From an uncultured Pedosphaera sp. (lineage in GTDB: Bacteria; Verrucomicrobiota; Verrucomicrobiia; Limisphaerales; AAA164-E04): a stretch of 64,000 bases of DNA. This document shows, in pieces, positions 1 through 64,000 of this stretch. Below the pieces are notes generated by a model, which was given only the letters and a program-made list of their open reading frames with translations, had not been told where the DNA came from and made no database searches. The translations under genes and the position numbers were made by a program. Where the stretch lies: positions 1,234,567 to 1,298,566 of the forward strand of contig OZ243981.1 in assembly GCA_965214825.1 (NCBI GenBank), in the 5' to 3' direction. Positions within the stretch are counted from its first letter, which is position 1, and every line of letters starts with the position of its first letter.

Positions 1-19
1 AGCGGCGGCGCGGGCGGCT

Positions 20-1630
20 TTGGATAAGGGCAATGGCGAAGCAATCACTGCGGAGGAGCTGGCGAGCTTAACCGCATTGGATGCCCGCTGGACGGAAGAG
101 TTGAGCCGCCCGAAGATTCGGAGTTTGGCCGGGTTGGAAGGGGCGGTGAACCTCGAAACGTTGGACTTGCGAGACAATGCCCCGGCCGCGCTGACTTTGC
201 CGAGCGAGTGGACAAGGCTGCGGGAACTGAGCCTCAGCAGCAACGGCTTGACGGCATTGACTCTACCAAGCGAGTGGACGCAGTTGGAAACGCTGAACCT
301 TGCTGGCAATGCCTTGACGGAGTTGACCTTGCCAACGGGCTTGGGGAGTTTGGCGTTGTTGAATCTCACGGGCAACCGGTTGAAGCAGGTGGCTGTTCCG
401 CTGGATTTCAATCTGAGTGCGCTTCAGCTCATCGGTTACTCGAAAGACTCGGTTGTTTTTTACGACTCGGCAACGGGTTTGCCGGTCTCGACAGTGGCGG
501 TAGCCGATGAGCGGGTTCGGCGTGTGATTGAGCAAGTGCTGGAGAAAAGGGCGTGGGCGCCGTTGACGGCGAAAGACTTGGGGCGAGTGGCGGCGCTGGA
601 TTTGTCAGGGCAGGGTTTGAGTGCGCTGGCTTTGCCGGGGGGGTTGACGGGTTTGGAGCGCTTGAATCTCCGGGATAACCGCTTGAGTGCGCTGACCTTG
701 CCGGGAGATTTGACGGGTTTGGCTTGGCTGGACCTGGGCAACAATCAGTTGAGCGAATTGAGCTTGCCGGAGTTGCCGGGCTTAAAGGAACTCTGGCTCC
801 ACGGCAACCGGTTGGCCGTGCTGACTCTGCCGGGCGGGTTGGCGGAGCTGGAGACTTTGAATCTGGAAGGCAACGGGTTGCGAGAGCTGAGCTTGCCAGC
901 GAGCTTAACGAACTTGCGCTGGTTGAACTTGGCGAGCAACCCTTTGACTTCGCTGACTCTGCCGGGCGGGTTGGCGAAGCTGGAGACTTTGAATCTGGAA
1001 GGCAATGCATTGCGAGAGCTGAGCTTGCCTGTGGGTTTGGCGAACTTGCGCTGGTTGAACTTGGCGAGCAACCCTTTGGCTTCGCTGACTTTGCCGGCGG
1101 GTTTGGTGAAGCTGGAGACGCTGAACCTGGAAGACAACGGGTTGCGAGAGCTGAGCTTGCCTGCGGGCTTGACGAACTTGCGCTGGTTGAACTTGGCGAG
1201 CAACCCTTTGGCTTCGCTGACTTTGCCGGCGGGTTTGGTGAAGCTGGAGACGCTGAACGTGGAAGGCAATGCGTTGCGGGAGTTGAGCTTGCCGGTTGGC
1301 TTGAAGAGTCTGGTGGCGCTGAACGTGGGGGGCAATCCGTTGGAGCGGTTGCTGGCGTCTGCGGATATGTCGATCGCGAATCTGCAGCTGTTCGGTTATG
1401 CGAAGGGGGCGATTGAGTTTTACGAGCCGGCGGTTCCAGTGGGGCGCATGGCGATAAAGAGGCTGGCAGAAGGTGGCGTGTCGATACGGTGGAGTGGGGG
1501 CATTCTGCAATCGACGGAAGAAGTGGATGGGATATGGGAAGAAGTGGGAGGGGTGTCGTCTCCGTTGCGCATACAGGAGGCGCAAGTGCGGGCGGTCTCG
1601 GCTCGATTCTTCCGCCTGCGCCCGGAATGA
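20..1630 (+). CDS. Leucine-rich-repeat (LRR) protein, probably 5'-truncated by the window edge
   Basis: The 536-aa ORF is built from LxxLxLxxNxL units (LETLNLEGNxLRELSLP..NLRWLNLASNPLxSLTLP). The listed start is TTG and the frame stays open back to nt 2, so the true start may lie upstream of the window. Confidence 0.75.
   Translation: MDKGNGEAITAEELASLTALDARWTEELSRPKIRSLAGLEGAVNLETLDLRDNAPAALTLPSEWTRLRELSLSSNGLTALTLPSEWTQLETLNLAGNALTELTLPTGLGSLALLNLTGNRLKQVAVPLDFNLSALQLIGYSKDSVVFYDSATGLPVSTVAVADERVRRVIEQVLEKRAWAPLTAKDLGRVAALDLSGQGLSALALPGGLTGLERLNLRDNRLSALTLPGDLTGLAWLDLGNNQLSELSLPELPGLKELWLHGNRLAVLTLPGGLAELETLNLEGNGLRELSLPASLTNLRWLNLASNPLTSLTLPGGLAKLETLNLEGNALRELSLPVGLANLRWLNLASNPLASLTLPAGLVKLETLNLEDNGLRELSLPAGLTNLRWLNLASNPLASLTLPAGLVKLETLNVEGNALRELSLPVGLKSLVALNVGGNPLERLLASADMSIANLQLFGYAKGAIEFYEPAVPVGRMAIKRLAEGGVSIRWSGGILQSTEEVDGIWEEVGGVSSPLRIQEAQVRAVSARFFRLRPE
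833..1320 (+). repeat. About 3.7 near-identical 132-bp (44-codon) tandem repeats inside the LRR gene
   Basis: The block GGLAxLETLNLEGNxLRELSLPxxLxNLRWLNLASNPLxSLTLP recurs with only a few nucleotide differences per unit. Confidence 0.8.
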
Positions 1631-1657
1631 GCCGCTTGGCTGTTCGGCCGCTATTTC

Positions 1658-1706
1658 GGGCAGACAAGAAGTGGGTTAAAACCACTCTTACGAGTGTCTG
1701 CCCCAC
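1658..1706. repeat. Short copy (core module only) of the dispersed palindromic repeat family
   Basis: gggcagacaagaagtgggtt...ccactcttacgagtgtctgccccac. ggcagaca and tgtctgcc form an inverted repeat. The same modules occur at 33.5, 34.7, 35.1 and 35.5 kb. Confidence 0.6.
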
Positions 1707-1727
1707 ATTGATGGGGCGGGTTGCGGG

Positions 1728-3644
1728 ATGGCGCGTGTATTTTTGATTTTTCGTTTTAGCTGGCCTTATGTCCGGGGGTATCGGTGGCGTCTTTACGGGG
1801 CGATTTTGGCGGGCGTGATGTTTGGTGTGTCGAATGCCGGCGTTCTTTGGCTGACAAGGACGGTGATTGAACGGTTGGGGGCGGGGGAGTCTGCGGCGGA
1901 GCGGGCGGTTGTTTCCGGGGCTGAGCCGCTTTCGGAGGCGTCGTTTGTGAAGCGCTCTTTCCCGCGGGCGGCGTCGGCGTTGGAGTCGGTGGCTGCTTCG
2001 GTAGGGGACGCTGTTTCTGGGGTTGTGGACCGTTGGTTTCCGAAGGCAGGGGATCCGGTGACGGTTTTTCAGCTTTTAGGGGCGTTACTGGGGCTGCCGC
2101 TTTTGGTGTCCATCCGCAGTGGCGGGGAGTATTTGAGCGCTTATTGGATGTCGTGGGTGGGGGAGAGGGTGGTGAATGATTTGCGGGTGGAGGTGTTGGA
2201 GAAGTTGAGTCAGTTGTCGTTGAGTTATTTCAACCGGGCGAAGATGGGAGATATGATCACTCGGATCAACGGCGATACGTTGATGCTGCAGCAGTGCATT
2301 AGCCACGGGGTTCGGCATAGCGTGACGGATCCGGTGACGATTGTGGCGGTTTTTCTGACGCTTGTTTTCATTGATTGGCAGATGATGTTGGGGGCGGTTG
2401 TGTTGTTGCCTGTGTGTCTGTTGCCGGTGGTGATTTTCGGGCGTAAGGCGCGGCGGGCATCGGCGGAGCGGGTGAAGGCTGGGGTGACGCAGTCGAGTTT
2501 GATTGTCGAGATGTTGTCGGCGATTCGGGTGGTGAAGGCCTTTGCGTTGGAAGAGCGGGAGGTGAGGCGCTTTCGCCGGCTGTCTAGGCAGTTTTTCGGC
2601 CATACGATGAAGGGGGTGCGTTCACAGGAGATTGTGGGGCCGATTATTGAGACGGCGTCGATGGTGGCGGTGGGCGCTCTCATTGTGTTTGTGGCGCATA
2701 CCGAGCGGCGCGTTTCGGATTTGATGGTCTTTTTTCTGGGCCTAATTATGTTTTACATGCCGGTGAAGAAGCTGGCCAGGCTGCATGTTTTGTTCGAGCA
2801 GACGAGCGTGGGCGTTGGCCGTCTGCGGGGGATTTTGGCGGAAAGGCCCGAAGTGCAGGACTCGCCTCGGGCTGTCTCGGTTCGGGGGTTCACGGAGAGC
2901 ATCCGGTTCGAGAATGTTTCTTTCGCCTACAGAGAGAGGCCGGTTTTGCAGGAGGTTGATTTGACAATTCCGCGCGGTCTGAAGTTGGGCATTGCCGGCG
3001 AGAGCGGTTCCGGGAAAAGCACGTTGATTCATCTGCTCTTCCGCTTTTTCGATCCAACCGCCGGCGCCGTCCGGTTCGATGGGGCGGATTTGCGCGAGCT
3101 GAAGATACAGGATTGCCGCAAGCTGTTGGCTCTCGTCAGTCAAGATGTGGTGGTTTTCGATCAATCCGTTGCCGAGAACATCCGCTGCGGCCGGCTGGAC
3201 GCCACGCGGGAAGAAATCGTCGAAGCTGCGCGGCAAGCTCATGCTGCCGATTTCATTGGGAAACTAGAAGCAGGCTTTGAGACCCGGCTGGGAGAGCGGG
3301 GCGTTTCCTTGTCTGGCGGGCAACGCCAGCGAATCGCCATTGCCCGTGCCTTTGTCAGAAACGCGCCCATTTTGGTGTTGGACGAAGCGACTGCTGCTCT
3401 GGATGCGAAGTCGGAGGCGGAAGTCCAGGCGGCCATCGACGCGCTGGCGGCTAATCGAACTGTCATTTGCATTGCGCACCGGCTTTCCACGCTTCAGGTG
3501 ATGGACGAAATTGTCGTGCTCGAAGAAGGCCGCATTGCCGAGCGGGGTTCTTATCCATCGCTTCTGTCGCAGGGCGGCATCTTCGCCGGCATGGCCCGGC
3601 GGCAAGGGATTGAGGCCCGGCCGGGGTGGGGGTTGCTGGGCTAG
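1728..3644 (+). CDS. ABC transporter, fused permease/ATPase (MsbA-like lipid/multidrug exporter)
   Basis: N-terminal hydrophobic half, then Walker A 'GESGSGKST', signature '[14 protein letters not shown]' and Walker B '[12 protein letters not shown]'. ATG start at 1728. Confidence 0.85.
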
Positions 3645-4657
3645 AGGAGTTTGGCTTGGCCGGCGTTTGGCGGGGAGAGGCCAAGTTTTTCGTAGCTGAT
3701 TTGGGTGACGGTTCGGCCTTGGGGGGTTCGTTTGAGGTAGCCTCCCATGATGAGGTAGGGTTCGTAGACTTCTTCGAGGGTGTCGGGCTCTTCGCCAACG
3801 GCGACGGCAAGGGAGTTGATGCCGACGGGGCCGCCGTCGAAGCGGAGGATGATGGCTTCGAGGATGCGTTTGTCCATTTCGTCGAGTCCGTTTTCGTCGA
3901 TGTCGAGCATGGCCAGGCCTTGGTCGGCGATGGATTTGGTGATGCGGCCGTCGTGGCGGACTTGGGTGTAGTCGCGGACTCTGCGGAGGAGGTTGTTGGC
4001 GATGCGGGGGGTGCCTCGGCTGCGGCGGGCGATTTCCCAGGCGCCGTTTTCTTCAACGGGGAGGTTGAGGAGGCGGGAGGAGCGGCGGACGATGTGCTGG
4101 AGTTGTTCGGCGGTGTAGTAGTCGAGACGTTCTTTGATAGGGAAGCGGCTGAGGAGGGGGCCGGAGAGGAGGCCGCTGCGTGTGGTAGCGCCGACGAGGG
4201 TGAAGCGGGGGAGGTTGATGCGGACGCTGCGGGCATTGGGGCCTTGGTCGATGATGATGTCTAGTTTGAAGTCTTCCATGGCCGGGTAGAGGTATTCTTC
4301 AATGTTTTTTTGCAGGCGATGGATTTCGTCGATGAACAGCACATCTCCCGATTCGAGATTGGTGAGGAGGCCGGCGAGGTCGCCCGCTTTTTCAATGGTG
4401 GGGCCGCCGGTGCTTTTGAGACCGGCGTTCATGGCTTTGGCGATGATGTTGGCCAAGGTGGTTTTGCCCAGGCCGGGCGGCCCGTTGAGGAGGATATGGT
4501 CAAGGATGTCGCCGCGTTTTTTGGCGGCGGCAACGGCGATTTCCAGCCGTTCTTTGACTTTGTGTTGTCCGGTGAAATCGGAGAACAACGAAGGGCGGAG
4601 GGAGAGTTCGAGTGTCGCATTGGGTTGGTTGAGGGAGTCTAGCGGCCGCGCTGCCAT
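3641..4657 (-). CDS. ruvB: Holliday junction branch-migration helicase RuvB
   Basis: '[11 protein letters not shown]', '[11 protein letters not shown]', 'LFIDEIHRL' and '[16 protein letters not shown]'. The ORF runs to 4765, but the family-typical start is the internal Met at 4657 (MAARPLD...). Confidence 0.9.
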
Positions 4658-4765
4658 GGCCGGCAATGATGGGAGGAGGCAAAGCGCTCGGCAAGGGCAA
4701 AGTCGCTTTCCGGGCGCTGCTGCTGCGGGCGGGGCGGCCTTGCCCGCAGAGAAGGCGTTGGACAA

Positions 4766-5188
4766 TTGTTGAACTCGACTCTAGAAGAAAGCGAGATGGA
4801 TTCGCAAAAACTGTTCCAAGCCGCTTTTCCTTTCGCCAAAGATGTGCTCGCTTTGCCTGTGGAAGACATGGATCAAGCGGCGAAATGGTACAGCAATGCG
4901 TTCGGGCTCAAAGAGGTGGAGAGACGGGACGTTCCGGTGCCGACGGTGATTCTTGAACGGGACGGTGTTCGGCTTGGGTTCGCCGTCAACGGCGGCGACG
5001 CAGCCAACGAAGGCGCGGCGATTCTGGTTGCCGACATCCGCCAAGCTCGCGCGGAACTGGAAGCCAAAGGCGTCAAGACAAGCAACTGGCGCGTGGATGA
5101 ACGGGACGGCAAGAAGTATCAGGTGTTCTTTGTCGCCGCGCCGGATCGACTCTGTTACTACTTTCATCAACCGCTCGAAAACGCATGA
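4766..5188 (+). CDS. VOC / glyoxalase-bleomycin-resistance family protein
   Basis: 140-aa ORF with a glyoxalase-like pattern ([17 protein letters not shown]..., GFAVNGGD..., YFHQP). An alternative ATG at 4796 is possible. Confidence 0.6.
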
Positions 5189-5273
5189 AGGCGCCGCCGG
5201 AATGGTGTTTTCAGGACTCGTCAATCGCGGCAAGTTTTGGCATTCTGCGGCGTTTGACAATGCAACAGATTCC

Positions 5274-6287
5274 ATGCCTGACGCCATGAAGAACGCTCTG
5301 AACCCAGTTTCTCCGAAGGATGCCCCCGCCTCAAACCCGCCTCGCCAAAGCCTTTGCCGCGCGTGGTCGCGCCGCGAGTTTTTGACTCTCTCCGCTGCGG
5401 CTGCGTCGGCGGCGGGTTGTGTTTCGATTCCGGGGCGGCCTGCCGCAGACGCCCGCTCGGTCAAGCTGGGGATTTCGACTTACTCTTATTGGCATTTTGA
5501 AGCCGAGAAGTATCCCATTGAGCGGGTCATTGACCACGCCGCCGAGCTGGGCGTTGAGGGCGTGGACATCCTGCATCAGCAAATGGCGGCAGAGACGCCG
5601 GCTTATCTGCAAAAGCTCAAGCGACATGCCTTCCTCAACGGCGTGGACCTCATTGCGCTTTCGATTCATCAGGACTTTGTGGACCCCGATCCCGAAGTAC
5701 GCCAAAAGCACATCGACCACACCATCCGCTGCATGGAGTTAGCGCACGCGTTGGGTGTTCCTTGCATCCGCCTCAACTCTGGCCGGTGGAACACGATTGC
5801 GTCCTTTGATGACTTGATGGCCGCTCGGGGGGTGGAGCCGATCCTTCCCGGCCGCACTGAGGCCGAGGGCTTTCAATGGTGCATTGATTGCATTGAACGC
5901 TGCTTGCCGGTGGCGGAATCGCTGGGCGTCGCCCTCGCCCTCGAAAACCATTGGGGGCTGACGCGGACGCCGGAAGGCTTGCTGCGGATTGTCAACGCCA
6001 TTGAATCGCCTTGGCTTGGCGTGCTCATGGACACCGGCAACTTTCTGGAAAACCCTTATCCGAAACTCGAAGCCATCGCTTCCGAAACTATCTTCGTGCA
6101 AGCCAAAACTTATCCCGGTGGCGGCAAATGGTACACGCTGGATTTGGATTACGTTCGCATTGCCCGCATCTTGAAAGACGCCGGCTATTCCGGCTATGTC
6201 TCGTTGGAAATGGAAGGCAAAGTGCCCGCCGCAACCGCCGTTCCGGAAAGCATTGCGATGTTGCGGGCGGCCTTCGGCAGCGTCTGA
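5274..6287 (+). CDS. Sugar phosphate isomerase/epimerase (xylose-isomerase-like TIM barrel) with a Tat-type signal
   Basis: 'SRREFLTLSAAAASAAGC' is a twin-arginine-like leader. 'ALENHWG' and 'MDTGNF' are typical of the AP-endonuclease-2/xylose-isomerase-like fold. The ORF's upstream extension (from 4953) overlaps the VOC gene and was discarded. Confidence 0.7.
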   Translation: MPDAMKNALNPVSPKDAPASNPPRQSLCRAWSRREFLTLSAAAASAAGCVSIPGRPAADARSVKLGISTYSYWHFEAEKYPIERVIDHAAELGVEGVDILHQQMAAETPAYLQKLKRHAFLNGVDLIALSIHQDFVDPDPEVRQKHIDHTIRCMELAHALGVPCIRLNSGRWNTIASFDDLMAARGVEPILPGRTEAEGFQWCIDCIERCLPVAESLGVALALENHWGLTRTPEGLLRIVNAIESPWLGVLMDTGNFLENPYPKLEAIASETIFVQAKTYPGGGKWYTLDLDYVRIARILKDAGYSGYVSLEMEGKVPAATAVPESIAMLRAAFGSV

Positions 6288-6294
6288 GCGTTTC

Positions 6295-8331
6295 ATGCCG
6301 GGAGCGAGGGACTCAAAGGGCGCTGCGGAGCGGGCGACGGCGGCTTCTATTGCCTTGGCTCAACTCCCCGGTGTGGGCAACCTGCGGGCGACGCGGCTTC
6401 AAAAACTCCGGCTGCATACCTTGGAAGACCTCTTCCTCTGCCGCCCCAAACGCTACGAAGACCGCCGAACCTTTCTCGACATTGCCCAGGCGCGTGCGGA
6501 AATGCCGGCCGTCTTCAAGGGAACGGTGCAGACGGTTATGCTCAAGCAAATCTCTCACCGCCGCCTTTCCCTGCTCGAACTCCGGCTCAGAGACGCATCG
6601 GGAGAGCTCACCTGCCGCTGGTGGAATCAACCCTATCTGGCGCGGCAATTTCAAACGGGCATGCCGCTGCTGATTTATGGCAAACCAGCGGTGGGAGAAA
6701 AAACGATCATCGACCAACCGGAAGTCGAATGGGTTTCCGGCGGCGATGACGATGCGATTCATCTGAACCGGATCGTCCCCATCTACCCCCTCACCAAAGG
6801 GGTTCAACAACGGTGGTTGCGCGTCCTGGTTTGGCAGGCTTTGGAGAACCACGCCGACTGCCTGAAGGAACGCGACTTCGGGATGCCGTTGAACTCCCCG
6901 CTCAAGCGCATCGAAGCCGTGCGCTGTCTGCACTTTCCCGACGATATGGAACAAACCCGCGCCGCCCGCCTGCACTTCGCGCGGGAAGAATTGCTCGGCT
7001 TTCAACTGGATTTGCAATCGCGCCGCTTGCGTTTCCTCCAGCGAGCCCAAGCGCCACCGTGCCGGGCCAGTGAAGGCCAGCTTCAGGTCTTCTTGCAACA
7101 ACTCCCCTTCGTGCTGACCGAGGCACAACAGCGCGTTGTCCGGGAAATTCAGCACGACTTGAGCCGCTCCGTTCCCATGCGCCGCCTGCTGCAAGGGGAT
7201 GTCGGCTCCGGCAAAACCGTTGTGGCCGCCGCTGCCGCCGTAGCCGTGATTGCCAGCGGTTATGATGTGGCCTTCATGGCGCCTACAGAGTTGTTGGCGC
7301 AACAGCATTGCCGCACTTTGAGTGACCGGTTGGCAGCTCTGCCCATTTTGCCGAGCTTGCTCATCGGCGGCGCCAAGAAAAGAACGCCACCGCCCTCGCC
7401 CGCCTTGACTGTTGGCACTCACGCCCTTTTGGAAGACGCCTATCAACCCCTCCGGCTCGGCTTGGCCATCATCGACGAACAGCACCGTTTCGGCGTGGAC
7501 CAACGCAACCGCTTGCTCCACAAAGGCCGTTACCCCCATCTCCTCACCATGACCGCCACACCCATCCCCCGCTCGCTGGGGCTCACCCTCTACGGCGAAC
7601 TGGAACATTCCATCCTCGACGAACTCCCCCCACAACGCGGCACTCTGAAAACCTACGTCCGCTCCGCCGACCGCCTGAGCCGCATCTGGGACTTTCTCCG
7701 CCAAAAACTCGGAGAAGGCCGCCAAGCATATGTGGTCTATCCCCGAATCGAAGAAGCGCCCGGCACCCTCAAATCCCTGCAATCCGAATTCCGCAAAATC
7801 GAACAAACCGTCGCGCCCTTCAAAGCCGATTGGATACACGGCCAACTCCCACGGGAAACCGCCGCCCGCGTGATGGCTGGTTTCCGCGACAACCACATCC
7901 AAGTACTCGTGGCTACCACCATGATCGAAGTGGGCGTCGATGTCCCCAACGCCACCATCATGCTCGTTGAAAACGCCGAACAATTCGGCCTGGCCCAACT
8001 CCACCAAATCCGAGGCCGAATCGGGCGCGGCGCCCGCGACTCCCACTGCATCCTCATCTCCCGCGAACAAACCGAAACCGCGCGGCAACGCCTCAAAATC
8101 CTCGAAGCCACCCGCGACGGATTCGCCATCGCCGAACACGACCTAAAACTGCGCGGCCCCGGCGAGTTCCTGGGCAAGCAACAAAGCGGCCTCCCGCAGT
8201 TCCGATTCAGCGACTTGATCCGAGACGCCCACCTGCTTCGCGAAATCCGCGCCGCCGTGCGAGCGCATCTCGGCATTGAATCTCCTCTCGAAGCCGAACC
8301 TCCCGGCGGCGAGCTCTTCGCCGGTCGTTGA
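6295..8331 (+). CDS. recG: ATP-dependent DNA helicase RecG
   Basis: 'GDVGSGKT', 'IIDEQHRFG', 'LTMTATPIPRSL' and 'LHQIRGRIGRG'. The start was placed at the internal ATG 6295, just after the upstream gene's stop. Confidence 0.9.
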   Translation: MPGARDSKGAAERATAASIALAQLPGVGNLRATRLQKLRLHTLEDLFLCRPKRYEDRRTFLDIAQARAEMPAVFKGTVQTVMLKQISHRRLSLLELRLRDASGELTCRWWNQPYLARQFQTGMPLLIYGKPAVGEKTIIDQPEVEWVSGGDDDAIHLNRIVPIYPLTKGVQQRWLRVLVWQALENHADCLKERDFGMPLNSPLKRIEAVRCLHFPDDMEQTRAARLHFAREELLGFQLDLQSRRLRFLQRAQAPPCRASEGQLQVFLQQLPFVLTEAQQRVVREIQHDLSRSVPMRRLLQGDVGSGKTVVAAAAAVAVIASGYDVAFMAPTELLAQQHCRTLSDRLAALPILPSLLIGGAKKRTPPPSPALTVGTHALLEDAYQPLRLGLAIIDEQHRFGVDQRNRLLHKGRYPHLLTMTATPIPRSLGLTLYGELEHSILDELPPQRGTLKTYVRSADRLSRIWDFLRQKLGEGRQAYVVYPRIEEAPGTLKSLQSEFRKIEQTVAPFKADWIHGQLPRETAARVMAGFRDNHIQVLVATTMIEVGVDVPNATIMLVENAEQFGLAQLHQIRGRIGRGARDSHCILISREQTETARQRLKILEATRDGFAIAEHDLKLRGPGEFLGKQQSGLPQFRFSDLIRDAHLLREIRAAVRAHLGIESPLEAEPPGGELFAGR

Positions 8332-8346
8332 CACCCTCCCGCCGCC

Positions 8347-9345
8347 TCACAGCTTCAAGCGATAAAACAACAAAGGAGCCGCCAGCGACACCAGCGCCCC
8401 GGTTACCAAGCCATGCAAATAATCCGCCAAAAGCGCCGCCGCCAAAGGCCAATCCGCCATGCCTTCCCCCCGCCACCAATGCCACCCCGTAAAGCCGTAA
8501 GGAGCAAGCAACGCCCCTCCCAGCAAAAAACGCAGTGCCCGTTCCCGCCAATCACGGGCATTGCGATCCCGCTTCAACACCACTAAAATTCGATACCCGC
8601 CAAAAAAACCAAACCCCATCCCAGCCAGCAAAAACGAAGAATGCAAACGGAACGGACGGATGGGGCCGTCCTCTGGCCGCTTCTCCAAAGCCATGGAAAC
8701 CCACTCCGCCGGCAACTCGAAATCAGCAACCCACCAACGCATCCCCGCCGCCGCCGCACATATGCTGACAGAACAAAAAAACAACGCCAGCAACTGCCTC
8801 CCCGGCGCCAACGCCAAAAAACGCGCTTTCATCCGCGCTTCCAGCCAAGAGGAAAACCGCAAAAACGCCAGCCCCAAACCGATGCCCGTCACCACCTGAG
8901 CCATCGAATGAACACCCAAATAAACCCGAGAAACCCCAACTCCCAAAAAAATCCCCCCGCACAAAACCCACAACCACCGCCGATTGGCAGAACCCAGCCG
9001 GCACAAAAGCTGCCACTGCCGCGCCAATTCCCCCCACACCGCCGCCGCCGTCAACGCATGTCCCGACGGCATCCCGAAGCCGTCCGACTTGGCAAGCCCC
9101 CGGACTTCCGGCTCCACCCAATACGGGCGGGGCATATGAAACGCCAGCTTCAAAACCCCCGCCAGCCAGGAACACGCCAAATTCGCCAACCAAACCCGGC
9201 TCATCGCTCCATAATCCCAACACCAATACAACCCGGCCAACAGCACATTCAAACCCAGCGAAGGCCCAAAATCGCTCCACCCCCGGAACAACCAATCCAG
9301 CGAAGCGCCGCTCTCCTGCAGCCAAATCGCAAACTCCGTTTCCAT
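8347..9345 (-). CDS. PAP2-family membrane phosphatase
   Basis: Acid-phosphatase motifs 'KLAFHMPRP', 'PSGHA' and 'SRVYLGVHSMAQV' within a multi-TM protein. Confidence 0.8.
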   Translation of the reverse strand: METEFAIWLQESGASLDWLFRGWSDFGPSLGLNVLLAGLYWCWDYGAMSRVWLANLACSWLAGVLKLAFHMPRPYWVEPEVRGLAKSDGFGMPSGHALTAAAVWGELARQWQLLCRLGSANRRWLWVLCGGIFLGVGVSRVYLGVHSMAQVVTGIGLGLAFLRFSSWLEARMKARFLALAPGRQLLALFFCSVSICAAAAGMRWWVADFELPAEWVSMALEKRPEDGPIRPFRLHSSFLLAGMGFGFFGGYRILVVLKRDRNARDWRERALRFLLGGALLAPYGFTGWHWWRGEGMADWPLAAALLADYLHGLVTGALVSLAAPLLFYRLKL

Positions 9346-9522
9346 CTCTGCGTTTGAGACGGGTTATCCCGCTTACTCCCCGGCGACGCAAACCTTTTTC
9401 TCAAAACGCCAACCGCCCCGCCCAACGCAAAGGGACGCCACAAAGAAAGGGGTTGACGCCATCCCCGACTCTTGGTTAATTATTGCCGTAACTTAGTTTT
9501 AACCCAGAATATTCTTGACACC

Positions 9523-10356
9523 ATGAAAGTAATCATCGATAGCCCGCTCAACGGCTCAACGGCTCAACGGCTCAACAAGGGGTTTACGCTCATTGAACTT
9601 TTGGTCGTCATCGCGATTATTGCGATTTTGGCAGGCATGCTACTCCCTGCCTTATCCAAGGCCAAAGCCAAGGCACAAGAAGTCACGTGCATGAACAACC
9701 TGAAACAGTTGGGCATCGCCTTTGCCATGTATCTCAGCGACTACGAGGACACCTTCCCCGGAGTGGCCTCGCGCGGCGCCTACAACCCGCAACGCGAGGA
9801 TTGGATTTTCTGGAACCTGAACCGCGGTGGCGCCAACGGCATGACCAAGGAGTTCATCAACGACCCCCGCAACAGCGCCATCGCTCCCTACATCGGCAGC
9901 TTCACCACCAACCTCTTTCGCTGCGCCTCTGACAAGGACTGGGAAAAACGGCGGGAAGCGCGAAGGAGTCAAGGAGATGCCAACATCTATTCCTACTCCA
10001 TGGTGAGCTACGTTCCGGGCGGCAAGAATCACGGCCCCGGTTCCATTCTAGATCCCCCGCAAGTCCGCCCTTTCAAATATACCAGCATCAAAATGCCGAC
10101 GCAGAAAATGGTCATCGTCGATGAAAACGGCGATCCGAATAACGGCATCCCCTTCATTGACGACGGCCGCTTCACACCCAACAACTGGCTCGCCGCCCGG
10201 CACCGCATCCCCCGCGGCCAAAAACCAAACAATGAAACGGATTACAAGGAACGCGGCCGGGGCAACGTATTGCTGGCAGATTGGCACGTCGAATCTTACT
10301 CCCCCGGCCAAGCCAAAGAACTCAAACACTACGACACGCAATGGACGGGAAATTAG
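9523..10356 (+). CDS. Prepilin-type N-terminal cleavage/methylation domain protein (pseudopilin-like)
   Basis: '[34 protein letters not shown]' is the class III signal/N-methylation motif. ATG at 9523. Confidence 0.85.
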
Positions 10357-10447
10357 CGCCGGCCTGAGCCTCCCCTTGATAAAAGCCCGGTTTGCCTGGC
10401 TGGGTTTTGGGGTTGCCCATTTCGCGCCCTCCCTTTAGCCTCCCCAT

Positions 10448-11413
10448 ATGATTCGCCGAGCATGGATTCTGTTACTGGTTGCCGCCTGCGCCTTGGCGGG
10501 ACTCTCGTCCGCCGGGGCAGAGCCCGATTGGCAAGGCGTCCGAATTTTTCCTGAAAAGGGCAAACTGCGCATCGAAATCAACGGGGCGTTTTTCTCTGAC
10601 TACATTTACGAAGACGTGTCGCGGCCCTTTCTATACCCGGTCATCGGTCCCGCCCGTTTGCCGGTAACGCGCAACTGGCCCATGAGCTTTCAGGAAGGCG
10701 AGGCGAAGGACCATCCGCACCATCGTTCGCTCTGGTATGCCCACGGCGAAATCAACGGACACGACTTCTGGTCTGAATCGAGCCGCGCCGGCACGACCCG
10801 ACACGTTTTCTTCAAAGAAATCGCCTCCGGCCCGGACTTCGGGCGCATCGTTTCCTTCAATCAGCTCGTCGCCAAAAACGGCGCCGTCATCGGTGCCGAC
10901 ACGCGGGAAATCATCATCCACAATCGCCCCGATTCCGAGCGAATCATCGACTTCAACATCACCATTCACGCCACCCGCGGCGATCTTATCCTCGGCGACA
11001 CCAAAGAAGGCTCGATGGCCATTCGTCTAGCGCCCACCATGCGGCTGAAGGGCGCCGTGGCCCAAGGGCGCATCGTCAACAGCGAAGGCATCCAAGACGG
11101 CGGCACTTGGGGCAAACGCGCCAAATGGGTCGATTACTCCGGCCCCGTCCAAGGCAAAACCGTCGGCGTCGCCATCTTCGATCATCCTGACAATCCCCGC
11201 CATCCTACCTGGTGGCACGTCCGCGACTACGGCCTCTTCGCCGCTAACCCCTTCGGCATCCACAACTTCGAGCGGAAGAAGAAAGGCCTCGGCGATTATC
11301 CCGTGGCCGCCGGTTCAAGCGCCGCCTGGAAATACCGGTTCTTCATGCACCTCGGCGATTCTCAAAGCGCCGACGTCGAGTCCCGATACACCGAATACAC
11401 CCGTACCCGATGA
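10448..11413 (+). CDS. Secreted PmoA-like / DUF6807-type protein
   Basis: Signal peptide 'LLLVAACALAGLSSAGA'. 'RPFLYPVIGP' and 'DHPHHRSLWYAHGEINGHDFW' match my recollection of this family. Confidence 0.6.
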   Translation: MIRRAWILLLVAACALAGLSSAGAEPDWQGVRIFPEKGKLRIEINGAFFSDYIYEDVSRPFLYPVIGPARLPVTRNWPMSFQEGEAKDHPHHRSLWYAHGEINGHDFWSESSRAGTTRHVFFKEIASGPDFGRIVSFNQLVAKNGAVIGADTREIIIHNRPDSERIIDFNITIHATRGDLILGDTKEGSMAIRLAPTMRLKGAVAQGRIVNSEGIQDGGTWGKRAKWVDYSGPVQGKTVGVAIFDHPDNPRHPTWWHVRDYGLFAANPFGIHNFERKKKGLGDYPVAAGSSAAWKYRFFMHLGDSQSADVESRYTEYTRTR

Positions 11414-11456
11414 TTGCCGCAAAGCCGGCGGCCACAGAGCCGGAAGGTCGGCAAAG

Positions 11457-11546
11457 CGCTTGAAAGATTGCGAGTCGCGGGGCAAAATCTGCCGGATGAA
11501 ACGCTTGAAAGATTGTGAGTCGCGGGGCAAAGTTTGCCGGATGAAA
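11457..11546 (+). repeat. 2 x 45-bp tandem duplication covering the start-codon region of the dipeptidase gene
   Basis: cgcttgaaagattg(c/t)gagtcgcggggcaaa(atc/gtt)tgccggatgaaa occurs twice with 3 mismatches. Each copy ends with an in-frame ATG (11496 and 11541). Confidence 0.85.
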
Positions 11547-12311
11547 CGCGGGAAAGACAGCTGGACAAAGCCTCGGTTCTGTTCATTGATTTTCAGTCTT
11601 TTCTGGTTCGCTGGCGGGGTGTCCGCGGCGCCAGAAGAACGCCCAGCAGGCATCCCGGCAGCGTTTGTCGAAGTGCGTGCTGCCGTCCCCGATATTCTTG
11701 TGGAACTTCGTTATTTCGGGCGGGATAACTTCACGGGGAATCCGGTGGACGGTTACACGGCTTCCCGCTGCTGGATGACCCAATCTGCCGCCAAACAACT
11801 GGCAAAAGCACAAGCTGAGTTACGCCCCTTCGGTTTGTCGCTCAAGGTATTCGACGCGTATCGGCCGCAGGCAGCGGTGGATCGTTTCCTTCGCTGGGCG
11901 AAGGAGCCAGACGACAAACAGTTGAAACGCCTTTACTATCCTTCCGTGTCGAAGCCGCAGCTCATCAAGGAGGGCTATATTGCTGGCAAGTCCGGGCATT
12001 CGCGCGGCAGCACGGTGGATGTAACCATTGCCGCCGTCTCCAGCGCGGAGCATCGGGAAACCGGAAAGGAACTTGACATGGGAACGCCGTTCGACTTCTT
12101 CGGCCCCGAATCGCATACCGAAAATCCGCGTTTGACACCGCAGCAGCGGGCCAACCGCCTCCTATTAAAATCGCTGATGGAGCGCCACGGGTTTGTCAAT
12201 TACCCGAAGGAATGGTGGCATTTCACTTTGAAAGACGAGCCTTTTCCCGACACCTATTTCAATTTCTCCACCGGCGGCCTTTCCCCCGCTCGCCCGGCAA
12301 AGCGGCAGTAG
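11541..12311 (+). CDS. ddpX: D-alanyl-D-alanine dipeptidase (VanX/DdpX-type, peptidase M15D)
   Basis: 'FDAYRPQAAVD', 'SGHSRGSTVDVT' and 'EWWHFT' are Zn-dipeptidase motifs. A signal-like N-terminus follows the Met at 11541. Alternative in-frame starts lie at 11496 and 11460. Confidence 0.8.
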   Translation: MKRGKDSWTKPRFCSLIFSLFWFAGGVSAAPEERPAGIPAAFVEVRAAVPDILVELRYFGRDNFTGNPVDGYTASRCWMTQSAAKQLAKAQAELRPFGLSLKVFDAYRPQAAVDRFLRWAKEPDDKQLKRLYYPSVSKPQLIKEGYIAGKSGHSRGSTVDVTIAAVSSAEHRETGKELDMGTPFDFFGPESHTENPRLTPQQRANRLLLKSLMERHGFVNYPKEWWHFTLKDEPFPDTYFNFSTGGLSPARPAKRQ

Positions 12312-12318
12312 TCCAGCA

Positions 12319-14985
12319 ATGAGAAATCCCGAGGCCCGGCGCCTGCAGCAAGACCAAGCCCGCACACACAACTGGAAACGCTGGGGGCCTTATCTCTCCG
12401 AACGCCAATGGGGCACCGTTCGGGAGGATTACTCGCCGGCGGGAACTTGTTGGAACTACTTCCCGCACGACCATGCCCGCTCGCGCGCCTACCGTTGGGG
12501 CGAAGACGGCCTGCTCGGCATCGCCGACCGCCAGGCGCGGCTCTGCTTTGCCCTCGCCCTATGGAACGGCAACGACCCGATTTTGAAAGAAAGGCTCTAC
12601 GGCTTGAATGGCCACGAAGGCAACCATGGCGAAGACGTCAAAGAGCTGTATTACTACCTCGACTCCTCACCCACGCACAGCTACCTCAAAGCGCTCTACA
12701 AATACCCGCATCAAACCTTCCCCTACTCGACCCTGCTGCGCGAAAATCGCCATCGAGGGCGTTCCGGCGCCGAGTTCGAATTGTGGGACACAGGCATCTT
12801 CAACGACGCACGCTACTTCGACGTGCAGTGCGAATACGCCAAAAAATCGCCCAACGACATCCTCATCCGAATCCAAATCACCAACCGCGCCGCCACCTCC
12901 CACATCCTCCACCTCCTCCCGACCCTCTGGTTCCGAAACACCTGGTCTTGGGGATGCGACCATGAGGGCTGCACTCCCCGGCCCGGCCTCATCCGGCAAA
13001 CCTCACAATCGCTCCTGGCCGCCCATCCCACATTGAAAGAGTTTTGGCTCTTCTGGGAACGGCCGGCGGACGAAGTCTTGTTGACGCACAACGAGACCAA
13101 CGCCCGGCGTTTGTATGGCGCCCCCGACGACAGCAACCCCTTCGTCAAAGACGCCTTCCACGAACATTTAATCAGCCGGCCACTGCCCCCGCTGGCCTCC
13201 CTCGAAACCGGCACCAAAGCGGCGCCGTGCTATCGCCTAGCCATCGCCGCCGGCGCCGTCGAAGAATTCCGGCTGCGATTGACAGCCGCGGAAGAACTCA
13301 CCAGCGCTCCCTTCGGCCCCGACTTCAACGCCCTTTTCACCCGCCGCCGCCAGGAAACCGACGCCTTCTATCATGCCGCCTCGCCACAAACCGCCGCCGA
13401 CAACGACACGGCAAACATCATCCGACAAGGCTATGCCGGCCTCCTCTGGTCGAAACAATTCTATCACTACGTCGTGGACAGTTGGCTAGAAGGCGATCCT
13501 GCCGTCCCCCCGCCGGCAAAGCGAAAACAAGGGCGCAACCGCCAATGGCGCCACTTCTACAGCCGCGACATCATCTCCATGCCGGACAAGTGGGAATACC
13601 CCTGGTTTGCCGCCTGGGACCTCGCCTTCCATATGATCCCCTTTGCCCGCATCGACCCCGCATTCGCCAAATCGCAACTCCTCCTCATGCTGCGCGAATG
13701 GTATCTCCATCCCAACGGCCAACTGCCCGCCTACGAATTCGCCTTCGGCGATGTTAACCCCCCGGTGCATGCCTGGGCCGTCTGGCGCGTTTACAAAATC
13801 ACCGCCAAAAAAGGCGCCCGCGACCGGGACTTTCTGGAAAGCGCCTTCCAAAAACTCCTTCTCAACTTCACTTGGTGGGTCAACCGCAAAGACAAAAACG
13901 GCAACAACCTCTTCGGCGGCGGCTTTCTGGGATTGGACAACATCGGCCCCTTCGACCGCTCGCAACCCTTCCCTGGCGGCGGCCAATTGACACAGGCCGA
14001 CGGCACAGCCTGGATGGCCTTCTACTGCCTCACCATGCTCAGCATAGCGCTAGAACTCGCCAAAGACGAAGAACGACTCTACGGCGCCTACGGCGACATG
14101 GCCTCGAAGTTCTTCGAACACTTCGTCCAAATCTCCGACGCCTTCAACCACCTCGACGGCACGGGACTTTGGGACGAGCAAGACGGCTTTTACTACGACC
14201 GCCTCACCCAAGGCGCCCAACACACCATCATCCGCACCCGCTCCCTCGTCGGCCTGCTGCCCCTCATCGCCGTGGAAGTTCTCGACCTGGCCTGCATCCG
14301 CTCCCTTCCCGGCTTCTACAAACGCTTCCAATGGTTTCTGCAACACCGCCCCGAACTCTCCCGCCACCTCGTTCACGGAAAAGGAACCAACGCCGGCAAA
14401 ATCCTCCTCATGCTCTCCACCCAAGACCGCCTCAAAAACATCCTCAAGTACCTCGTCGACGAACACGAATTCCTCTCCCCCTTCGGCATCCGTTCCCTCT
14501 CCAAACACCATCAAGACCATCCCTACCGCCTCCCTCTCAGCGGCCAAACCCTCAGCGTGGAATACACCCCCGGCGAATCCAACACCGCCCTCTTCGGCGG
14601 CAACTCCAATTGGCGAGGCCCCATCTGGCTACCGGTCAACTACCTCCTCCTGGAAGCCCTGGAACGCTACCAATACTTCTACGGAGACTCCCTCACCATC
14701 CCCTTCCCAACCCAAAACAACCGCCCCGCCCCCTGTCGCCAAATCGCCACAGAAATTCAAAAACGCCTCGCCGCCATCTTCCGCTTCAACACCGAAGGCA
14801 ACCGCCCCTGTCACGGCCCCCACCCCCAATACCGGCAAAACGCCCCTTGGGAAAACCTGCTGCTATTCTACGAATACTTCGATGGCGACAACGCCCGCGG
14901 TCTGGGCGCCAGCCATCAAACCGGCTGGACCGCCCTCATCGTCCGACTGCTCGAAGACAACCCCCAACCGGCCCAAAACCCCTGA
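12319..14985 (+). CDS. GH63-like glucosidase (MGH1-like glycoside hydrolase)
   Basis: 888 aa. The N-terminus 'WKRWGPYLSERQWGTVREDYS...RAYRWGEDGL' and the (alpha/alpha)6-type C-terminal half match the bacterial GH63-like family as I recall it. Confidence 0.7.
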   Translation: MRNPEARRLQQDQARTHNWKRWGPYLSERQWGTVREDYSPAGTCWNYFPHDHARSRAYRWGEDGLLGIADRQARLCFALALWNGNDPILKERLYGLNGHEGNHGEDVKELYYYLDSSPTHSYLKALYKYPHQTFPYSTLLRENRHRGRSGAEFELWDTGIFNDARYFDVQCEYAKKSPNDILIRIQITNRAATSHILHLLPTLWFRNTWSWGCDHEGCTPRPGLIRQTSQSLLAAHPTLKEFWLFWERPADEVLLTHNETNARRLYGAPDDSNPFVKDAFHEHLISRPLPPLASLETGTKAAPCYRLAIAAGAVEEFRLRLTAAEELTSAPFGPDFNALFTRRRQETDAFYHAASPQTAADNDTANIIRQGYAGLLWSKQFYHYVVDSWLEGDPAVPPPAKRKQGRNRQWRHFYSRDIISMPDKWEYPWFAAWDLAFHMIPFARIDPAFAKSQLLLMLREWYLHPNGQLPAYEFAFGDVNPPVHAWAVWRVYKITAKKGARDRDFLESAFQKLLLNFTWWVNRKDKNGNNLFGGGFLGLDNIGPFDRSQPFPGGGQLTQADGTAWMAFYCLTMLSIALELAKDEERLYGAYGDMASKFFEHFVQISDAFNHLDGTGLWDEQDGFYYDRLTQGAQHTIIRTRSLVGLLPLIAVEVLDLACIRSLPGFYKRFQWFLQHRPELSRHLVHGKGTNAGKILLMLSTQDRLKNILKYLVDEHEFLSPFGIRSLSKHHQDHPYRLPLSGQTLSVEYTPGESNTALFGGNSNWRGPIWLPVNYLLLEALERYQYFYGDSLTIPFPTQNNRPAPCRQIATEIQKRLAAIFRFNTEGNRPCHGPHPQYRQNAPWENLLLFYEYFDGDNARGLGASHQTGWTALIVRLLEDNPQPAQNP

Positions 14986-15065
14986 TAAAACCAACGGGAA
15001 TTTGAATTGCGCCTAGCAAACAACCGCAGTTTAATCCCCGCATGGCATCCCGCAAAACCGGGAAC

Positions 15066-15141
15066 GGGCGATTAGCGCAGCGGTCAGCGCAGCTGTCTTA
15101 CACACAGCAGGTCGAGGGTTCGAATCCCTCATCGCCCACCA
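15066..15141 (+). tRNA. tRNA-Val (anticodon UAC), CCA encoded
   Basis: Hand-folded cloverleaf: acceptor GGGCGAT/ATCGCCC, D stem GCGC/GCGC, anticodon stem GCTGT/ACAGC with loop CTTACAC, T arm GAGGG-TTCGAAT-CCCTC, then A-CCA. Confidence 0.9.
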
Positions 15142-15390
15142 CCCCAAAACACGCCCTCCGCTGAATCACACCGGACCAAAACGTGCAGAAACGCCGCGCA
15201 CATCCTTGACAGCCACCAAGTTGAAAGCATGGCGATAACGTTTGGCCGCCCGGAGAAACCATGACAAAGGGGCATCTGCAATCACCACTCCGGAAAAATA
15301 CGGATCTCATTCGCCCATGTAACCGTGGAAATACTTGACGCTGGTCGTGCCGAATACATCATAGCTCAACCCAATCTTTGAAAACGAGAC

Positions 15391-15918
15391 ATGAAAAATA
15401 CATCTGAATATAAACAAGAACTCACAACCTATCTCGTAGGTGAACTTGAGCGCCATTCTGCATCTTACTTTGGCATCGTTACGTTTAGACGATACGATTC
15501 CTTTCGGCGAGTCTCAAAAGTGTTCGATTTTCTCAACCGCTACGGACCAAGCGGCGCGATTTGTCTTGCGGTCGCGAAACAAGGAAGGGTTGGGAGCTCA
15601 TTGCCGGGAAAAACCGAACAGAAAAACCCTCGCCAAGCCGTCGCAAGACAAGGAAAGTTTGGTGGTCGAGTTCATTGTCAGTTCGTCATGGGGGTTACAC
15701 CTGATCCTGGTCTCGCAACTATTCATGCTCTTCAGGATCGACTTACCTCCAAATTTGGCATTTCGGAAATCGAACGAATTCTTTCGAATGAGTCTGTCTC
15801 AAAGCACGTGCTCAAGGGGTCGATAGCAGATACATATGCTATCTTCGAGATCGGAAGATCCTCTGGGAATCTTAACATCGAAATGGGTGATGACCGGCAA
15901 CGGTGTCCATCATATTGA
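15391..15918 (+). CDS. Hypothetical protein (island-borne)
   Basis: 175-aa ORF with an ATG start and no motif I can assign confidently. Confidence 0.4.
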   Translation: MKNTSEYKQELTTYLVGELERHSASYFGIVTFRRYDSFRRVSKVFDFLNRYGPSGAICLAVAKQGRVGSSLPGKTEQKNPRQAVARQGKFGGRVHCQFVMGVTPDPGLATIHALQDRLTSKFGISEIERILSNESVSKHVLKGSIADTYAIFEIGRSSGNLNIEMGDDRQRCPSY

Positions 15919-15980
15919 GTCAAATTAACCTCAAAACCCCACCCCTCTCAAAACCATCAAAGCCCTTAAGTGCTTATTGC
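15914..15980 (+). repeat. Solo arm of the MITE-like repeat family
   Basis: attgagtcaaattaacctcaaaaccccacccctctcaaaaccatcaaagcccttaagtgcttattgc is nearly identical to 17063-17130 and matches the left arm (reverse complement) of the 23905-24067 element. Confidence 0.7.
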
Positions 15981-16040
15981 TCTTTTCGCTGTGCTGTTAC
16001 CGCCCGACTCGAACACCACAACTTGCTTATCACTATACAT

Positions 16041-16355
16041 ATGTACTCTGATCTTCTAAATTTTAATTTCCATTGGATTGATGACATCCCGTTGATCTAT
16101 TATTTGCTTTCCTTCCTTATCTTAGGAATTGTTTTAACTGGTTACCCCTTCGTTGTTTCCTGGCTTGGGCGAGGTGTCGTTTGGCTTGGGCGAGCGATTC
16201 TTTGGCTTGCTCAAGCGATCGTTGTCTCTATCATTGAGGGGGTTCTATTTCTGTTTTTTCTTGTTTGTTTTTTATACCTTGCTTATGGGCTTTTTCGAGG
16301 GAGCGCTTTTTTGTTGGATGCTAGGGAGAATGGCAAATGGCCTTTCGGTAATTAG
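16041..16355 (+). CDS. Small hydrophobic protein with a 3 x 21-bp internal repeat (WLGRGVV/WLGRAIL/WLAQAIV)
   Basis: 104 codons from ATG 16041, strongly hydrophobic. The upstream part of the listed ORF lies in the repeat arm and was discarded. Confidence 0.4.
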   Translation: MYSDLLNFNFHWIDDIPLIYYLLSFLILGIVLTGYPFVVSWLGRGVVWLGRAILWLAQAIVVSIIEGVLFLFFLVCFLYLAYGLFRGSAFLLDARENGKWPFGN

Positions 16356-16660
16356 TTTGTGCTTTGCGCTGTGCTGCCTGCGCCTGGTTCGATCACCACA
16401 GCTTTCCAGTCAGTCAATTCCCGCAAACTCCTTTCGATACGGCAGCGCACATGAGACCATGCCAAACCACAACCCAGTGCGGGCAGCGCGATCGACCGGA
16501 CATTGCGTGACTGTATTTCCTTTACCAAAGCGGCGAGACCGGTTTCGATGTCTTCCATCCGGCTTTTGTCGCGCCAATGGCGTTTGGTTGGGAAGTTGAT
16601 AATGTATCGCGGGTTAGACAATTGTTTTGTTTCGAAGACGAACCTCTTGCCCGGCTGCAC
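16352..16660 (-). pseudogene. Macro-domain (ADP-ribose binding/hydrolase, DarG/TARG1-like) gene fragment
   Basis: 'YIINFPTKRHWRDKSRMEDIETGL...RSIALPALGCGL' matches the middle of macro domains. The N-terminal ~45 residues are missing and the 'GCGLGGL' region is shortened. Confidence 0.5.
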
Positions 16661-17067
16661 ATCGTTGAGTCGACATTCGAGGCGGATGGCAGCGGGGACG
16701 GGCGGTTATGGTTTCACAATCCAAAGACAGACAGGTTGGAAGACATGATAATCGAAGTCAAAGGCGGCAAGAATGTGAAAGTTGAAACGGTTCGCGCCCT
16801 GCGCGGCGCACGCCCTAAACGTGGAGCCGAGATGGCCCGGCTTATCCTGCTAGGAACAATCGGCGACCGCCAACGCCAATACTTTGAATCAGAAATCTCG
16901 GACGCCTTCACAAAGTTCTCGGAATGCAATATCCCCGCTGCCAAATCCTCACATTGAAAGAAATCTTGAAAGGCAAACGTTTCCAAACACCTTCCGTCGT
17001 TGGGCGCGGACTAGTGGACACTGTTCTCCCTGGCATTTCCAGCGGCATCAGCCATCCTCACCATTGA
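16577..17067 (+). pseudogene. Remnant of an Mrr-like restriction-endonuclease domain (as found at the C-termini of some DNA methyltransferases), frameshifted
   Basis: 'DMIIEVKGGKNVKVETVRALRG...AEMARLILL' continues in another frame as 'QILTLKEILKGKRFQTPSV'. No upstream catalytic or MTase part is present. Confidence 0.45.
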
Positions 17068-17130
17068 GTCCAATTAACCTCAAAACCCCACCCCTCCCAA
17101 AACCATCAAAGCCCATAAATACTTATTGCG
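17063..17130 (+). repeat. Solo arm of the MITE-like repeat family
   Basis: attgagtccaattaacctcaaaaccccacccctcccaaaaccatcaaagcccataaatacttattgcg, with TTGAC exactly 10 nt downstream (17141-17145). Confidence 0.7.
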
Positions 17131-17209
17131 AATTTTCCCCTTGACTGATTTCAAACGCCGCCGCAATTGAAGCTGGCTTTATCCTAGAAACTGACTATAA
17201 ATTAGAGAT

Positions 17210-18034
17210 ATGGCAACGGCACTCAATACAGAACAGCCCAAAAGTATCTTCCCCGAAGGGGAAGAAGAAACCATTCGCAAATTCTGATGTGCAAAACCGT
17301 TTCCGCATCTCTGTATCGACAATTTTCTTCCAGAAAAGCAATTCGCCGCTTTGGTCAAAAGCGATCACTTCGCCGAGGAAAAAGTCGAACACAGCTTCAA
17401 AACTCCCATTGAACAAAACAAGACTACCCATTCGTCCGAAGCAGCTTCTGATGAATGGAAATCGCTGATTGGCTTAATGACTAGTCCGTCCTTTTGGCAA
17501 GACTTGGCGACTCTGACCTCTATACAAGAGATTACCCCGCTTAACCGCCTATAAAGAAGAAAGCAACCAATACCACTTTTATCACCAAATGGAGGATGGC
17601 GGATTTTGGGAAACCACGTGGATCATTCAATCGCTCCGGATGGAAGACGTGCTAAATTTCTAAACACCTTCTTTTACAGTGCGGCAACTTGGAATTCATC
17701 ATAGGGAGGACATACTATGCTGTTCGACAAATGGGAGCTTAAAGAGAAAGCTCGTGCGGAATGCGTGCCCAATCGGCTTCTTATATTTTTGCATACCTCG
17801 CAATCGTTTCACGGGGTCTCTCGTCTGGCAGGGAATACGTGCGGTCGTTCGACAGTCTATATGGATTATTACGCGGAGCCCGGCGATCTTCATTTGTTGA
17901 ATAAGCAAAGCAGGCGCTGCAACTCCGGGTTTGAATGCAAGTTCTGGCGACACGGCACTTCGTTTGTACCTTCAACTTTGAAACTGAAGTATTGGCGTTA
18001 TTATTTATTATGGCTGCTGCGGAGAAAATATTGA
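17210..18034 (+). pseudogene. 2OG-Fe(II) oxygenase (prolyl-hydroxylase-like) with three in-frame stop codons and no frameshift
   Basis: A single frame reads 'KPFPHLCIDNFLPE', 'GNHVDHS' (HxD), 'NRLLIF..SFHGVS' (distal His) and 'GRSTVYMDYY'. It is interrupted by TGA 17285, TAA 17552 and TAG 17702. Confidence 0.65.
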
Positions 18035-18495
18035 TAGCCAATGCTTCTCCGAAGAGGGCAAGCTGCATGTTCATTGAAGTGGCAAGGCTTTCTCATTTTG
18101 CTGCATATGACGGAGCGATTGAAACAGAAATTGCCTTTGCCTGGGCCGAGGTCTTATCTGTGGCAACGTTCGATTGCTCAAGGTTGTAGCGTGTTCAATA
18201 TTGAAACTTGGAACCGGTGCTTTCCCAAATATCCTGTCAAACACTTGCCGTCACCGGCGAGTTCTGGGGAAGAAATGTCCTCTTGATTTATTTTGAGTTC
18301 CGTTGCCTTTCACTTTGCCGGGGCTGCATTCACACGAAACCAATTTTCAATTGCCGGGGCATTTGCCTGCTTGTGAGGTGAACCGCGTTTCCATCCCGGC
18401 TGCCTGGGGCGCCGGCGTCTGAGTCCGGCAAGGGCCGGGACGGCGCCGAGGCTGAGGGTTGGAAATAGGCTTTTCATCGGTCGAAAAGATGCGGC

Positions 18496-21147
18496 ATGCT
18501 TTTTCTCTGCATGGCGCGAGATTTGAATCGGATTTCTTGGTGGCAGGTGCTGCTCATTCTGGCTGTTCCCTTGGTTATTTTTTTCTATCGGGGGTTTCAG
18601 TCTGAGTTGGTGTTGTTTGCGAATGACGGCACTTTGGGCAACATCAGTACAGAGGCAGGCTCTTTGCCGGGCAGCTTTGCCGGGTATTGGGATGACGTGT
18701 ATTGGGTGGGGCAGGAGAGGCCGAGCGCGACGCTCAATTTTACTCAGTTGCTGGGATGGGCGGCCAACAGTTCGGTGATTTATTCGAAAGTCCGGGTGCC
18801 GATGGCGTTGTTGCTGCTGGGGTTTGCCGGTTGGGTTTTGTTTCGGCAGTTGGGTTTTCGGCCGGTGGTTTGTGTGTTGGGGGCGCTTGCTTTTGTCCTG
18901 AACATGAATGTTTTTTCCAATGCTTGCTGGGGATTGGCTTCGTGGACGGTGGCATTGGCTTCGGTTTTGATGGCGCTTGCGGCGTTGCATTTGAAGCCGG
19001 CGCGGATGCCTTTTCTGAAGTATGTCCTGGCCGGGTTTGCCGTCGGGCACGGGGTGATGGAGGGATATGATGTGGGCGCTTTGTATAGTTTGGTGGTCGG
19101 GGGATATGCGGCTTTTAGGGTTCTTGCCGGGAAAGGAGGGATGGGGGGGAAGGGATTGAAGGCGGCGGGGTTGGTTTTGTTGATGGCGGTTTCGTCGGCG
19201 GTGTTTGCGACGCAGGCATTGTCGACGCTTATCGGGACGCAGGTGCAAGGGGTGGCGGGGATGGCCCAGACGCAGGAGGCCAAGAAGCAGCGTTGGGATG
19301 AGGCGACGCAATGGAGTTTGCCGAAGTTGGAATTGTTGCGGGCGGGCATCCCCGGATTGTTCGGTTATCGGATGACTGATATGGAGGGGAAAGTTCAAAA
19401 GAGTTCCTATTGGGGCGCTGTGGGCAGGTCGCCCGGCTGGGAAACGAACCGGCAGGGATTGGCGCGCCATTCTGGCTCCGGCGAATATGCGGGCGTTTTG
19501 GTTTTGGTTCTGGCCGCCTTTGCCGTTTTTCAGAGCTTTCGGGGGAGCCGAACCCCGTTCGACAGACGGCAGCGCGCCATTGTTTGGTTCTGGACGGCGG
19601 TCGCTATTCTCTCCGTCCTTCTGGCTTTTGGCAGGCATGGTCCCCTCTATCGCCTAGTGTATGATTGGGTGCCTTACTTCTCGACCATTCGCAATCCAAT
19701 CAAGTTTATGCATCTTTTCCACCTGGCTACGGTGATTCTCTTCGGCTACGGGATGCAAATTCTGTGGACGCATTATCTGGAGCGGGCGACGGAACGAAAA
19801 GAAAAGCTGGGGAAATTTATCAAACGGCGGCTGGCCGGCGGGATTGCCGGTTTTGAGCAAGTGTGGATGTTTGCAAGCGCTGCCGCCGTCTTCTACGGAG
19901 GGTTGTTGTGTTTGGTGTATGCCTCATCTAAGCGAGAGATGGTCCGTTTCTTGTCCGGCGTGAAGATGCCCGGAGAACTAGCCGGCGCGATTCATACATT
20001 CAGCGTCGGCGAATTAGTTTGGTCCATGGTCTTTTTATCAATCGTTTTAATTCTTGTGGCACTTGCTATAAGCGGGGCGTTCTGTTGGAAACATGGCAAG
20101 GCGTTGGGAATCGCCTTAGGATTGCTTTTATTGGTGGATCTGGGGCGGGCGGACCGGTTTTGGATTCAATACTATGACTATAAAGAAAAGTATGCGTCGA
20201 ACCCGATTATAGACAAACTGCGGGAGAATTCATTTGAGCATCGTGTCTCCAGCACGTTGAATCCCTACAAGCAGAATTGGCTGGCTTCACCGGATAATCA
20301 CGGTCCCTTTTTTCGATGGACTGTCAACTCGTGGCTGCAGCATCAATTTCCGTTTTACAACATTCGGTCTTTGGATGTTGTGCAAATGCCCCGCACGCCG
20401 ATTATAGACAAGACTTTCGGGGAAATGTTTGCGGCGGGGAGCCAGTATGTGCGGCTGTGGGAATTGACCAGCACGTGCTATCTTTTGGGCATGACCAATT
20501 ATCTTGCCATATTGAATCAGCAGTTCGATCTTGGCCGAAACCGGTTCAAACTTTTAAGCCGGTTCGATTTTGTTCCCAAACAGAGGGGCGGTTCGATGAC
20601 AGCAGTGGAGCGCCCCCAAGGGCGCTTTGGCATTTTCGAGTTTGAAGGGGCTTTGCCGAAGACCAAGCGGTATGCCAGCTGGACGGTCATAACGAATGAA
20701 CAATCTGTGCTTCATCAGCTTGCCGATTTGCGTTTCGATCCAATGAAAACTGTGGTGGTGATGGATAAAACGGTGAAGCCGCCGGCAGCAGTTGCGGGAG
20801 AAAATAACGGAACGGCAGTCATTGAGAGTTATCATCCGAAGCGAATAAAAATCAACACTGCGGGTTCTCGCGCCGGCGTGCTATTATACAATGACCGCTA
20901 CCATCCGCATTGGAATGTTTACGTTGATGGAGAGCAGCGGCCTTTGTTGCGGTGCAATTATATCATGCGCGGAGTACAGGTGCCGGCCGGAAAGCGTGTA
21001 GTTGAATTTCGGTATGAGCCGCCGCAGTGGGGGCTTGCTATCAGTCTTGCATCAATAGCTCTGGGCGTTTGGATTCTTTATCTATGCTTGGCCGGGAATA
21101 AGCGGAAGGTGGCGGGGGCTGCGGTTTCGGATGCGCCGAAAAATTAG
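18496..21147 (+). CDS. Large polytopic membrane protein (YfhO / GT-C-like; function uncertain)
   Basis: 883 aa with more than 10 hydrophobic segments in the N-terminal ~520 aa, a soluble C-terminal domain and a final TM 'LAISLASIALGVWILYLCL'. The family call is from architecture only. Confidence 0.6.
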   Translation: MLFLCMARDLNRISWWQVLLILAVPLVIFFYRGFQSELVLFANDGTLGNISTEAGSLPGSFAGYWDDVYWVGQERPSATLNFTQLLGWAANSSVIYSKVRVPMALLLLGFAGWVLFRQLGFRPVVCVLGALAFVLNMNVFSNACWGLASWTVALASVLMALAALHLKPARMPFLKYVLAGFAVGHGVMEGYDVGALYSLVVGGYAAFRVLAGKGGMGGKGLKAAGLVLLMAVSSAVFATQALSTLIGTQVQGVAGMAQTQEAKKQRWDEATQWSLPKLELLRAGIPGLFGYRMTDMEGKVQKSSYWGAVGRSPGWETNRQGLARHSGSGEYAGVLVLVLAAFAVFQSFRGSRTPFDRRQRAIVWFWTAVAILSVLLAFGRHGPLYRLVYDWVPYFSTIRNPIKFMHLFHLATVILFGYGMQILWTHYLERATERKEKLGKFIKRRLAGGIAGFEQVWMFASAAAVFYGGLLCLVYASSKREMVRFLSGVKMPGELAGAIHTFSVGELVWSMVFLSIVLILVALAISGAFCWKHGKALGIALGLLLLVDLGRADRFWIQYYDYKEKYASNPIIDKLRENSFEHRVSSTLNPYKQNWLASPDNHGPFFRWTVNSWLQHQFPFYNIRSLDVVQMPRTPIIDKTFGEMFAAGSQYVRLWELTSTCYLLGMTNYLAILNQQFDLGRNRFKLLSRFDFVPKQRGGSMTAVERPQGRFGIFEFEGALPKTKRYASWTVITNEQSVLHQLADLRFDPMKTVVVMDKTVKPPAAVAGENNGTAVIESYHPKRIKINTAGSRAGVLLYNDRYHPHWNVYVDGEQRPLLRCNYIMRGVQVPAGKRVVEFRYEPPQWGLAISLASIALGVWILYLCLAGNKRKVAGAAVSDAPKN

Positions 21148-21212
21148 CTTGCCGTAGAGAAAGCGCGAGGGGATGGGATTGCTCGCACGGTTTGGTGCTT
21201 CGATGGCTGGGG

Positions 21213-21932
21213 TTACAGGGGGCGAATCCAGATATTGCGGAAGCGGACTGGGTTTCCGTGGTCTTGAAGGATGAGGGGGCCTTTGGCGGCGACGCCGGAG
21301 AGGTTGGCGGCGGTTGTTTTTTTGCCGGCAATCGGGATGTGGTTGTGGATGAGAACACCGTTGTGGAAGACGGTGAAGGAGCCGGGGATGGCTTTGGCGC
21401 CGTCTTTGGCTGGTTTGGGCGCGATGAAGATGATGTCGTAGCTTTGCCATTCGCCGGGTTTTCGCGAGGCGTTGACCAAGGGCGGGTTGTTGCCGTAGAA
21501 GGCACCGGCTTGGCCGTTGAAGTAGGTTTTGTTGTTGTAAGAGTCCAGTATTTGGATTTCGTAGCGGCCTTGCAGATAGACGCCGCTGTTGCCTCTGCCT
21601 TGTCCCTTGCCTTTGATTTCGCGGGGGGTAGCCCATTCGATGTGCAGTTGGACGTCGCCGAAGGATTGTTTGGTTCGGATGTTGCCGGTTCGGTTCACGG
21701 TCATGGCGCCTTGTTGCACGGTCCATTGGACGGGGCCGCCTTTGACGCTTTCCCATTGGGAGAGGTCTTTGCCGTCGAAGAGCACGATGGCGTCGGAGGG
21801 GGCTTTGCTGGGGCTGCTGCCGGGTGTGATGATGGGCGGCTCGCGGTCGTTGGGGTTGGCGGCACCATGGAGGCTTGGATTGAGGGTGAGGCAGAGGAGG
21901 AGCAAGGGGATTGTTTTGGTTGGAGTTGACAT
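21213..21932 (-). CDS. DUF1080 (3-keto-disaccharide hydrolase-like) secreted protein
   Basis: Signal peptide 'IPLLLLCLTLNPSLHG', 'LFDGKDLSQWE', 'GNSGVYLQGRYEIQILD' and the C-terminal 'LQDHGNPVRFRNIWIRPL'. The start was set at the internal ATG 21932. Confidence 0.8.
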   Translation of the reverse strand: MSTPTKTIPLLLLCLTLNPSLHGAANPNDREPPIITPGSSPSKAPSDAIVLFDGKDLSQWESVKGGPVQWTVQQGAMTVNRTGNIRTKQSFGDVQLHIEWATPREIKGKGQGRGNSGVYLQGRYEIQILDSYNNKTYFNGQAGAFYGNNPPLVNASRKPGEWQSYDIIFIAPKPAKDGAKAIPGSFTVFHNGVLIHNHIPIAGKKTTAANLSGVAAKGPLILQDHGNPVRFRNIWIRPL

Positions 21933-21954
21933 GGTTTTGCTGGTTTGAGGGGGT

Positions 21955-23292
21955 TCAGTTTGTTGTGTCGGCTGCGATGCAGTAAAGTGTGTTGTTGGTT
22001 CGAATGAAGAGTTGTTTGTGCGCGGCGATGATGGAGGAGCGGGTTTGGTCGTCGCCGGGGTTGCCCATGGGGGTGTTGCTGAGGATGTTGCCCTTGGCGG
22101 CATCGATGACGAGAACGTCGCCGGCGAAGTTCATCAGGTAGATTTTGCCGTCGGCGGCCAGTGGGGAGGCTTCGAATTTGGCGTATCCCGGAAGGTCGAT
22201 GCTCCATTTGATGCGCCCTGATTTGGGCTCGATGCGGGAGAGGGCGGCTCGAACGTCGCTCAGGATGAAGAAGTCGCCCTTGTAGTAGGCGGGGGTGGGG
22301 ACGTCAGAGGATATTTCGCGGGCGGAGCGGCTGACCCAGGCGATGGCTTGTTTGCCAAGTTGTCCGGCGCCGCCGGCTTTGATGGCGTAGATGGGGTCTC
22401 TCTTGGGCGCGCAGACGAGGATAATGTCTTCGCTGGCGGCAGGGGAAGGCACGTGGCGCCAGTGGCCGATGCGTGTGGGGTTCCAGGTGCTCCACCGCCA
22501 AAGTTCTTTGCCGTCGGCCGGGTTGTGGGCAGTCAGGGCGTCGCCGCCGATGATGAGGATTTGCTTTTGCCCTTGGAATTGGAAGGGGATGGGGGTGGTG
22601 AAGGCTTCTCTGGATTCGGCTTTGGCTTTGCTGGGGCGGATGTGGCGCCAGAGGGTTTTTCCTGTGGCGGGTTCCATGGCGAGGAGGTAGGATTCATTTT
22701 TGCGGTCTCGAAAGCCGCGGTTGTTCACCGGTGTGTCGCGCTGGAGGACTTGGAGGAAGAGTTTGCCGTCGTAGAGAAGTGGGCTGGAGCTGAATGTCCA
22801 CAGGAAAGCGAAGGGGCCTTCGTCTTTTTGGATGTTGCGGCGCCAGAGTTGTTTGCCGCCGAGGGTGTAGCCGAGGAGGTCGCCGTTGCCGTAGAAGAAG
22901 ACGACGACTCGGCCGTCGGTTGCTGGAGAGGGGGAGGCGTAGTTGCTACGTTTGTCGCGGCGGATGCCTTCGCTCAGGGATTTGGACCAGAGGAGGTTGC
23001 CGTTGTGGCGGTCGAAGCAAAGCGCCATCAGGGTTTGGGTTTCGTTGTCGGTGCTGGAGATGAAGACTTTGTCTCCCCACACGACAGGCGTGGCGGCGCC
23101 GGTGCCGGGCAGTTTTGCCTGCCAAAGGACGTTTTCGGTTTTCGACCATTTTTCAGGAAGCCCGGTTTCTGCGGTGGAGCCGTTGAAGTTAGGACCACGC
23201 CATTGGGGCCAATCGGCCGCGTTGAGTGTGCCGAGAAGCGAGCAGGCCAAGATGGGAAACAAATTGCGGTTTATGGAATTCATCGGGATCAT
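21955..23292 (-). CDS. PQQ-like beta-propeller repeat protein (BamB-like fold), secreted
   Basis: Signal peptide, then repeated 'W..........G...P.V.G..V' blades (DWPQWRGPNFNG, LLWSKSL, QLWRRNI, TLWRHI, ELWRWS, IKWSIDL). Confidence 0.75.
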   Translation of the reverse strand: MIPMNSINRNLFPILACSLLGTLNAADWPQWRGPNFNGSTAETGLPEKWSKTENVLWQAKLPGTGAATPVVWGDKVFISSTDNETQTLMALCFDRHNGNLLWSKSLSEGIRRDKRSNYASPSPATDGRVVVFFYGNGDLLGYTLGGKQLWRRNIQKDEGPFAFLWTFSSSPLLYDGKLFLQVLQRDTPVNNRGFRDRKNESYLLAMEPATGKTLWRHIRPSKAKAESREAFTTPIPFQFQGQKQILIIGGDALTAHNPADGKELWRWSTWNPTRIGHWRHVPSPAASEDIILVCAPKRDPIYAIKAGGAGQLGKQAIAWVSRSAREISSDVPTPAYYKGDFFILSDVRAALSRIEPKSGRIKWSIDLPGYAKFEASPLAADGKIYLMNFAGDVLVIDAAKGNILSNTPMGNPGDDQTRSSIIAAHKQLFIRTNNTLYCIAADTTN

Positions 23293-23383
23293 CTAATTGG
23301 TTGAACGGGGGAAAGCGTAAAGAGGTGCGGCGCTTTTGGAAAGTATAAAATTTTGGCCGGGGCAATCACCGGCCGGCGGCTGG

Positions 23384-23821
23384 TCAAAACTTAATGAAGA
23401 AGAGATTGATCCCTTCCATCTCTGCCGTTTTCGGGTTTTGAGATTTCCCGCCGGCATTGCGGCGGCCGGTCCAATCTCTCGGGGGTTTTGAAGTTTTCTC
23501 CAGCGGGGCGAAAGGGTTCAGCAGTTGCCATCCGCGGATTTTTCTAGCGGCGCGGCCGGCTGCGGTTGGCTTGGGAGCCGCCTTGGCTGAGAGAAGAAGA
23601 TCGACTACGGTGCCGCCGATCTCAATTTTCTTGAGCGGTTTTTGGATTTCTTCAACGACGGGGAGGGGCGAATCAGCGGCGCCGGTTTCTGCCGTGCCTT
23701 TCAAGTTTCCTGCGAGTGGTGGGGACGCGGGTGGCGGTTTCTTTTCCGGGTTCGATTCTTGGCCGTTCAGGGCGCTCAGGCAGGCACTGGCGGCGAAAAC
23801 AAAGACGGCAAAACGGTTCAT
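23384..23821 (-). CDS. Hypothetical secreted protein
   Basis: The Met at 23821 gives the signal-like N-terminus 'MNRFAVFVFAASACLSALNG'. No recognisable domain. Confidence 0.45.
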   Translation of the reverse strand: MNRFAVFVFAASACLSALNGQESNPEKKPPPASPPLAGNLKGTAETGAADSPLPVVEEIQKPLKKIEIGGTVVDLLLSAKAAPKPTAAGRAARKIRGWQLLNPFAPLEKTSKPPRDWTGRRNAGGKSQNPKTAEMEGINLFFIKF

Positions 23822-23904
23822 AGCAACGCTCTCTGTAGTTGAGGCGATAATGGCCGGCGTCTTCCCAAACGTCAAGCCTCAAAAAGAGGGTGACGCGATT
23901 CCCT

Positions 23905-24067
23905 CGCGATAAGCATTTGTGGGCTTTGAGGGTTTTGGAGGGCGATTTTGTTTGAGACACATGGATGGACAGGAGGCACAGGATTGGATTTTTTGTCAAG
24001 ACGGGTGCCGGTCAACCGGTCGAGTGCCTGCGCGTCACCCTGTTAAGCCCACAAATACTTATTGCGG
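23905..24067. repeat. Full-length MITE-like element (terminal inverted repeats cgcgataagcatttgtgggctt / aagcccacaaatacttattgcgg)
   Basis: The left arm also matches the reverse complement of the 15914 and 17063 arms. The right arm carries gagtgcctgcgcgtcacc. It lies between a hypothetical gene and clpP. Confidence 0.65.
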
Positions 24068-24170
24068 ATTCCCTGCTTGACGGCGGGAAGGCGGGCGCCT
24101 CCTAATGAGGCGGCGGAAACTTGATTTATGCTTGAACCCTTTCTCGAAGCTCATAAGTTCTAGTGCGTTT

Positions 24171-24755
24171 ATGAGTAGTAAGAGTCTCTCGAAGAAGAGC
24201 GAAGATTCGTTCAAGGAGCATGTCCGAAAGGCATTGTTGAGGCAGCGCACGATCACCGTTTTCGGTGAAATCACACAAAAGGCCGCCCGCGAGTTCACAG
24301 AAAAGTTGCTGGTGTTGGCCGGCGAATCCGAGGAGCCGATTCGGGTCGTCGTCAACTCGCCCGGAGGCCATGTCGAGTCCGGGGATACGATGTTCGACAT
24401 GATCCGCTTTGTGCGGCCGCGGGTTTTGATGGTGGGGACGGGCTGGGTGGCCAGTGCTGGCGCCCTGATTTATTGTGCTCCGCCGAAGGAGGATCGCTTT
24501 TCCCTGCCCAACACGCGCTTCATGTTGCATCAGCCGAGCGGCGGTGTGGGCGGTTCGGCTTCGGATGCGGCGATTGAGGCGAAGGAGATTGTGAAGATGC
24601 GCGAGCGGCTTAATCGGACGTTTGCCGATCAAACTGGGCAGTCGCTGGAGCAGGTGGCCAAGGACAGTGACCGCAATTTTTGGATGAGTCCGAGCGAGGC
24701 GGTGGCATATGGTTTGGCGGGCAAGGTGATCTGTTCGATGGGCGATTTGCCATAA
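24171..24755 (+). CDS. clpP: ATP-dependent Clp protease proteolytic subunit ClpP
   Basis: 'VNSPGGHV', catalytic Ser context 'GWVASAGALI', His 'FMLHQPSGG' and Asp 'DSDRNFWMS'. The internal ATG at 24171 was preferred over the ORF start at 24105. Confidence 0.9.
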   Translation: MSSKSLSKKSEDSFKEHVRKALLRQRTITVFGEITQKAAREFTEKLLVLAGESEEPIRVVVNSPGGHVESGDTMFDMIRFVRPRVLMVGTGWVASAGALIYCAPPKEDRFSLPNTRFMLHQPSGGVGGSASDAAIEAKEIVKMRERLNRTFADQTGQSLEQVAKDSDRNFWMSPSEAVAYGLAGKVICSMGDLP

Positions 24756-24786
24756 GAGGGCCGGTTGCTTTTGGAGAGGTATTGCC

Positions 24787-26202
24787 ATGTGGATTGTCGG
24801 CGGATTGGGAGTGATGGTGCTCGCGGTCGCGGTTTATGACTTGGTCCAGCGGCGCCATGTCATCCTCAGGAATTTTCCGATTGTCGGCCATTTTCGATAT
24901 TGGCTGGAGGCTATCGGCCCGGAATTGCGGCAATACATTGTTACGAGCAATAACGAAGAGCGGCCTTTTTCTCGCGATCAACGCCGGTGGATTTATTCGA
25001 CTTCCAAGCGGGAGGACGGCTACTTCGGGTTTGGCACTGACAATGATCCGGAGATCACACCGAACTACTTGATCATCAAGCACAGCGCTTTTCCACTGGC
25101 GAACCCTCAGCCAGGAGAAGCGGGATACGATCCCGAATACGAAATTCCCTCGGCAAAAGTGCTGGGCGAACCCCGCGGGCGGCGGAAGGCGTTTCGTCCC
25201 GACTCGGTCATCAACATCTCCGGGATGAGTTACGGCTCCCTAAGTGCTCCGGCGGTGGAGGCGCTCAATCGGGGCGCCAAAATTGCCGGATGCTGGCACA
25301 ACACGGGGGAGGGGGGCGTTTCCCCGCATCATCGCCATGGGGCGGATTTGGTTTGGCAGATTGGCACGGGCTATTTCGGCTGCCGCGACGGACAAGGCAG
25401 CTTTTCCATCGAGCGTTTTCGGGAAACGGTTGCCGCCACGCCGATGATTCGGGCGATTGAAATCAAGCTGAGCCAAGGCGCGAAGGCCGGCCTTGGCGGG
25501 GTTGTGCCGGGGGTGAAAGTAACACCGGAGATTGCCGCCATTCGCGGGGTGGCGCCGGGGCAGCCTTGTGTAAGCCCGGCCCGGCACAGCGCCTTTTCCG
25601 ATGTGGACAGCTTGTTGGATTGGGTTGAGCGTTTGGCGGATGAGTCCGGGCTTCCTGTGGGCATCAAATCGGCCGTCGGCCAGATGGATTTTTGGCGAGA
25701 CTTGGTTGCCGCGATGGCGTCAGGGAAGCGGGGCGTTGATTTTGTGGCGATTGACGGGGGCGAGGGGGGGACTGGCGCGGCGCCTCTGGTGTTTGCCGAT
25801 CATGTTGCGTTGCCGTTCCAGCGCGGTTTTTCGCGCGTGTTCCAACTCTTCGCCGAGGCGGGCCTGGCCGATCAAGTCGTTTTCATCGGTTCTGGGAAGT
25901 TGGGTTTTCCAGAGACGGCGCTTTATGCCTTTTCGCTGGGGTGCGATTTGATCGCTCTGGGGCGGGAGCCGATGATTGCGATTGGGTGTGTTCAAGCGCA
26001 GAAATGCCATTCGGGGTATTGTCCCACCGGAGTGGCGACTCAGAACCGCTGGTTGGTGAGGGGCTTGGATCCGAGACACAAGGCGGGGCGATGCGGCAAT
26101 TACCTCCTCTCGCTGCGGAAGGAGATTTTGCGTTTGTCCCGGGCTTGCGGGGTGGCGCATCCGGCGCTGTTTTCAGAGGAACATTTCGAGGTGTTCCGCT
26201 GA
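24787..26202 (+). CDS. FMN-binding glutamate synthase family protein (GltB domain-2-like)
   Basis: N-terminal TM segment, then 'ISGMSYGSLS', 'NTGEGG', 'IEIKLSQGAKAGLGG', 'IDGGEGGTGAAP' and 'CHSGYCPTGVATQ'. Confidence 0.8.
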   Translation: MWIVGGLGVMVLAVAVYDLVQRRHVILRNFPIVGHFRYWLEAIGPELRQYIVTSNNEERPFSRDQRRWIYSTSKREDGYFGFGTDNDPEITPNYLIIKHSAFPLANPQPGEAGYDPEYEIPSAKVLGEPRGRRKAFRPDSVINISGMSYGSLSAPAVEALNRGAKIAGCWHNTGEGGVSPHHRHGADLVWQIGTGYFGCRDGQGSFSIERFRETVAATPMIRAIEIKLSQGAKAGLGGVVPGVKVTPEIAAIRGVAPGQPCVSPARHSAFSDVDSLLDWVERLADESGLPVGIKSAVGQMDFWRDLVAAMASGKRGVDFVAIDGGEGGTGAAPLVFADHVALPFQRGFSRVFQLFAEAGLADQVVFIGSGKLGFPETALYAFSLGCDLIALGREPMIAIGCVQAQKCHSGYCPTGVATQNRWLVRGLDPRHKAGRCGNYLLSLRKEILRLSRACGVAHPALFSEEHFEVFR

Positions 26203-26291
26203 TTTTCCGGGATTCTCGCCGCGCCGAGCCTGGGCGGCCGGCGAATTCGGGCTTGCCAGAACTTGGCAAAAACACACAAGCTCCGTTCTCT

Positions 26292-27758
26292 ATGAGTGCG
26301 GTTCCAATTGTATTCAACAACACCGTTTTGCGGGACGGGCATCAGTCTTTGGCGGCGACGCGCATGCGAACCTCGCAGATGCTGCCGGCGGTCGGCCTGT
26401 TGGACGCAGTCGGCTTTGGCGCTTTGGAGACTTGGGGCGGGGCGACGATTGACGCCTGCCTTCGCTTCCTGGGCGAGAACCCTTTCGACCGGTTGGACGC
26501 CATCAAGCAGCGTTCCCCAAAGACGCCCCATGCAATGCTGCTACGCGGCCAGAACATCGTGCAATACACGAGCTTCCCGGACGACGTCGTCTCCGCGTTC
26601 ATCCAATGTTCCGTTCGGCATGGAATGGACATCTTCCGCATCTTCGACGCGCTCAACGACACCCGCAACTTGACGACAGCATTTCAGGCCGTTAAGAAGG
26701 CGGGCAAACACGTCCAAGGCGTCATTTGCTACACCACCAGCCCCGTTCACACTGTGGAAACCTTCCTCCGGCTGGGAGAAGAACTCGAAGCGATGGGCAG
26801 CGATTCCGTCTGTGTCAAAGACATGGCAGGGTTGATCTCGCCCTCGATGAGCTACGAACTAATCAAAGTGCTCAAACAACGGCTCAAGACGCCTATTGTC
26901 CTTCACACTCACAGCACCGCCGGAATGGGCGCCGCTTCCTACTACGCCGCCATCGAAGCCGGCGTGGACGCTGTGGACACTTCCATCGCCCCCTTCGCCA
27001 ACGGCACCGGACAACCAGACACCCTCCTCATGCAAAAAATGCTCGAACGCAGCAACCGCAAACCCAACTACAACGAAACCCAACTCCGCCAACTGCGAGA
27101 ACACTTTGATGGCGTCTATCAAGAACTCGATAACTTCACCAGCCCCCGCAACGAACGTGTCGACGCCGACATCCTCACCTACCAAGTCCCCGGAGGCATG
27201 CTCTCCAACTTCCGAACCCAACTCAAAGAACAAGGCATGGCCGACCGACTGGAAGAAGTCATGCAGGAAATCCCCCACGTGCGCGAAAAACTGGGCTGGA
27301 TTCCGCTCGTCACCCCCACCTCCCAAATCGTTGGCACCCAAGCCATGCTCAACATCAAATTCGGCCGCTGGAAAATGCTCTCCCAACCAGCCATGGATAT
27401 CCTCCTAGGCAAATACGGGCGAACCCCCGGCCCCGTAGACATCGAGCGGCAAAAACAAGCCGAGAAACAAGGAAAACAAGAAGCCATCGACTGCCGGCCC
27501 GCCGACATCCTGGAACCCCGAATGCCTGCCCTAAAAGCAGAACTAGCCAAACAAAACCTGCCCGACACTGACGAAATGGCCGTGCTTCACGCCATGTTTC
27601 CACAAGAACTCAAAAAAACCTTGCAAGGCAACACCGCCCCAACAACTCCCTCCTCTCCTCAAAAAGAAAAACCCCAAAAGCCGCCGCCCGCCATTTCCCG
27701 CTATCGCATGACTGTCAACGGCTCTCCCTACAACGTCGCTGTTGAGGAACTCGAATAA
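26292..27758 (+). CDS. Pyruvate/oxaloacetate carboxyltransferase subunit (oxaloacetate decarboxylase alpha / pyruvate carboxylase B-like), no biotinyl domain
   Basis: 'NNTVLRDGHQSL', 'CVKDMAGL' and 'LHTHSTAGM'. It ends at '...YRMTVNGSPYNVAVEELE' without an AMKM biotin-attachment motif. The start was set at ATG 26292. Confidence 0.8.
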   Translation: MSAVPIVFNNTVLRDGHQSLAATRMRTSQMLPAVGLLDAVGFGALETWGGATIDACLRFLGENPFDRLDAIKQRSPKTPHAMLLRGQNIVQYTSFPDDVVSAFIQCSVRHGMDIFRIFDALNDTRNLTTAFQAVKKAGKHVQGVICYTTSPVHTVETFLRLGEELEAMGSDSVCVKDMAGLISPSMSYELIKVLKQRLKTPIVLHTHSTAGMGAASYYAAIEAGVDAVDTSIAPFANGTGQPDTLLMQKMLERSNRKPNYNETQLRQLREHFDGVYQELDNFTSPRNERVDADILTYQVPGGMLSNFRTQLKEQGMADRLEEVMQEIPHVREKLGWIPLVTPTSQIVGTQAMLNIKFGRWKMLSQPAMDILLGKYGRTPGPVDIERQKQAEKQGKQEAIDCRPADILEPRMPALKAELAKQNLPDTDEMAVLHAMFPQELKKTLQGNTAPTTPSSPQKEKPQKPPPAISRYRMTVNGSPYNVAVEELE

Positions 27759-27940
27759 GCTCAAAGAATAAACAATGTAAAAAACCGGCATCTAATATAA
27801 TATCGCAACACAAATATAAAACAAAGCGCACAATATGAGTGTGTTTAACCGATTTGATCAGGAAGAATCAGAAATCGAAATCGTTGCGGCAGATGAAGTT
27901 GCCCTGGAGAATCTCACCGCGAGTTTTCTTCGCTCGCTGC

Positions 27941-29482
27941 TCAACGTTTGTCTTCGAAGCACTGGATGACTTCCGGGTCGCGGCCCGGCAATTTGCAAAA
28001 GGCCAAGCCGGGGCTCAGCTTGCTGTCCGAAAATTCTTTCGGCATGAGTTTTCGCCCGAAGATGCCTTTGAGCGGTGTCAGTCCCTTTTCGGACTGATTG
28101 CAGGCGAAGCTGATGACGGCGCCGATTTGTGTTATGTATTCGTAATTGCCGCTGGCGAAGTCCCCCGGATTTTGCGACAACAGCATTAACACGCAGCCGC
28201 GCTGGCGGGTTTGTGTAATCATTTCCACCAGCGACTCGCTGCGGTTCTTGATTACCCGATTAGCCTCGTCGATGACTAGCAGATGCCGAAGCTCCCGATG
28301 CCCTTCTTGCAGCGGCGCGTCCTGCCGGCTTTTCCAATAAGCCGCTTCTGCATCCAGCAGCAACTCCATGATGAGGTTTTGATAACTCTGCGGAATGGCC
28401 GGCGAGAGAGAAAGCACCCAGGATTGCGAGAAGAATTCCTCCGGCGGCAGCGACGGTTCAAAAGGGCGAAAACGGGTCAGTTCGTGAAGGACGCTCGAAA
28501 TGATGTCGCTCTCTTGTTCCATGGCGGCATCGTAGGCCTCTGCGATGCGCGCCAAACTCCGCTCTTTCGCTGCCCGCGCTACCTCTTCCACACAGCTCAA
28601 CAACCGCTCCCGCTGAATCGGTTTTGCCGCTGATGCCGGACGACACAGGGAATCCCGCAGACGCATACAGGCGGCTTGCAAAGCTATGTCGCCGCTATCC
28701 GCTTTGGGGAGGAAATCCAACGGAATCGGCTCATTCCCCACTTTCAGAGTCTTCGCCGTAGCGACATCAGCGAATGCGTTGTCATACTGGCAGCCCTTGG
28801 CGAAATCCGGTTTAGGGTCGATATAGATAAAAGGAAGGCGCGCGGCTCGCAAAATCTGCTTTATCAAATCCACGCCCAAGCGCGTTTTGCCCGTGCCGGT
28901 CTTGCCCATCAAAACAAGATGTGGCGAACCCGCCCCGTTGAGGACGAAATCCACCGGTTGGCCGCCCGGATGCTTTCGACTGACTGGCCCAATCCGCAAA
29001 CGAACGGCGCCGGGAACATCCCCCCCGGCAACAATGCCGGCACCCGTTGCCGCTGCGAGGCCGTCCTCCGGCAAGCGGTTGGCCAAACTCTGCGCCAACT
29101 TCACCACATCCCCCTCCGCTTTCTCGAACTCATCAGCAAGCAACTCACTCCCCCGAGCCCAATGCGCTTCCACTGCCCGGCGAAAATTCTCTATGCGAAC
29201 CTTCTCCCCAAAGCTGCCTTCCATCAAAAAAAGCGAAATCCAAAGATCAATGTCGTTGCCGAAAAGATCGCGTCCGCGAATCGTTCTCTTGGCATTGCGC
29301 TGTCCATCGGCAAGAGGCTTGGGCGATTCCCGTTCCATCAAAGAACGCCCTAACATCAGGCGAATCGGCTCATACCGCTTTTGCCCGCCCATCTCGGTGG
29401 AAAAGCGCCTCTCCAACACTACTGCCTCCTCAACCGGAGAAAAAAGAGCGCTGGCGACCACGTCTCGAAAGGAAAGTTTCAT
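27941..29482 (-). CDS. DndE-like N-terminal domain fused to a HerA/FtsK/VirB4-type P-loop ATPase (DndEi-like)
   Basis: The N-terminus 'YEPIRLMLGRSLMERESPKPL...IRGRDLFGNDIDLWISLF' resembles DndE as I recall it. Walker A is 'LMGKTGTGKTRL' and Walker B 'LLVIDEANRV', followed by 'LLSQNPGDF'. The start overlaps the dndD stop by 4 nt. Confidence 0.65.
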   Translation of the reverse strand: MKLSFRDVVASALFSPVEEAVVLERRFSTEMGGQKRYEPIRLMLGRSLMERESPKPLADGQRNAKRTIRGRDLFGNDIDLWISLFLMEGSFGEKVRIENFRRAVEAHWARGSELLADEFEKAEGDVVKLAQSLANRLPEDGLAAATGAGIVAGGDVPGAVRLRIGPVSRKHPGGQPVDFVLNGAGSPHLVLMGKTGTGKTRLGVDLIKQILRAARLPFIYIDPKPDFAKGCQYDNAFADVATAKTLKVGNEPIPLDFLPKADSGDIALQAACMRLRDSLCRPASAAKPIQRERLLSCVEEVARAAKERSLARIAEAYDAAMEQESDIISSVLHELTRFRPFEPSLPPEEFFSQSWVLSLSPAIPQSYQNLIMELLLDAEAAYWKSRQDAPLQEGHRELRHLLVIDEANRVIKNRSESLVEMITQTRQRGCVLMLLSQNPGDFASGNYEYITQIGAVISFACNQSEKGLTPLKGIFGRKLMPKEFSDSKLSPGLAFCKLPGRDPEVIQCFEDKR

Positions 29483-31578
29483 CGGTTAAAATCGAAAAAT
29501 TTATCGTTATGAATTTGGGACTTACCGGTTTTCTTATCGAATTCGATCAGCATCTTTTGATTCACCCTGTCTTCAATCGCCTCCAAGAAGGGTCCCCGAA
29601 CTTCTTCATCATGCGTCAGGATAATGATTTGGTCCGTATGCTTGAACTCCGCCAAACTCCTCAACGCCCGGCGGCGATACTTGGCATCGGCATTGCCGAC
29701 GGGAGTGTCAATCACCAAAGGAATGCGGCGGCGTGTAATCTCGGCCAATGCCAAACAAAACGCAATGCTGAAGCTCCGCCGCTCAAAACCCGAACCACTT
29801 TCAAGATGAAGCACCTCCATCTCCCCGTCCTCCTTCTCCCACTTTAAAATCGGCGACTTACCGACGGAAAGCTCGACATCAAAATCCTTAAACCTTTCAT
29901 CGGCAATCTCTTTGAAATGTTCATTTACAACTGCTCTCAATCGTTCCGCACAAATAGTTGTGAGATCCTGAGTGAAAGTGCTCAAAACCCGTCTCGCTCG
30001 TTCTGCGATTGCCAACCGCTTCAAAGACGGCTCGATATCTTTAAGTTTTTCGAGGATTTCGCCGTGCCTTCTGTTATATCCGTCGACTTCAGATTTTTTT
30101 GAGTCAATTTGACTGTTTAACCCGCCGAGACGAATCCCGTCATTGTGGATATTTTCATTCAGTTCCTCCAACTTGGCCACCAGTGAGTTAAGCTCATCCG
30201 GCCTGTTTTTCTCGATTCGCAATAGATTGTTCGCGTTGTACCATTCGTCTGTCGCTTTACGGTAATCTCGGGCACGTTGGCGCAGAATGCCTGCTTGTTC
30301 CGCTGCCGCCTTTTCGATGCCGTTTCGGATGCGTTCACGGTCTTCACCCTTTACATGACCGAGAATATAGTGTTCTGCCATTTGAGGTTTAGGCCGATTA
30401 TAGATTGCCTCAAACGCGCTGATAATGCGTTGCTTGAGTTGCTCGCGAACATTCGAAGCCATGTTGCAAAGTAAAGTATCCTCTGTTTGCGGTTCAGGCA
30501 GTACTCGAGAAATTACCGCTTCCTTGTGGCTTATCATTGTTTCCTTAAAACGTTCCCATTCTTCCAGCAAGTGTTCATCATTCAACTGTTTAAGGATGGT
30601 ATCCTTAAATCGACCGATTGCCAAAGCAAGGCCGGCATGACTCAAACTGTCGCGCAGTGCATTGCGAGCTTCCGTTTCTTTCTTGCCTGCATTTTTTATC
30701 TCATAAGTCAGTTGTGCGATATTTCTGCCCTGACCGCCGAGCAAGCTGATTTTCCTTTGGATTTCGTCCCGTTTGTTTTCCTTGGATATAGTTGCTTTTT
30801 CAAGTTCCTCTCGTTTTTGTTGAAGTTGCCCTTGTTCTTTATTCAGGTGATTGATTTTGGAAGCAAGAATTGCACATTCGTCTTCCATCTTCTTTGCTTT
30901 TTGTTTACTACCCCCGCTTTTTGAGATATTTGAACTGAACCTTTTCAATTCAACGACGGTTTTTTGAGTCAATTCTTCGCCGAACATAACATTGACTGCT
31001 TTCTGCAACCCGCCGCTACTTCCAATCAAGTCAGCCGCCTGTTCTCCATCAAAGAAAAAAGCCGGTGTCAAGTATGATGGAAACAGCATCTGTTGCAGTT
31101 TAAAGTGAGCTTCATCCAAGTCGCGATAATTTAATAATTGACCGCCGGGATGAGCGTCATTGGCCAAGTGGATTTCGATATCTTCGTTACCTTTAAGTTT
31201 ATTATTTTGGTAGAAATGCCAGCGGCGAATCACACGAATCTCGTCACACGAACCTGGTTTGGCATCAGTGAAAACCAGTTCGATTTGCGTTGGTTCGTCG
31301 GTGGGAACGCCTTTTCGTCGGAAAAATTTGGGCATCGCGGCGCGCATTGATTTGAGTGCAACATCTGCGCTACTGCCTGCTTTTCGGAACCCTTCGCAAG
31401 AGGAGAGGCCGTACTTCCCGAACAAGCCGAGATAGAGCGCCATCAGCAGACTGGTCTTGCCATGTCCGTTTCCCGCGCCGATTAACGTGATCGGTTTATT
31501 TAGCCTTGGTTTTTCAAACTGGAACGTTGCTTCGGAATAGGCACGCCAGTGACGTAAGTGAACTTTTGAAAGATACAT
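29479..31578 (-). CDS. dndD: DNA sulfur modification protein DndD (SMC/ABC-like ATPase)
   Basis: 'LIGAGNGHGKTSLLMALYLGLFG' P-loop, a long coiled-coil middle, and the C-terminal 'RIPLVIDTPVGNADAKYRR' and 'IIILTHDEE'. Confidence 0.8.
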   Translation of the reverse strand: MYLSKVHLRHWRAYSEATFQFEKPRLNKPITLIGAGNGHGKTSLLMALYLGLFGKYGLSSCEGFRKAGSSADVALKSMRAAMPKFFRRKGVPTDEPTQIELVFTDAKPGSCDEIRVIRRWHFYQNNKLKGNEDIEIHLANDAHPGGQLLNYRDLDEAHFKLQQMLFPSYLTPAFFFDGEQAADLIGSSGGLQKAVNVMFGEELTQKTVVELKRFSSNISKSGGSKQKAKKMEDECAILASKINHLNKEQGQLQQKREELEKATISKENKRDEIQRKISLLGGQGRNIAQLTYEIKNAGKKETEARNALRDSLSHAGLALAIGRFKDTILKQLNDEHLLEEWERFKETMISHKEAVISRVLPEPQTEDTLLCNMASNVREQLKQRIISAFEAIYNRPKPQMAEHYILGHVKGEDRERIRNGIEKAAAEQAGILRQRARDYRKATDEWYNANNLLRIEKNRPDELNSLVAKLEELNENIHNDGIRLGGLNSQIDSKKSEVDGYNRRHGEILEKLKDIEPSLKRLAIAERARRVLSTFTQDLTTICAERLRAVVNEHFKEIADERFKDFDVELSVGKSPILKWEKEDGEMEVLHLESGSGFERRSFSIAFCLALAEITRRRIPLVIDTPVGNADAKYRRRALRSLAEFKHTDQIIILTHDEEVRGPFLEAIEDRVNQKMLIEFDKKTGKSQIHNDKFFDFNR

Positions 31579-31583
31579 CTTTA

Positions 31584-31814
31584 CTATTCTCCGGTGTTTG
31601 TCTCGCCAGCAGGCGGACGAGGTTCTGAAAGGCGGTCGATGGCAGATTCTATTGCGGCGTTCAAGCCATTTTTACGTTCCATACCAGTGTATTCATGCAC
31701 AAGTTGGCAGAGGTCTTGTATCAGCTCGGCGGAAATTTCTTCCTTTTCGCACAACTCGATCAACTTTTGTTTTGCCCTGCGATCGGTAAAACAGGGCAAT
31801 TCGTTCGTCTTCAT
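31584..31814 (-). CDS. Small acidic protein between dndC and dndD (possible DNA-modification-system-associated small protein)
   Basis: 76 codons. The start lies 1 nt after the dndC stop and the stop lies 5 nt before the dndD start. No motif was recognised. Confidence 0.55.
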   Translation of the reverse strand: MKTNELPCFTDRRAKQKLIELCEKEEISAELIQDLCQLVHEYTGMERKNGLNAAIESAIDRLSEPRPPAGETNTGE

Positions 31815-31815
31815 A

Positions 31816-32919
31816 TTACCCCAAAACTTTCCGTTTCAAGTTGGTTGTTTCATCTGTTCTCCAGATGTGTTCGATAAACCGTATTTCTTCTTTGGAAATC
31901 AATTTCATATCGACAGTTTCTTGAAGTTCAAGGAGTTCCTGAAGCAACATCTTTCTGGCGTCGATTGTGAGCGGTCCTAATCCTGGTTGCCCGTTGCGGC
32001 GAATAAAGCAGCGATAATCTGGCTCGTCGCTGACTTCGCGCAGCCTCTCTCTGAACGCGCCAAGCAAGGCGAGCTTATCGTCTTTATCATCCTTCTTTGC
32101 CATATTGTCTGCTGAATTATTTTTTTTGACAACCGTGCATGTCCAGCAACCGAACCGCGCGTTGTTGGTGCCGCACCCTGCTGCGTCTGCTTCACTAACC
32201 ACAAAAGGGCATTCTGCATCTTGTCCACCAGCGTCCATGTAAAGGTTCAGCATCTCTTTGTGACGCCCACCCCAGGCTGGTTTCTGTTCCACGAGAGTTT
32301 CAAACACCTCCCAAGTTTCCCAATCTTTTATCGGTGTAAAGACATGGCACCCTTTGACGTCTGTATGTGGTGTAAAGTTCGGATGCTGTTTTGTGGCGAG
32401 AGTTTCATGTTTGGTTATCCTTCGGCAGCGGGATTCGGATTCTGCTTTCCGAACACCAAGTAACATCACCGCATTGCCGTGTTCTTTTACCATTTCTTTT
32501 AGCAAGGCAACGGTCGGTTTAATTTTCATATTGTTTGTGCACCATCGAAAGGCGTAGTTCGGTGCTGGGTAGCCTTTGCCTAGTAAACCACACCAAAAGG
32601 TTTTACCATAATCTGGGTTTGTCTGTATAACTTGAATGGGAAGCCCTAAAATGCTAAGGTTTCGTTTCAAAACTTCTAACTGGTTATCTACGTAGGATTG
32701 AAAGATGGGCGACTCGACCAGGGTATCGTTATTAGCGACGATAATTTTACGTTGTCGTTCATCCGGCGCAATGTCCTTAAGCGTGTCCACAACGAGATGG
32801 AGCAGCAGTGTGCTGTCTTTCCCGCCACTGAACCCGATCACCCACGGCCAATCGTTTTCAGCCAGGTATTCCTGCCTAATCAATTGGCGGGCGGCTTTGT
32901 TTTTATCGGGTAATTCCAT
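31816..32919 (-). CDS. dndC: DNA phosphorothioation sulfurtransferase DndC (PAPS-reductase/PP-loop family)
   Basis: PP-loop 'IGFSGGKDSTLLLHLV' and Cys cluster 'ECPF...GCGTNNARFGCWTCTVV'. The start was set at ATG 32919, because the ORF extension to 33216 is basic low-complexity sequence. Confidence 0.8.
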   Translation of the reverse strand: MELPDKNKAARQLIRQEYLAENDWPWVIGFSGGKDSTLLLHLVVDTLKDIAPDERQRKIIVANNDTLVESPIFQSYVDNQLEVLKRNLSILGLPIQVIQTNPDYGKTFWCGLLGKGYPAPNYAFRWCTNNMKIKPTVALLKEMVKEHGNAVMLLGVRKAESESRCRRITKHETLATKQHPNFTPHTDVKGCHVFTPIKDWETWEVFETLVEQKPAWGGRHKEMLNLYMDAGGQDAECPFVVSEADAAGCGTNNARFGCWTCTVVKKNNSADNMAKKDDKDDKLALLGAFRERLREVSDEPDYRCFIRRNGQPGLGPLTIDARKMLLQELLELQETVDMKLISKEEIRFIEHIWRTDETTNLKRKVLG

Positions 32920-33284
32920 GTTAAATCTGTTGGTGTGAATTTCGGTGAATTTGACTAGTGTTTGCAAAGATGTTGAAATTTTTTTATTAGCAACCCTCCG
33001 TCCCTGATGTCCACACCGACTTGTTGCCTTCCCCTTGAGTTGGAATGTCCAACGATGATTTTGTCGGTTGCGCCGAGTTTTTCCCGAACGAAGCATCATT
33101 TTTGAGCGCGGTAGCAATGAGGACGGCGGTGTCTTGGTTGACAGTGCCGTGTTCAAGTGGAGGCGCGGTCGAGATGGATGAGACTGGCAAGTCCTCCATT
33201 CCTTGAGGAATTTCAAGGCGCTGCGGGAAAGAGTTGGTGCCGGGCCTCTCCCTGGAGAGCGCGACTCGCAAGCTACACTATAAA

Positions 33285-33409
33285 CTGCCGGACTGCCGGA
33301 CTGCCGGACTGCCGGACTGCCGGACTGCCGGACTGCCGGACTGCCGGACTGCCGGACTGCCGGACTGCCGGACTGCCGGACTGCCGGACTGCCGGACTGC
33401 CGGACTGCC
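33285..33409. repeat. Perfect octanucleotide tandem repeat (CTGCCGGA) x15 plus a partial unit
   Basis: Counted directly: 15 identical 8-bp units over 33285-33404, then ctgcc. Confidence 0.95.
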
Positions 33410-33501
33410 CTCTCTTCAGTATGGCAGAATGCTCGGAGATTGTCGCCATCAGATTTCGGGGAAGCCTGCCCCGTAGATGCCGTCTTGTCAAGGGCGAAAT
33501 T

Positions 33502-33639
33502 CGCGATAAGGAGTTATAGGCTTAACGGGAGTGCCTGCACCTCCACCGCTCTACGAGCCCTACCGCCCCCACCGCTCTACGAGTGTCTGCCCCACCTTTA
33601 TGCTGGACAAGGTGAAAAGCCCGTAACTCCTTATTGCGG
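33502..33639. repeat. Full-length MITE-like element upstream of aroE
   Basis: Termini cgcgataaggagttataggctt / aagcccgtaactccttattgcgg form an inverted repeat. The interior holds two ccaccgctctacgag units and gtgtctgccccacc. Confidence 0.7.
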
Positions 33640-33721
33640 CGAAATTGTGGAGCTGCGGTTGGTTTGGGCTTGTATTTTTCATGGTTTGGGTTTTCGATTC
33701 GGGTTTGAGGAAGGTTTGGTT

Positions 33722-34579
33722 ATGGGCAAGGTTTGGAATTTCAAGCAGGAGTTGACGGGGGCGTTTGGGCGTCCGATTGCGGAGAATCCGACGCAGTATA
33801 TGATGGAGGCGGCGTTTCGGCATCGCGGTTTGGGGTGGCGTTATCTTTCGTTGGAGGTGGCGCCGGAGGGTCTGGGGGATGCGGTGAAGGGGGCGCGGGC
33901 AATGGGGTTTCGGGGGTTCAATTGCACGATTCCGCACAAGGTGGCGGTGATTGATCATTTGGATGGGCTTGGGGAGTCGGCGGCGTTGATGGGCGCGGTG
34001 AATTGCGTGGTGCGGCGGGGGGAGGCGTTAATCGGCGAGAACACTGACGGGAAGGGTTTTGTGCAGTCGCTGCGGGAGCTGCGGGATCCGACGGGTGCGG
34101 ATGTGGTGATTTTGGGCGCGGGCGGGGCGGCGCGGGCGATTAGTGTGGAGCTGGCTTTGGCCGGGGCGAAGCGGGTGACGATTGTCAACCGCAGCCGGGA
34201 GCGGGGGGAAACGTTGGCGAGGTTGCTTTCGGAGCGTGTGAAGGCGGCGGCGGATTTTGTTTTGTGGTTGGGAGATTTCCGGGCGCCGGAGGGGGCGGAT
34301 GTGCTGATTAACGCGACGTCGATTGGCTTGTTTCCAGATGTCGATGCGCGGGTGGCGTTGGATGAAAGGAGTTTGCGTCCGGGCTTGGTGGTTGCTGATG
34401 TGATTCCGAATCCGCCGAGCACGCGTTTGGTGAAGGCGGCGCGGGCGGCAGGTTGCCGGGTGATTGACGGCAAGGGGATGTTGGTGAATCAAGGGGTGTT
34501 GGGGTTTCGGTATTGGACGGGTGTCGATGCGGATGCTGGGGTGATGCACCGGGCTTTGGGCGAGGTTTTTGGGGAATAG
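33722..34579 (+). CDS. aroE: Shikimate dehydrogenase
   Basis: 'GFNCTIPHK', 'GAVNCV', 'GENTDGKGF' and 'ILGAGGAARA'. ATG at 33722. Confidence 0.85.
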   Translation: MGKVWNFKQELTGAFGRPIAENPTQYMMEAAFRHRGLGWRYLSLEVAPEGLGDAVKGARAMGFRGFNCTIPHKVAVIDHLDGLGESAALMGAVNCVVRRGEALIGENTDGKGFVQSLRELRDPTGADVVILGAGGAARAISVELALAGAKRVTIVNRSRERGETLARLLSERVKAAADFVLWLGDFRAPEGADVLINATSIGLFPDVDARVALDERSLRPGLVVADVIPNPPSTRLVKAARAAGCRVIDGKGMLVNQGVLGFRYWTGVDADAGVMHRALGEVFGE

Positions 34580-34687
34580 GCCGGGAGGCGTAGTGAGCGG
34601 CCGGGACGGCTTTGGAATGCCAGATGTTGGCTTTCGGAGCTTGAAAATGGCCTGTTTGTAAAAAATATTGAAAAAATCGGTTTGACG

Positions 34688-34847
34688 CGCGATAAATATT
34701 TAGGGGCTTAACAGGGTGGCGCAGGCTGAAAGCTGGCGGGCAGACAAGAAGTCGGTTGCGCGGTTGTCGGTTCCCCACCGACCCAACCGCTTTCCGAGTG
34801 CCTGTGCCACCTTGCCTGCTAAGCAAGCCCGCAACCGTTTATTGCGG
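34688..34847. repeat. Full-length MITE-like element with ~40-bp imperfect terminal inverted repeats
   Basis: Left end: cgcgataaatatttaggggcttaacagggtggcgcaggc. Right end: gcctgtgccaccttgcctgctaagcaagcccgcaaccgtttattgcgg. The core gggcagacaagaagtcggtt...gtcggttccccaccgacccaaccgctttccgagt is shared with the other copies. Confidence 0.7.
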
Positions 34848-35025
34848 TTTGACGGCTTGACATCCGGGGCGAAACCGCATAAACAGAAAGAGAGTTTTTT
34901 GAGGCGGGCATCTTTATTGCGAAAACTTGTTCTTTGGAATGCCCGAAAGAGTTTCGGCGGAAGTGAGTACACACGGAAACCGAAAATCCCCATATCCTAC
35001 TAATTGTACTGATTCTGAAAACTCC

Positions 35026-35073
35026 CCGGGTCCCTCAGCCATCCTCAAGGTCAAGGGACCCGGTTTTTATTTT
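35026..35073 (+). terminator. Rho-independent terminator-like hairpin
   Basis: 10-bp perfect stem ccgggtccct/agggacccgg with an 18-nt loop, followed by tttttatttt. Confidence 0.5.
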
Positions 35074-35135
35074 CGGGGGCGATGTTTTTCCCCAGTGGTT
35101 CTCTTAAGGCTTGGGCGGCGGTTGCCGGGTTGAAT

Positions 35136-35198
35136 GTGGCGCAGGCACTCGAAGAGCGGTTGGGGCGGTGGGGAACCGACAACCAACTTCAGTCTGTG
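35136..35198. repeat. Core-module copy of the repeat family, just downstream of pyrD
   Basis: gtggcgcaggcactcgaagagcggttggggcggtggggaaccgac is the reverse complement of the 34.7-kb core. Confidence 0.65.
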
Positions 35199-35204
35199 CA
35201 TGGC

Positions 35205-36425
35205 TCAGCTTGTTCGGAAAGGGAGGTTGGAGCCGACGGCTTGTTGCCATTTTTGAATGTTGTGGCGGCGCAGTTGGTTGATGAGTCCGCGCACGATTTC
35301 CGAGACCAGGCTGGGGCCTTGGAAGACGAGGCCGGAGTAGAGTTGGCAGAGGTGAGCGCCGGCCGCGATTTTTTCCCAGGCGCTTTCGGCGTCGTGAATG
35401 CCGCCGACGCCGATGATGGTTAGGGAACCGCGCGTTTGGCTGGCGATGCGGCGGATGATTTCCGTGCTGCGTTGGCGAAGCGGTTGCCCGCTGAGACCGC
35501 CAGGAATAGGGTAGGACAATGTGGGGCAGACACTCGAAGAGTGGTTAGGGCGGAGGGACTCGAAGAGCGGTTGGGGCGGTGGGGAACCGACATCCAACTT
35601 TTGTCTGCCTTGGCGCAGGCTTCTAGCCGGCGCCACCTTGCTTGTGTTTGTGGCGACGATGCCGGCGAGTCTGAACGCCAGCGCTAACTCGACAATGTCC
35701 TCAATGGCGGTGTCCGCGAGGTCGGGAGATATTTTAATCAAGAGCGGTTTCTCTGGTGAAGCTGGGCGGGACTTGCTGTTGCTCGCTGCCAAACGCCGGT
35801 TGGTATCGGTCAAGGTTTTCAGGAGGGAGGTCAAGGCCGGCTTTTCTTGGAGCGTCCGCAAGCCCGGTGTGTTGGGCGAGCTGATGTTGACGACGAAGAA
35901 ATCTGCCAGAGACCAAAGTTTTCCGAAGGAGTAGGCGAAGTCCGCGCCAGCTTCTTCGAGGGGTGTCTGTTTGGATTTGCCGAGGTTGATTGCTAGGGGA
36001 AATTGGCGGTTGTGACGGGATTTTTGGAGGGCGGCGGCCAAAGCGTCGGCGCCGCAGTTGTTGAAGCCCATCCGGTTGATGAGGGCGTCGGTTTCAGGAA
36101 TTCGGAACAGGCGGGGTTTTGGGTTGCCGGGTTGTGGATGGCGAGTGATGCCACCGATTTCGCAAAAGCCGAAGCCTAGCGCTTGCCATGATGGGAGGGC
36201 GACGCCGTTCTTGTCCATCCCGGCCGCGAGGCCGATGGGGTTGGGAAAACGAATGCCGAAGCGGGCGACCGGGAGGGCATCTGCAGCGAAGAACTCGTGT
36301 GCTAGGTCGCACAAAACCGGCGAACGTCCGAGTGCTGCCAAACTGTTGAGCGTCCATGAATGGGCTTTTTCGGGATCGCATCGAAACAGGATGGGTCGCA
36401 CCCACCGTCTATAGAATGAACTCAT
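35205..36425 (-). CDS. pyrD: Dihydroorotate dehydrogenase (quinone), class 2, carrying a repeat-derived in-frame insertion
   Basis: 'FPNPIGLAAGMDKNG', 'GFCEIGGIT', 'ATNTS' and 'GGLSGQPLRQRSTEIIRRI'. At 406 aa it is about 70 aa longer than the E. coli enzyme as I recall it. Confidence 0.85.
   Translation of the reverse strand: MSSFYRRWVRPILFRCDPEKAHSWTLNSLAALGRSPVLCDLAHEFFAADALPVARFGIRFPNPIGLAAGMDKNGVALPSWQALGFGFCEIGGITRHPQPGNPKPRLFRIPETDALINRMGFNNCGADALAAALQKSRHNRQFPLAINLGKSKQTPLEEAGADFAYSFGKLWSLADFFVVNISSPNTPGLRTLQEKPALTSLLKTLTDTNRRLAASNSKSRPASPEKPLLIKISPDLADTAIEDIVELALAFRLAGIVATNTSKVAPARSLRQGRQKLDVGSPPPQPLFESLRPNHSSSVCPTLSYPIPGGLSGQPLRQRSTEIIRRIASQTRGSLTIIGVGGIHDAESAWEKIAAGAHLCQLYSGLVFQGPSLVSEIVRGLINQLRRHNIQKWQQAVGSNLPFRTS
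35521..35637. repeat. Repeat-family copy lying in frame inside the pyrD coding sequence (117 bp = 39 codons)
   Basis: gtggggcagacactcgaagagtggttagggcggagggactcgaagagcggttggggcggtggggaaccgacatccaacttttgtctgcc...ggcgccacc. It is translated as VAPARSLRQGRQKLDVGSPPPQPLFESLRPNHSSSVCPT between 'TNTSK' and 'LSYPIPGGLSG'. Confidence 0.7.
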
Positions 36426-36458
36426 GGCAGATGGTTTGAGAATGCCGCGGCGTTTGGG

Positions 36459-37184
36459 CTAAAGGTTGGCGAGGCGCTCGCGCCAAAGGTGATAGAGTTG
36501 GCAGGTGGCTTGGACGTCTCGCAGGCAGTATTCCGCCACTTCGCGGCGCCGTCCCTCGGCGATCCATCGGCTGACGTCAGACCCGGTGATCCCGTGCGCT
36601 TTGGGCGAGTCGATGCCGAAGGCTTTGCAGTAGAAGTCCAGGTTGAACCGCCGCGCGGCGCCGTCCCGCCCGCTGACGTTGTAAAAGGTCAACTGGTCGG
36701 CCAGGTCGCAATGCGGTTGGGTTTGGAACCTGTAGCCGAGCCAATCCTTTCGGCTGATGGGGATGTTGTATTGGGCGGAGCGCAGGTAGAGGAAGGGGAT
36801 GTCGAAGGTGCGTCCGTTGAAGGTGATGATGTTGTTGTAGTGTTTGACCGTTTCCCAAAAGGCAGCGAGGAGTTCCGGCTCGTCTGGGAAGGGAACAAAG
36901 GAGACATCACTGGCCTGGCGAGTTTCTTCCTCGTGATCATCGGCGACGAAGAGGACTTGTCCTCTCTGCGTTTCGGCGTTGAGCATGGCGATGCAGACGA
37001 CTTCTGCCGTGAAAGGCCAGAGGGAGCACAGGCGTTCGATTTCCTCGTGTTTGGCTTGTTTGGCTTCGGGGTCTTTTTCGTTTGCCGCCGGACGGAAGAG
37101 ATATTCCAAAACGGTTTCGTCGAAAGAATCCATCGGCAGGGCGGAGGTTTCAATGTCGAAAATCAGGGAGGCCATGATATTCAA
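36459..37184 (-). CDS. RNase H-fold 3'-5' exonuclease (PolB-exonuclease-domain-like)
   Basis: 'LIFDIETSAL' (ExoI-type motif) and 'ITFNGRTFDIPFLYLR', about 240 aa. Confidence 0.65.
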   Translation of the reverse strand: MNIMASLIFDIETSALPMDSFDETVLEYLFRPAANEKDPEAKQAKHEEIERLCSLWPFTAEVVCIAMLNAETQRGQVLFVADDHEEETRQASDVSFVPFPDEPELLAAFWETVKHYNNIITFNGRTFDIPFLYLRSAQYNIPISRKDWLGYRFQTQPHCDLADQLTFYNVSGRDGAARRFNLDFYCKAFGIDSPKAHGITGSDVSRWIAEGRRREVAEYCLRDVQATCQLYHLWRERLANL

Positions 37185-37262
37185 TGCCGGAAAAAAATCA
37201 GGATGGCGGCCTCAAACTTTCTTGAGCGCTCGCCATCCTGCGTCGCAAAACCAAGTGGTGGG

Positions 37263-37385
37263 TTACCGTTTTTTCTTGGCGGTTTTCTTTTTGGCTGCTT
37301 TTTTGGTCACCTTCTTGGCCACTTTTCTGGCTACTGATTTTTGGGGAGCAGCTTTTTTTGCTGCCGCTTTTTTCTTTCTTGCCAC
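37263..37385 (-). CDS. Unannotated 40-codon lysine/alanine-rich basic protein (histone H1/Hc1-like composition)
   Basis: A GTG start is preceded by gggggtgag with a 6-nt spacer. It translates to (M)ARKKKAAAKKAAPQKSVARKVAKKVTKKAAKKKTAKKKR and ends in TAA. It falls below the ORF-track length cutoff. Confidence 0.4.
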   Translation of the reverse strand: MARKKKAAAKKAAPQKSVARKVAKKVTKKAAKKKTAKKKR

Positions 37386-37551
37386 AGATTTCTCACCCCC
37401 GTTCTGTTCTGATTCGGCACTTCTATGGCTTTAAGACAAAAAGATAGTAGAGCAAAAGGAAGTGCTTGGCTAGTTTTTTTTGCGAATAGGCTTGCTTTTT
37501 GCGTATTTTTTTCTCGGCGGTTGTTTTCCTGTCGATATTCTCATCTCCCGC

Positions 37552-40128
37552 ATGTCGAAGCCGAAAGCTCTAACGCCGATGATGGCGCAGTATCGCCGCA
37601 TCAAATCCGAATTGCCGGGCGGTTCGTTGTTGCTGTTTCGGCTGGGGGATTTTTACGAGTTGTTTTTTGAGGACGCTCAGATCGGCGCCGAGATTTTGGA
37701 GGTGGCGTTGACGAAACGGGGGGCGATTCCGATGTGCGGAATTCCGTATCATGCCGCCGGCGCTTATCTGGGCAAGTTGCTCCGGGCGGGAAAGAAAGTG
37801 GCCATCTGCGACCAAGTGGAAGAGGGGCGCCCCGGCAAATTGGTCAAGCGCGAGGTGACGCAAATCCTGAGTCCCGGCACACATTTTGACGAATCGCTCT
37901 TGCAGGCGGCACAGAACAATTACTTGGCCGCTGTGTTGCGGAGCGGGGAAACGGCGGGACTGAGCACAGTGGACCTTACAACCGGTGAGTTCGTGGTGTC
38001 GGAAATGCCAGCCGCGCATTTGGCTGCTGAACTGGAGCGCCTGTTGCCAGCGGAGATTGTTTTTCCTGAGAACGACACGAAACTGGCGCAGGATTTGGCG
38101 AGCGGCTGTTGGAGTTTGAGCGCTTGTGAAGATTGGGTGTTTGGCTTGGAGACGGCTGAATTCACCTTGAAAGAACACTTCGGCGTGGCGTCTCTCGACG
38201 GCTTCGGCTTTCGCGGTCGCGCGGTTGCCGTGGAGGTTTCCGGGGCGATTCTCCACTATCTTTCGCAACATTTGCGGCGAGATTTGAGCCATCTCAAAAC
38301 GCCGGAATGCCGTGAAAGGAGCGAACACCTGGTTTTAGATCGGATGACGCTCAAGAACTTGGAAGTGCTCGAACCGCTGCATCGGGACGCGCCCCCTTCG
38401 GCATCGTTGTTCGGCGCTTTGAACGAGACGGTAACGCCCATGGGCGCGCGTTGTTTGCGGCAATGGATTTCCCAGCCTTTGGCGTGGCGCGAGGGGATTC
38501 TCCGGCGGCAGGAAATCGTCGAGATATGGCGAAAACGACCGCAGCGTTTAGAACAATTGCGCCTCTTGCTGAGGGAGATTAAGGACCTTGAACGCACGGT
38601 CAGCCGCCTCAGCGCAGGGAGCGGCAATGCCCGTGATCTTTTGATCGTCAAAGCCGGCTTGGACAAAGTGCCCGGCCTGAAAGAAATCTTGAGCGTGTCG
38701 ATGGAAGACTCGGCCTCGAGCGGCGGGGCGCTTCTGCCGGCGGCTGCTCCCGATGCGGCGCCGGATGGCGGCCATCTCTTGATTGAATTGAACGACTCTC
38801 TGGCCGCTCTCCCGGAGTTGACGGCGCTAATTGGCCGCGCGATCGGCGATGAACCGCCGGCAACTGTCAAAGAGGGCGGAGTGATTCGGGAAGGCTTTGA
38901 CCCGCGGCTCGATGAACTCAGAAACGCCGGCAGGGAAGGTAAAAACTGGATTGCCGAACTGCAGCGAAACGAAGCCAACCAGACGGGCATCCCCTCCCTA
39001 AAAGTCCGTTTCAATTCTGTGTTCGGCTATTTCATCGAAGTGACTCGAAGCCATTTGAGCAAGGTGCCAGAACGCTACCACCGCAAGCAGACGATTGCCA
39101 ACGGCGAACGGTTCATCACGCCGGAATTGAAAAAAGTCGAGGAGAAGATTCTCGGCGCCGAGGAGCGGGCGCGGAAGCTGGAATACGAGTTGTTTTTGCA
39201 AATTCGCGAAGCGGTGATCCAGCATTTGAAATCCATCCAGCAGACGGCAGCAGCCGTCGCCCGGATTGATGTCTTGGCAAGCTTCAGCGAAACGGCCCGG
39301 CTGCATGATTATTGCCGGCCGGCCATCGGCGAAGAGGAGCGCTTGTCGATCGTGGCGGGGCGCCATCCGGCCTTAGAGCAGTCTTTGGCCGGCGAGCAGT
39401 TCGTTCCCAATGACACGGAAATCGGCGGCGGCACGGCGCAGATCGCTCTCATCACAGGACCAAACATGGCTGGGAAAAGCACCTTCATCCGCCAAGCGGC
39501 TCTCCTGTGCTTGCTGGCGCATACCGGCTCGTTCGTGCCGGCAAAGAGCGCCCGCATTGATTTGCTAGATCGGATTTTTACCCGCATCGGCGCGGCCGAC
39601 GATCTCTCGCGCGGGCAATCCACTTTCATGGTGGAGATGAGCGAAACGGCCAATATCCTTAACCATGCCACGGCGCGGAGTTTGGTCGTTTTGGATGAAG
39701 TGGGACGCGGCACAAGCACATTTGACGGGCTGAGTTTGGCCTGGTCTATTGTCGAGCATCTCCACAACCGCATCGGCGCGAAGACGCTGTTCGCCACTCA
39801 CTACCATGAGTTGACCGAGCTTTCCCGCAATTTGGAGCGCGTCCGAAACTTCCGGGCGGAAGTCAAGGAATGGGGCGACCGGATTGTGTTCGTCCGCAAA
39901 ATCATTCCGGGTGGCGCGGACAAGAGCTACGGGATTCAAGTAGCCCGCTTGGCCGGCATCCCCAAGTCAGTGCTGAAACGGGCGAAAGAGATTCTGGAGC
40001 AGCTGGAGCGGGCGGATTTGCGGCCAGGCAAGCCGCCAGCTGGCGAACGCCTGCTTCGAACAGAGCGGGATAAGCTCAAAGCCCTCGGCCCACCGCCACA
40101 GCTTGACCTGTTCTCGTCAGCGACTTGA
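37552..40128 (+). CDS. mutS: DNA mismatch repair protein MutS
   Basis: 'LTPMMAQYRRIK', 'GDFYELFFEDA', 'ITGPNMAGKSTFIRQ', 'LDEVGRGTSTFDG' and 'ATHYHELT'. The start was set at ATG 37552. Confidence 0.92.
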   Translation: MSKPKALTPMMAQYRRIKSELPGGSLLLFRLGDFYELFFEDAQIGAEILEVALTKRGAIPMCGIPYHAAGAYLGKLLRAGKKVAICDQVEEGRPGKLVKREVTQILSPGTHFDESLLQAAQNNYLAAVLRSGETAGLSTVDLTTGEFVVSEMPAAHLAAELERLLPAEIVFPENDTKLAQDLASGCWSLSACEDWVFGLETAEFTLKEHFGVASLDGFGFRGRAVAVEVSGAILHYLSQHLRRDLSHLKTPECRERSEHLVLDRMTLKNLEVLEPLHRDAPPSASLFGALNETVTPMGARCLRQWISQPLAWREGILRRQEIVEIWRKRPQRLEQLRLLLREIKDLERTVSRLSAGSGNARDLLIVKAGLDKVPGLKEILSVSMEDSASSGGALLPAAAPDAAPDGGHLLIELNDSLAALPELTALIGRAIGDEPPATVKEGGVIREGFDPRLDELRNAGREGKNWIAELQRNEANQTGIPSLKVRFNSVFGYFIEVTRSHLSKVPERYHRKQTIANGERFITPELKKVEEKILGAEERARKLEYELFLQIREAVIQHLKSIQQTAAAVARIDVLASFSETARLHDYCRPAIGEEERLSIVAGRHPALEQSLAGEQFVPNDTEIGGGTAQIALITGPNMAGKSTFIRQAALLCLLAHTGSFVPAKSARIDLLDRIFTRIGAADDLSRGQSTFMVEMSETANILNHATARSLVVLDEVGRGTSTFDGLSLAWSIVEHLHNRIGAKTLFATHYHELTELSRNLERVRNFRAEVKEWGDRIVFVRKIIPGGADKSYGIQVARLAGIPKSVLKRAKEILEQLERADLRPGKPPAGERLLRTERDKLKALGPPPQLDLFSSAT

Positions 40129-40662
40129 CCATTTCTCCATCCGCGCTTCATCCCGATTCAGCGCCATTGGCAAAGCGAATCGACGTAATCCGCCGAACCA
40201 TCCCGCAGCCAGCCGTCGCGTTGAACCGGAGCTTTCCGTTGCCGTCCTGCTGTCCGCAGACGAGGGCGTATCAGCATTTCAGCCGGGCAGTGTCATCTGT
40301 ATTTCAGTTTGGCTTTGGCCAGTTTTGATTATGCGAATTCCGATGTATTACAATTATCGCTTAGCTTCTTCATTGCGATATTACAAGACAAAAGCCGGCG
40401 GCAAATGTGCTATAAGGTATAAAGTTTTCCCGGCGGTTATTATATTTTTATACTATTTACGGCCTGGATGTAAACATCTGGAAGGTTCGAGTATGGCCGT
40501 CCTGATGCTAACCATCCGGGAATGGCCGTTTGTCTCAATCCGTTGGAGCCGCTCCGTTGAGGTTTGGCTCCGGCGGGAGGAGGGTTCTGCCCACTTCTGC
40601 GGCGCGGCGATTTTGTGCGGCTTTGGTTGCGCATCGACGGGCTTGTGTTTAAGATAGGCCGG

Positions 40663-41826
40663 ATGCGCATGTTGGATCGCTATTTTTTGCGGGAGCTGTT
40701 GATACCGTTTGTTTTTTGCGTTTGCGGTTTTTTTATTTTTTGGCTGACGTTTGATTTGTTCGGCGAGCTGGAAGATTTTCAAAAGGCGAATCTGGCGTTA
40801 TCGGATATAGGGATTTACTACTTGCACAAGCTGCCAGAGTTGCTGACGGTGGTGGTTCCTGTCGCTTTGTTGTTAGCGATGTTATATGCTTTAATGAATC
40901 ATTCCCGGCATAATGAGTTGATTGCGGTGCGGGCTGCCGGCGCGGGCGTTTGGCGTTTTTCGGCGGTGTATTTGGTTGTCGGGGGGATTTTCAGCGTGTT
41001 GCTATTTGGGATAAACGAAGGTTGGGGTGCTCGCGGCGATACCAGCATTGTGGCTTTGCAAGCGCGGCGTCATGCCGAACTGGGGGGCCAGGACGGGGCT
41101 TTGTGGAGCCCTCTATCATTCAAAAACCATGCTGCAGGCCGGTTTTGGATGGTGGAGGATTACAATCCACACACGGCGGAAATGATCCGTCCCCATATTG
41201 AGTGGCGGTTGGGCAAGGGCGCCTCCGGCCAATGGAACGAATGGCCGTTGCGCGAAGGCGTAATTATTAACTTAAAAGCGGAAGGCGGGCGTTTTGCTGA
41301 CAGCGTCTGGACGTTCAAAAATGTGTGGCTGGATCGCCTCGACCCCAGCAAAACAGGAGCGCAATCCTATTGGCAGACCAACTATTCCGTGCTGAAAGTG
41401 CCGCAGTTCACAGAGACGCCGCGGCAGTTGAGGAGTGAGATTCGGATTTCCCGGTTGAGCAACGCCAGGTTGGCCAAGGAGGCGAGCGTCTCTCTCCGTG
41501 AGATTGCCGATTACCAGGCCTTGCATCCGGAGCTGCCGGCAGCGGATAGGGCACGGTTGGACACGCAGTATCACGGGCGTTTAGCGCGGCCTTTGACTTG
41601 TTTGGTGGTTGCGTTGGTGGCCATTCCCTTCGGCGCCGCTGCTGGCCGGCGGAATGCGTTTGCGGGGGTGGCAGGCAGCATCTCCATTTGCTTTGTGTAT
41701 TTTGTTTTGATGCGGGTGGGGCTGACGTTGGGAACGGGAGGAGCAGTGCCGCCGTGGCTGGGCGCTTGGCTGCCCAACATTTTGTTTGGTGGGGCAGCGG
41801 GGCTAATGATCGCGAAGATGCGATGA
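40663..41826 (+). CDS. LptF/LptG-family (YjgP/YjgQ) permease
   Basis: 'MLDRYFLRELLIPFVF' N-terminus, a 3 TM / periplasmic domain / 3 TM layout and 'FGAAAGRRNAF'. Confidence 0.75.
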   Translation: MRMLDRYFLRELLIPFVFCVCGFFIFWLTFDLFGELEDFQKANLALSDIGIYYLHKLPELLTVVVPVALLLAMLYALMNHSRHNELIAVRAAGAGVWRFSAVYLVVGGIFSVLLFGINEGWGARGDTSIVALQARRHAELGGQDGALWSPLSFKNHAAGRFWMVEDYNPHTAEMIRPHIEWRLGKGASGQWNEWPLREGVIINLKAEGGRFADSVWTFKNVWLDRLDPSKTGAQSYWQTNYSVLKVPQFTETPRQLRSEIRISRLSNARLAKEASVSLREIADYQALHPELPAADRARLDTQYHGRLARPLTCLVVALVAIPFGAAAGRRNAFAGVAGSISICFVYFVLMRVGLTLGTGGAVPPWLGAWLPNILFGGAAGLMIAKMR

Positions 41827-42653
41827 TGTCCGGCGGCGGAAAGCTCTTGTTGCTCATCCCCGCTTACAATGAGGAGGAGCGGATTGAAGGCACGTTGCGG
41901 GCATATGCCGAGGCGTTTGAGCGGGCTGTTCCGGGACGATACACGATTGTGGTTCTGCTCAACGGCTGCCGGGATCGAACGCTTGAAGTGGTGAAGCGCG
42001 TGCGGTTGGATTGCCGGGGCGTCAGCGTTCTGGATTTTCCTGAAAGAATCGGCAAGGGCGGGGCGTTGATTCGGGGTTTGAAGGCTGCTCCCCTAGCGGA
42101 TTGGATCGCATATGTGGATGCTGACGGCGCCACGCCGCCGCAGGAGCTGCTTCGTTTGGCGGCGTTGTGCCAGAAGCGGGATTGCGTGATTGGTTCCCGA
42201 TGGCTGCCCGGCTCAGTGCTTCGCCGTCCGCAGACTCCGCTCCGGCGGTTTGCCAGCCGGGTTTTCCACTGCATTGTGCAGGTGCTCTTCCGTCTAAATG
42301 TCCAGGACACGCAATGCCCGGCAAAGGTGTTCTCGAAGAAAGCGGCGAAGGCGGTGCAGCCGAGTCTCCGAATTGCCGACTTGGCTTTCGATGTGAATTT
42401 GCTCTACGCGATGAAACGCGCGGGTTTTGCGATTCACGAGGAGCCTACTGAGTGGACGGATCAATTGGGGTCGAAAGTTACGCAGACTCTCTTCCGCTCC
42501 TCTCTGGTGATGTTGCTCTCCGTTTTGCGTTTGCGCCTTTACTACTCGCCAATTTACCGTTTTATGCAGCCTTTCCGAGGCGTTGAAGAATGGATTTACG
42601 TAAAACTACGAGCGCCGTTCATTCCGTGGGGCAAAGACGACGAGTCGAAGTAA
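41823..42653 (+). CDS. Family-2 glycosyltransferase (dolichyl-phosphate glucosyltransferase-like)
   Basis: 'LLLIPAYNEEERI', 'YVDADGATPP' (DxD) and 'QCPAKVF'. The ATG overlaps the upstream stop (ATGA). Confidence 0.75.
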   Translation: MMSGGGKLLLLIPAYNEEERIEGTLRAYAEAFERAVPGRYTIVVLLNGCRDRTLEVVKRVRLDCRGVSVLDFPERIGKGGALIRGLKAAPLADWIAYVDADGATPPQELLRLAALCQKRDCVIGSRWLPGSVLRRPQTPLRRFASRVFHCIVQVLFRLNVQDTQCPAKVFSKKAAKAVQPSLRIADLAFDVNLLYAMKRAGFAIHEEPTEWTDQLGSKVTQTLFRSSLVMLLSVLRLRLYYSPIYRFMQPFRGVEEWIYVKLRAPFIPWGKDDESK

Positions 42654-42706
42654 AAGCCGCCGGTGGCAGAGCGCTGGTCGGCAAATCTTATGGCCAGCGG
42701 AAAGAG

Positions 42707-42781
42707 TGGTGCACGCTACTGGGTTCGAACCAGCGACCCCTACCGTGTGAAGGTAATGCTCTACCACTGAGCTAAGCGTGC
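42707..42781 (-). tRNA. tRNA-Val (anticodon CAC), CCA encoded
   Basis: Reverse-complement fold: acceptor GCACGCT/AGCGTGC, D arm GCTC-AGTGGTA-GAGC, anticodon stem TTACC/GGTAG with loop TTCACAC, T arm GCTGG-TTCGAAC-CCAGT, then A-CCA. Confidence 0.9.
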
Positions 42782-43136
42782 CGCCAAAAGCGAAAGTAAT
42801 ATGCCTTGCGCAGGAAATCGAGTTCAAGGAATCTTTTGCCCTGCTGCCACTTCTGCCGTCTGGCAATGGACTTGATGCCCCGGCGTTTTCTTTCGGGCGA
42901 ATTCCGTTTTCAGGTTAGGCCAGTCGGCCGCTGTTATCTGCCTGTCAACGACCGGAGGTTGACAGCGAAAGGGGATATGAATGAGATCGAATAACTCTTC
43001 AAGCTCTGCGGTTTCACACTTTCGCGAAGGAGCACTTGCGGCTGGTTCCATTTGCAGACGGGCGTTGTCAGCGCCGTTGTCTACCGGCAGCTAGTCAAAC
43101 GGATTGGGGCGGGATTGGCAATTGAGATTGGGCGGA

Positions 43137-44768
43137 TCAGATGGGAGCGAAGCCGGGGGCTTGATTTTTGATGAGGATGGTATCGCGGGCGGCCCAGGCG
43201 GGGTCGGGTTGGGGGTGGTCGAGGTTGTAGTAGAGGCCGCGGCTTTCGGGGCGGGTCATGGAGGCTTTGATGATGAGGTGGGCGACGGTGGCGAGGTTTC
43301 TGAGTTCCAGGAGGTCGGGCGTGGTTTGGAAGTTGAGGTAGTATTCTTGGATTTCGGATTGGAGGTTGAGGATTCTTTTTTGGGCGCGTTCGAGGCGTTT
43401 TTGGGTGCGGACGATGCCGACGTAGTCCCACATAACGCGCCGGATTTCGTCCCAGTTGTGGGAGATGACGACGAATTCGTCTGGGTCGGCGAGGCTGCCG
43501 TCTTTCCAGGGGGGGGAGGTTGGGAGGGGGGCTTTGAGGGGGAGGGTTTTGAGGTGTTGGGCGGCGCGGCGAGCGACAACGAGGGCTTCGATGAGGGAGT
43601 TGCTGGCGAGGCGGTTGGCGCCGTGGAGTCCGGTGCAGGCGGCTTCGCCGATGGCGAAGAGTCCGGGGAGGGTAGTTTCGCCGTTGGTGTTGGTTTGGAT
43701 GCCGCCGCATTGGTAGTGGGCGGCGGGGACGATGGGGAGGGGTTGTTTGGTGATGTCGATGCCGAAGCGGAGGCAGGTTTGGTAGATGTTGGGGAAGCGG
43801 TTCATCAGGAAGGGGGCGGGTTTGTGGGTGATGTCGAGGTGGACGTATTCGGAGCCTTCGCGTTTCATTTCGCGGTCGATAGCGCGGGCGACGATGTCTC
43901 GGGGGGCGAGGGATTGGAGCGGGTGGCAGTCGGCCATGAACTCGCGTCCGGCGCGGCTTTTGATGATTCCGCCTTCGCCGCGCACGGCTTCGGAGATGAG
44001 GAAGGTTTTTGCTTTGGGGTGGTAGAGGCAGGTGGGGTGAAATTGGATGAATTCCATGTTGGCGATGGGCACGCTGGCGCGGTAGGCCATGGCGACTCCG
44101 TCGCCGGTGGCGATGTCTGGGTTGGTGGTGTAGAGATAGACTTTGCCGCAGCCGCCGGTGGCGATGACGGTGGTTTTGGCGCGGAAGGCGCGGACGCGCC
44201 GTTTGCCGGTGTCGAGGGCGTAGAGACCATGGCAGCGGTCGGGTTCGTTCAGTCCGAGTTTGCGGGAGGTGATGAGGTCGATGGCGAAGTGGTTTTCGTA
44301 GATGTGGATGTCTGGATGGCCGGCGACGGCGCGGAGCAAGGCGCGTTCGACTTCTCGGCCAGTGACGTCTTTGGCGTGCAGAATGCGGCGCTGGGAGTGG
44401 CCGCCTTCTTTGCCGAGGTCCCATTCGCGCTTGCCTGCGGGTGAGGTTTCCCGTTCGCTGAATTCCATCCCGAGCCGGACCAGGTCCTGAATTCGCGCTG
44501 GGCCTTCGGCGAGGATGGTTTCGACCGCTTCTTTGCGGCAGAGGCCGGCGCCGGCGGCGCAAGTGTCCTGGATGTGCTTTTCGATGGAGTCTTCCTGGCT
44601 GGTGACGGCGGCGATGCCGCCTTGGGCGTAGTTGGTGTTGGATTCGGCGCGGTGTTTTTTGGTGAGGATGGCGATTTTGCCTTGGGAAGCGGCTTTGAGG
44701 GAGAAGTAGAGGCCGGCGATGCCGCTGCCAAGGACGATGCAATGGTAGTTGCGAGGGGTTGCGGGCAT
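43137..44768 (-). CDS. nadB: L-aspartate oxidase
   Basis: 'VLGSGIAGL' FAD motif, 'YAQGGIAA', 'HPTCLY' and 'PAAHYQCGGI'. Confidence 0.9.
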   Translation of the reverse strand: MPATPRNYHCIVLGSGIAGLYFSLKAASQGKIAILTKKHRAESNTNYAQGGIAAVTSQEDSIEKHIQDTCAAGAGLCRKEAVETILAEGPARIQDLVRLGMEFSERETSPAGKREWDLGKEGGHSQRRILHAKDVTGREVERALLRAVAGHPDIHIYENHFAIDLITSRKLGLNEPDRCHGLYALDTGKRRVRAFRAKTTVIATGGCGKVYLYTTNPDIATGDGVAMAYRASVPIANMEFIQFHPTCLYHPKAKTFLISEAVRGEGGIIKSRAGREFMADCHPLQSLAPRDIVARAIDREMKREGSEYVHLDITHKPAPFLMNRFPNIYQTCLRFGIDITKQPLPIVPAAHYQCGGIQTNTNGETTLPGLFAIGEAACTGLHGANRLASNSLIEALVVARRAAQHLKTLPLKAPLPTSPPWKDGSLADPDEFVVISHNWDEIRRVMWDYVGIVRTQKRLERAQKRILNLQSEIQEYYLNFQTTPDLLELRNLATVAHLIIKASMTRPESRGLYYNLDHPQPDPAWAARDTILIKNQAPGFAPI

Positions 44769-44797
44769 GGCTGCTGGGGTGTGCTTTGGTGAGGGGG

Positions 44798-45661
44798 CTA
44801 TAACTTTCCGTTGTCGATGAGTCTGGTTTTGCCGAAGCGGACGGCGAGGGCGATGCGGTTGTTGCGCCGGGCTTGCGGCAACGGCGTCAGGGTCTTGGGA
44901 TGGAAGATTTCGATGTAGTCGAGTTCGGCTTCGGGGGTTTCGTCAATCATATGCGCCAGCCGGCATTTGAGAGCGGCGGCGGGAATGGAATCGGTTTGGC
45001 GGACGATTTGACGGGCGGCGGCGATGCAGCGCCAGAGGATGTTGGCAACCGGGCGTTGCCGTTGGCTGAGGGCGGCATTCCGGGAGCTGAGGGCGAGGCC
45101 GTCTTTTTCCCGAACGGTGGGACTGATCACAAGTTGGACGGGGAACTTCAAGTCGCAGATGAGTTTTTTTACAACGGCGGTTTGTTGGAAATCTTTTTCG
45201 CCAAAGATGGCGTGGGTGGGTTGGACGATGTTCAGGAGGATGGAGACGATGGTGGCGACGCCTCGGAAATGGCCCGGCCGGGATTGGCCTTCCATGAAGC
45301 GGCTGAGCTGTTCCTCGGCGACGAAGGTGCTGTAAGGGACGGCGCCGCCGGGGTAGATTTCTTGCACCGTTCGGGGCAGGAAGAGGGCGTCTGCGCCCGT
45401 GTGCCGGCAGAGGCTGCGATCGGTTTTTTCCGATCGGGGATAGGCGGCGAAGTCTTCGGCGGGCGCGAATTGCGCGGGGTTGACGAAGAGGCTGACGACG
45501 ACTCGTCCGTCCGTCCCGACTTCTTTTCGAGCGCGGGTTATGAGGCTGGCATGGCCTGCATGGAGAGCGCCCATCGTTGGCACCAAGGCGATTTTGCGGC
45601 GGTCTGCCCGCCAAGAGAGAGCTTGCGACTGCATGGAAGAGGCGCGAGCGAATGTTCTCAT
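44798..45661 (-). CDS. panC: Pantoate--beta-alanine ligase
   Basis: 'VPTMGALHAGHASL', 'VSLFVNPAQF' and 'GHFRGVATIV'. The start was set at the internal ATG 45661, because the ORF extension to 46129 has no family counterpart. Confidence 0.88.
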   Translation of the reverse strand: MRTFARASSMQSQALSWRADRRKIALVPTMGALHAGHASLITRARKEVGTDGRVVVSLFVNPAQFAPAEDFAAYPRSEKTDRSLCRHTGADALFLPRTVQEIYPGGAVPYSTFVAEEQLSRFMEGQSRPGHFRGVATIVSILLNIVQPTHAIFGEKDFQQTAVVKKLICDLKFPVQLVISPTVREKDGLALSSRNAALSQRQRPVANILWRCIAAARQIVRQTDSIPAAALKCRLAHMIDETPEAELDYIEIFHPKTLTPLPQARRNNRIALAVRFGKTRLIDNGKL

Positions 45662-45988
45662 TGTAGTTACCGGTTTTTTGTTTTTGCGCATGGAGAGCGC
45701 CCGTGAATTGCCGTTGGCTTCTCTTGCCGTGTCCGCCCTCCCAGCGGCGAGAACTTTATCATGGAGTGGTGAACTTCCCAGCGTAAATTGTTGGCTGTTG
45801 AGAATGGATTCGGGCGAAAATGGCTGCCGCTGCCGGCCGCACGGGCGGTTGGTGCTGGATGAAGCGCGAGAGTGTGGGATGACTCGCCGGGCAGTGGATC
45901 GTCCTGCGGTCGTCCGCGATCTCGCGCGGGTTTGTTTGGGATTGCTTGGCTGGGGTTGTTTGCCTAAGTTGAAGCGGCTCTGGTTGGG

Positions 45989-46870
45989 ATGAAAGTCTAT
46001 ATTGACGGCAAATTTTTTGATCGGGAGAACGCAAAAATTTCGGTGTTCGACCACGGTCTGTTGTATGGCGATGGCGTATTTGAGGGCATTCGTGCTTACA
46101 ACGGGCGCATTTTCCGTTTGCGCGAGCATGTGGAGCGTTTGTTCAAGTCAGCGAAGGCTATATTGTTGCCGGTGCCGGTTTCGGTTGAGGGGATGTGCGA
46201 GATTGTCCGGCTGACTTGCGCTGAAAACAACATCGAGGACGGCTATGTTCGGCTGCTGGTAACTCGCGGTGAAGGCAGCCTCGGCCTAGATACGAAGAGT
46301 TGCCCGCGCTCTTCGATCATTGCCATTGCCAGCGGGATTCAGCTCTATCCTCCAGAGTATTACGAAAAAGGGTTGCGCATCGTTACTGCTTCCACAGTGC
46401 GCAACTTGCAAAACGCGCTCAACCCGGCGATCAAGTCGCTCAATTACTTGAACAATGTTCTGGCTAAGATCGAGGCCGATATCGCCGGATGCGAGGAGGC
46501 GATTTTGTTGAATGCCGAGGGCTTTGTGGCCGAGTGCACCGGGGACAATTTGTTCATCGTGAGCGGCGGGAAACTGTGCACGCCGCCATTGGCTGCGGGC
46601 GCCCTCTATGGCATCACGCGGGCGGTGGCGATGGATTTGGCCCGGGCGGCAGGCTTAGAAGTGGCGGAGATGAACCTCTCGCGTTATGATGTCTTTGTGG
46701 CGGATGAATGCTTTTTGACGGGAACCGGGGCGGAGATTGTGCCAGTTGTCGAAGTGGACCAGCGGGTGATTGGGGCGGGAGCTCCCGGCCCGGTGACTCG
46801 GAAGCTGGTGGCCGCCTATCACGATTTAACGCGTTCGACTGGCGATCCGATCGCGACAAAGAAACAATAA
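45989..46870 (+). CDS. ilvE: Branched-chain amino acid aminotransferase (fold type IV)
   Basis: 'DHGLLYGDGVFEGIRAY', 'VRLLVTRG', 'IKSLNYLNNVLAK' and 'CFLTGTGAEIVPV'. Confidence 0.85.
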   Translation: MKVYIDGKFFDRENAKISVFDHGLLYGDGVFEGIRAYNGRIFRLREHVERLFKSAKAILLPVPVSVEGMCEIVRLTCAENNIEDGYVRLLVTRGEGSLGLDTKSCPRSSIIAIASGIQLYPPEYYEKGLRIVTASTVRNLQNALNPAIKSLNYLNNVLAKIEADIAGCEEAILLNAEGFVAECTGDNLFIVSGGKLCTPPLAAGALYGITRAVAMDLARAAGLEVAEMNLSRYDVFVADECFLTGTGAEIVPVVEVDQRVIGAGAPGPVTRKLVAAYHDLTRSTGDPIATKKQ

Positions 46871-46918
46871 ACCTGCGACCGGTGGTTCTCTTTTGCGGAG
46901 GCGCCGGCAACTGAGAGA

Positions 46919-47473
46919 GTGTCTATGCTTTGCTATGTTTGTGGAAAGAATGAAGCCAATTGGCATTTGTCGCAGATCGTGGGTGGCAAGATGACAAAGG
47001 TGGACCTTTGCGAAGCCTGCGTCAAAGAAAAGGGCGTCAACGATTCCCCCACGAATCTGATATCGAAGGTGTTGAAGAGCGAAAGCAAGGCTGCTTCCGA
47101 CGAGAAGAAAGCCGCCGCCCCGGCCGCAACCGGCAAGACCGTCCAATGCAGCTTTTGCGGCTGCACACAGGCCAATTTCAAAAAAACCGGGCGTCTAGGC
47201 TGCGCCCGCTGTTACGAAACCTTCGAAGCGGTGTTGCGGCAAGTCTTCAAAGCGATGCATCGCGGAGTGCGCCACACCGGCAAAGTGCCGCGAAAACTCA
47301 GAAACAGCCAAGAGTTGCAAGACCGTTCGCGCGAGCTGCAGGATCGTCTGAACCGGGCGGTGAAGCGCGAACAGTTCGAGGAAGCTGCCGTTCTGCGGGA
47401 TCAGTTGAAGCTGGTTCACCAAGAAATCCGCAAACTCTCTTTGCCGCCAAGGAGCGCTGATGAAACTGATTGA
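46919..47473 (+). CDS. mcsA: McsA-like protein arginine kinase activator (UvrB/UvrC-motif protein)
   Basis: N-terminal Cys pairs 'CYVCG...CEAC' and 'CSFCG...CARC', plus the C-terminal UVR motif 'FEEAAVLRDQLK'. Confidence 0.75.
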   Translation: MSMLCYVCGKNEANWHLSQIVGGKMTKVDLCEACVKEKGVNDSPTNLISKVLKSESKAASDEKKAAAPAATGKTVQCSFCGCTQANFKKTGRLGCARCYETFEAVLRQVFKAMHRGVRHTGKVPRKLRNSQELQDRSRELQDRLNRAVKREQFEEAAVLRDQLKLVHQEIRKLSLPPRSADETD

Positions 47474-48527
47474 TTTCTTAAAGCCGCCGGACGCTTCCGG
47501 CAAACAAAGCGGGCCTCTGGACAAAATCATCCTGACAAGCCGGGTGCGTTTGGCGCGGAACCTCGATTCGATGCCCTTTCCCGGCCGCTCCAAAAGAGCG
47601 CAGCGCGTGCAAGCCTTGGAAATCCTGCTCCCGGCGGTGTCGAGTCTGGCGCCCATGAAGAACGGCGCCCATGAGGGTATGGGCAAATTGACCGCGCTCG
47701 AAAAGCAGATTTTGGTGGAGCGCCACTTGATTAGCCGGGAACACGCCGCCCGCGGCCTCGGAAGCGCCGTGGTGCTGAGCGGCGACAAAAAGATTAGTGT
47801 CATGATCAACGAGGAAGACCACCTGCGCATGCAAGTCATCCTGCCCGGCCTTCAGGTGAAGGAGGCCTGGAAGCGGATCGACGCCTTCGATTCCCTACTG
47901 GAGGAGCAAGTGCCTTACGCCTATTCCTCCCGATACGGCTACCTCACCGCATGCCCGACCAATCTGGGAACCGGGATTCGCGTCAGCGCGATGCTGCATT
48001 TGCCGGGTTTGGTTTTGGCCGAGGCCATCAACCAGGTAATTACCGCGGCCAACCAGTTGGGGCTGGCCGTGCGCGGCCTTTACGGCGAAGGTACCGAGGC
48101 TTTGGGGAATGTCTTTCAGGTTTCCAACCAGATGACTCTCGGCGAGTCCGAAGCTGAAATTGTCGAAAAACTCAACAAAGCCGTGCTGCAAATTGTGGAG
48201 AAAGAGGAAAACGCCCGCCAAAAGCTGCGCGAAACCAGCGCGAAAATGCTTTGGGACCGCATCGGGCGGGCCTATGGCATCCTTTCATATGCCCACAGCA
48301 TCACCTCGAAGGAAACCAAAAACCATCTATCTATGCTGCGGCTCGGCGTGGACCTGAACTTATTCCCCGCCAAACACCGGGCGTTGGCGGACGAGCTGGC
48401 CATCGTAACCGAGCCGGCGCACATTCAAAAACGGGCGGCAGGCAAGAAGAGCGCCAGCGAACGTGATAACCTGCGGGCGAAACTCCTCCGTGAACGCTTG
48501 GCAGCGGTTGAACCGCCCCTTGCTTGA
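47460..48527 (+). CDS. mcsB: Protein arginine kinase McsB (ATP:guanido phosphotransferase)
   Basis: 'SRVRLARNL', 'INEEDHLRMQV', 'CPTNLGTGIRVS' and 'VRGLYGEG'. It overlaps mcsA by 14 nt. Confidence 0.85.
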   Translation: MKLIDFLKPPDASGKQSGPLDKIILTSRVRLARNLDSMPFPGRSKRAQRVQALEILLPAVSSLAPMKNGAHEGMGKLTALEKQILVERHLISREHAARGLGSAVVLSGDKKISVMINEEDHLRMQVILPGLQVKEAWKRIDAFDSLLEEQVPYAYSSRYGYLTACPTNLGTGIRVSAMLHLPGLVLAEAINQVITAANQLGLAVRGLYGEGTEALGNVFQVSNQMTLGESEAEIVEKLNKAVLQIVEKEENARQKLRETSAKMLWDRIGRAYGILSYAHSITSKETKNHLSMLRLGVDLNLFPAKHRALADELAIVTEPAHIQKRAAGKKSASERDNLRAKLLRERLAAVEPPLA

Positions 48528-48542
48528 TTTGCGGCGGGAAGG

Positions 48543-49511
48543 TCAGAATTCAGCGGAATCGAAAAGCGCTTTGGTGCCGATGGGCGCTTCCGCCGGCGGG
48601 TTGGGGTTCAGCAACTGTTTTAGGTAAGCGGCTGCGCTGTCGAAAGTGGTGATCGATCGGGGTAGGGCAGCACCGGCGGCGTTGGGATGGCCGCCGCCTT
48701 GCAAGGTTTTGGCGATGGCCAGCGCTTCTCCATTTTGGCTTCGAATGCTCAACGTTACCGGGCCGCCGGGTTTTTTGAACAGAGCAAAGAGGGCAGTGTA
48801 GGGTGTGTTCCGGCTTTCCAAAAGGTGGTGGAGAATGTAGTTGGTATCGCCAATGGCGGTGGTGGCATAGCCGATTTCGGGCGTGATCGCGAGGATGCGA
48901 TCCCGGCTCCAGTCGAGCCCGATCGGGTCTTCTATCCGGCGCTTCAAAGCCATGATTTCCAAAAGCGGATGATCCAGCAAACTCTCCAGGCGATGGCCAA
49001 TGAGACGGTAGAGCGGGCGGAAGTGGTAGGTTTTGACGAGGCGGGCGTATTCTGATGCCAGGCCGAATTCGGCGTGATTGCTCAGGTAGAGGTCAGCAAT
49101 GTTGGTCAACTCCACCAGGCGGCTCAGTTTTTCGTTGCCGCTGCGGTGTTGTGCCAGCAGGCTGTAGCAGAGTTTGGCGGCGGAGTGGTTCAGGTTGTGA
49201 ATCAGGGCGGCGGCCTTCGGTTTGTGTTCGTTGACGTGATGGTCGATGATCACCCAGTCGGCTCGGTCGATTTTGGGGTCGAAGGATAAGTCGCTGACCC
49301 AAGCGCGGTTGGGGAATCGTTTGAGCGTTGTCCAGGGACTGGAGGAGAGGGGTTCTAGTGGCACTTCGCAATCGAAAAGGGTTTTGGCCAAACGTTGTAA
49401 AAGGCAGCCGGCAACAAAGCCGTCCAGGTCGCTTTCGTGAGTGAAAATAATGTCGGGCAGTGGCAGGGGGGGCATGTCGAATTGGCAAGGCGCGGGAGAA
49501 GTCTCAATCAT
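48543..49511 (-). CDS. DHH-family phosphoesterase
   Basis: 'HESDLDG', 'IIDHHVN' (DHH) and 'GGGHPNAAG' (DHHA1). The start was set at ATG 49511. Confidence 0.75.
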   Translation of the reverse strand: MIETSPAPCQFDMPPLPLPDIIFTHESDLDGFVAGCLLQRLAKTLFDCEVPLEPLSSSPWTTLKRFPNRAWVSDLSFDPKIDRADWVIIDHHVNEHKPKAAALIHNLNHSAAKLCYSLLAQHRSGNEKLSRLVELTNIADLYLSNHAEFGLASEYARLVKTYHFRPLYRLIGHRLESLLDHPLLEIMALKRRIEDPIGLDWSRDRILAITPEIGYATTAIGDTNYILHHLLESRNTPYTALFALFKKPGGPVTLSIRSQNGEALAIAKTLQGGGHPNAAGAALPRSITTFDSAAAYLKQLLNPNPPAEAPIGTKALFDSAEF

Positions 49512-49804
49512 GTTGTTTTGTTGCCGGCGGCAAGGCCGGATGAAACTGTTGCAGAATCTAAAATGAAGGGACAGACTGCTGTTGCGGAAGCCGTGCGGCA
49601 AGAGGAATCCCGCAAATGGCGCCCGCGGCCGCGCCGCCACAGAAAATTGTTTTTTTGGCGCATTGCGTCTGGATTTTTGCGTGGAAACGTTGTAGGAAGA
49701 AGGCGGAGACTAAAGGCTGGAGGGGAAGGGAGAGTTGTCGGGCGGTTCCGTTTGCGGAGCTTTTTGAAGAACAGCGGTGGTTTTATGGGCGAAGAGGTTC
49801 AGTT

Positions 49805-52297
49805 ATGAGCGAAGATGCTTTCAATAATTTTACGCCTCGGGCGCAGCAGGTGTTGGCGCTGGCGAGGAAAGAGGCGGACCGATTCAATCACACATATGTG
49901 GGGACGGAACACTTGCTGCTCGGATTGATCAAGCTCGGGCAGGGAGTCGCGGTGAATGTCCTCCAGAAGATGGGGTTGGAGCTCGAGGCCGTCCGCTCGG
50001 AAGTCGAAAAACATGTGCCCAGCGGGCCGGATCAAAAAGTCGTCGGCACTATCCCATACACGCCTCGGGTCAAAAAAGTTCTGAACCTGGCGTCCAAGGA
50101 AGCCAGACAACTGGCGCACACATATGTGGGAACGGAACACATCCTGTTGGGACTTTTGCGCGAAGGCGACGGCGTGGCGGCGCGAGTGTTGAAAACGTTG
50201 GACATTGACATCGAGCAGACGCGCCAGGAAATTTTGAAAGAGCTCGATCCGAACTTTCAAGAAGGGGATGAGTTTGCTGGGGCGGAGATGGTGGAAAAGA
50301 CCGGCGACAAAAAGAACGATGTCAAAACGCCGGCCTTGCGGGCCTTTGGCCGGGATTTGACGGAGATCGCCCGCAAAGAGGAGATGGACCCCGTCATCGG
50401 ACGCAAAGACGAAATCGAGCGCGTCATCCAAATTTTGTGCCGGCGGACGAAGAACAACCCGGTGCTTTTGGGAGAGGCGGGCGTGGGCAAGACCGCCATT
50501 GTCGAAGGCTTGGCCCAAGAAATTGCCCGCGGCAACGTGCCGGAAATTTTGCGAGACAAACGGGTCGTCACTCTGGACCTCGCCCTGATGGTGGCGGGCA
50601 CAAAATACCGCGGCCAGTTCGAAGAGCGAATCAAAGCTGTGATGGACGAAATCCGGCGCTCCAAAAATATCATCCTCTTCATCGACGAACTCCACACTAT
50701 CGTCGGCGCCGGCTCGGCCGAAGGCACCATGGACGCCTCCAACATTATCAAGCCGGCGCTCAGCCGGGGCGAAATGCAATGCGTCGGCGCCACCACCTTG
50801 GACGAATACCGCAAATACATCGAGCGCGACGCGGCCCTTGAACGGCGCTTTCAATCGATCAAAGTGGAAGCCCCCTCCATCGAAGACGCCGTGCTCATCC
50901 TCAAAGGCGTGCGCTCCAAGTACGAAGAACACCACAAAATCTCCCTCACCGATGCCGCCCTTGACGCCGCCGTGAAACTCTCTGACCGTTACATCACCGG
51001 GCGTTACCTCCCCGACAAAGCCATCGATGTCATGGACGAAGCCGGCGCCGGCGCCCGCATCAAATCCCTGACCCGCCCGCCGGATGTCAAAAGTTTGGAA
51101 AGCGAGATCGGCAAAATCAAATCCAAAAAAGAAAAAGCGATCAAAGAACAGGATTTCGAACTCGCCGCTTCCATGAGAGACCAGGAAAAACAGGCGAAAG
51201 AAAAACTCGAAACCATCTTGAACACCTGGAAAGCCACCCAGGAAGCGCAGCGCATAGTGGTTGACGAGGACGACATCCTGAGTGTCGTCGCCAAGTGGAC
51301 GGGCATCCCGTTGAAACGCATGGAACAAGGGGAGGCACAACGTCTGCTTGACATGGAGGCGGAACTCTCCCGAACCGTCGTGGGGCAGAAAGAGGCCGTC
51401 TCGTCCCTGTGCAAGGCGCTGCGCCGCTCCCGCGCTGATTTGAAAGACCCTTGCCGGCCGATCGGCGCCTTCACTCTGCTGGGCCCCACCGGAGTCGGCA
51501 AAACCCTTCTCGCCAAAACAATCGCCGTCAACATGTTCGGCAATCAAAAATCCCTCATCCATCTCGACATGGGCGAATACATGGAGAAGTTCACCGTCTC
51601 GCGCCTGATTGGATCGCCGCCGGGCTATGTCGGCTACGAAGAAGGCGGCCAGCTCACCGAACAAGTCCGCCGGCAACCCTATTCCGTTGTGCTGTTCGAC
51701 GAAATCGAAAAAGCGCACCCCGACGTCACCAACATGCTCCTGCAAATACTCGAAGAAGGTAAGTTGACAGACAACCTCGGACGGACGGTAGACTTCCGCA
51801 ACACAATCGTCCTCATGACCTCGAATGTCGGCGCCAAGCTGGCTGCAAACAACGAAATCATCGGCTTCACTCAGGGCGGCGAGGAAACGGATTACAACGT
51901 CATGCGGAGCCGCATCCTCGACGAGGCAAAGCGCATCTTCAAACCCGAATTCTTAAATCGTTTGGATGACTTGATCGTGTTCCGCTCGCTGAACAAGGCC
52001 AATTTGATCGACATCTTGACCCTGGAAGTCGAGAAAGTCCTGGAGCGGCTCCGCAAGCGGGAGATGGAATTGTTGCTGGACGACAGCGCCAAAAACTTCT
52101 TGGTCGAAAAAGGATACGATCCCAGCTACGGCGCTAGACCCATGCGCCGCGCCGTCGAGCGTTACCTGGAAGACCCCCTCGCCGAAGAAATCCTAAAAGG
52201 GAACTTGAGTGGCAACGTTCCCATCCGGGTAGTTGCCGATGGAGACCATCTGTCCTTCGTCCAGACAACTGCTGCCGGCGAAACTGTCTCCGGCTAA
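49805..52297 (+). CDS. clpC: ATP-dependent Clp protease ATP-binding subunit ClpC
   Basis: Duplicated Clp-N repeats (FTPRAQQVL..., YTPRVKKVL...), two AAA+ modules ('[15 protein letters not shown]' and '[13 protein letters not shown]') and the UVR-like linker '[12 protein letters not shown]'. ATG at 49805. Confidence 0.92.
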
Positions 52298-52320
52298 CCG
52301 ACCAATCGCCGGCAACCGCC

Positions 52321-53370
52321 TCAATCCGCAATCGAAAACCGGTGAATCGTGGTCTGGGCGTATTCTTGTCCCGGACGCAAAATCGTTGATGGAAACTGCG
52401 GATGATTTGGAGAATCCGGGAAATGCTGACATTCCAAACAGAACCCGCTGTGCGTTCGGTAGGGCGTGCCTGATTTTCCGGTGATGGAACCATCGAGGGA
52501 ATTGCCGGTGTAAAATTGAATTGCCGGCTCGGTGGTAAGGATGTCCAGCCGGCGCCCGGATGCCGGATGAATCACCGTGGCTGCCAGATCCAACACACCG
52601 AATTCCGATTTGTTCAGGACGAAATTGTGATCGTATCCGGGAGGGTTGCCGCCGACATTGTTCATGTCCGCGCCGATGGTTTTCGGCTGGCGAAAGTCCA
52701 GCGGCGTCCCTGCCACGGATCGAATCTCGCCGGTGGGGATCAGCCGTTCATCGGTCGGGGTGTAATGGCCGGCACGGATGGCCAGAACATGATCGCCGAT
52801 AAAACCGCCGTCTTCGCCTCCGAGATGCCAATACGCATGATTGGTGAGGTTCAGAGGAGTGGGTTGATCGCTGAAGGCGCGGTAATCCATTCGCAGTTCG
52901 TTGGCCTCGGTGAGCGAATAGACAAGTTCCGTTTGCACTTCCCCTGGATAGCCTTCTTCGCCGTCCGAGCTGGTATAGCGCAATGTGAGGCCGCTGGTCG
53001 ACGCCGTCTCGAAGGGGACGGCGTCCCAAAGCTGCTTGCTGAAGCCCGCAATGCCGCCGTGCAGATGATGGGGGCCGTGATTGGCGGCGAGCGTGTGGCG
53101 CCGTCCGTTGAGGTGGAATTGGCCGTTTGCAAGTCGGTTGGCGTAACGGCCGATGACGACGCCGAAACTTGGAGCATTCTCCAAGTAGCCCGCGAAATCG
53201 CCGAAACCCAAAGTAACATCGGCCAAACGGCCGTTTCGGTCCGGCACATGCGCCTCAATCACTGCCGCGCCGAAATTGGTGATTTTGACCGTCAGACCGT
53301 TGGCATTCCGCAGCGTGTAGAGATTTGCCCGCCCGCCGGATTTGATATTTCCCCATGCCGTGATTTCCAT
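52321..53370 (-). CDS. galM: Aldose 1-epimerase (galactose mutarotase)
   Basis: 'GRYANRLANGQF', 'NHGPHHLHGG', 'LTNHAYW', 'YDHNFVL' and 'GFCLECQHFPD'. The start was set at ATG 53370. Confidence 0.8.
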   Translation of the reverse strand: MEITAWGNIKSGGRANLYTLRNANGLTVKITNFGAAVIEAHVPDRNGRLADVTLGFGDFAGYLENAPSFGVVIGRYANRLANGQFHLNGRRHTLAANHGPHHLHGGIAGFSKQLWDAVPFETASTSGLTLRYTSSDGEEGYPGEVQTELVYSLTEANELRMDYRAFSDQPTPLNLTNHAYWHLGGEDGGFIGDHVLAIRAGHYTPTDERLIPTGEIRSVAGTPLDFRQPKTIGADMNNVGGNPPGYDHNFVLNKSEFGVLDLAATVIHPASGRRLDILTTEPAIQFYTGNSLDGSITGKSGTPYRTHSGFCLECQHFPDSPNHPQFPSTILRPGQEYAQTTIHRFSIAD

Positions 53371-53446
53371 CAAACAATCTCTCGCAGAATGAACTACCCC
53401 TCCCGCAATGTCAACCGAAGGCACAGGTTCCGCCCGGCTGGTGAAG

Positions 53447-54097
53447 TTATGCGGAAAATGTTTGCGCACGGACAAACCCATCTTCTAAGCGAAAATGACA
53501 GTCGCCCAGCCGTCGAGCTTCCTGCCGGCTGTGGGTGATGTGCAGGACGGTCACACGGGTTTGCCGGTGAATCTCCTCCAGCAGCGCGCACATCTCCGCG
53601 TGCAAATCTTCATCCAACGCACTGAGCGGTTCGTCCAAAAGAAGAACAGCAGGCTTGCTCGCCAAAGCTCTGCCAACGGCCACCCGCTGAGCTTCCCCTC
53701 CGCTGAGGCCGTCGGGCCGGCGATCCAACAGCCGGTCCACGCCTGTAAGAACAGCCAACTCCTCCACCCGGGCGGCAATCAACGGCGCTGGCAACCGACG
53801 AATCACCAAAGAAAACGCCAATTGATCGCGAACACAAAGCATGGGAAAAAGCGCGCGGTCTTGAGGCACATAACCCACGCCCCGCTCCGCCGGCTTCCGC
53901 TCAGTAACATCCCGACCCGACAATCGAATCCGGCCGGCCTCAATCGGGCGCAACCCGCAAATCGCTTCCAGCAATGTCGTCTTGCCGCAACCGCTCCGGC
54001 CCATGAGAACAGCATATTGCCCGGACTCCACCCGAAAATCGAACCCCTCAAGACAAAACGCCCCCTGCTGGATTTTGAGCTTCTGCACTTCAATCAT
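53447..54097 (-). CDS. ABC transporter ATP-binding protein (ModC-like)
   Basis: 'GRSGCGKTTLL', 'LSGGEAQRVAVGRAL' and 'LLLDEPLSALD'. The start overlaps the permease stop (ATGA). Confidence 0.8.
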   Translation of the reverse strand: MIEVQKLKIQQGAFCLEGFDFRVESGQYAVLMGRSGCGKTTLLEAICGLRPIEAGRIRLSGRDVTERKPAERGVGYVPQDRALFPMLCVRDQLAFSLVIRRLPAPLIAARVEELAVLTGVDRLLDRRPDGLSGGEAQRVAVGRALASKPAVLLLDEPLSALDEDLHAEMCALLEEIHRQTRVTVLHITHSRQEARRLGDCHFRLEDGFVRAQTFSA

Positions 54098-54999
54098 ATA
54101 TTTAACCGCTGCCGCCCCGCCAAACGAGCAATTCCCAACGCCACCGCTGCTGCCGCAACCATAATCAGAGAAACAGCAAGCATCCCCTTCAAATTGCCTG
54201 CCTGAAGCTCCAAATAAACTGAAGTCGAAAGAACTTCCGTGCGCAACCGCGTAGAGCCGGCAAAAACCAAAATCGGACCAAACTCCCCTAAAGAACGCGC
54301 CCACGCCAAAGTGCCAGCCGCCCAAAGCCCGCCCTTGGCCTGCGGCAAAACAACCGCCCAAAACGCCTGCCGCCGGCTGCAACCCAAAGTCATCGCCACC
54401 TCTTCAAACCGGATGGGAATCTGATCAAACGCAACACGCATCATTCGAACCGCAAAAGCAGCTGCCACCGTAAATTGGGCGATAATAACCGCAGGAACCT
54501 CGAAAACAACCGCCGAACTAAACCAAGCGAAAGGTGGAAGATTGAACAAAACCAACAAACTAACCCCAACAACAAGCGGCGGCAAAACAATCGGAACATC
54601 CAAAACAACATCAATAAAACCCTTCCCTCGAAATTGAAAACGAGACATCAAATAACCAATGGGCACAGACACCCAAAGAGACAACACAGCCGAGATGCTA
54701 CAACTCGCCAAACTCAAAAGAATCGAAAACCGAATTTCCTTGCTGCCAAACGCCGCCAGCAAAGACTCGCGATCCGTATAAATAACATCGGCCAAAAGCA
54801 TAAGCGCAATCACCGCAATATAAGCGCCCCCAAGCACAACCAAACAAGCGAGAAAAGGTTTGTCAGAAGGGACGCTTGGAACCTGCGCCAACGCCTCGTC
54901 AAAATCGGAAGCCCTCGCCCCTCTTTTCCCCGAAGGAGGCGCCCCAGTAGCGCCCGCGTTCTCGGATACACTAGATAGAGACTGGCGCGGCAGTTGCAC
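54094..54999 (-). CDS. ABC transporter permease (ModB/CysT-like); start uncertain
   Basis: Multi-TM protein with an EAA-like loop 'LGCSRRQAFWAVVLPQAKGG'. The first start not overlapping the res gene is GTG 54999. An ATG at 55071 would overlap res by 68 nt. Confidence 0.7.
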   Translation of the reverse strand: MQLPRQSLSSVSENAGATGAPPSGKRGARASDFDEALAQVPSVPSDKPFLACLVVLGGAYIAVIALMLLADVIYTDRESLLAAFGSKEIRFSILLSLASCSISAVLSLWVSVPIGYLMSRFQFRGKGFIDVVLDVPIVLPPLVVGVSLLVLFNLPPFAWFSSAVVFEVPAVIIAQFTVAAAFAVRMMRVAFDQIPIRFEEVAMTLGCSRRQAFWAVVLPQAKGGLWAAGTLAWARSLGEFGPILVFAGSTRLRTEVLSTSVYLELQAGNLKGMLAVSLIMVAAAAVALGIARLAGRQRLNI

Positions 55000-55003
55000 G
55001 AAC

Positions 55004-57973
55004 TCAGAGAGATTCAAAGATGCGTTCAGGCTGGTCAATATAAAAACGCCGATATTTCTCCGGCACGGCATTGCTCTTTTTATTGAACATCCAAAGCGCG
55101 ACGCGGACCGTGAATTCGCGGTATCCAAATTGGGCCAGCTCACCGTTCCCTTTTTCAAACAGGTTTTGATAACCGTCTATTTTGTGGTAGGCAGAGGTGT
55201 GCTGTGTTCCTTTGGGATCAACAAAAACAATACGATATTCATTCCCTCGACACATCCAGAAAACAAAATCGGGCAAGAAACGGCGGCATTCGTTTTTCTC
55301 GGGGTCGGAGTAGGGAATATGAATGTTGTCCCAAGATTCGTCTATCTTGCTAAACATCCAGGCATCCCATGGCACAGTATTTTTCCCAAGCCATTCTTCC
55401 AGCGCATTAAGAAAGTTGATCTCACTTGCAACCTTGATAATGTGCTGAATGTAATTTGCTTTCTCGTCTCCCAGTATCACAGGGAAATAATAGTGTTTGA
55501 GCACTTTCCTTATTTTCAGATCCATAAAAGATTTTTCGGCTCTTTCCGCCAACTTCGCATATCTCTTGCCAAACACTTCCTGCGTTATTTTTTCCTCTGC
55601 AAGTTGCCATGCTAACTCAACCATTTCCCCATTCGATGCTTTGCCTGCTTTTACCTGATCAATCTTAGTTTGCAGTTCACAGACATATTCCGAACGAACG
55701 CGAATCTCGCGGAAATGAACAATGTCTTCGTCTGCTATTTCACGAACGCCGTCTGAGACTTTTTCAATTTTCATCGTGTGGGCCAGAAGACGGTTTTGCA
55801 GAAACGGCAGCAGCGCATAGTCTTTCCCCTGTTTGATTTGTATTCCATTCTTAATCTTTTGTATTCCATTCTCAATCTTAAGTAACCCGCGCAGCGCGTT
55901 AATCTGAAACATGGCAAGCTCATCCCGAACGATATACACTGAATCAGACGTTCTTTTAAACCACGATTGCAACCTTTCCAAGGTTTCCTCGCTCATCCAG
56001 AATGGAGACGGCAAACTCGTCGGCTCTTCCCTGTATTCGGGCACTAACAGCGGCATATCTTTATTATTGATTTTAGATAACGGCGCCTTTTCAAAACCCT
56101 CCAGCCTTTCAAAGACAGCGCCCTTCTCCGCTTCCAACCCCTTCAGCACGGATTTGACGGCACTGCGATTGGTTGCAAACAGAAACAACGTTTCCGGCGG
56201 CTGCACCTTGTCGTGATAGTCTTGGATGCGCTGCTTCTCTTTGCTGTCGGCGAGGTAGGCAAAACGGCGGCGCTGATTCGGCAACGTTTCAATCCGCACG
56301 CCGCGCCCGACGGACTGCACTATAAACTTTTTGGCATCACTGCCGCCGATGTTGATGAAGTTGATCACATTGGGACGGTTGGAGTCCCAGCTTTCAAAAA
56401 ACGACCGGGAACCCATAAGGACCGTTATAGAGCTTTGTTCCAATTCGTCAAAAAACGACTTTTCCTGCAACGCGGTTGTTTCCTCAAAGCCGGCAAGAAG
56501 ATTGTTGCGCCACTTGGAAGTGTCGCCTATGCGTATCAAGGCAAACGGAGAATCTGCATTTTTCAGTTGAAACGCCAATTCCTTGTTGTCTCCACTGCGA
56601 ATAAGCTGTAACGCTCCTTTTTTACGGCTGAGAAAAACCGCCTCTCGTAAATCGGCCGTTGTCATTTTCTTAATGGGAGTTTCATCGGTTTCGATAATTC
56701 CCCCGCTGTCTTCTCTAAAAAGAAGCCTCGCATTTCTCCAATCATCAATCAGTTCAGTTTTTGAGTCTCTAAAAAGCGCGGTATCAATTGCTCCCGTGGC
56801 AACTTCACGCAAGGTTTGGAAAAACGCCCACAGATCGTTTCTTTCATTTTCAACGTCAGTATTTACAGAATTGACCAAGGTCAGCATGAGTGGCAAGTGA
56901 TACAAATCTCCGATTTGCGTCCCTTCCCGTAGCTCTTTTACTCGTAACGAAACATAGCCAAATGTGATTAACGATTTCATGACAATTTTTCTTCTTTCTT
57001 CATGGCTCATTTCTTTCCCCCTGTGGCGGAAGGCATCGTATTCCTGCTCGTTCAGAAAAATGTTTTTGCCATGCCCATTGATAACAAACTCCTCCAGATT
57101 GTATTTTTTGACCGTCGTTATAATGTCTTCTTTATCCGTAAAAGTAGCGGAAAAGTTAAACAAAAACCCCTCCCGCGCCATCACCGCGTAATACGCCTGC
57201 CGCTTGGAGTCCTCTTTACCGCCCTTATGCGCCTCGTCAAGCAACACGTACCATTTTCCGCAGTTTTCATAAGTGCGGTAGTTGGTCAGCGTGTCTTTCT
57301 GTACATCGGAAATGTTATCACTGCGGTGGTAGTAAACCGTCGCCATATCGCCAATTCTCGCCTGACGGCTGCGGTGCATTTCACGCAGCGGAACCAAATC
57401 TATATAAAGCCCCGTCTGATTGAATTCCTCCACGGTACGGCGGATTTGACCTAACAGATGCTCGCTGGGCGCAAGGATGAGGATGTTATGCGGCGGAATT
57501 TCCCGATGGCGTATCAAGTGGTGCAAGTACTCTATCAGCTTGACCATCACCAGTGTCTTGCCGCTGCCGGTCGCCATCCAGAAGCACATGCGGTTGATCA
57601 GGTTATGATAGGAAATGGTATCATCAAAAGGCGTTATATAGTCCGAAAGGATACGAAATACCGGATTCTCATCGCCATTTCTTCGGCTATTCCGGCTCTC
57701 ATATTGATTTACATTGGCAATTCCGTGGGTGTCATACAGGTCGAAGAAATACCGTTTACGTTCGTTGTTTGTCGCCTGTGGCTCACCGATGCTCCAGTCG
57801 TGTTCCTTGCCATAATACAGAAACAGCGCCCGCGCTGCTTTTTGCAAAGCGTCGGTTTGGTAATCGTACAGCGTCTTTGTGGTGGAAAAATTACCTATAT
57901 CCGGGACACGCCAAGTTTCGGGCAGATCGCCGTAGTTCAGGGATTGAGCAATGGATTCAAGTGATAGATGCAT
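55004..57973 (-). CDS. res: Type III restriction Res-like SF2 helicase with a C-terminal PD-(D/E)xK nuclease-like domain
   Basis: Motif I 'WMATGSGKTLVM', motif II 'LLDEAHKGG', motif III 'FSATF' and motif VI 'QSVGRGVRIE'. The C-terminus has 'FLPDFVFW...YRIVFVDPKGT'. Confidence 0.8.
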   Translation of the reverse strand: MHLSLESIAQSLNYGDLPETWRVPDIGNFSTTKTLYDYQTDALQKAARALFLYYGKEHDWSIGEPQATNNERKRYFFDLYDTHGIANVNQYESRNSRRNGDENPVFRILSDYITPFDDTISYHNLINRMCFWMATGSGKTLVMVKLIEYLHHLIRHREIPPHNILILAPSEHLLGQIRRTVEEFNQTGLYIDLVPLREMHRSRQARIGDMATVYYHRSDNISDVQKDTLTNYRTYENCGKWYVLLDEAHKGGKEDSKRQAYYAVMAREGFLFNFSATFTDKEDIITTVKKYNLEEFVINGHGKNIFLNEQEYDAFRHRGKEMSHEERRKIVMKSLITFGYVSLRVKELREGTQIGDLYHLPLMLTLVNSVNTDVENERNDLWAFFQTLREVATGAIDTALFRDSKTELIDDWRNARLLFREDSGGIIETDETPIKKMTTADLREAVFLSRKKGALQLIRSGDNKELAFQLKNADSPFALIRIGDTSKWRNNLLAGFEETTALQEKSFFDELEQSSITVLMGSRSFFESWDSNRPNVINFINIGGSDAKKFIVQSVGRGVRIETLPNQRRRFAYLADSKEKQRIQDYHDKVQPPETLFLFATNRSAVKSVLKGLEAEKGAVFERLEGFEKAPLSKINNKDMPLLVPEYREEPTSLPSPFWMSEETLERLQSWFKRTSDSVYIVRDELAMFQINALRGLLKIENGIQKIKNGIQIKQGKDYALLPFLQNRLLAHTMKIEKVSDGVREIADEDIVHFREIRVRSEYVCELQTKIDQVKAGKASNGEMVELAWQLAEEKITQEVFGKRYAKLAERAEKSFMDLKIRKVLKHYYFPVILGDEKANYIQHIIKVASEINFLNALEEWLGKNTVPWDAWMFSKIDESWDNIHIPYSDPEKNECRRFLPDFVFWMCRGNEYRIVFVDPKGTQHTSAYHKIDGYQNLFEKGNGELAQFGYREFTVRVALWMFNKKSNAVPEKYRRFYIDQPERIFESL

Positions 57974-57988
57974 GGATTAGCTATAGAC

Positions 57989-58489
57989 TCAATGGTTATT
58001 TCTTATGGTAATAGCTTCCTCTACAGCGCCGGCTAAATTCTTCTTAATCCAATCGTACCGCTCCTGACTGTTGTGGCCAGCAGGATCATAACATTTGACG
58101 ACCGACAAGAGTTTCTCACCGAAATTTCCACAAGAAATATCGAAAGGGTTTTTACCCTTAGAAGAAATACTTTCATACTGGTCTTTTAGTCCGTGTATGT
58201 ATATTCCGACCACGCCCATACCTTCATTTCGTGACTTTCTTATTTCATAATTGATCCATTTTCTATTTGCTGTATTGCTGCCAACGAGGACGACGGTGCA
58301 TGACCTGTACTTCATTTGGTTATCTATCCATTTTTTAATCGCAGTATCACCACCTTTTTTAACTGCTTCCCATTCGTTATCAGTTGCTGGCCTATTACCT
58401 TCAACAACACCCATGTTGCGTACTTGCGAGACTCGCCAACTATCTTGATCGTAGTGAAAACTGTAAAAGACTCGTCTTTTTGTCGCCAT
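57989..58489 (-). CDS. ThsB-like TIR-domain protein (DUF1863 type)
   Basis: 'RRVFYSFHYDQDSWRVSQVRN', 'TVVLVGSNTANRKWINYEIRKS' and 'GIYIHGLKD...SKGKNPFD' closely follow the Thoeris ThsB pattern as I recall it. Confidence 0.75.
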   Translation of the reverse strand: MATKRRVFYSFHYDQDSWRVSQVRNMGVVEGNRPATDNEWEAVKKGGDTAIKKWIDNQMKYRSCTVVLVGSNTANRKWINYEIRKSRNEGMGVVGIYIHGLKDQYESISSKGKNPFDISCGNFGEKLLSVVKCYDPAGHNSQERYDWIKKNLAGAVEEAITIRNNH

Positions 58490-58543
58490 ATTCGTTTTTC
58501 TATCTCCTCATTCGTTCTGCTCTTACTTTACTTAATTGTAAAT

Positions 58544-58954
58544 TTAAGAATAACAAAAGATCCATCCCAACACAAATAAAGCCTGAATGCCATAAAATAA
58601 GAGCAATGTTACGGAAAACATGGAAGCAAACCAGTTACACTTTGGTTGGCTTTTGTGTTTCATCATATCCATTGCAAAATCCGTGGCTCCTTGCTCTCTA
58701 ATCTCATCGTAACCTTTACGAAACAATCGCTCTTGCCAAAGAAAATAAACGTCCAATACCCAAAACCCAACTACTGGAATGAGAAAAGACAATACGATAT
58801 ATTCGTTTCCGATCCCGCTTCTTGCAGAAAAGATGATTCCAGCAGCCAATATGGTTATGCTCCAACCTTTGATCAAGAAAGAGTCATGCCCCAGACGGTT
58901 AATAACCCCCTGAATCATTTCCAAGTGCTTCACGATTTGTTCTTTATTATGCAT
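58544..58954 (-). CDS. Small 3-TM membrane protein of unknown function
   Basis: 136 aa with an amphipathic N-terminus 'IVKHLEMIQGVINRLGHDSFLIKGW'. Hydrophobic segments are 'SITILAAGIIFSA', 'YIVLSFLIPVVGFWVLDVYFLW' and 'VTLLLFYGIQALFVLGWIF', with a ~40-aa charged loop. Confidence 0.6.
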   Translation of the reverse strand: MHNKEQIVKHLEMIQGVINRLGHDSFLIKGWSITILAAGIIFSARSGIGNEYIVLSFLIPVVGFWVLDVYFLWQERLFRKGYDEIREQGATDFAMDMMKHKSQPKCNWFASMFSVTLLLFYGIQALFVLGWIFCYS

Positions 58955-58966
58955 TGCAACACCTCT

Positions 58967-59632
58967 TTAAGCTTTCACCGTCTTTGTGATTTTGTAATCA
59001 TCTATCTTCTCTCTTATATTCTCTGCTATTTGAATATACTTTTCTTTGTCATTTATAAAATCCTGCCATGTAACCGAGTAAATATAGCTAGGATCACCTG
59101 TATAAACAGGATTCTTTGGGTGATTTCTACAATTGCTAAAGGTAGGTTCCTTTATGTTAAACATATTGTCTCGCAATATCTGAAAGAGAGTGTCGGTTTT
59201 TAGTGTTTTACAATGACAGTATGGACAGGAATCTTCCACAAGAAAGTATTGGTAAGAGGAGTTTCTGTCGGGCAGAACGACTGCTAACACTGCATTTGTT
59301 TTGCTAGTACGCCCATCCCGTGTGATTTCCTTGAAGGAATAAGAAACCTCCCATGGAATCCACTGATTGCCTTCGTTAATACTCGTGTCTTTCATATTGG
59401 GCGAAATTAAGACAATAGTGATACTGCTGTCATATATTTTGTCCTTCAGATGAGTTTTTATCGTCTCGTCTTCAAACTCTTCTAAATCTTCATCACCTTC
59501 TCCTTTATAAATCTCATCTCCCTCAAATAAATCAATTAGCTTATCAACATAATCCCTGGCTGTGCTTTCTCCATTCAATGCTTCCACATTTCTATCACTG
59601 TGCTTATAAGAAACAAATATTTTTCTAGCCAT
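58967..59632 (-). CDS. Second, divergent ThsB-like TIR-domain protein
   Basis: '[11 protein letters not shown]', '[12 protein letters not shown]', '[11 protein letters not shown]' and '[10 protein letters not shown]' (DUF1863/TIR-like pattern), with an extra Cys-containing C-terminal region 'CPYCHC'. Confidence 0.65.
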
Positions 59633-59647
59633 TTTAGTATTCTGCTT

Positions 59648-62416
59648 TTACTCCCCCCACCACAGATACGATTTGATAAGTGAGATGAAGTGCCGTTTTT
59701 CTTCTTCGGTCATGGTTGCCGGGTCGGTTTTCTCGGTGGTGCCGTCGGCGAAGGTTACGCTGTCGGCGGTGCGGCGACGGATCGGTTTGCCGAGCGCATT
59801 GGACAGCGTCTCGGCAATGTCGATGTCCTGGTAGTCCCGGTAGAGGTCGTGGAGATTGATTTTCAGTTTGCCGTTTTTCAGCGGTTTGACCGCGCCCGCG
59901 AGTTTGTCGTCGCCGAAGAAAACATACTGCTCAAAGGGCGATTTTGTGCTGTCCAGCTCCAGTGAAGTGACTCGCCGTCCGCTATCATAGCGGGCTTCTT
60001 TGAGCGTCTCTTCGTACTGCTCCAGTTTGTAGTATTTGAGGCAATGGCTGACGCCTTCACGGGAGACAGGTTTGCCGTTTTTCCAGTCTTTGGAATAGAC
60101 CACTTTTTTGATGCGCGGTAGAAGAACGGTGTCGAAGTAGTCTCCCATTTCGATCATCAAGTATTTGCGATTGCCGCCGTCTTCGCGATTGAGATTGATA
60201 ACGGCGTGAGCAGTGGTGCCGGAGCCGGCGAAGTAGTCTACTGCTACTGCGTTTCTTTTGTTGCAGCCGGATGTTGTTAAACAATCTTCGACTAATGCTA
60301 CGGATTTCGGAAAATTGAATAAACTCTCTCCAAAGAGATCTTTTAGAACTTTTGCCCCGTGGTTGGATGATGCGTATTTGTTATCATCCCACCAAGTCTT
60401 GGGCATCGCACTCTCGTCCATCCGAATGCGGAAATCTATACTTATACTCCCATTCTTACCTCGGCGAATGCGATACTCGTCTGGTTCAGATTGAACGCGT
60501 TCCCATCCGCGATGCCAGTTTTTCTCGATTTCACCTCTGATGGGCCAAAGAACGACTTCATCTGAATTGGGTTTTTCCTGAACCCGATACTCGCGGTTAT
60601 CTTCACGCCACTCCAGTTCAGGAATTCGGATGGTGTCGTCCTCTTTGACATAAATTGGATAAAACATCTTCGGTGCATCTTCTCTTTTGTCATTTGAACC
60701 ATGCCGAATCAAATTGTTCCAGGCATATCTTCCCTGACTGTCCGCAAATGGATAACGCGCACGTTCCTTGTCGGTCTTTGGTAGGCTGGACGGTACAGCG
60801 TCCTTATTACCAAAGAACAAGGCGTATTCGTGAGATGGCGAAAACTGTCCCGTGGATTTTCTTCCAGCAGGATTCGTCCGCACAGGAACCACGCCCAATT
60901 TTCGGTCAAAAACTCTTTGCAATAGGTCAAATAAACGCCAAGACTCTTCATCATCAATAGCACAACAAATAATTCCTTCGCTGCCCAGAAACGCTTTTGA
61001 TATTGTTAGTCGATTTTCTACCAATGAAAGCCATGACGAATCTTTATAATCGTTTCTATACAAAATGGCTGAAGAATCGGTGTTATACGGTGGATCGATA
61101 TAAATACATTTAACCTTCCCCCTGTACCTCTCCCGCAAAGTATTCAATGCCTGCCAGTTCTCGCTGTGCACCAGTTCGCCGTCCAGCGCTTCGTCCAGAT
61201 TCCCTAACGCAGCGAGAATCTCCAATTTCATATCTTTGAAATATCCGGTGTCCAGCGGCAGAAACTTATAGTCGCCGTTTGCGCCGCCGTTGGTATCGGC
61301 CAGGTTTTGCTGCCCGGCGCCGAGCGCATCCATTGAAAATTGGTCATCCACCATGCCGAGCTCGCGCCACTCCTTGATTTGCGTCCGCGCGCCTTTGTGT
61401 TGGCGCACCTTTTGTAGCGTCTCGGCGTTCAATTTATCCAGCGTAACGACATAGTTGACATTGCGGACGAATTTCGGCTTTTCCCAGGCGCGGCGCAGCT
61501 CATCCTCGAACTGGGCTATGAAGTGGATGATGTCGTAGGCGGTTTCCTTGAGCGCCTGCAACTGTTTGATGCGCTTTTGTTCGAAGACGGTCTCTTCCTG
61601 AAACAGGTATTGGTACATCCACAGATCAAACTGCTCGCGCAGAAAGCCTTTGGCGTCCTTATTGATAAAGTAATCAACTTCCGTCTGACGGCGGAACACG
61701 CCGAGCGCTTTTTGGAGTTGGTCATCGGTCAGTGAGATGCCGCCCCGGCGGGCCTCTTTGAGGATGGCGGCGGTCTTCGTTTTCGTACCGCCGCGCGCGT
61801 AGGCGACTTTCAGATGGATTACCCGCCCTTCGGCCGTTTTTTTAACTTCGTCAAAGTCAAACACGAATTCACGCCGTTCGTTGTTCTGCTTGTGCTCCAC
61901 CTCGGAAGCGTCAAAATAGAAACGCCTTGTTTTTTGCGGTTTGCCTTCCTCGTTCAGCTCGACCGGCATGGAGCGCACTAACGCATCCGATTTGACATAA
62001 TAGAGCATCTGCGTTTTCCACGACAACGCGACGTCCTGACCGTCTGCATAGACCTGCTGATAGGTTTTGGAGAAGGCCGGCAGGTGGCGGAAGTAGATGG
62101 AGCCGCTTTCGCAGAAGTAACGCCTGAAGAAGGTGTACAGCTTGTCGAACAGCTCCTCACGGAAGGCGGTTTGCGGTTTGGCGCGTTGATCAATCGCGGC
62201 CATCAGTTGCGGCTTGATGGATTGGAAGTAGTGCTGTTTGATCCACATCAGGTTGACGAAGCCGGAGTGTTTACCGTCCACCTCGGCACCGGTGAACAGC
62301 GCTTCCAGCTCGTCCAAAAAACGCTTTTCCTTTCTGCCGCCGTTCATCTTTCCGCCTTGCGATGTGCGGCGGTTGTGTTTTGGCCTGATAGCTTGCTTGT
62401 GCGACACTGTTTGCAT
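59648..62416 (-). CDS. mod: Type III Mod-like DNA methyltransferase (beta-class N6A/N4C)
   Basis: Motif IV 'CIYIDPPYNT' precedes motif I 'VAVDYFAGSGTTAHAV'. At 922 aa it has a large N-terminal region. An alternative ATG lies at 62347. Confidence 0.8.
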   Translation of the reverse strand: MQTVSHKQAIRPKHNRRTSQGGKMNGGRKEKRFLDELEALFTGAEVDGKHSGFVNLMWIKQHYFQSIKPQLMAAIDQRAKPQTAFREELFDKLYTFFRRYFCESGSIYFRHLPAFSKTYQQVYADGQDVALSWKTQMLYYVKSDALVRSMPVELNEEGKPQKTRRFYFDASEVEHKQNNERREFVFDFDEVKKTAEGRVIHLKVAYARGGTKTKTAAILKEARRGGISLTDDQLQKALGVFRRQTEVDYFINKDAKGFLREQFDLWMYQYLFQEETVFEQKRIKQLQALKETAYDIIHFIAQFEDELRRAWEKPKFVRNVNYVVTLDKLNAETLQKVRQHKGARTQIKEWRELGMVDDQFSMDALGAGQQNLADTNGGANGDYKFLPLDTGYFKDMKLEILAALGNLDEALDGELVHSENWQALNTLRERYRGKVKCIYIDPPYNTDSSAILYRNDYKDSSWLSLVENRLTISKAFLGSEGIICCAIDDEESWRLFDLLQRVFDRKLGVVPVRTNPAGRKSTGQFSPSHEYALFFGNKDAVPSSLPKTDKERARYPFADSQGRYAWNNLIRHGSNDKREDAPKMFYPIYVKEDDTIRIPELEWREDNREYRVQEKPNSDEVVLWPIRGEIEKNWHRGWERVQSEPDEYRIRRGKNGSISIDFRIRMDESAMPKTWWDDNKYASSNHGAKVLKDLFGESLFNFPKSVALVEDCLTTSGCNKRNAVAVDYFAGSGTTAHAVINLNREDGGNRKYLMIEMGDYFDTVLLPRIKKVVYSKDWKNGKPVSREGVSHCLKYYKLEQYEETLKEARYDSGRRVTSLELDSTKSPFEQYVFFGDDKLAGAVKPLKNGKLKINLHDLYRDYQDIDIAETLSNALGKPIRRRTADSVTFADGTTEKTDPATMTEEEKRHFISLIKSYLWWGE

Positions 62417-62466
62417 GTCTGCACAGAGTATTCTAGGAGAGGGCGGGATGCCAAGTAATCTTTTTT

Positions 62467-63336
62467 TCAGGGTTTGGCGGGAAAGGTGTCGAAGTGGAAT
62501 TTTTGGAAGAGGAGTTTACCTTTTTTCGACGTGGCAAGGTAGCGAGCAAAGCGCCGGGCGGCTTCTGCTTTTTGAGTGTGGGCAGTGATGTGGGCGGCGA
62601 TGACGGCGATTCCGTCGGCGAGTTCAGGGCATTCGACAATACGAAGTCCGAATTGTTTTGCTGTGGCGTCCCATATGAAAGCGGCGCGAATGTGCTTTGA
62701 AGTTTTCACGGCGTTGGCAGCTTCTGGCACTCGCAGGAAGGCGGCTTTTTTGTTTTGCAAGACGGGTTGCCAGAGGCCGTGCTGTTTGAGGGCTGTTTTG
62801 ATTCGCCGTCCGGCGCCGGCTTGTTGGTTGCAGAGGGCGTAGGGATGGGCTTGGTCCAGCAGGTCTCGGACGGATTGAATGCGAAGAGGGGAATCCGGTT
62901 TGAGCGCCAAAACAATTCGGAACCGGGCAAGAGGAATGGATTCTTGGGTTAGCCCTTTGCTTTGAGCGCGGTTGCCGAAGAAGGGATCCGCAGGGATATA
63001 GAGGTCGCAGCGCGAAAGGCCGGTTTTTTTTTCCAGAGCGATTTTGTTTTCAAGTTCGCCGCTGGAGCCGTAGTTCAAGCGAATGACAACACCGCGTTCT
63101 TTTTGGTAGAGTCTGGCGGCGGCTTCAACCGGCTTTCTTATACCCGCCGCGCAATAGATTACCAAGCTGAATTGAGCGGCGCCAAGTTTAGCGGTCATCC
63201 GGTGCAAGAAAGTAATGAGCGCCAAGACAAGGAAAGCCGAGACCAGCGCCAAGATGATACCGTTCAAGGCAAACCGGCGGCGAAGATAGTTTTTTGCGGT
63301 CATATAAAGCGCAGCTTGCAGTCTTATTTCGGGCAA
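62467..63336 (-). CDS. ModA-like (molybdate/tungstate-type) periplasmic substrate-binding protein with an N-terminal anchor
   Basis: TM anchor 'GIILALVSAFLVLALITF', then 'LVIYCAAGIRKPVEAAARLY...LNYGSSGEL...DLYIPAD...AAFIWDATA', typical of type-II PBPs of the ModA group. Confidence 0.65.
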   Translation of the reverse strand: MPEIRLQAALYMTAKNYLRRRFALNGIILALVSAFLVLALITFLHRMTAKLGAAQFSLVIYCAAGIRKPVEAAARLYQKERGVVIRLNYGSSGELENKIALEKKTGLSRCDLYIPADPFFGNRAQSKGLTQESIPLARFRIVLALKPDSPLRIQSVRDLLDQAHPYALCNQQAGAGRRIKTALKQHGLWQPVLQNKKAAFLRVPEAANAVKTSKHIRAAFIWDATAKQFGLRIVECPELADGIAVIAAHITAHTQKAEAARRFARYLATSKKGKLLFQKFHFDTFPAKP

Positions 63337-63428
63337 TTATAGCCTCCAAAAAAGCCAGGCTGCTTGATCGGATTGAAAAGGCCAAGTTTTTTTGAAAGGA
63401 ACTTGCGTTGTCGATTTTGTTTGGTAAA

Positions 63429-63848
63429 ATGGCCGGAACGCAGCCAGAAAATATGAAGGATAAACCGCAAGCAGGCGTTTGGATCACTCATAAGCAGCAG
63501 CCGGGCGTCAAGGGTGTCTTGACGGGGCGTTCAAAGCAGATTGACCCGTTGCAGGTTGGCCCATTGATGTTGTGGGAGGTGAAGTTGGGGACGAATGAAA
63601 AGAAATTTTACCCGGCGCAACACCTTCGGATGGAGCGCGGGGAAGATGAATCGAATATGAGTTTGCGCGATCTGGTGACACAGAGGCGATTCGATCCCAT
63701 TGATTGGCTGCAGGGTGTAACGGGATCGGTTTTGGGTTCAGCTGTATGGGGGGGATTCGTGTCGGTTGTTTTATCGTTGGTCGGTTATTGGGGTTGCATC
63801 CAGTTGGCTAGTTCTTTGCGGATGTTTTCTCGAACGGCGGCATCATAG
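63429..63848 (+). CDS. Hypothetical protein
   Basis: The ORF has an ATG at 63429. Its last ~60 nt overlap the convergent partial CDS, so the 3' part is doubtful. Confidence 0.35.
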   Translation: MAGTQPENMKDKPQAGVWITHKQQPGVKGVLTGRSKQIDPLQVGPLMLWEVKLGTNEKKFYPAQHLRMERGEDESNMSLRDLVTQRRFDPIDWLQGVTGSVLGSAVWGGFVSVVLSLVGYWGCIQLASSLRMFSRTAAS

Positions 63849-64000
63849 AATTCAACGGGATTGTAGTTGTCGCGGAGCACGATGCCGCGGTTGTAGTTGG
63901 CGTCGATGATGTTTCGGTAGGTGTTTTGCACGGCAGTCCGAATCCGGGGATGAATGCGGCTGAAGTCCGGCGGGCGGTGGGCGGTGAGGGGTGTTTGGTC
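63785..64000 (-). CDS. 3' end of an unidentified gene continuing beyond the window
   Basis: An open minus-strand frame with strongly C-ending codons translates to ...DFSRIHPRIRTAVQNTYRNIIDANYNRGIVLRDNYNPVEFYDAAVRENIRKELANWMQPQ*. It is absent from the ORF track because its start lies outside the window. Confidence 0.45.
   Translation of the reverse strand, partial: DQTPLTAHRPPDFSRIHPRIRTAVQNTYRNIIDANYNRGIVLRDNYNPVEFYDAAVRENIRKELANWMQPQ

Follow-up and report, generated by a model that had tools for sequence, protein, structure and literature searches.

A minus-strand operon at positions 27941–32919 of the analysed window, by which we mean the whole 64-kb stretch of DNA, was identified as an intact further member of a rare, computationally described subtype of Dnd systems in which DndE is fused to a HerA/FtsK-class ATPase; it is not a new kind of system. 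The operon probably (with a probability of roughly 70%) encodes a functional DNA phosphorothioation (PT) writer of this subtype that has been retained vertically beside aroE in a lineage of the Limisphaerales (Verrucomicrobiota). Rakesh, Aravind & Krishnan (NAR 2024, PMC10853773), who cite Krishnan et al. (NAR 2020), had already described a DndE-HerA/FtsK fusion adjoining a DndD-related ATPase, and the subtype corresponds to their HerA/FtsK 'clade-3'. The observation is thus not new, because the architecture is known from published work as well as from the names used in Pfam and RefSeq. All four traits of the subtype were found here: the fusion itself, the adjacent ABC ATPase gene, an ATPase of the DndH-type branch and the small protein Sp-DndD.

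Operon layout and occurrence

The preliminary description of this DNA had placed four translationally coupled genes in the order dndC, small ORF, dndD and dndE::ATPase. All ORFs were recovered at the same coordinates, on the minus strand and at full length.

31816–32919, minus strand: dndC (short), 367 aa, counted from the ATG at 32919
31584–31814, minus strand: small ORF, Sp-DndD, 76 aa
29479–31578, minus strand: DndD-related ABC ATPase, 699 aa
27941–29482, minus strand: DndE::HerA/FtsK fusion gene, 513 aa
29078–29482, minus strand: DndE domain of the fusion, residues 1 to ~135, double ribbon-helix-helix DNA-binding module
27941–29005, minus strand: HerA/FtsK-class ATPase domain of the fusion, residues ~160–513, DndH C-domain type
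32920–33721, no strand: intergenic region between the divergent dndC and aroE, presumed site of the operon promoter

The coupling read from the sequence also agreed with the earlier account: a 1-nt gap between dndC and the small ORF (TAA-T-ATG), a 5-nt gap before dndD (TAG-TAAAG-ATG) and a 4-nt overlap (ATGA) of dndD with the fusion gene. The proposal that the operon forms an AT-richer island holds for dndC, the small ORF and dndD (GC 0.46–0.49, GC3 ~0.5) but not for the fusion gene, which with GC 0.567 and GC3 0.65 lies near the values of host genes, so that the compositional step falls within the operon, before the fusion gene. Public annotation gives dndC an upstream start and 426 aa (P0038), whereas homology starts at the ATG at 32919. 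The start of aroE probably lies at about 33722, as suggested by an orthologue beginning MGKVWNFKQ. The intergenic region carries a perfect octanucleotide repeat at 33284–33409 (ACTGCCGG, 15.8 copies with 100% matches, TRF), and promoter and terminator scans gave signals no higher than expected from shuffled sequence. The flanking genes are housekeeping genes encoding ClpP, a glutamate-synthase-domain protein, OadA, AroE, PyrD, a PolB-type exonuclease, MutS and LptF/G.

About 40 species representatives, most of them Verrucomicrobiota or Planctomycetota, have the same gene order; of 42 GTDB species loci and additional metagenome contigs, about 26 carry a complete cassette. The order is kept in every related locus whose contig extends far enough, the fusion gene adjoins the ABC ATPase gene in all related loci, and DndC precedes the trio of small protein, ABC ATPase and DndE::ATPase in all complete PVC-type loci. 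Further genes accompany the relatives: a NifS/DndA-like cysteine desulfurase adjoins the cassette in at least 19 loci, DGQHR/DndB proteins of two types were found in 10 and 9 loci, and a TIGR04096 PT-associated methyltransferase in 5. Directly downstream, one relative (L004) encodes a PLD and SNF2-helicase protein resembling PbeA, and a conserved 235-aa protein without family match follows the cassette in 7 loci.

The fusion protein and the ABC ATPase

The N-terminus of the 513-aa protein had been described as DndE-like, and this was confirmed. Pfam PF08870 (DndE) was matched by 22 of 34 family members with a best E-value of 1.3e-9, the window's own protein remaining below the Pfam threshold. 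A BLASTP search of a small local database aligned residues 9–133 with a standalone DndE of Mesorhizobium (30% identity, E 1.4e-10). The AF2 model of the domain (pLDDT 91.6) predicts strand-helix-helix twice followed by a C-terminal helix, which is the DndE arrangement of two tandem ribbon-helix-helix units plus C-terminal helix. A Foldseek search of the PDB with this model returned DndE crystal structures (7x4e, 4lrv, 5wtu) as all of its top 17 matches, with target-normalised TM-scores of 0.69–0.79. A domain profile compared with PDB sequences gave only a weak DndE match (E 0.28–0.42); a match of this domain to a designed-repeat PDB entry was spurious, the DndE identity being settled by fold comparison. 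Based on the family members and the predicted fold, the N-terminus is DndE.

The remainder of the protein, behind a disordered linker at residues 140–155, is the P-loop ATPase of the preliminary description, now assigned to the HerA/FtsK class and specifically to the type of the DndH C-domain. Its family profile matched the DptH/DndH C-domain structure 7es4 with E 3.4e-19 and next a HerA sequence with 8.7e-7; Foldseek likewise ranked 7es4 first (E 3.9e-18, target-normalised TM-score 0.80), followed by HerA 4d2i (2e-9) and then TdpAB, VirB4 and TrwB. In both comparisons 7es4 leads the other HerA/FtsK structures by about 9–12 orders of magnitude in E. The ATPase therefore belongs to the HerA/FtsK branch shared with DndH, as judged by profile and structure matches. 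Among 34 fusion homologues spanning 33–68% identity, the Walker A motif (G193-x4-GKT200), Walker B (D405-E406) and S436-Q437 with the sensor-1 glutamine are invariant, and R426, which occupies the arginine-finger position, is conserved to at least 90%. Only this domain, the best profile and structure counterpart of residues ~160–513, is shared with DndH/DptH of DndFGH: the fusion has none of DndH's other domains (nuclease, inactive methylase, target recognition, helicase-like), and the PADLOC DndH matches are confined to profile positions ~1240–1650. DndG and the kinase-like protein DndF are absent as well.

The ABC ATPase had been called an SMC-like DndD. In support of this, residues 3–694 align to TIGR03185 (DndD) end to end, at positions 3–650 of 650, and the ABC motifs are intact; the score of 162.7 bits, however, lies below the equivalog cut-off of 245.85. 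The profile searches proposed earlier for DndC, DndD and DndE accordingly gave a match above the cut-off for DndC but not for DndD, nor for the DndE of the window taken alone. In PADLOC the ABC ATPase is matched best by PbeC (PDLC02736, 237 bits), ahead of the DndD models (184 bits). At least 90% conserved in 24 orthologues are Walker A (G34–S43), Q180, the ABC signature motif SGFE (596–599), Walker B D624 and H656, and in none of these orthologues was a CxC zinc-hook motif or a conserved Cys pair found at the coiled-coil apex. Because the CxC motif is missing, assignment to PbeC and the CxC clade was rejected, and on profile and motif evidence the protein is best called DndD-related, as in PMC10853773.

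PbeABCD consists of the HKD-helicase PbeA, the small protein PbeB, the ABC ATPase PbeC and the DndE cognate PbeD (PMC10853773). The operon resembles it in the best PADLOC match of its ABC ATPase and in the order of small protein, ABC ATPase and DndE-family protein, but differs from PbeABCD and CxC-ABC systems by lacking the zinc hook, by lacking PbeA in the window and by fusing DndE to a motor. PbeB is said to evolve rapidly and to be largely disordered, whereas the window's small protein is a module that is helical, conserved and homologous to the DndC C-terminus. No PLD/HKD-helicase lies next to the operon; the matches of the PbeA model in the window are weak helicase-core matches to the Res protein of a Type III system and to an unrelated 711-aa helicase.

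The similarity to PbeC bears on a different reading of the cassette, in which the DndD-DndE::HerA core scans DNA for a purpose other than PT, such as another modification, or excludes invading DNA without a nuclease. Rakesh et al. describe DndD/CxC-DndE cores without PT genes, some of them coupled to cytosine methylases (PMC10853773), and in Mesorhizobium an Sp-ABC-DndE::FtsK trio stands beside a separate canonical DndC-DndD-DndE set. Here, however, the operon starts with a translationally coupled DndC that scores above its cut-off and has an intact PP-loop and Cys cluster; DndC likewise leads the trio in every complete PVC-type locus, and no methylase was found in or adjoining the cassette. 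We regard a purpose other than PT as very unlikely.

Short DndC and the separate Sp-DndD

The first gene product was recognised as DndC with PP-loop and Cys cluster in the preliminary description, and the profiles agree: TIGR03183 is matched with 306 bits, above its equivalog cut-off of 290.4, over positions 5–365 of 447, and PADLOC DndC (PDLC02662) with 328 bits (E 3e-98). Pfam PAPS_reduct and, weakly, PADLOC SspD (E 2.6e-10) are matched too. The SGGKDS PP-loop and the cysteines of FRWCT, ECPFV and GCGTNNARFGCWTC are shared with the canonical DndCs of Pontibrevibacter and Streptomyces. The protein is thus a predicted PP-loop ATP pyrophosphatase and Fe-S sulfurtransferase in which canonical DndC's C-terminal module is missing. 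The best 120 homologues listed are all of this short form, mostly 365–400 aa, and the extra length of the longer ones inspected consists of N-terminal extensions only.

The small ORF, treated earlier as an unnamed extra, turned out to have a family and a counterpart. Its 76-aa helical product matches Pfam PF20306 (Sp-DndD) with 29.7 bits (cut-off 27.2) and aligns to the C-terminal end of three independent DndC models: TIGR03183 positions 397–445 of 447, NF005316 positions 406–456 of 505 and PADLOC DndC positions 406–455 of 481. Conversely, a profile built from more than 20 orthologous small ORFs matches residues 409–454 of a canonical 487-aa DndC; overall, the small protein aligns with roughly 50 residues at the C-terminal end of canonical DndC. 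By these alignments, the 76-aa protein is the equivalent of canonical DndC's C-terminal module, here with a gene of its own. A separate ORF of ~67 aa between dndC and dndD is kept in 27 loci of two phyla, with the consensus PCFxDxE-TKKxIxxLCxxxxIDxxLLKDLCELVxxxSGSGRRxG and with junctions that vary among loci, ATGA overlaps included. An apparent in-frame read-through of Sp-DndD into DndD at locus L036 was given no weight, because fragmented matches of dndD and of the fusion gene in the same MAG suggest assembly errors.

The location of the DndC C-terminus in its own ORF, the absence of dndA and dndB from the window and the compositional step inside the operon might suggest that a fuller dndABCDE cluster has been decaying here, with the operon as its remnant and the split dndC as a pseudogene product arising from a frameshift. 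A frameshift artefact was rejected because the split is conserved: the ~67-aa gene is distinct in 27 loci of two phyla, has varied junctions and forms a Pfam family of its own. The four ORFs are moreover full length with invariant catalytic motifs, and the short form is shared by all of the 120 DndC homologues mentioned above. Decay is largely refuted by this conservation and appears hardly credible.

Canonical DndABCDE systems (Streptomyces lividans, E. coli B7A, Salmonella Cerro 87) share with the operon the DndC chemistry domain, the gene order C-D-E, a coiled-coil ABC ATPase and the double ribbon-helix-helix fold of DndE; a Pontibrevibacter plasmid locus (L056) is an example of canonical dndBCDE with a desulfurase. 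They differ in an unsplit DndC in place of the separate 76-aa gene, in a DndD that is below the equivalog cut-off here, in dndA and dndB, which the window lacks, and in a standalone DndE of 124 aa (L056) or 142 aa (Mesorhizobium locus), whereas the DndE of the window carries a 350-aa motor ATPase. From the HerA/FtsK clade-3 Dnd fusions, compared by their description, the operon shows no difference in kind: DndE is N-terminal and HerA/FtsK C-terminal in one polypeptide, the neighbours are an ABC ATPase related to DndD and the small Sp-DndD protein, and the ATPase groups with DndH, the operon being a Limisphaerales member without adjacent dndA and dndB.

The plasmid cassettes of Burkholderia glumae (psl2395s1p) and Mesorhizobium amorphae (pM0123d) follow the same four-gene logic with similar sizes of 375, 70, 689 and 513 aa, annotated as dndC, 'DNA modification system-associated small protein', dndD and 'DNA translocase FtsK'; their small protein matches Sp-DndD with 56.5 bits and their last protein has an N-terminal DndE. 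Their motor, however, consists of FtsK-alpha and FtsK/SpoIIIE (PF01580, E 8e-47), another branch of the HerA/FtsK class, and has no significant similarity to the ATPase of the window beyond the P-loop. SspABCD and TdpABC likewise pair a ring ATPase with a sulfur-inserting enzyme of the PAPS-reductase type; SspD is the weak match of DndC noted above, and the motor has TdpAB among its structural neighbours. Both use other ATPase families and partners: in Ssp an AAA+ ATPase of the Orc/Cdc6 clade, SspC, substitutes for the ABC ATPase and SspB stands in place of a DndE cognate, while in Tdp tdpC alone suffices for PT synthesis.

Partner genes and proposed function

The lack of dndA, dndB and a recognisable restriction gene, stated in the preliminary description, was borne out within the window. 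When proteins encoded beside related cassettes, among them the cysteine desulfurase and the two DndB types, were compared with the 64 kb by tblastn, nothing was found (all E > 0.3), so that neither a dedicated DndA nor a DndB, both optional in Dnd systems, is encoded there. PADLOC detected no Dnd, Pbe or Ssp restriction component among the other large ORFs of the window; as regards a DndFGH module, the matches to the DndH profiles were limited to their C-terminal ATPase region, and no other component occurs in the window. These absences are common among Dnd systems. Among the taxa with a modification module that Rakesh et al. (2024, PMC10853773) surveyed, 32% have DndA and 51% DndB; DndFGH, which they describe as decoupled, is present in about a third of Dnd-bearing taxa. 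DndA is optional because IscS can replace it (PMC10853773; PMC11662687). The 'minimal' make-up is lineage-specific, since relatives carry a desulfurase and DndB.

A Mod/Res/TIR island elsewhere in the window had been put forward as a candidate partner. It is a complete Type III restriction-modification system, with a Mod of 922 aa and a Res of 989 aa, and has ThsB-TIR/PDC-M50 genes embedded in it. As the island is self-contained, nothing ties it to the Dnd operon, and it was rejected as a partner: it has its own methyltransferase and no link was seen.

The cassette could nevertheless be the modification half of a defence system, with a PT-sensing nuclease that is unlinked or of an unrecognised family and with the DndH-type motor taking part in self/non-self discrimination. 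The type of the ATPase, the candidate effectors downstream in relatives (the PLD and SNF2 protein and the 235-aa protein) and the argument that HerA/FtsK 'capture' is a general theme of anti-invader systems (PMC10853773) would fit such a role. Against it, no nuclease or PT-reader homologue was found in the 64-kb window, nor within 10 kb of the cassette in the closest relatives, L005 and L006; the Type III/TIR island is self-contained; and modification modules are commonly decoupled from restriction (PMC10853773). We consider a defence half unlikely and prefer the PT writer.

For the PT writer, the following course of events can be proposed. Sulfur would be supplied as persulfide by a cysteine desulfurase encoded elsewhere (IscS, NifS or SufS), relatives carrying such a gene adjacent to the cassette. 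Sulfur insertion, established for canonical DndC, would be carried out by the short DndC, a predicted PP-loop ATP pyrophosphatase whose Fe-S centre is bound by cysteines. The 76-aa Sp-DndD, acting in trans as the helical C-terminal module of DndC, probably serves to attach DndC to the ABC ATPase. DNA scanning and site recognition would rest on a core made up of this coiled-coil, DndD-related ATPase and the DndE domain, and the HerA/FtsK ATPase on DndE probably assembles into a ring that moves the complex along duplex DNA; ring assembly is proposed in view of the invariant Walker motifs and sensor-1 glutamine and the at least 90% conserved arginine finger. With no linked nuclease, the module might provide an orphan epigenetic or protective mark, or a self-mark for an unlinked reader. 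The roles given to Sp-DndD and the motor derive from homology and gene order, and no report of PT chemistry or of any experiment on the fusion subtype was found in the literature searched.

The ATPase of DndFGH is repressed by PT sites (PMC11662687). As DndH, with its PT-repressed ATP hydrolysis, is the closest relative of the fused motor, one can speculate that this motor may respond to PT too and thereby tie scanning to the modification state. In that case the motor would be a PT-responsive translocase and the cassette a self-regulating writer able to read, during scanning, the mark it makes, which we regard as quite unlikely; a bolder version supposes that the cassette alone protects, nuclease-free, by engaging invading DNA. 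Dnd systems modify only a fraction of their consensus sites. A self-reading writer, if true, could explain this partial modification, and it would mean that DndH took its 'restriction' motor from the modification machinery or passed it on to that machinery.

The value of the operon lies in its membership of a well-defined, experimentally untouched subtype with cultured carriers (Aquisphaera insulae JC669 and, for the FtsK-type variant, Burkholderia glumae). By uniting the DNA-recognition subunit of a PT writer with a DndH-type DNA motor in one protein and by placing the C-terminal module of DndC in a gene of its own, the subtype offers the Dnd machine in a compact, naturally dissected form, which could be used to test the role of the DndC C-terminus, site finding by DndD and DndE, and PT sensing by a DndH-type ATPase.

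The dnd operon and its divided DndC

Four ORFs arranged head to tail, all on the minus strand, make up the operon:

31816-32919, minus strand, short DndC (367 aa from the ATG at 32919)
31584-31814, minus strand, Sp-DndD small ORF (76 aa)
29479-31578, minus strand, DndD-related ABC ATPase (699 aa)
27941-29482, minus strand, DndE::HerA/FtsK fusion protein (513 aa)

Their junctions in the sequence (TAA-T-ATG, TAG-TAAAG-ATG and ATGA) agree to the nucleotide with the preliminary description, which gave gaps of 1 and 5 nt and then a 4-nt overlap. The neighbours on both sides are housekeeping genes, namely ClpP, a glutamate-synthase-domain protein and an oxaloacetate-decarboxylase alpha-type carboxylase downstream (convergent), and AroE, PyrD, a PolB-type exonuclease, MutS and LptF/G upstream (divergent). 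The AT-richer island assigned to the operon comprises only dndC, Sp-DndD and dndD (GC 0.46-0.49, GC3 ~0.49-0.52), but not the dndE::HerA gene, whose composition (GC 0.567, GC3 0.65) is near that of host genes (~0.68). This GC3 step within the operon was also found in the two closest Limisphaerales relatives, L005 and L006, and was absent from other lineages; it may be a sign that the cassette is of mosaic origin or was replaced in part.

In the intergenic region between the divergent dndC and aroE genes, an octanucleotide is repeated in tandem without mismatches, (ACTGCCGG) x 15.8 with 100% identity (window 33284-33409). The array lies upstream of both genes, ~365 nt from dndC and ~310 nt from the likely aroE start. 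A repeat like (ACTGCCGG)n was found in none of the related loci. The array could be a repeat-number-variable promoter element.

The proposed PP-loop/Cys-cluster DndC was confirmed with TIGR03183 (306 bits; cut-off 290.4) and a PADLOC DndC model (328 bits); its PP-loop SGGKDS and the cysteines in FRWCT, ECPFV and GCGTNNARFGCWTC are identical to those of canonical DndCs. The public annotation of this protein (P0038, 426 aa) begins 59 codons before the ATG at 32919 and so takes in window 32920-33096. Because homology with other DndCs starts only at the downstream ATG, this N-terminal extension is probably not translated.

The TIGR03183 match of DndC ends at profile position 365 of 447. The 76-aa ORF scored above the Pfam gathering score for PF20306 ('Sp-DndD, small protein found in certain Dnd DNA modification systems'; RefSeq name 'DNA modification system-associated small protein') and independently matched the last ~50 positions of three DndC profiles. 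In addition, a profile made from Sp-DndD orthologues aligned with residues 409-454 of the canonical 487-aa DndC of a dndBCDE cluster. By these alignments the small ORF encodes the helical C-terminal module of DndC, here detached as a separate gene, an identity added by the present analysis. A frameshift as the origin of the split was ruled out: a separate Sp-DndD gene of ~67 aa with varied junctions and a strong consensus is kept in 27 loci, and all 120 best DndC homologues listed have the short form.

The 699-aa protein, previously described as an SMC-like DndD, matched the DndD profile over the full length, with a score of 162.7 bits that stayed below the cut-off of 245.85. Residues of Walker A, Q-loop, signature, Walker B and H-loop are conserved across 24 orthologues. 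The best PADLOC model for this protein was a PbeC; a CxC/PbeC-clade identity was rejected, because no CxC zinc-hook motif was found at the coiled-coil apex when the 24 orthologues were compared. Judged from its sequence, the protein is a DndD-related ATPase.

The DndE::HerA/FtsK fusion protein

In an AlphaFold2 model of the 513-aa protein (pLDDT 88), residues 1-135 make up an N-terminal domain and residues 140-155 a disordered linker, followed by a P-loop domain. Modelled alone, the N-terminal domain (pLDDT 91.6) consisted of two strand-helix-helix units and a C-terminal helix, and its 17 best PDB matches were all DndE crystal structures. Residues 9-133 share 30% identity with a standalone DndE, and 22 of the 34 members of the fusion-protein family have a Pfam DndE match. 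The DndE-like N-terminus fused to a P-loop ATPase is thus borne out, and the protein is a true two-domain fusion.

The ATPase that makes up the C-terminal domain is of the HerA/FtsK class, and its nearest solved relative is the C-domain of DndH/DptH from the DndFGH restriction complex (PDB code 7es4), both by profile search (E 3.4e-19 vs 8.7e-7 for the runner-up) and by Foldseek (E 3.9e-18 and a target-normalised TM-score of 0.80; runner-up 2e-9). Across the family Walker A, Walker B and the sensor-1 glutamine do not vary, and conservation at the arginine-finger position is 90% or more. The present analysis adds that the motor is of the DndH C-domain type, as confirmed structurally by the predicted fold.

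Analogous cassettes were found on proteobacterial plasmids of Burkholderia glumae (L053 6947-11903) and Mesorhizobium amorphae (L054 5817-14497), the latter carrying a canonical DndC-DndD-DndE set plus an Sp-DndD / ABC / DndE::FtsK trio. In these cassettes, also a new point of this analysis, DndE is fused to FtsK-alpha and FtsK/SpoIIIE, a HerA/FtsK branch different from that in the window; therefore, DndE seems to have acquired a HerA/FtsK motor at least twice.

Relatives and genomic neighbourhoods

Relatives of the fusion protein formed 37 clusters in a word-indexed search, and a full HMMER scan of 1.84 billion representatives yielded 164 at E <= 1e-30, most of them ~500-530 aa long and spanning both domains. 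Among 185,579 GTDB species genomes they are encoded at 42 loci, nearly all in Verrucomicrobiota and Planctomycetota, with Aquisphaera insulae JC669 as one cultured carrier, whose cassette in locus L025 adjoins a desulfurase gene. The concentration of the subtype in PVC phyla is a further addition of this work. The order DndC, Sp-DndD, DndD, DndE::HerA is kept wherever the contig reaches. As the nearest relatives, from Limisphaerales MAGs (68% identity), have the same aroE/pyrD flank, the window belongs to this lineage and the cassette was inherited in place. In some hosts the whole cassette has a much higher AT content than the surrounding DNA, as would fit horizontal spread.

Clustering of the ORFs flanking related cassettes identified as co-travelling neighbours a NifS/DndA-like cysteine desulfurase (19 loci), two DGQHR/DndB families (10 and 9 loci), a TIGR04096 PT-associated methyltransferase (5 loci) and a 235-aa protein without family assignment (7 loci). 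Directly downstream of the cassette, one metagenomic relative (L004 6333-9119) encodes a 928-aa PLD (HKD) and SNF2-family helicase; this PbeA-like protein could serve as restriction partner in that lineage. Homologues of all these proteins are absent from the 64-kb window, including any desulfurase or DGQHR/DndB protein, in accordance with the reported lack of dndA and dndB.

A different DndC setting, possibly interesting, was observed in L049 (8001-14294), where a same-clade short DndC without DndD or DndE is directly followed by SBD-HNH (a ScoMcrA-like PT-binding nuclease), two proteins without assignment and a D12-class methyltransferase.

The partner earlier proposed for the operon, a low-GC Type III R-M island (window 55004-62416), carries three small genes inserted between Mod and Res:

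55004-57973, Type III Res
57989-58489, PDC-M50B/ThsB-like TIR
58544-58954, PDC-M50A
58967-59632, ThsB-like TIR
59648-62416, Type III Mod (639 bits on the PADLOC Type III methyltransferase model)

This island is complete in itself and has no connection to the dnd operon, and the proposal was abandoned. Elsewhere in the window, a second low-GC stretch (15000-18300, GC 0.46-0.49) contains only short ORFs, none with a Pfam or PADLOC match, and a 132-bp (2 x 66) tandem repeat (3.7 copies, 90% identity, 820-1304) within the first long ORF (20-1630) probably encodes an array of protein repeats.

Status of the subtype and proposed function

The observation was confirmed and its interpretation upheld in part: this is a dnd-type operon, but the missing genes are not exceptional and the fusion architecture is already published (Rakesh, Aravind & Krishnan 2024, PMC10853773); as cited there, it goes back to the same authors' 2020 ABC-ATPase survey. 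DndD-DndE is the obligate core (PMC10853773). The lack of dndA, dndB and restriction genes is ordinary, because only 32% of taxa carrying a modification module have DndA and 51% have DndB, DndFGH is decoupled from it (PMC10853773), and DndA is replaceable by IscS (PMC10853773, PMC11662687). Our literature search found no experimental study of the DndE-HerA/FtsK fusion subtype; the window operon belongs to a Dnd subtype described by computation.

In canonical systems a cysteine desulfurase delivers the sulfur that DndC inserts, and DNA is handled by a DndD/DndE core. The tightly coupled operon combines an intact, conserved catalytic machinery (DndC, ABC ATPase, ring-type motor) with the DndE DNA-binding module. 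Sulfur would be supplied by a housekeeping desulfurase, Sp-DndD would dock DndC onto DndD, and the motor fused to DndE, expected to be a hexamer, would move the complex along DNA. Since ATP hydrolysis by DndFGH is repressed at PT sites (PMC11662687), the fused motor may also respond to PT. A PT reader unlinked to the cassette may reside elsewhere in the genome; given that no nuclease lies close by, the simplest view of the module is that of a stand-alone PT writer.

Follow-up and report, generated by a model that had tools for sequence, protein, structure and literature searches.

Can a copy of a dispersed repeat lie in frame inside pyrD, the gene for dihydroorotate dehydrogenase (DHODH), and leave a working enzyme? 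The question is raised by a 64,000-nt stretch of DNA (the window), in which a pyrD open reading frame (ORF) of 406 codons runs without interruption through a copy of a repeat. An earlier note on this DNA had placed the copy at 35521-35637 (117 bp), with the reading frame kept over all 406 codons and the repeat-encoded peptide lying between the motifs ATNTS and GGLSG. The frame and the position of the peptide are both seen in the ORF. The segment does belong to the repeat family, but its extent had been underestimated: it is a complete unit of 122 nt, at 35518-35639 (Table 1).

The product of the gene is a class 2 DHODH. It matches the Pfam DHO_dh family (8.6e-80) in two stretches, and it scores above the equivalog cut-offs of NCBIfam NF003652 (421 bits; cut-off 267) and TIGR01036 (372 bits; cut-off 200), with both matches broken in two around residues 263-307. 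The class 2 catalytic serine motif is kept, as NISSPNTPGLR aligned to the E. coli PyrD motif. In an AlphaFold model, the N-terminal extension that forms the quinone site is present as helices at residues 2-15, 18-34 and 36-46, ahead of the barrel. ATNTS occupies residues 258-262 and GGLSG residues 309-313. The insert therefore occupies codons of a variable loop, with NT[TS], which binds orotate, on one side and GGLSG, which binds the FMN phosphate, on the other.

Table 1. Coordinates in the window of pyrD, the repeat copy within it and the neighbouring copies.
Feature	Position	Strand	Details
pyrD, quinone-dependent (class 2) dihydroorotate dehydrogenase	35205..36425	-	406 aa, insert = residues 263-302; ORF, Pfam, NCBIfam, AlphaFold, Foldseek
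Complete repeat unit in pyrD, 122 nt	35518..35639	+	Read on the minus strand as KVAPARSLRQGRQKLDVGSPPPQPLFESLRPNHSSSVCPT; nhmmer E 1.1e-37
Left terminal inverted repeat	35518..35531	+	AATGTGGGGCAGAC; family consensus AAGGTGGCGCAGAC
Two 26-nt internal units in tandem	35532..35583	+	23/26 bases identical
CCGACA heptamer module and TGTCTGCC	35584..35609	+	TGTCTGCC pairs with GGCAGACA at 35525-35532 (inner hairpin)
Second hairpin and right terminal inverted repeat	35610..35639	+	Hairpin GCAGGCTTCTAGCCGGC; terminal repeat GCCGGCGCCACCTT
Second copy, one 26-nt unit	35133..35200	+	Starts ~5 nt past the pyrD stop codon; direct orientation to the pyrD copy
Third complete unit, 101 nt	34713..34813	-	pyrD-aroE spacer; within a larger element with outer inverted repeats
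Fourth copy, more diverged, two 26-nt units	33540..33602	-	Upstream of aroE

The repeat family is large. Across the genome, a single 3.83-Mb contig, nhmmer found 144 matches at 137 loci, and with blastn also used we put the family at about 100-140 copies. At least 30 bits were scored by 99 of the 137 loci and at least 60 bits by 70 of them; the pyrD copy scored 129.7 bits (E 1.1e-37). In the window, a 31-mer from the pyrD segment occurs three times, versus no occurrences expected in shuffled sequences. Complete units are 86-137 nt long, are bounded by AAGGTGGCGCAGAC and GTCTGCGCCACCTT ends, and are modular. The left end, AAGGTGG(C/G)GCAG(A/G)C, is followed by a 26-nt unit, ACTCGAAGAGCGGTTAGGGCGGAGGG, present 1-5 times per copy (1, 2, 3 or 5 times outside pyrD), and then by 0-5 CCGACA(A/T) heptamers. 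Next come TGTCTGCC, the partner of the left end in a hairpin, then a second, small hairpin, GCAGGCTGGAAGCCTGC, and finally the right end, the inverse of the left end. In the pyrD copy, the ends are 14-nt imperfect terminal inverted repeats, AATGTGGGGCAGAC ... GCCGGCGCCACCTT. The nearest other copy is 95.8% identical to it over 72 nt, which equals the family median, and the pyrD copy is therefore not an old, decayed relic.

Could the segment be a native loop of PyrD, specific to this lineage, that merely resembles the repeat? Loop length does vary among homologues, and the corresponding loop of E. coli PyrD contains RSLVQG, which is similar to the element-encoded RSLRQG. Against this, the segment is a whole unit with an inverted repeat at either end, has all the family modules in order, and is 89-96% identical to intergenic copies. 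It is absent from all orthologues, even those that are 70% identical, and relatives of verrucomicrobial type do not have RSLxQG at the site. We regard the likeness of RSLRQG to RSLVQG as a coincidence, since near relatives are without the motif and the DNA is clearly that of the element. Judged from these comparisons, a native origin of the loop is effectively refuted already, and we give it next to no credence.

How much of the loop is foreign can be read from MAFFT alignments of 19 PyrD orthologues from relatives (48-70% identity) and 41 homologues from a large protein collection (52-71%), a comparison that the earlier note had named as the check on a native loop. The element segment is absent from all of the ~60 aligned homologues (48-71% identity), and in 37 relatives the match to PyrD is in two pieces that skip residues ~268-300. 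The usual loop, NTT-x-x-R-P-(8-9 residues)-Y-x-E-T-GGLSG, has 18 residues. The loop has 5-19 residues in the 38 homologues with an identifiable motif pair, versus 46 here; the range within the genus is 10-19, with 10 in one congener. The NT[TS]-GGLSG loop is thus naturally tolerant of length change. E. coli PyrD has 15 residues between NTT and GGLSG (249-263, chain 1f76), in agreement with the ~15 given in the earlier note. Forty element-coded residues, basic and rich in proline and serine, stand where relatives have the 12 central residues of the 18-residue loop, and the net gain is thus 28 residues, not 39 as first supposed. The element is indeed foreign to the loop, but the change was not a pure insertion, as part of the native loop was replaced. 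At the DNA level, native sequence extends as far as ...ACA AGC and begins again with (TT)G TCC TAC, and all of the DNA in between is element. Either the event removed ~36-38 nt, or the ancestral loop was already short. No PyrD more than 71% identical was found among 5.8 billion proteins, nor a strain-level empty site; hence, there is no near relative with which to date or polarise the insertion. Immediately after the insert, the native codons at 35502-35510 encode P-I-P, where at least 90% of homologues have x-E-T before GGLSG, and this may be a relaxed or compensatory change at the loop anchor.

None of 10 congeneric genomes has real copies of the family. Matches of 26-35 nt in three congeners (G006, G009 and G001) proved on inspection to be chance-like stretches and not elements. 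Scans of 185,579 species genomes and of JGI metagenome contigs gave no exact match to a degenerate 28-nt core of the repeat, and the element matched no Rfam family. This seems to be a repeat family that has not been described before and that is confined to one species.

With four copies in 2.1 kb, the region around pyrD is dense in repeats, and a repeat copy might have been misplaced into the gene during assembly. We consider such an artefact very improbable. The genome is assembled as a single contig, both junctions run straight into native pyrD codons with the frame exact, and the pyrD copy is identical to no other copy (at best 95.8% over 72 nt).

How is the element read within the gene? 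Four of its six frames are free of stop codons. In the phase used, the family has an A/G polymorphism that can give TAA, and the pyrD copy has G. Given its direction and phase within the gene, the element has no stop codon and would therefore be translated. A long tryptic peptide from the insert region is LDVGSPPPQPLFESLRPNHSSSVCPTLSYPIPGGLSGQPLR. In the mRNA sense, the element has a predicted fold of -43 kcal/mol (z -3.15), which might hinder translation; a simple scan of the element found no terminator-like site. Two other explanations for an in-frame segment were rejected: an intein, because the segment has only 40 aa and no splice-junction residues, and translational bypass, because the segment has no stop codon to be bypassed.

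Does the altered gene still encode an active enzyme? The earlier note had proposed structural modelling of the loop. The AlphaFold model, built with 42 sequences, has a mean pLDDT of 89 and a pTM of 0.88, and forms a class 2 DHODH barrel. Confidence is low only at residues ~263-307 (pLDDT 44-69, with two short tentative helices), and every 10-residue block outside 261-310 has a pLDDT of 77-98. Foldseek aligned the model to class 2 DHODHs of E. coli (1f76, TM 0.92), M. tuberculosis and human with target-normalised TM scores of 0.90-0.92. Hence, the barrel fold is predicted to be intact despite the insert, which is modelled as a low-confidence loop. Sequence conservation outside the loop points the same way. 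All 70 invariant alignment columns are kept, as are 127 of the 133 columns that are at least 90% conserved; six departures compare with a mean of 4.2 (sd 2.9, maximum 11) in the other sequences. Three of the departures are conservative (V93I, G145A and V181I) and the other three (T262S, R265A and E307I) border the insert.

These data bear on a rival explanation, that PyrD has been inactivated. On this explanation, the gene is a young pseudogene that is in frame by chance, and pyrimidines come from the surroundings or from a distant paralogue. The position of the insert lends it some weight: the loop is on the catalytic face of the barrel, where it directly follows the Asn and Thr that bind orotate and precedes the Gly residues that bind FMN, and is thus between substrate- and cofactor-binding motifs. 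The loop has also lost two anchor residues, R265 and E307, both of which are at least 90% conserved. Moreover, judged by its similarity to other copies, the element in pyrD seems no more ancient than the typical family member; the insertion may thus be recent, and an intact gene elsewhere along its length is then weaker evidence of function. Set against these points are the predicted fold, the conserved columns, and homologues with loops of 5-6 aa, which show that the middle of the PyrD loop is dispensable.

The pyrimidine pathway also argues against inactivation. For the rest of the de novo route, the genome has intact pyrB, pyrC and pyrF genes and two identical copies of pyrE, whereas the salvage genes upp and udk were not found. 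The earlier note had raised the possibility of a second pyrD; no second true pyrD was found in the genome. The only other gene with a DHO_dh fold encodes a protein of 351 aa with a class-1-like NLSCPN motif (G000:C1:3346889-3347941; L003:1399-2454, +). It scores 60 bits versus the DHODH equivalog cut-off of 269, and its resemblance to class 1B enzymes is only distant (30 bits to PDB entries). Judging from its sequence, this paralogue could in principle be a source of DHODH activity. However, it also occurs in 9 of 10 congeners, beside a normal PyrD, and so does not represent a replacement special to this genome. Taking both sides together, we consider inactivation of PyrD unlikely.

We propose instead that this is a tolerated in-frame insertion of selfish repeat DNA in a functional pyrD, similar to the palindromic elements of Rickettsia, and we consider this explanation likely. 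The PyrD protein is probably made and active, and the enlarged loop is probably solvent-exposed. A non-autonomous, hairpin-forming element of 122 nt, which would have expanded to ~100-140 copies in this lineage only, presumably entered pyrD at the codons of the NT[TS]-GGLSG loop. In the native loop of 18 residues, the central 12 would have given way to the 40 that the element encodes, while the TIM barrel, the quinone-site helices and the catalytic serine motif (NISSPNTPG) stayed as they were. In all likelihood the protein tolerates the longer loop as a disordered segment, and orotate would still be made. Since four of the six frames are open, a landing that is both open and in phase is not improbable, and selection on an indispensable gene would be expected to remove other landings.

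How the element moved may be by transposition or by local recombination. A control-validated search for RAYT (PF01797, Y1 transposase) found no match in the genome, although control genomes responded. Nor did the genome yield an insertion sequence with matching ends that could be the parent: where inverted end pairs are spaced 0.5-3.5 kb apart, the DNA between them holds ordinary genes and no ORF resembling a transposase. There is no target-site duplication at 10 complete units, the pyrD copy included. The copy just past the pyrD stop codon provides a possible local source. A perfect 31-mer is common to 35151-35181 in that copy and 35562-35592 in the pyrD copy, and the two copies are 92% identical overall, over 59 nt. 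The shared 31-mer and the direct orientation hint at a local hop or gene conversion.

The earlier note had left it open whether the element was tolerated or exapted. Toleration is likely, judging from fold and conservation; for exaptation we found no support at all. A further reading is that the element-coded loop is not neutral, being either a co-opted basic, proline-rich lid or part of a pyrD switch prone to slippage or deletion, and we regard this as quite improbable. A lid could change regulation or partner binding near the orotate/FMN site. A switch, built from the two 26-nt units and the 31-nt repeat, could let cells lose and regain pyrimidine prototrophy, or differ in it within the population. 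Gain or loss of one 26-nt unit at 35532-35583 would shift the pyrD frame, and recombination across the 31-nt direct repeat would cost the gene its last ~100 codons.

Is pyrD the only gene affected? We searched the genome for frames that run stop-to-stop across a copy with at least 50 aa on either side, and obtained 20 ORF-copy pairs, representing 18 distinct frames. Fifteen frames besides pyrD had no Pfam match and run through neighbouring repeat modules; we rejected them as genes with internal copies because they are non-coding frames built of repeat modules. A leucine-rich-repeat gene and a sulfatase gene were also rejected as carriers, since in both the copy is upstream of the likely start. 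Among the recognisable genes of the genome, pyrD alone has an internal copy.

An in-frame palindromic repeat in a gene is already known from Rickettsia and Wolbachia. Rickettsia palindromic elements (RPEs) were reportedly described by Ogata et al. in 2000 and 2002. RPEs and Wolbachia palindromic elements are ~100-150 bp long, palindromic and non-autonomous, and are found in frame in genes for housekeeping enzymes. The pyrD insert is like them in being a palindromic element of this size class in frame (122 nt, z -3.15), and in being read through as an extra variable-loop peptide with the rest of the fold unchanged. There are also clear differences. The host has a free-living-sized, 3.8-Mb genome of PVC/Verrucomicrobia type. 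No sequence relation to these families emerged from searches of Rfam, of congeneric and other species genomes and of metagenome contigs. The pyrD element is built of modules, its 26-nt and 7-nt units varying in number among copies, and its insertion also replaced 12 native residues. One recognisable gene is affected among ~100-140 copies, in contrast to dozens in R. conorii.

In Rickettsia, RPEs occur in dozens of genes (PMC10969869). In-frame fusions of miniature inverted-repeat elements (MITEs) have been called “not unusual”, with RPEs as the extreme case, and examples include intragenic ERIC, Nezha and Anabaena MITEs, and Correia elements (PMC10969869). The present family is like MITEs in its terminal inverted repeats, its length of ~90-140 bp, the absence of transposase coding, its many dispersed copies and the occasional insertion into a gene with the frame left open. 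It is unlike MITEs in that there is no target-site duplication at 10 complete units, and no insertion sequence with the same ends in the genome.

Other families share parts of the architecture. BOX elements of Streptococcus pneumoniae (boxA-boxB(n)-boxC) likewise have fixed ends around a variable-number unit (here the 26-nt unit, 1-5, and the 7-nt unit, 0-5), are mostly intergenic and form hairpins. However, sequence and host are unrelated, and the analogy is one of architecture only. REP and REPIN sequences, which RAYT transposases mobilise, are also short, GC-rich palindromic repeats that often lie just past stop codons, as does the copy at 35133-35200, but this genome has no RAYT, and the ends of the element lack a GTAG or CGTC head. 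In how it works, the pyrD element resembles an RPE, a Wolbachia element or a MITE fused in frame, and by sequence and host it belongs to none of these groups.

What is the significance of the insert? It extends an RPE-type phenomenon to a free-living-sized genome of PVC/Verrucomicrobia type, and does so in an essential enzyme. The gene also offers a natural test case for how much extra sequence the NTT-GGLSG loop of a class 2 DHODH can carry. DHODH is a drug-target enzyme family. Existing knowledge of how such insertions arise or persist is unchanged by the pyrD case.

Several further observations concern the surroundings of the repeat. The core often sits within a larger unit whose outer inverted repeats are CGCGATAA...GGGCTTAAC / AAGCCC...TTATTGCG, as at 33502-33639 and 34688-34847, and there are other recurrent flanking modules, e.g. 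CGCAGAGTTCTTCCGCCTGAAACCGGCGAAGTAAAGGTG. The pyrD copy consists of the core only, without the outer inverted repeats. In the spacer upstream of aroE, ~16 tandem copies of an octamer, ACTGCCGG, at 33284-33417, adjoin the diverged repeat copy. Beyond the window, large genes for leucine-rich-repeat proteins have family copies on their flanks or immediately before them (G000:C1:94415-97767 and 1231845-1236193). Also outside the window are two pyrE-like matches with identical scores, 71.1 bits each (G000:C1:571361-571771 and 2183074-2183484). Repeat copies lie within ~100 nt of either match (571809-571924 and 2183562-2183700), and the pair looks like a segmental duplication bordered by repeats.

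Follow-up and report, generated by a model that had tools for sequence, protein, structure and literature searches.

We found that five co-directional genes in a 64,000-nucleotide stretch of DNA from an uncultured Pedosphaera sp. (GCA_965214825.1 OZ243981.1:1234567-1298566; henceforth the window) probably make up two nested defence systems: a Type III-like restriction-modification (R-M) system, with Mod and a YagJ-domain Res, on the outside and, as cargo in the slot between them, a complete, self-sufficient Thoeris system of the type V kind. By sequence comparison, this cargo is equivalent to the PADLOC candidate system PDC-M50 with one extra ThsB. The locus fits two recent frameworks, one of defence systems embedded in others and one of a Thoeris family widened to include small membrane effectors, and is an example of the known embedded-defence pattern, not a new composite system.

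All five open reading frames (ORFs) are intact and lie on the minus strand of the window in the order Mod (59648-62416; 922 aa), TIR-221 (58967-59632; 221 aa), TM-136 (58544-58954; 136 aa), TIR-166 (57989-58489; 166 aa) and Res (55004-57973; 989 aa), with 1.67 kb of cargo splitting Mod from Res. The intergenic spacers computed from the ORF coordinates measure 15, 12, 54 and 15 nt in the Mod-to-Res direction (TM-136 being separated by 12 nt from TIR-221 and by 54 nt from TIR-166), just as given in a preliminary description of this DNA, and the identities proposed there for the five products (i.e., Mod, TIR, three-transmembrane protein, TIR and Res) hold in Pfam and PADLOC searches and at the level of motifs. 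A plausible ribosome-binding site stands in front of each of the three inner genes. Consensus scans of the region for promoters and terminators returned matches at chance level, as judged by shuffling, and the terminator scan found 0 terminator-like sites in the spacers; the tight spacing and the absence of terminators from the spacers are compatible with the five genes forming one transcription unit. The island as a whole sits inside, and breaks up, an ABC transporter operon: the gene for the solute-binding protein (62467..63336, minus strand; Pfam SBP_bac_11, 5e-36) lies on one side, and the permease and ATPase genes (53447..54999, minus strand; Pfam BPD_transp_1, 3e-17, and ABC_tran, 2e-31) lie 3' of Res, the permease ORF having an in-frame GTG 4 nt past the Res stop codon. 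GC content is 0.54 in the solute-binding protein gene compared with 0.36-0.51 in the island genes, and a search for att-like sites and repeats at the island borders gave short, chance-level repeats only.

On sequence criteria, Mod belongs to the beta-class N6-adenine DNA methyltransferases of the Type III-like R-M kind. It matches Pfam N6_N4_Mtase (1e-21) and, over aa 28-886, the PADLOC profile MTase_III (PDLC03638; 4e-192); its DPPY motif (aa 441-444) precedes FAGSG (aa 729-733), which is the motif order of the beta class, and among solved structures the nearest are those of Type III Mods (Mbo45V 7dsu, 6e-31; 6k0w; EcoP15I Mod 4zcf, 1e-15). The window also has the gene order of Type III systems such as EcoP15I and EcoP1I, in which mod precedes res in the same orientation. 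Cleavage in those systems is ATP-dependent and calls for Mod and two unmethylated sites in inverse orientation. The locus departs from Type III systems in the ~400-aa N-terminal extension of Mod and in that mod and res of this clade are held apart by cargo.

Res classes as an SF2 helicase/ATPase of the YagJ-domain (PF27151) family with a C-terminal PD-(D/E)xK-type motif. Profile matches to Pfam ResIII (1e-15) and DEAD (2e-8) are accompanied by the motifs GSGKT (aa 136-140), DEAH (aa 246-249) and PD(x16)DPK (aa 901-921), and homologues carry the precomputed annotation PF27151:YagJ. The PD...DxK motif is invariant across 18 homologues, and the predicted nuclease function is assigned at this motif level. 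The Res of EcoP15I and EcoP1I likewise combines helicase motifs with a PD-(D/E)xK motif at the C terminus, but outside the helicase core no sequence match to EcoP15I Res is detectable: the PADLOC REase_III profile reaches just 3e-21, confined to aa 125-281, and the profile of the Res family retrieved no PDB chain at E<=0.01, though EcoP15I (4zcf) was in the library. We use the name "Type III-like" because homology of Res to the canonical, EcoP15I-like Type III Res, as detected by these searches, does not extend over the full length. Matches of Res to PbeA and dnd_restrict were weak and limited to the helicase core, and identity as a DISARM, BREX or Dnd-type system was dropped, the signature genes of all three being absent. 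In alignments with their families, Mod is covered from aa 15 to 922 and Res from aa 1 to 989, and both keep all invariant motifs.

Turning to the cargo, TIR-221 is probably a ThsB-type TIR protein acting as a first infection sensor and signal synthase. It matches the PADLOC ThsB profile (PDLC00428) over its full length (5e-83), Pfam ThsB_TIR (3e-6) and, over aa 1-219, PDB entry 9VYL ("putative cyclic ADP-D-ribose synthase TIR1"; 3e-82, ~65% identity), with which it shares the catalytic-type Glu in WIPWE (aa 91-95). Going by its name, we take the TIR1 of 9VYL to be the B. dafuensis protein. TIR-166, which corresponds to PDC-M50B, is probably a second ThsB-type sensor and signal synthase: it matches Pfam ThsB_TIR (2e-28), PADLOC ThsB (1e-69) and PDC-M50B (3e-64), as well as the structures 8wcf (4e-41) and B. 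cereus ThsB (9b7d and 6lhy; 9e-26), and its catalytic-Glu motif RKWINYEI (WINYE, aa 78-82) aligns with RRWVRYEI of B. cereus ThsB. Two dissimilar TIRs at one locus recall the type I Thoeris system of B. dafuensis, which likewise combines two unrelated ThsB TIRs with one effector; there the effector is a SIR2-SLOG ThsA that depletes NAD+, whereas here it would be a small membrane protein (Ofir et al. 2021). Where several ThsBs occur together, their phage ranges are additive and they share one signal (Ofir et al. 2021).

Near-identical signatures in rows of Table S1 of Yirmiya et al. place TIR-221 in cluster 2742576382 and TIR-166 in cluster 2661146773, both labelled "DUF2270 - Type V", the effector labels in that table being representative-based and, according to its authors, noisy (Yirmiya et al. 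2025, bioRxiv 10.64898/2025.12.03.692087). Validated Thoeris type V consists of ThsB and a three-transmembrane effector, ThsF, which is triggered by 3'cADPR, and stand-alone two-gene operons of this type defend (Yirmiya et al. 2025). The window resembles type V in having TIR ThsB genes beside a small three-transmembrane protein with no other effector, and also in gene order, as pairs of gene identifiers n and n+2 in Table S1 imply the same TIR-effector-TIR arrangement. By contrast, the predicted system described here is nested in an R-M operon. A second effector class of Table S1, "3TM", was considered for TM-136 and set aside; it is tied to another TIR clade ("SHSWxYS...", clusters 2734565194 and 2556961318).

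TM-136 itself is probably a ThsF-like membrane effector of the PDC-M50A family. It matches the PADLOC PDC-M50A profile at 1e-37, hydropathy shows three hydrophobic stretches (about aa 26-44, 52-72 and 112-134), and an AF2 model consists of three long helices (pLDDT 69, pTM 0.53). ThsF, for its part, is reported to form a ring with positively charged pockets between protomers. In the PADLOC candidate PDC-M50, components A and B are adjacent, A then B, as are TM-136 and TIR-166 here; the window adds the upstream ThsB, TIR-221, to this predicted pair, and PDC-M50, too, was first found as a cassette nested within other defence systems (Payne et al. 2024, bioRxiv 10.1101/2024.01.29.577857). The link to type V is further supported by tblastn searches, in which homologues of the validated ThsB of B. 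thuringiensis DAR 81934 (40-53% identity) adjoin homologues of TM-136 (37-46% identity) on the plasmids NZ_CP023318, NZ_CP008877 and NZ_AP022022, and in which the matches of TM-136 and of this type V ThsB have the same genus profile. The earlier suggestion that the small membrane protein serves the TIRs as effector is supported. The accompanying idea that the arrangement is undescribed finds no support, as the membrane protein and TIR pair is PDC-M50 and the TIR clades are those of Thoeris type V.

We also investigated the relationship of TM-136 to DUF2270 (PF10028), the Pfam family that gives type V its label in Table S1. TM-136 (136 aa, against a model of 184 positions) did not match this model even at E<=10, and its close and plasmid homologues gave no match either. 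The TM-136 superfamily comprises 4703 clusters at 50% identity, and among its divergent members DUF2270 was the commonest Pfam match, with weak or borderline hits in 15 of 75; the best of these (1.4e-05) corresponds to about 25 bits when extrapolated from the score of protein P0308, i.e., near the curated cut-off of 25. P0308 aligned co-linearly with DUF2270 at 16.5 bits, a weak match, and the DUF2270 annotation was found in none of its 111 relatives. Bridging through divergent members and the relatives of P0308 did not reach bona fide PF10028 proteins. Because the DUF2270 matches are absent or weak, the identity of TM-136 with ThsF falls short of proof at the sequence level.

These weak matches also lend something to the strongest of the competing explanations, which we nonetheless consider improbable, that TM-136 is not a signal-activated effector: the TIRs would themselves be NAD+-depleting effectors with the membrane protein as sensor or anchor, or the latter would have a role independent of TIRs. 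The family is not strictly linked to TIRs, since 36 of the 80 closest homologues of TM-136 are orphans that lack an adjacent TIR and lie in unrelated neighbourhoods, and one locus (L002) carries Mod, the membrane protein and Res without any TIR. Yirmiya et al. (2025) also caution that the TIR may be the effector in configurations that they did not verify. Against this, characterised members of both ThsB clades are not effectors but make a cADPR isomer that activates ThsA, TM-136 homologues are found beside ThsBs homologous to a validated type V member, and the model of TM-136 predicts that nearly all of its 136 aa go into three helices, with little space for a sensor domain. We keep to the reading of TM-136 as a probable ThsF-like effector.

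We examined loci anchored on the membrane protein and loci anchored on Res. Neither Mod nor Res lies within 10 kb in 77 of the 80 TM-anchored loci, while 3 loci do have Mod or Res at that range; in several of the 80, TIR-221, TM-136 and TIR-166 homologues stand alone in the same order, and on plasmids the membrane protein and a TIR occur as a two-gene unit. On this sequence evidence, the cassette is an autonomous, mostly free-standing module resembling Thoeris type V. From the other side, 73 Res-anchored loci could be scored, 41 with Mod and Res adjacent and 32 with inserts of 0.4-8 kb at the Mod|Res junction, in which the cargo is co-oriented with the flanking genes. Res has more than 5,600 homologous proteins at E<=1e-3, the closest of which differ in what they carry. 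By similarity, the cargo consists of known or candidate defence genes, including PD-T7-4, PDC-S06, PDC-S13 and a Hachiman-like PDC-M23, together with a short pAgo with SIR2, a Type II R-M system with SoFic, and Septu-like and Schlafen-like genes. An insert occurs in all the close relatives of this Mod/Res that were examined (58-71% identity), and this cassette or its remnant is present in about 4 of 8 distinct close Mod/Res loci; the pairing of the cassette with this Mod/Res may thus bring some functional benefit.

Several expectations of the preliminary description can be weighed against these counts. With regard to whether the mod-TIR-TM-TIR-res order or a plain mod-res order prevails among homologues, the more distant ones are mostly adjacent (41/73), while the close relatives all have inserts. 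The outcome named there as a refutation, a simple nested insertion of a known Thoeris fragment with mod and res adjacent elsewhere and the cassette occurring independently next to a ThsA gene, is largely borne out by the same adjacency and by the independence of the cassette; the exception is that no ThsA accompanies the cassette, which we attribute to the membrane protein itself filling the effector role. The favoured proposal of a composite system coupling restriction to TIR signalling is not supported, as the cassette mostly occurs without Mod/Res and the same junction holds unrelated cargos or none.

Defence genes embedded in other systems have already been described, the hosts surveyed being Hma, BREX, DISARM and Type I R-M (Payne et al. 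2024). The 32 insert-bearing loci of the 73 show the same nested, co-oriented and host-variable cargo, although the host here, a Type III-like Mod/Res, lies outside the four surveyed types. PrrC in EcoprrI (hsdMS-prrC-hsdR) and BrxU in BREX are likewise co-oriented modules nested in a modification-based system, and their precedent (Payne et al. 2024) raises the alternative that Thoeris is wired to the R-M system as a guard, in the way PrrC is to EcoprrI, with ThsB sensing either the inactivation of Mod/Res by an anti-restriction protein of the phage or the products of restriction, and then triggering the membrane effector. In its favour are the tight, co-directional embedding, the preservation of the junction between the Mod stop and TIR-221 in three lineages, and the retention of some cargo by all close Mod/Res relatives. 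Yet PrrC is hardly found outside Type I R-M, which regulates it physically, whereas the cassette has Mod or Res within 10 kb in only 3 of 80 TM-anchored loci, travels on plasmids as a two-gene unit and shares its slot with many alternative, highly heterogeneous cargos. Considering also that validated type V works as a stand-alone two-gene operon and that common descent and horizontal transfer account for the shared junction, we regard such wiring as quite unlikely. Restriction and TIR signalling are most likely independent layers, with restriction acting first, and nothing in these comparisons suggests that either system needs the other.

The junction also bears footprints of recombination. 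The last ~84 nt of Mod (59648..59731, minus strand) are present in single copy in the window, while the homologous segment is duplicated at cargo boundaries in related loci: L001 has an 84-nt direct repeat (7249-7332 and 9214-9297; 95%), and second copies of the Mod 3' end are also found in L130 (92%) and L083 (43 nt, 88%; degenerate). The window at 59732-58542 is co-linear with L001 at 9213-10409, and the Mod-stop/TIR-221 junction is homologous in the window, L001 and L009, a deletion remnant. The cassette has a GC content of 0.36-0.41 in two hosts, while the GC content of Mod and Res tracks that of the host. Both the second copies of the Mod 3' end, found in three loci, and the low GC of the cassette point to exchange of cargo by recombination, for which the Mod 3' end is the likely anchor. 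A more speculative possibility, to which we give limited credence, is that, in this widespread Mod/YagJ-Res family, the conserved last ~84 nt of mod are a dedicated, somewhat integron-like capture site at which cassettes are gained and stacked, each insertion leaving an extra copy of the mod 3' end. The cargo captured might have been selected to fire once the R-M layer has been neutralised. That the island is instead a decaying or silent accident without current function, its cargo polar on res or its genes inactive, is very improbable: the L009 remnant, the Res of L002 (which lies in three frames) and the degenerate Mod 3' copy of L083 show decay elsewhere, but the five ORFs of the window are full length relative to their families, Mod and Res keep their invariant motifs, and the inner genes each have their own plausible ribosome-binding site.

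Taking the nested arrangement of two independent systems as our working model, Mod would methylate host DNA, and unmodified incoming DNA would be cut by Res together with Mod. A phage escaping restriction could then be sensed by either of the two dissimilar ThsB TIRs, the presence of two presumably broadening the range of phages recognised. From NAD+, the activated ThsB would make an isomer of cyclic ADP-ribose, most likely 3'cADPR, and an oligomer of the 136-aa three-transmembrane protein would bind this signal and breach the membrane, aborting the infection. Tight, co-directional spacing would make co-transcription of the two systems probable and their co-transfer assured.

This case carries the logic of guilt-by-embedding over to a Mod/Res family of the Type III-like kind, one that the standard models for Res hardly detect, and it marks the junction between Mod and Res in that family as a rich source for mining new defence genes. 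It also connects Thoeris type V with the candidate PDC-M50, whose superfamily runs to thousands of clusters, and thereby offers a concrete, testable proposal for how a small and very common membrane protein works. A physical hint at the route by which cargo is exchanged comes from the duplicated mod 3' ends; if they do reflect a capture site, this R-M family would be a so far unrecognised carrier that mobilises itself and bears interchangeable second-line defences.

The locus had been described as five minus-strand ORFs, and their coordinates and gaps were reproduced exactly: Mod (59648-62416, 922 aa), TIR-221 (58967-59632, 221 aa), TM-136 (58544-58954, 136 aa), TIR-166 (57989-58489, 166 aa) and Res (55004-57973, 989 aa), with spacers of 15, 12, 54 and 15 nt in the direction from Mod to Res. 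The gene identities proposed for them were likewise backed by profile searches. Mod matched Pfam N6_N4_Mtase (1e-21) and PADLOC MTase_III (4e-192), carries its motifs in the order DPPY (aa 441-444), then FAGSG (aa 729-733), and has Type III Mods as its closest solved structures. Both TIR proteins matched the ThsB_TIR family, and TM-136 contains three hydrophobic segments, modelled by AF2 with moderate confidence as three long helices. Res combines the motifs GSGKT and DEAH with a PD...DPK motif near its C-terminus, the last of which is unchanged across 18 homologues. Standard models recognise this family poorly: PADLOC REase_III covers only its helicase core, no PDB match was found for it, and its homologues contain the PF27151 YagJ domain. 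A 21-nt tandem duplication (95% identical) in the Res interior (window 55837-55878) adds an in-frame 7-residue repeat (…IENGIQK IKNGIQI…) to a variable region of the protein. Promoter and terminator consensus scans of the locus gave matches at chance level; judging from the spacing, co-transcription of the five genes is plausible. The 7.4-kb island interrupts a same-orientation ABC-transporter operon (window 53447-55006 and 62417-63336). Its solute-binding gene (SBP_bac_11) ends 50 nt upstream of the Mod ATG, and an in-frame GTG of the permease ORF follows the Res stop codon by 4 nt, so that expression of the permease and ATPase genes may rely on read-through from the island.

The inner cassette (TIR-221, TM-136 and TIR-166) is an autonomous module that has already been catalogued. 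In PADLOC-DB, TM-136 matched PDC-M50A (1e-37) and TIR-166 matched PDC-M50B (3e-64), i.e., the two halves of one of 145 untested candidates predicted from embedding in other defence systems (Payne et al. 2024). The TM family yielded 881 matches in a search of 5.8 billion proteins, 511 loci in species-representative genomes and, with the family profile, 4,703 clusters at 50% identity. When the 80 closest TM loci, most of them from sponge-symbiont MAGs, were queried by tblastn with the window's five proteins, the TM gene usually had TIR neighbours: one like TIR-221 on its upstream side, one like TIR-166 on its downstream side, or the two together. No Mod or Res lay within 10 kb in 77 of the 80; the three-gene cassette stood alone in L008, L035, L056, L058 and L079. 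The closest relatives of TM, Mod and Res (loci L001-L080) were concentrated in MAGs of Poribacteria, Binatia, Nitrospirales, Latescibacterota and Ca. Spongiihabitans, which we take to be sponge symbionts, and some genomes contained multiple TM copies (e.g., L072-L074, all from one genome).

With its ThsB TIR genes and small three-helix membrane protein, the cassette resembles Thoeris type V, a validated system of a ThsB TIR and ThsF, the latter being a small DUF2270-annotated effector with three membrane-spanning helices, activated by 3'cADPR and predicted by modelling to form a channel-like homo-heptamer (Yirmiya et al., bioRxiv 2025). Under 'DUF2270 - Type V', Table S1 of that study holds signatures near-identical to those of TIR-166 (2595431376 and 2627254940, cluster 2661146773, among others) and TIR-221 (2501732538, cluster 2742576382, among others), and gene-id pairs of the form n and n+2 in it point to the order TIR-effector-TIR. 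As these labels are representative-based and, according to the authors, noisy (Yirmiya et al., bioRxiv 2025), we sought independent evidence in structures, plasmids and sequence. Aligned to B. cereus ThsB (6lhy, 9b7d), TIR-166 conserves the catalytic-Glu motif, and TIR-221 shares ~65% identity along its entire length with the solved 'cyclic ADP-D-ribose synthase TIR1' (9VYL). Moreover, tblastn matches to the validated B. thuringiensis type V ThsB and to TM-136 adjoin on the same annotated plasmids (e.g., NZ_CP023318, NZ_CP008877, NZ_AP022022) with identical genus breakdowns, and on Klebsiella and Escherichia plasmids the TIR/TM pair is a stand-alone two-gene unit. Such pairs occur frequently on enterobacterial plasmids, of which many are conjugative (~80 from Klebsiella and Escherichia besides L167, NZ_AP022022.1 60636-61815, where umuDC and a DNA methylase gene lie close to the pair). 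In its C-terminal extension, TIR-221 bears a CxxCxC motif (CPYCHC, aa 136-141, window 59210-59227), kept in 9VYL and in Table S1 relatives, which could serve in metal binding or as a sensor.

We consider it likely that the R-M system and the cassette are two independent layers that are transferred together and probably also transcribed together. Unmodified DNA would be restricted by the Type III-like R-M; should that fail, either ThsB would detect infection and make a cADPR isomer, most likely 3'cADPR, whereupon the three-TM protein would oligomerise or open, the membrane would collapse and the infection would be aborted. Two dissimilar ThsBs sharing one effector have been found to give additive phage ranges through a common signal (Ofir et al. 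2021). A Pfam profile search found no PF10028 match in TM-136 or its close relatives; DUF2270 was the commonest Pfam match among 75 divergent members of the TM superfamily (15/75, best E 1.4e-05), one of which, P0308, is co-linear with it over about 85 residues. We therefore label the cassette Thoeris type V-like: context and architecture support its membership, and the Pfam matches are ambiguous on it. Those matches would also be compatible with another role of the TM protein, as would the orphan state of 36 among the 80 nearest TM-136 homologues, which have no TIR gene within 2.5 kb (L006, L007, L011, L013, L014, L017 and ~30 others, each with its TM gene at 10001); we regard such a role as improbable. 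The neighbourhoods of these orphan ThsF-like genes are heterogeneous and partly housekeeping.

The Mod|Res junction acts as a general slot for cargo. Among the nearest Res homologues (58-71% identity), Mod and Res are always separated by other genes, which vary between loci: DUF4145 (PD-T7-4) in L081/L082; DUF4145 with an AAA_15 (HEC-02/AriA-like) pair in L084; a CAP12-type TIR (PDC-S35), an AAA_15 pair, Schlafen/AlbA and a ParA-like gene in L083; ImmA/IrrE-HTH and a small protein in L085; a PtuA-like ATPase, then TIR221-TM-TIR-TIR166, ImmA-like and ParA-like genes in L001; and TM only in L002. Mod directly precedes Res in most of 80 more distant relatives (~40% identity, metagenomes); across 73 scorable Res-anchored loci, 41 had the two adjacent and 32 had inserts of 0.4-8 kb, including Schlafen/AlbA-HATPase proteins (11 loci), PDC-S06 (AAA_13), PDC-S13 (Bro-N), Ppl-like PHP-ABC ATPases and a Hachiman-like PDC-M23 pair. 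The slot also holds a short pAgo (pAgo_II 3e-203) with a split Aga-SIR2 (L130:6808-9760) and a complete Type II R-M with SoFic (L155:800-3851). The same embedding was reported for Hma, BREX, DISARM and Type I R-M (Payne et al. 2024), whereas the host here is a Type III-like family. A PrrC-like guard, in which the cassette would be coupled to the R-M, is quite unlikely given this heterogeneous cargo and the autonomy of the cassette.

Cassette GC is 0.36-0.41 both in the window (host ~0.57) and in L001 (host 0.57-0.61), and Mod and Res have drifted toward the GC of each host (Mod 0.51 and Res 0.47 in the window; Mod 0.52 and Res 0.59 in L001). L001 9213-10409 aligns co-linearly with a window block that comprises the final ~85 nt of Mod, TIR-221 and TM, and the Mod-stop/TIR-221-start junction is homologous in the two. 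Three independent loci with unrelated cargo contain the Mod 3' end twice, with the extra copy at a boundary between cargo modules and its identity given here relative to the true mod end: in L001 (7249-7332 and 9214-9297; 84 nt, 95%) the copies bracket the PtuA-like gene, in L130 (~6720-6806 and ~9826-9909; 84 nt, 92%) the second lies past pAgo and SIR2, just before Res, and in L083 (~4700-4763 and ~5716-5758; 43 nt, 88%) the second is decayed. The window has a single homologous copy (59648-59731). Two loci are decayed forms of the window arrangement: L009 (9394-10393; no Res within 10 kb), a deletion remnant as the first ~6 TIR-221 codons run directly into a TM gene that has lost its 5' end, and L002 (7221-13394), with Mod-TM-Res, no TIR genes and a Res broken across three reading frames, which could be a long-read assembly error or true decay. 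That the window's own locus is a silent remnant is very improbable, since all five ORFs are intact. Taken together, the duplicated Mod 3' ends, shared junction, remnants and GC indicate recombination at the conserved 3' end of Mod, either plain homologous or at a dedicated site, as the route by which cargo is gained.

The preliminary description had suggested that the locus could be an undescribed composite system. Its parts list and the TM protein as effector stand, but the reading as an undescribed composite is not supported: the cassette matches PDC-M50 and is autonomous, and both the embedded-defence pattern and the Thoeris type V-like/PDC-M50 module were already known. The locus is an embedded defence system of Thoeris type V-like kind, matching PDC-M50. 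What is modestly new is a Type III-like host family serving as a cargo slot, together with duplicated mod 3' ends as footprints of exchange.

What the first reader, a model, noticed from the sequence alone, without database searches (positions are those of the whole stretch)
58544..58954. Two ThsB-like TIR genes without any ThsA; a 136-aa 3-TM protein sits where an effector would be
Seen: no SIR2, SLOG, Macro, nuclease or protease ORF lies in the island besides Mod and Res. The only extra gene is a 136-aa protein with an amphipathic N-terminal helix, three hydrophobic segments and a ~40-aa charged loop, flanked on both sides by TIR genes. Both TIR proteins keep a Glu in the position I recall as catalytic ('WINYEI' and 'IPWEVSY'). 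Established: TIR defence systems signal to a dedicated effector, and the known membrane-type ThsA carries a Macro sensor domain that cannot fit in 136 aa. Inference: this may be a minimal membrane-disrupting effector with a new ligand-sensing mode, or the TIRs may signal to Res.
Basis: partly seen in the sequence, partly recalled or inferred. Interest (0 to 1): 0.8.

Follow-up and report, generated by a model that had tools for sequence, protein, structure and literature searches.

The report
Type V Thoeris inside a restriction operon
The small three-helix membrane protein between two TIR genes is very probably the membrane-damaging effector (ThsF) of a type V Thoeris anti-phage system, a kind of system that was described and tested in late 2025, so the locus is real and well read but ordinary.

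Summary
Five tightly spaced minus-strand genes form the island: Mod, a 221-aa TIR, the 136-aa three-helix membrane protein, a 166-aa TIR, and Res. Both TIRs keep the catalytic Glu.

The membrane protein is not an orphan. It matches PADLOC's untested candidate PDC-M50A at E=1e-37, and the 166-aa TIR matches PDC-M50B. The family has more than 4,700 clusters at 50% identity.

The cassette fits type V Thoeris (ThsB plus ThsF, labelled 'DUF2270', three helices) of Yirmiya et al. 2025:
- Both window TIRs are 56-58% identical to TIRs that paper lists with a DUF2270 effector.
- Relatives of its two validated type V TIRs, up to 75% identical, lie next to homologs of the window protein.
- One homolog, 37% identical to the window protein, passes Pfam's DUF2270 cutoff. 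The window protein itself does not hit that model.

In 80 related loci, 48 have an adjacent TIR gene. No relative of the window's Res was found in any, so signalling to Res is unsupported.

The likely mechanism is that phage-triggered ThsB makes a cyclic ADP-ribose, probably 3'cADPR, which opens a ThsF oligomer in the membrane. This is a new member of a known kind. The leftover oddities are its position inside a type III RM operon and the many TIR-less copies elsewhere.

The parts
58544..58954 (-). thsF-like gene: a 136-aa three-helix membrane protein, the predicted Thoeris type V effector (PADLOC PDC-M50A family)
   Evidence: It matches PADLOC PDLC04686 (PDC-M50A) at E=1.2e-37 and has no Pfam or NCBIfam hit of its own. 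Three hydrophobic segments and an all-helical AF2 model are seen. It is 37% identical (E=7e-30) to P0206, which passes the Pfam PF10028 DUF2270 cutoff with 25.2 bits against 25. Homologs lie next to relatives of validated type V Thoeris TIRs.
57989..58489 (-). thsB (short form): a 166-aa ThsB-type TIR protein, predicted phage sensor and signal synthase
   Evidence: Matches are Pfam ThsB_TIR at 2e-28, PADLOC ThsB PDLC00433 at 1e-69, and PDC-M50B at 3.4e-64. It is 58% identical to IMG 2509429074, listed as 'DUF2270 - Type V' in Table S1 of Yirmiya et al.. E82 aligns with the catalytic E85 of B. cereus ThsB.
58967..59632 (-). thsB (long form): a 221-aa ThsB-type TIR protein with a C-terminal extension, predicted to be a second sensor and signal synthase
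   Evidence: Matches are PADLOC ThsB PDLC00428 at 5.1e-83 and Pfam ThsB_TIR at 3.4e-6. It is 56% identical to IMG 2501732538 ('DUF2270 - Type V'). It is 58% identical to a B. cereus plasmid TIR that lies next to a SIR2 gene. E95 sits in the invariant Glu column.
59648..62416 (-). Type III RM methyltransferase (Mod), upstream part of the host operon in which the Thoeris cassette is embedded
   Evidence: Matches are PADLOC MTase_III at 4.3e-192 and Pfam N6_N4_Mtase at 1.2e-21.
55004..57973 (-). Type III RM restriction subunit (Res), downstream part of the host operon
   Evidence: Matches are Pfam ResIII at 1e-15 and DEAD at 1.7e-8, and PADLOC REase_III at 2.9e-21.

Best explanation
The three genes between mod and res form a type V Thoeris anti-phage system with two ThsB sensors and one ThsF-like effector.

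**Shown here:**
- Both flanking proteins are ThsB-type TIRs with the catalytic Glu intact.
- The middle protein is a three-helix membrane protein of a large family.
- That family is linked to ThsB genes and is homologous to proteins that meet the Pfam DUF2270 (ThsF) threshold.

**Inferred from the experiments on type V Thoeris:**
- On infection, one or both ThsB proteins convert NAD+ into a cyclic ADP-ribose isomer, most likely 3'cADPR.
- The signal binds the cytoplasmic face of a ring-shaped ThsF homo-oligomer. The conserved R20, K29, E75, R79 and Y82 lie on this face, at the ends of the helices.
- The ring then opens or disrupts the membrane, and the cell stops growing or dies before the phage completes its cycle.
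- Two different ThsB proteins probably widen the range of phages that are sensed.

The type III RM genes around the cassette are an independent first line of defence. The cassette is embedded there and is probably co-transcribed, but it does not signal to Res.
For: **Family assignment by PADLOC.** PADLOC models PDC-M50A and PDC-M50B hit the membrane protein and the 166-aa TIR at 1.2e-37 and 3.4e-64. Both TIRs hit ThsB models at 1e-69 and 5e-83.

**Match to the published type V list.** The window TIRs are 58% and 56% identical to TIRs labelled 'DUF2270 - Type V' in Table S1 of Yirmiya et al..

**Relatives of validated type V TIRs lie next to homologs of the window membrane protein:**
- L095, B. 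thuringiensis: TIR 75% identical to the Bacillus sp. 1NLA3E type V TIR, next to a 135-aa protein that scores E=1e-34 against the A1 profile.
- L093, Priestia plasmid: TIR 67% identical to the same validated TIR.
- L090, Priestia plasmid: TIR 49% identical to the B. thuringiensis DAR 81934 TIR.
- L091, Klebsiella plasmid.

**Link to Pfam DUF2270.** 19 of 109 diverse family members hit PF10028 at E<=10. P0206 passes the curated cutoff and is 37% identical to the window protein at E=7e-30.

**Gene neighbourhood.**
- 48 of 80 loci have a same-strand TIR gene within 300 bp, and 10 have the same TIR-TM-TIR sandwich.
- All four close relatives of the 166-aa TIR that I checked have the small membrane gene directly upstream.

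**Published mechanism.** ThsF has three membrane helices and an AF3 homo-heptamer model with positive inter-protomer pockets, and 3'cADPR is toxic to cells carrying the B. thuringiensis system.

**Choice of signal.** The 221-aa TIR is 58% identical to a TIR next to a SIR2 gene, which is a type I-like arrangement. In type I Thoeris the signal is 3'cADPR.

**Enzyme integrity.** The catalytic Glu is conserved in both TIRs.
Against: - The window protein itself does not hit Pfam PF10028, even at E<=5. The match of relatives covers only profile positions 23-106 of 184.
- I could not obtain the sequences of the two experimentally validated ThsF proteins. Identity of family rests on their TIR partners and on the paper's cluster labels, which its authors call noisy.
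- 32 of 80 related loci have no adjacent TIR gene.
- The signal is not settled even for type V. [quoted passage not shown] 1NLA3E variant, and that is the variant whose TIR relatives pair with this membrane family.
- No oligomer model could be made with the tools here. The monomer model has only moderate confidence (pLDDT 71).
- Nothing here was tested experimentally.
Confidence: 0.8

Rival explanations
1. The small membrane protein acts without the TIR proteins. It could be a guard or abortive-infection module tied to restriction-modification systems, in the way PrrC is tied to type I RM. On this reading the two TIR genes are a separate module that only happens to be adjacent.
For: 32 of 80 related loci carry the membrane gene with no adjacent TIR. 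Several of these copies lie directly before HsdR or after an Eco57I-type methylase. 36 of 80 loci have RM parts within 3.5 kb.
Against: An adjacent TIR is still the majority state, at 48 of 80 loci. It is also the rule in the reciprocal direction, seen for all four TIR relatives checked. On plasmids the pair occurs as a bare two-gene unit with no RM genes nearby. RM embedding is a general property of many unrelated defence cassettes (Payne et al. 2024).
Confidence: 0.08
2. The TIR proteins are themselves the toxic effectors and deplete NAD+. The membrane protein would then be a sensor, anchor or regulator rather than the killer.
For: [quoted passage not shown] Yirmiya et al. state that this cannot be excluded for unverified configurations.
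Against: Both TIRs belong to ThsB subfamilies, not to the CBASS or Pycsar effector TIR type. [quoted passage not shown]
Confidence: 0.06
3. The TIR-made signal activates the type III restriction subunit Res.
For: The only support is position. The cassette lies between mod and res with 15-nt gaps on both sides.
Against: A profile search with the window Res matched nothing in the 80 loci, and type III Mod matched in only 3. Res shows only helicase-type domains and no known nucleotide-signal sensor domain such as SLOG, Macro or SAVED. The same cassette is found in type I, type IIG, SNF2 and plasmid contexts.
Confidence: 0.02

Closest known systems
Type V Thoeris (ThsB + ThsF/DUF2270), Yirmiya et al. 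2025, bioRxiv 10.64898/2025.12.03.692087
   Same: - A ThsB-type TIR lies next to a small three-helix membrane protein with no separate sensor domain.
- The window TIRs are 56-58% identical to TIRs listed with this effector.
- Homologs of the membrane protein lie next to relatives of both validated type V TIRs.
- Family members reach the PF10028 threshold.
- Consecutive IMG gene numbers in Table S1 suggest that TIR-effector-TIR sandwiches also occur there, for example 2506607000/2506607002 and 2517867516/2517867518.

   Different: - The window protein is short, 136 aa against a 184-position Pfam model, and does not itself hit PF10028.
- Two different ThsB genes flank one effector.
- The cassette is embedded between mod and res of a type III RM system.
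- The sequences of the validated ThsF proteins were not available for direct comparison.
PADLOC candidate system PDC-M50 (Payne et al. 2024, bioRxiv 10.1101/2024.01.29.577857)
   Same: Both gene families match the PDC-M50A and PDC-M50B models strongly. The candidate was found by its embedding in other defence systems, as cassette CAS_00164 with 57 instances.
   Different: PDC-M50 is an untested two-gene candidate with no proposed mechanism. [quoted passage not shown] The window has an extra, different ThsB.
Type II Thoeris (ThsB + transmembrane-Macro effector, signal His-ADPR)
   Same: A TIR-made signal activates a membrane-damaging effector.
   Different: The type II effector senses its ligand with a Macro domain. 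No Macro domain is present here.
Type VII Thoeris and CBASS SLATT effectors
   Same: These are small helical membrane effectors that are predicted to oligomerise on binding a nucleotide signal.
   Different: There is no significant SLATT match. Only 1 of 42 family members hits SLATT_fungal, at E=0.19.
Type I Thoeris (ThsB + SIR2-SLOG ThsA)
   Same: The ThsB subfamilies are shared. The 166-aa TIR is 43% identical to the B. cereus MSX-D12 ThsB TIR domain. The 221-aa TIR is 58% identical to a TIR next to a SIR2 gene.
   Different: There is no SIR2 or SLOG protein in the island.

Membership tests
Type V Thoeris (ThsB + ThsF) | A ThsB-type TIR gene lies directly next to the effector gene in one operon | tested here: met
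   Two ThsB-type TIR genes flank the 136-aa gene with gaps of 12 and 54 nt, all on the minus strand.
Type V Thoeris (ThsB + ThsF) | The effector is a small protein with three membrane-spanning helices and no other domain | tested here: met
   There are three hydrophobic segments and an all-helical AF2 model. No Pfam or NCBIfam domain is found.
Type V Thoeris (ThsB + ThsF) | The effector belongs to Pfam PF10028 (DUF2270) | tested here: inconclusive
   The window protein has no PF10028 hit at E<=5. However, 19 of 109 family members hit it at E<=10. P0206 passes the cutoff with 25.2 bits against 25 and is 37% identical to the window protein at E=7e-30.
Type V Thoeris (ThsB + ThsF) | Sequence homology to the experimentally validated ThsF proteins (IMG 2624526260, 2506742001) | not testable with these tools
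   Those sequences are not in any collection I could still search. The indirect evidence is that TIRs 49-75% identical to their partner TIRs lie next to homologs of the window protein.
Type V Thoeris (ThsB + ThsF) | The effector forms a ring-shaped homo-oligomer with positively charged inter-protomer pockets | not testable with these tools
   Only single-chain prediction was available. Conserved R20, K29, R79 and Y82 lie at the predicted cytoplasmic membrane interface.
Type V Thoeris (ThsB + ThsF) | The TIR makes 3'cADPR on infection and the effector is triggered by it | not testable with these tools
   This needs experiments. The catalytic Glu is present in both TIRs.
PADLOC PDC-M50 | Adjacent genes match the PDC-M50A and PDC-M50B models | tested here: met
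   PDC-M50A scores 1.2e-37 on the 136-aa protein. PDC-M50B scores 3.4e-64 on the 166-aa TIR.
Type II Thoeris | The effector carries a Macro domain joined to transmembrane helices | tested here: not met
   No Macro domain is found in any protein of the island.
SLATT effectors (type VII Thoeris, CBASS) | A match to a SLATT family model | tested here: not met
   There is no SLATT hit for the window protein. Only 1 of 42 homologs hits SLATT_fungal, at E=0.19.
Type III restriction-modification (context) | Adjacent Mod (N6/N4 methyltransferase) and Res (ResIII helicase-nuclease) genes | tested here: met
   MTase_III scores 4.3e-192. ResIII scores 1e-15 and REase_III 2.9e-21. The two genes are separated here by the 1.7-kb Thoeris cassette.

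The most novel reading that the evidence does not exclude
ThsF-like three-helix proteins may be a portable effector that does not always depend on a neighbouring TIR. In 40% of the sampled loci the gene stands alone inside RM systems or next to other candidate partners: an AAA_21 ATPase, or Schlafen/AlbA_2 with a nucleoside 2-deoxyribosyltransferase-like protein. Such copies might respond to signals made in trans or by non-TIR enzymes. In the window, the position between mod and res might reflect functional coupling, with shared transcription so that the abortive layer is expressed together with the restriction layer, rather than mere insertion.
Probability: 0.12. Interest if true: 0.55.

Novelty: new member of a known kind. 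Interest (0 to 1): 0.25.

Why it matters
The locus adds a clear example of type V Thoeris from an uncultured lineage. It has two different ThsB sensors around one effector, nested inside a type III RM operon.

It also ties three names to one family: PADLOC's untested candidate PDC-M50, the 'DUF2270' ThsF effector, and a family of several thousand unannotated proteins of about 135 aa. That link is useful for annotation, because neither Pfam nor NCBIfam recognises the window protein.

It does not open a new question about TIR signalling. The idea of a minimal membrane effector without a sensor domain has already been published and tested.

Tried and rejected
- **Pfam and NCBIfam on the window protein.** Nothing meaningful was found. 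The only hit was PEX14-like at E=0.024, which I take as chance.
- **Foldseek of the AF2 model against PDB.** No match had E<=0.001. The top hits are generic helical bundles.
- **Domain fusions.** I looked for fusions that might reveal a sensor. The longer family members (P0214 at 362 aa and others) have no recognisable extra domain.
- **Relation to SLATT.** Rejected.
- **The '3TM' effector class of Yirmiya et al.** I considered it, but its rows go with other TIR clusters ('YNLFISHSW...' type), not with the window's TIR families.
- **DUF3278 and 8xMP.** Weak sub-threshold Pfam matches occur in 23 and 10 of 109 members. A literature search found nothing relevant to them.
- **Source genome.** Looking up the source contig through the exact proteins failed, because they are not on record. 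Cluster look-up gave no names.
- **Promoter and terminator scans of the island.** Results were at or below shuffled expectation.
- **Repeats at the island ends.** No flanking direct repeats were found.
- **Literature search for 'PDC-M50'.** No paper was found.

Full report
**What is there**

Between 55004 and 62416 the window holds a low-GC island, at 0.38-0.48 against about 0.56 in the flanks. It contains five co-directional minus-strand genes:
- a type III methyltransferase Mod, 59648-62416
- a 221-aa TIR protein, 58967-59632
- the 136-aa protein of the finding, 58544-58954
- a 166-aa TIR protein, 57989-58489
- a type III restriction subunit Res, 55004-57973

The gaps between them are 15, 12, 54 and 15 nt.

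Pfam and PADLOC confirm the assignments:

| Protein | Best matches |
|---|---|
| Mod | MTase_III 4e-192 |
| Res | ResIII 1e-15 |
| 166-aa TIR | ThsB_TIR 2e-28; PADLOC ThsB 1e-69 |
| 221-aa TIR | PADLOC ThsB 5e-83 |

No SIR2, SLOG, Macro, nuclease or protease domain is present.

The 136-aa protein has these features:
- three hydrophobic segments, at about 30-45, 53-72 and 112-136
- an amphipathic N-terminal helix
- a 39-residue charged loop at 73-111 with 7 K/R and 6 D/E
- an all-helical AlphaFold2 model with mean pLDDT 71

Both TIRs keep the Glu that aligns with the catalytic E85 of B. cereus ThsB. It is E82 in the short TIR and E95 in the long one.

**The small protein belongs to a large, already catalogued family**

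Pfam and NCBIfam do not recognise it. PADLOC does: it matches PDC-M50A at 1.2e-37, and the 166-aa TIR matches PDC-M50B at 3.4e-64. PDC-M50 is one of 145 untested 'phage defence candidates' that Payne et al. [quoted passage not shown] It is cassette CAS_00164, with 57 instances.

A profile of 42 close homologs (A1) finds 4,735 clusters at 50% identity with E<=1e-3. Nearly all are stand-alone proteins of 125-150 aa without informative fusions. The conserved positions cluster in three places:
- the N-terminal helix: H10, L11, Q15, R20, S25, F26, K29, W31
- the second hydrophobic helix (residues 53-72): W65, L67, D68
- the cytoplasmic stretch that follows it: E75, R79, Y82

**It matches type V Thoeris**

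Yirmiya et al. (bioRxiv, December 2025) surveyed TIR operons and validated seven new Thoeris types. In type V the effector ThsF is annotated DUF2270 (PF10028). It has three membrane helices and is modelled as a homo-heptameric channel with positively charged pockets between protomers. In the B. thuringiensis DAR 81934 system it is triggered by 3'cADPR made by ThsB.

Four lines of evidence tie the window to this type.

1. The window TIRs are 58% and 56% identical to IMG 2509429074 and 2501732538. Both are listed as 'DUF2270 - Type V' in that paper's Table S1.
2. Relatives of the two validated type V TIRs lie directly next to homologs of the window membrane protein:
   - In a B. thuringiensis contig (L095), a 198-aa TIR is 75% identical to the Bacillus sp. 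1NLA3E TIR domain. It is followed by a 135-aa protein that scores E=1e-34 against A1.
   - Priestia plasmids show the same arrangement, with TIRs 67% (L093) and 49% (L090) identical to the validated ones.
   - A Klebsiella plasmid (L091) also shows it.
   - The organism counts of plasmid hits to the B. thuringiensis TIR and to the window membrane protein run almost in parallel: Klebsiella 43 and 42, Escherichia 36 and 36.
3. Of 109 diverse family members, 19 hit PF10028 at E<=10, which makes it the second most frequent Pfam match. P0206 passes the curated cutoff with 25.2 bits against 25, at E=1.4e-5, over profile positions 23-106 of 184. P0206 is 37% identical to the window protein over 131 residues, at E=7e-30.
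4. Consecutive IMG gene numbers in Table S1, such as 2506607000/2506607002, 2515616423/2515616425 and 2517867516/2517867518, suggest that TIR-effector-TIR sandwiches like the window's also occur there.

**Co-occurrence**

In 80 genome loci with close homologs, mostly sponge-associated MAGs (Poribacteria, Binatia, Latescibacterota, Nitrospirales), I searched the ORFs with profiles seeded from 19 TIR sequences of different clusters. The architectures were:

| Architecture | Loci |
|---|---|
| TM-TIR | 27 |
| TIR-TM | 11 |
| TIR-TM-TIR | 10 |
| TM alone | 32 |

So 48 of 80 loci have a same-strand TIR gene within 300 bp.

In the reverse direction, all four close relatives of the 166-aa TIR that I inspected have a Pfam-less gene of 116-140 aa directly upstream. 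These genes score 1e-28 to 2e-35 against A1.

The contexts vary: between HsdS and later genes of type I RM systems, after an MmeI-type enzyme, after an SNF2 helicase, and on plasmids. 36 of 80 loci have RM parts within 3.5 kb. A profile search with the window's Res matched nothing in the 80 loci. That argues against TIR-to-Res signalling.

**Most likely mechanism**

*Shown here:* two intact ThsB-type TIR enzymes flank a three-helix membrane protein of the ThsF/DUF2270-related family in one tight operon.

*Inferred from the published type V work:*
- Phage infection triggers ThsB to make a cyclic ADP-ribose isomer.
- The signal binds the cytoplasmic face of a ThsF ring and causes membrane disruption and abortive infection.

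I favour 3'cADPR as the signal for three reasons:
- Type V TIRs were shown to make it.
- The 166-aa TIR is 43% identical to the type I B. cereus ThsB TIR domain.
- The 221-aa TIR is 58% identical to a plasmid TIR next to a SIR2 gene.

The signal remains uncertain. 3'cADPR was not toxic with the Bacillus sp. 1NLA3E variant, and that is the variant whose TIR relatives pair with this membrane family.

**Caveats**

- I could not obtain the validated ThsF sequences.
- The authors themselves call the Table S1 labels noisy.
- The window protein does not itself reach the Pfam model.
- No oligomer could be modelled.
- 40% of the sampled homologs lack an adjacent TIR.

**Verdict**

The locus is a new member of a known kind. 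That idea was published and tested in 2025, and the gene pair had been a catalogued candidate since 2024.

Two points remain mildly interesting: the position inside a type III RM operon, and the many TIR-less copies in other genomes.

Noticed in passing
window 53447-55158 and 62467-63336 (flanks of the island 55004-62416): The RM and Thoeris island lies between a modA-like substrate-binding gene on one side and a ModB/WtpB-like permease plus an ABC ATPase on the other, all on the minus strand. It therefore appears to be inserted inside a molybdate/tungstate-type ABC transporter operon. The modA-like match is weak (TIGR01256, 34 bits, below the cutoff). GC drops from about 0.56 to 0.38-0.48. 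No flanking direct repeats or integrase were seen.
   Followed up: partly
L005, L012, L064 and others among L001-L080: 32 of 80 close homologs of the 136-aa protein have no adjacent TIR gene. Several lie directly in front of HsdR or after an Eco57I-type methylase. These may be degenerate cassettes, may use TIRs in trans, or may act without a TIR.
   Followed up: partly
L041, L043, L056, and L039 at 10186-10656: In several loci a nucleoside 2-deoxyribosyltransferase-family protein (PF05014, 8.9e-26 for the L039 representative) lies close to the membrane gene. In L043 and L056 a Schlafen/AlbA_2 protein lies between them. This may be an alternative partner to the TIR.
   Followed up: partly
L013, L018, L019, L026 (Binatia MAGs): An AAA_21/AAA_15 ATPase of 424-482 aa follows the membrane gene. 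In L019 there is also a TIR upstream. L083-L089 show the same kind of ATPase (395-523 aa) one or two genes after the TIR.
   Followed up: no
L092/L100 (B. cereus plasmid NZ_CP053657.2, 9000-19000): A dense Thoeris island holds two SIR2 genes and three TIR genes. One TIR is 58% identical to the window's 221-aa TIR, and another is a relative of the type V B. thuringiensis TIR. No annotated small membrane gene lies next to the latter.
   Followed up: partly
L001 (Candidatus Oxydemutator MAG), around 8001-8399: The closest genome locus, 73% identical, has the same TIR(222)-TM(136)-TIR order downstream of a type III Mod homolog. It differs by an extra 625-aa ORF and a duplicated short TIR, and no Res homolog lies within 8 kb.
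   Followed up: no
window 49616-52297 (+) and 52321-53481 (-): The housekeeping genes next to the island look ordinary. One is a ClpC-like AAA+ chaperone of 893 aa, judged by reading the translation only. The other is a galactose-1-epimerase (TIGR02636, 1.6e-96).
   Followed up: no
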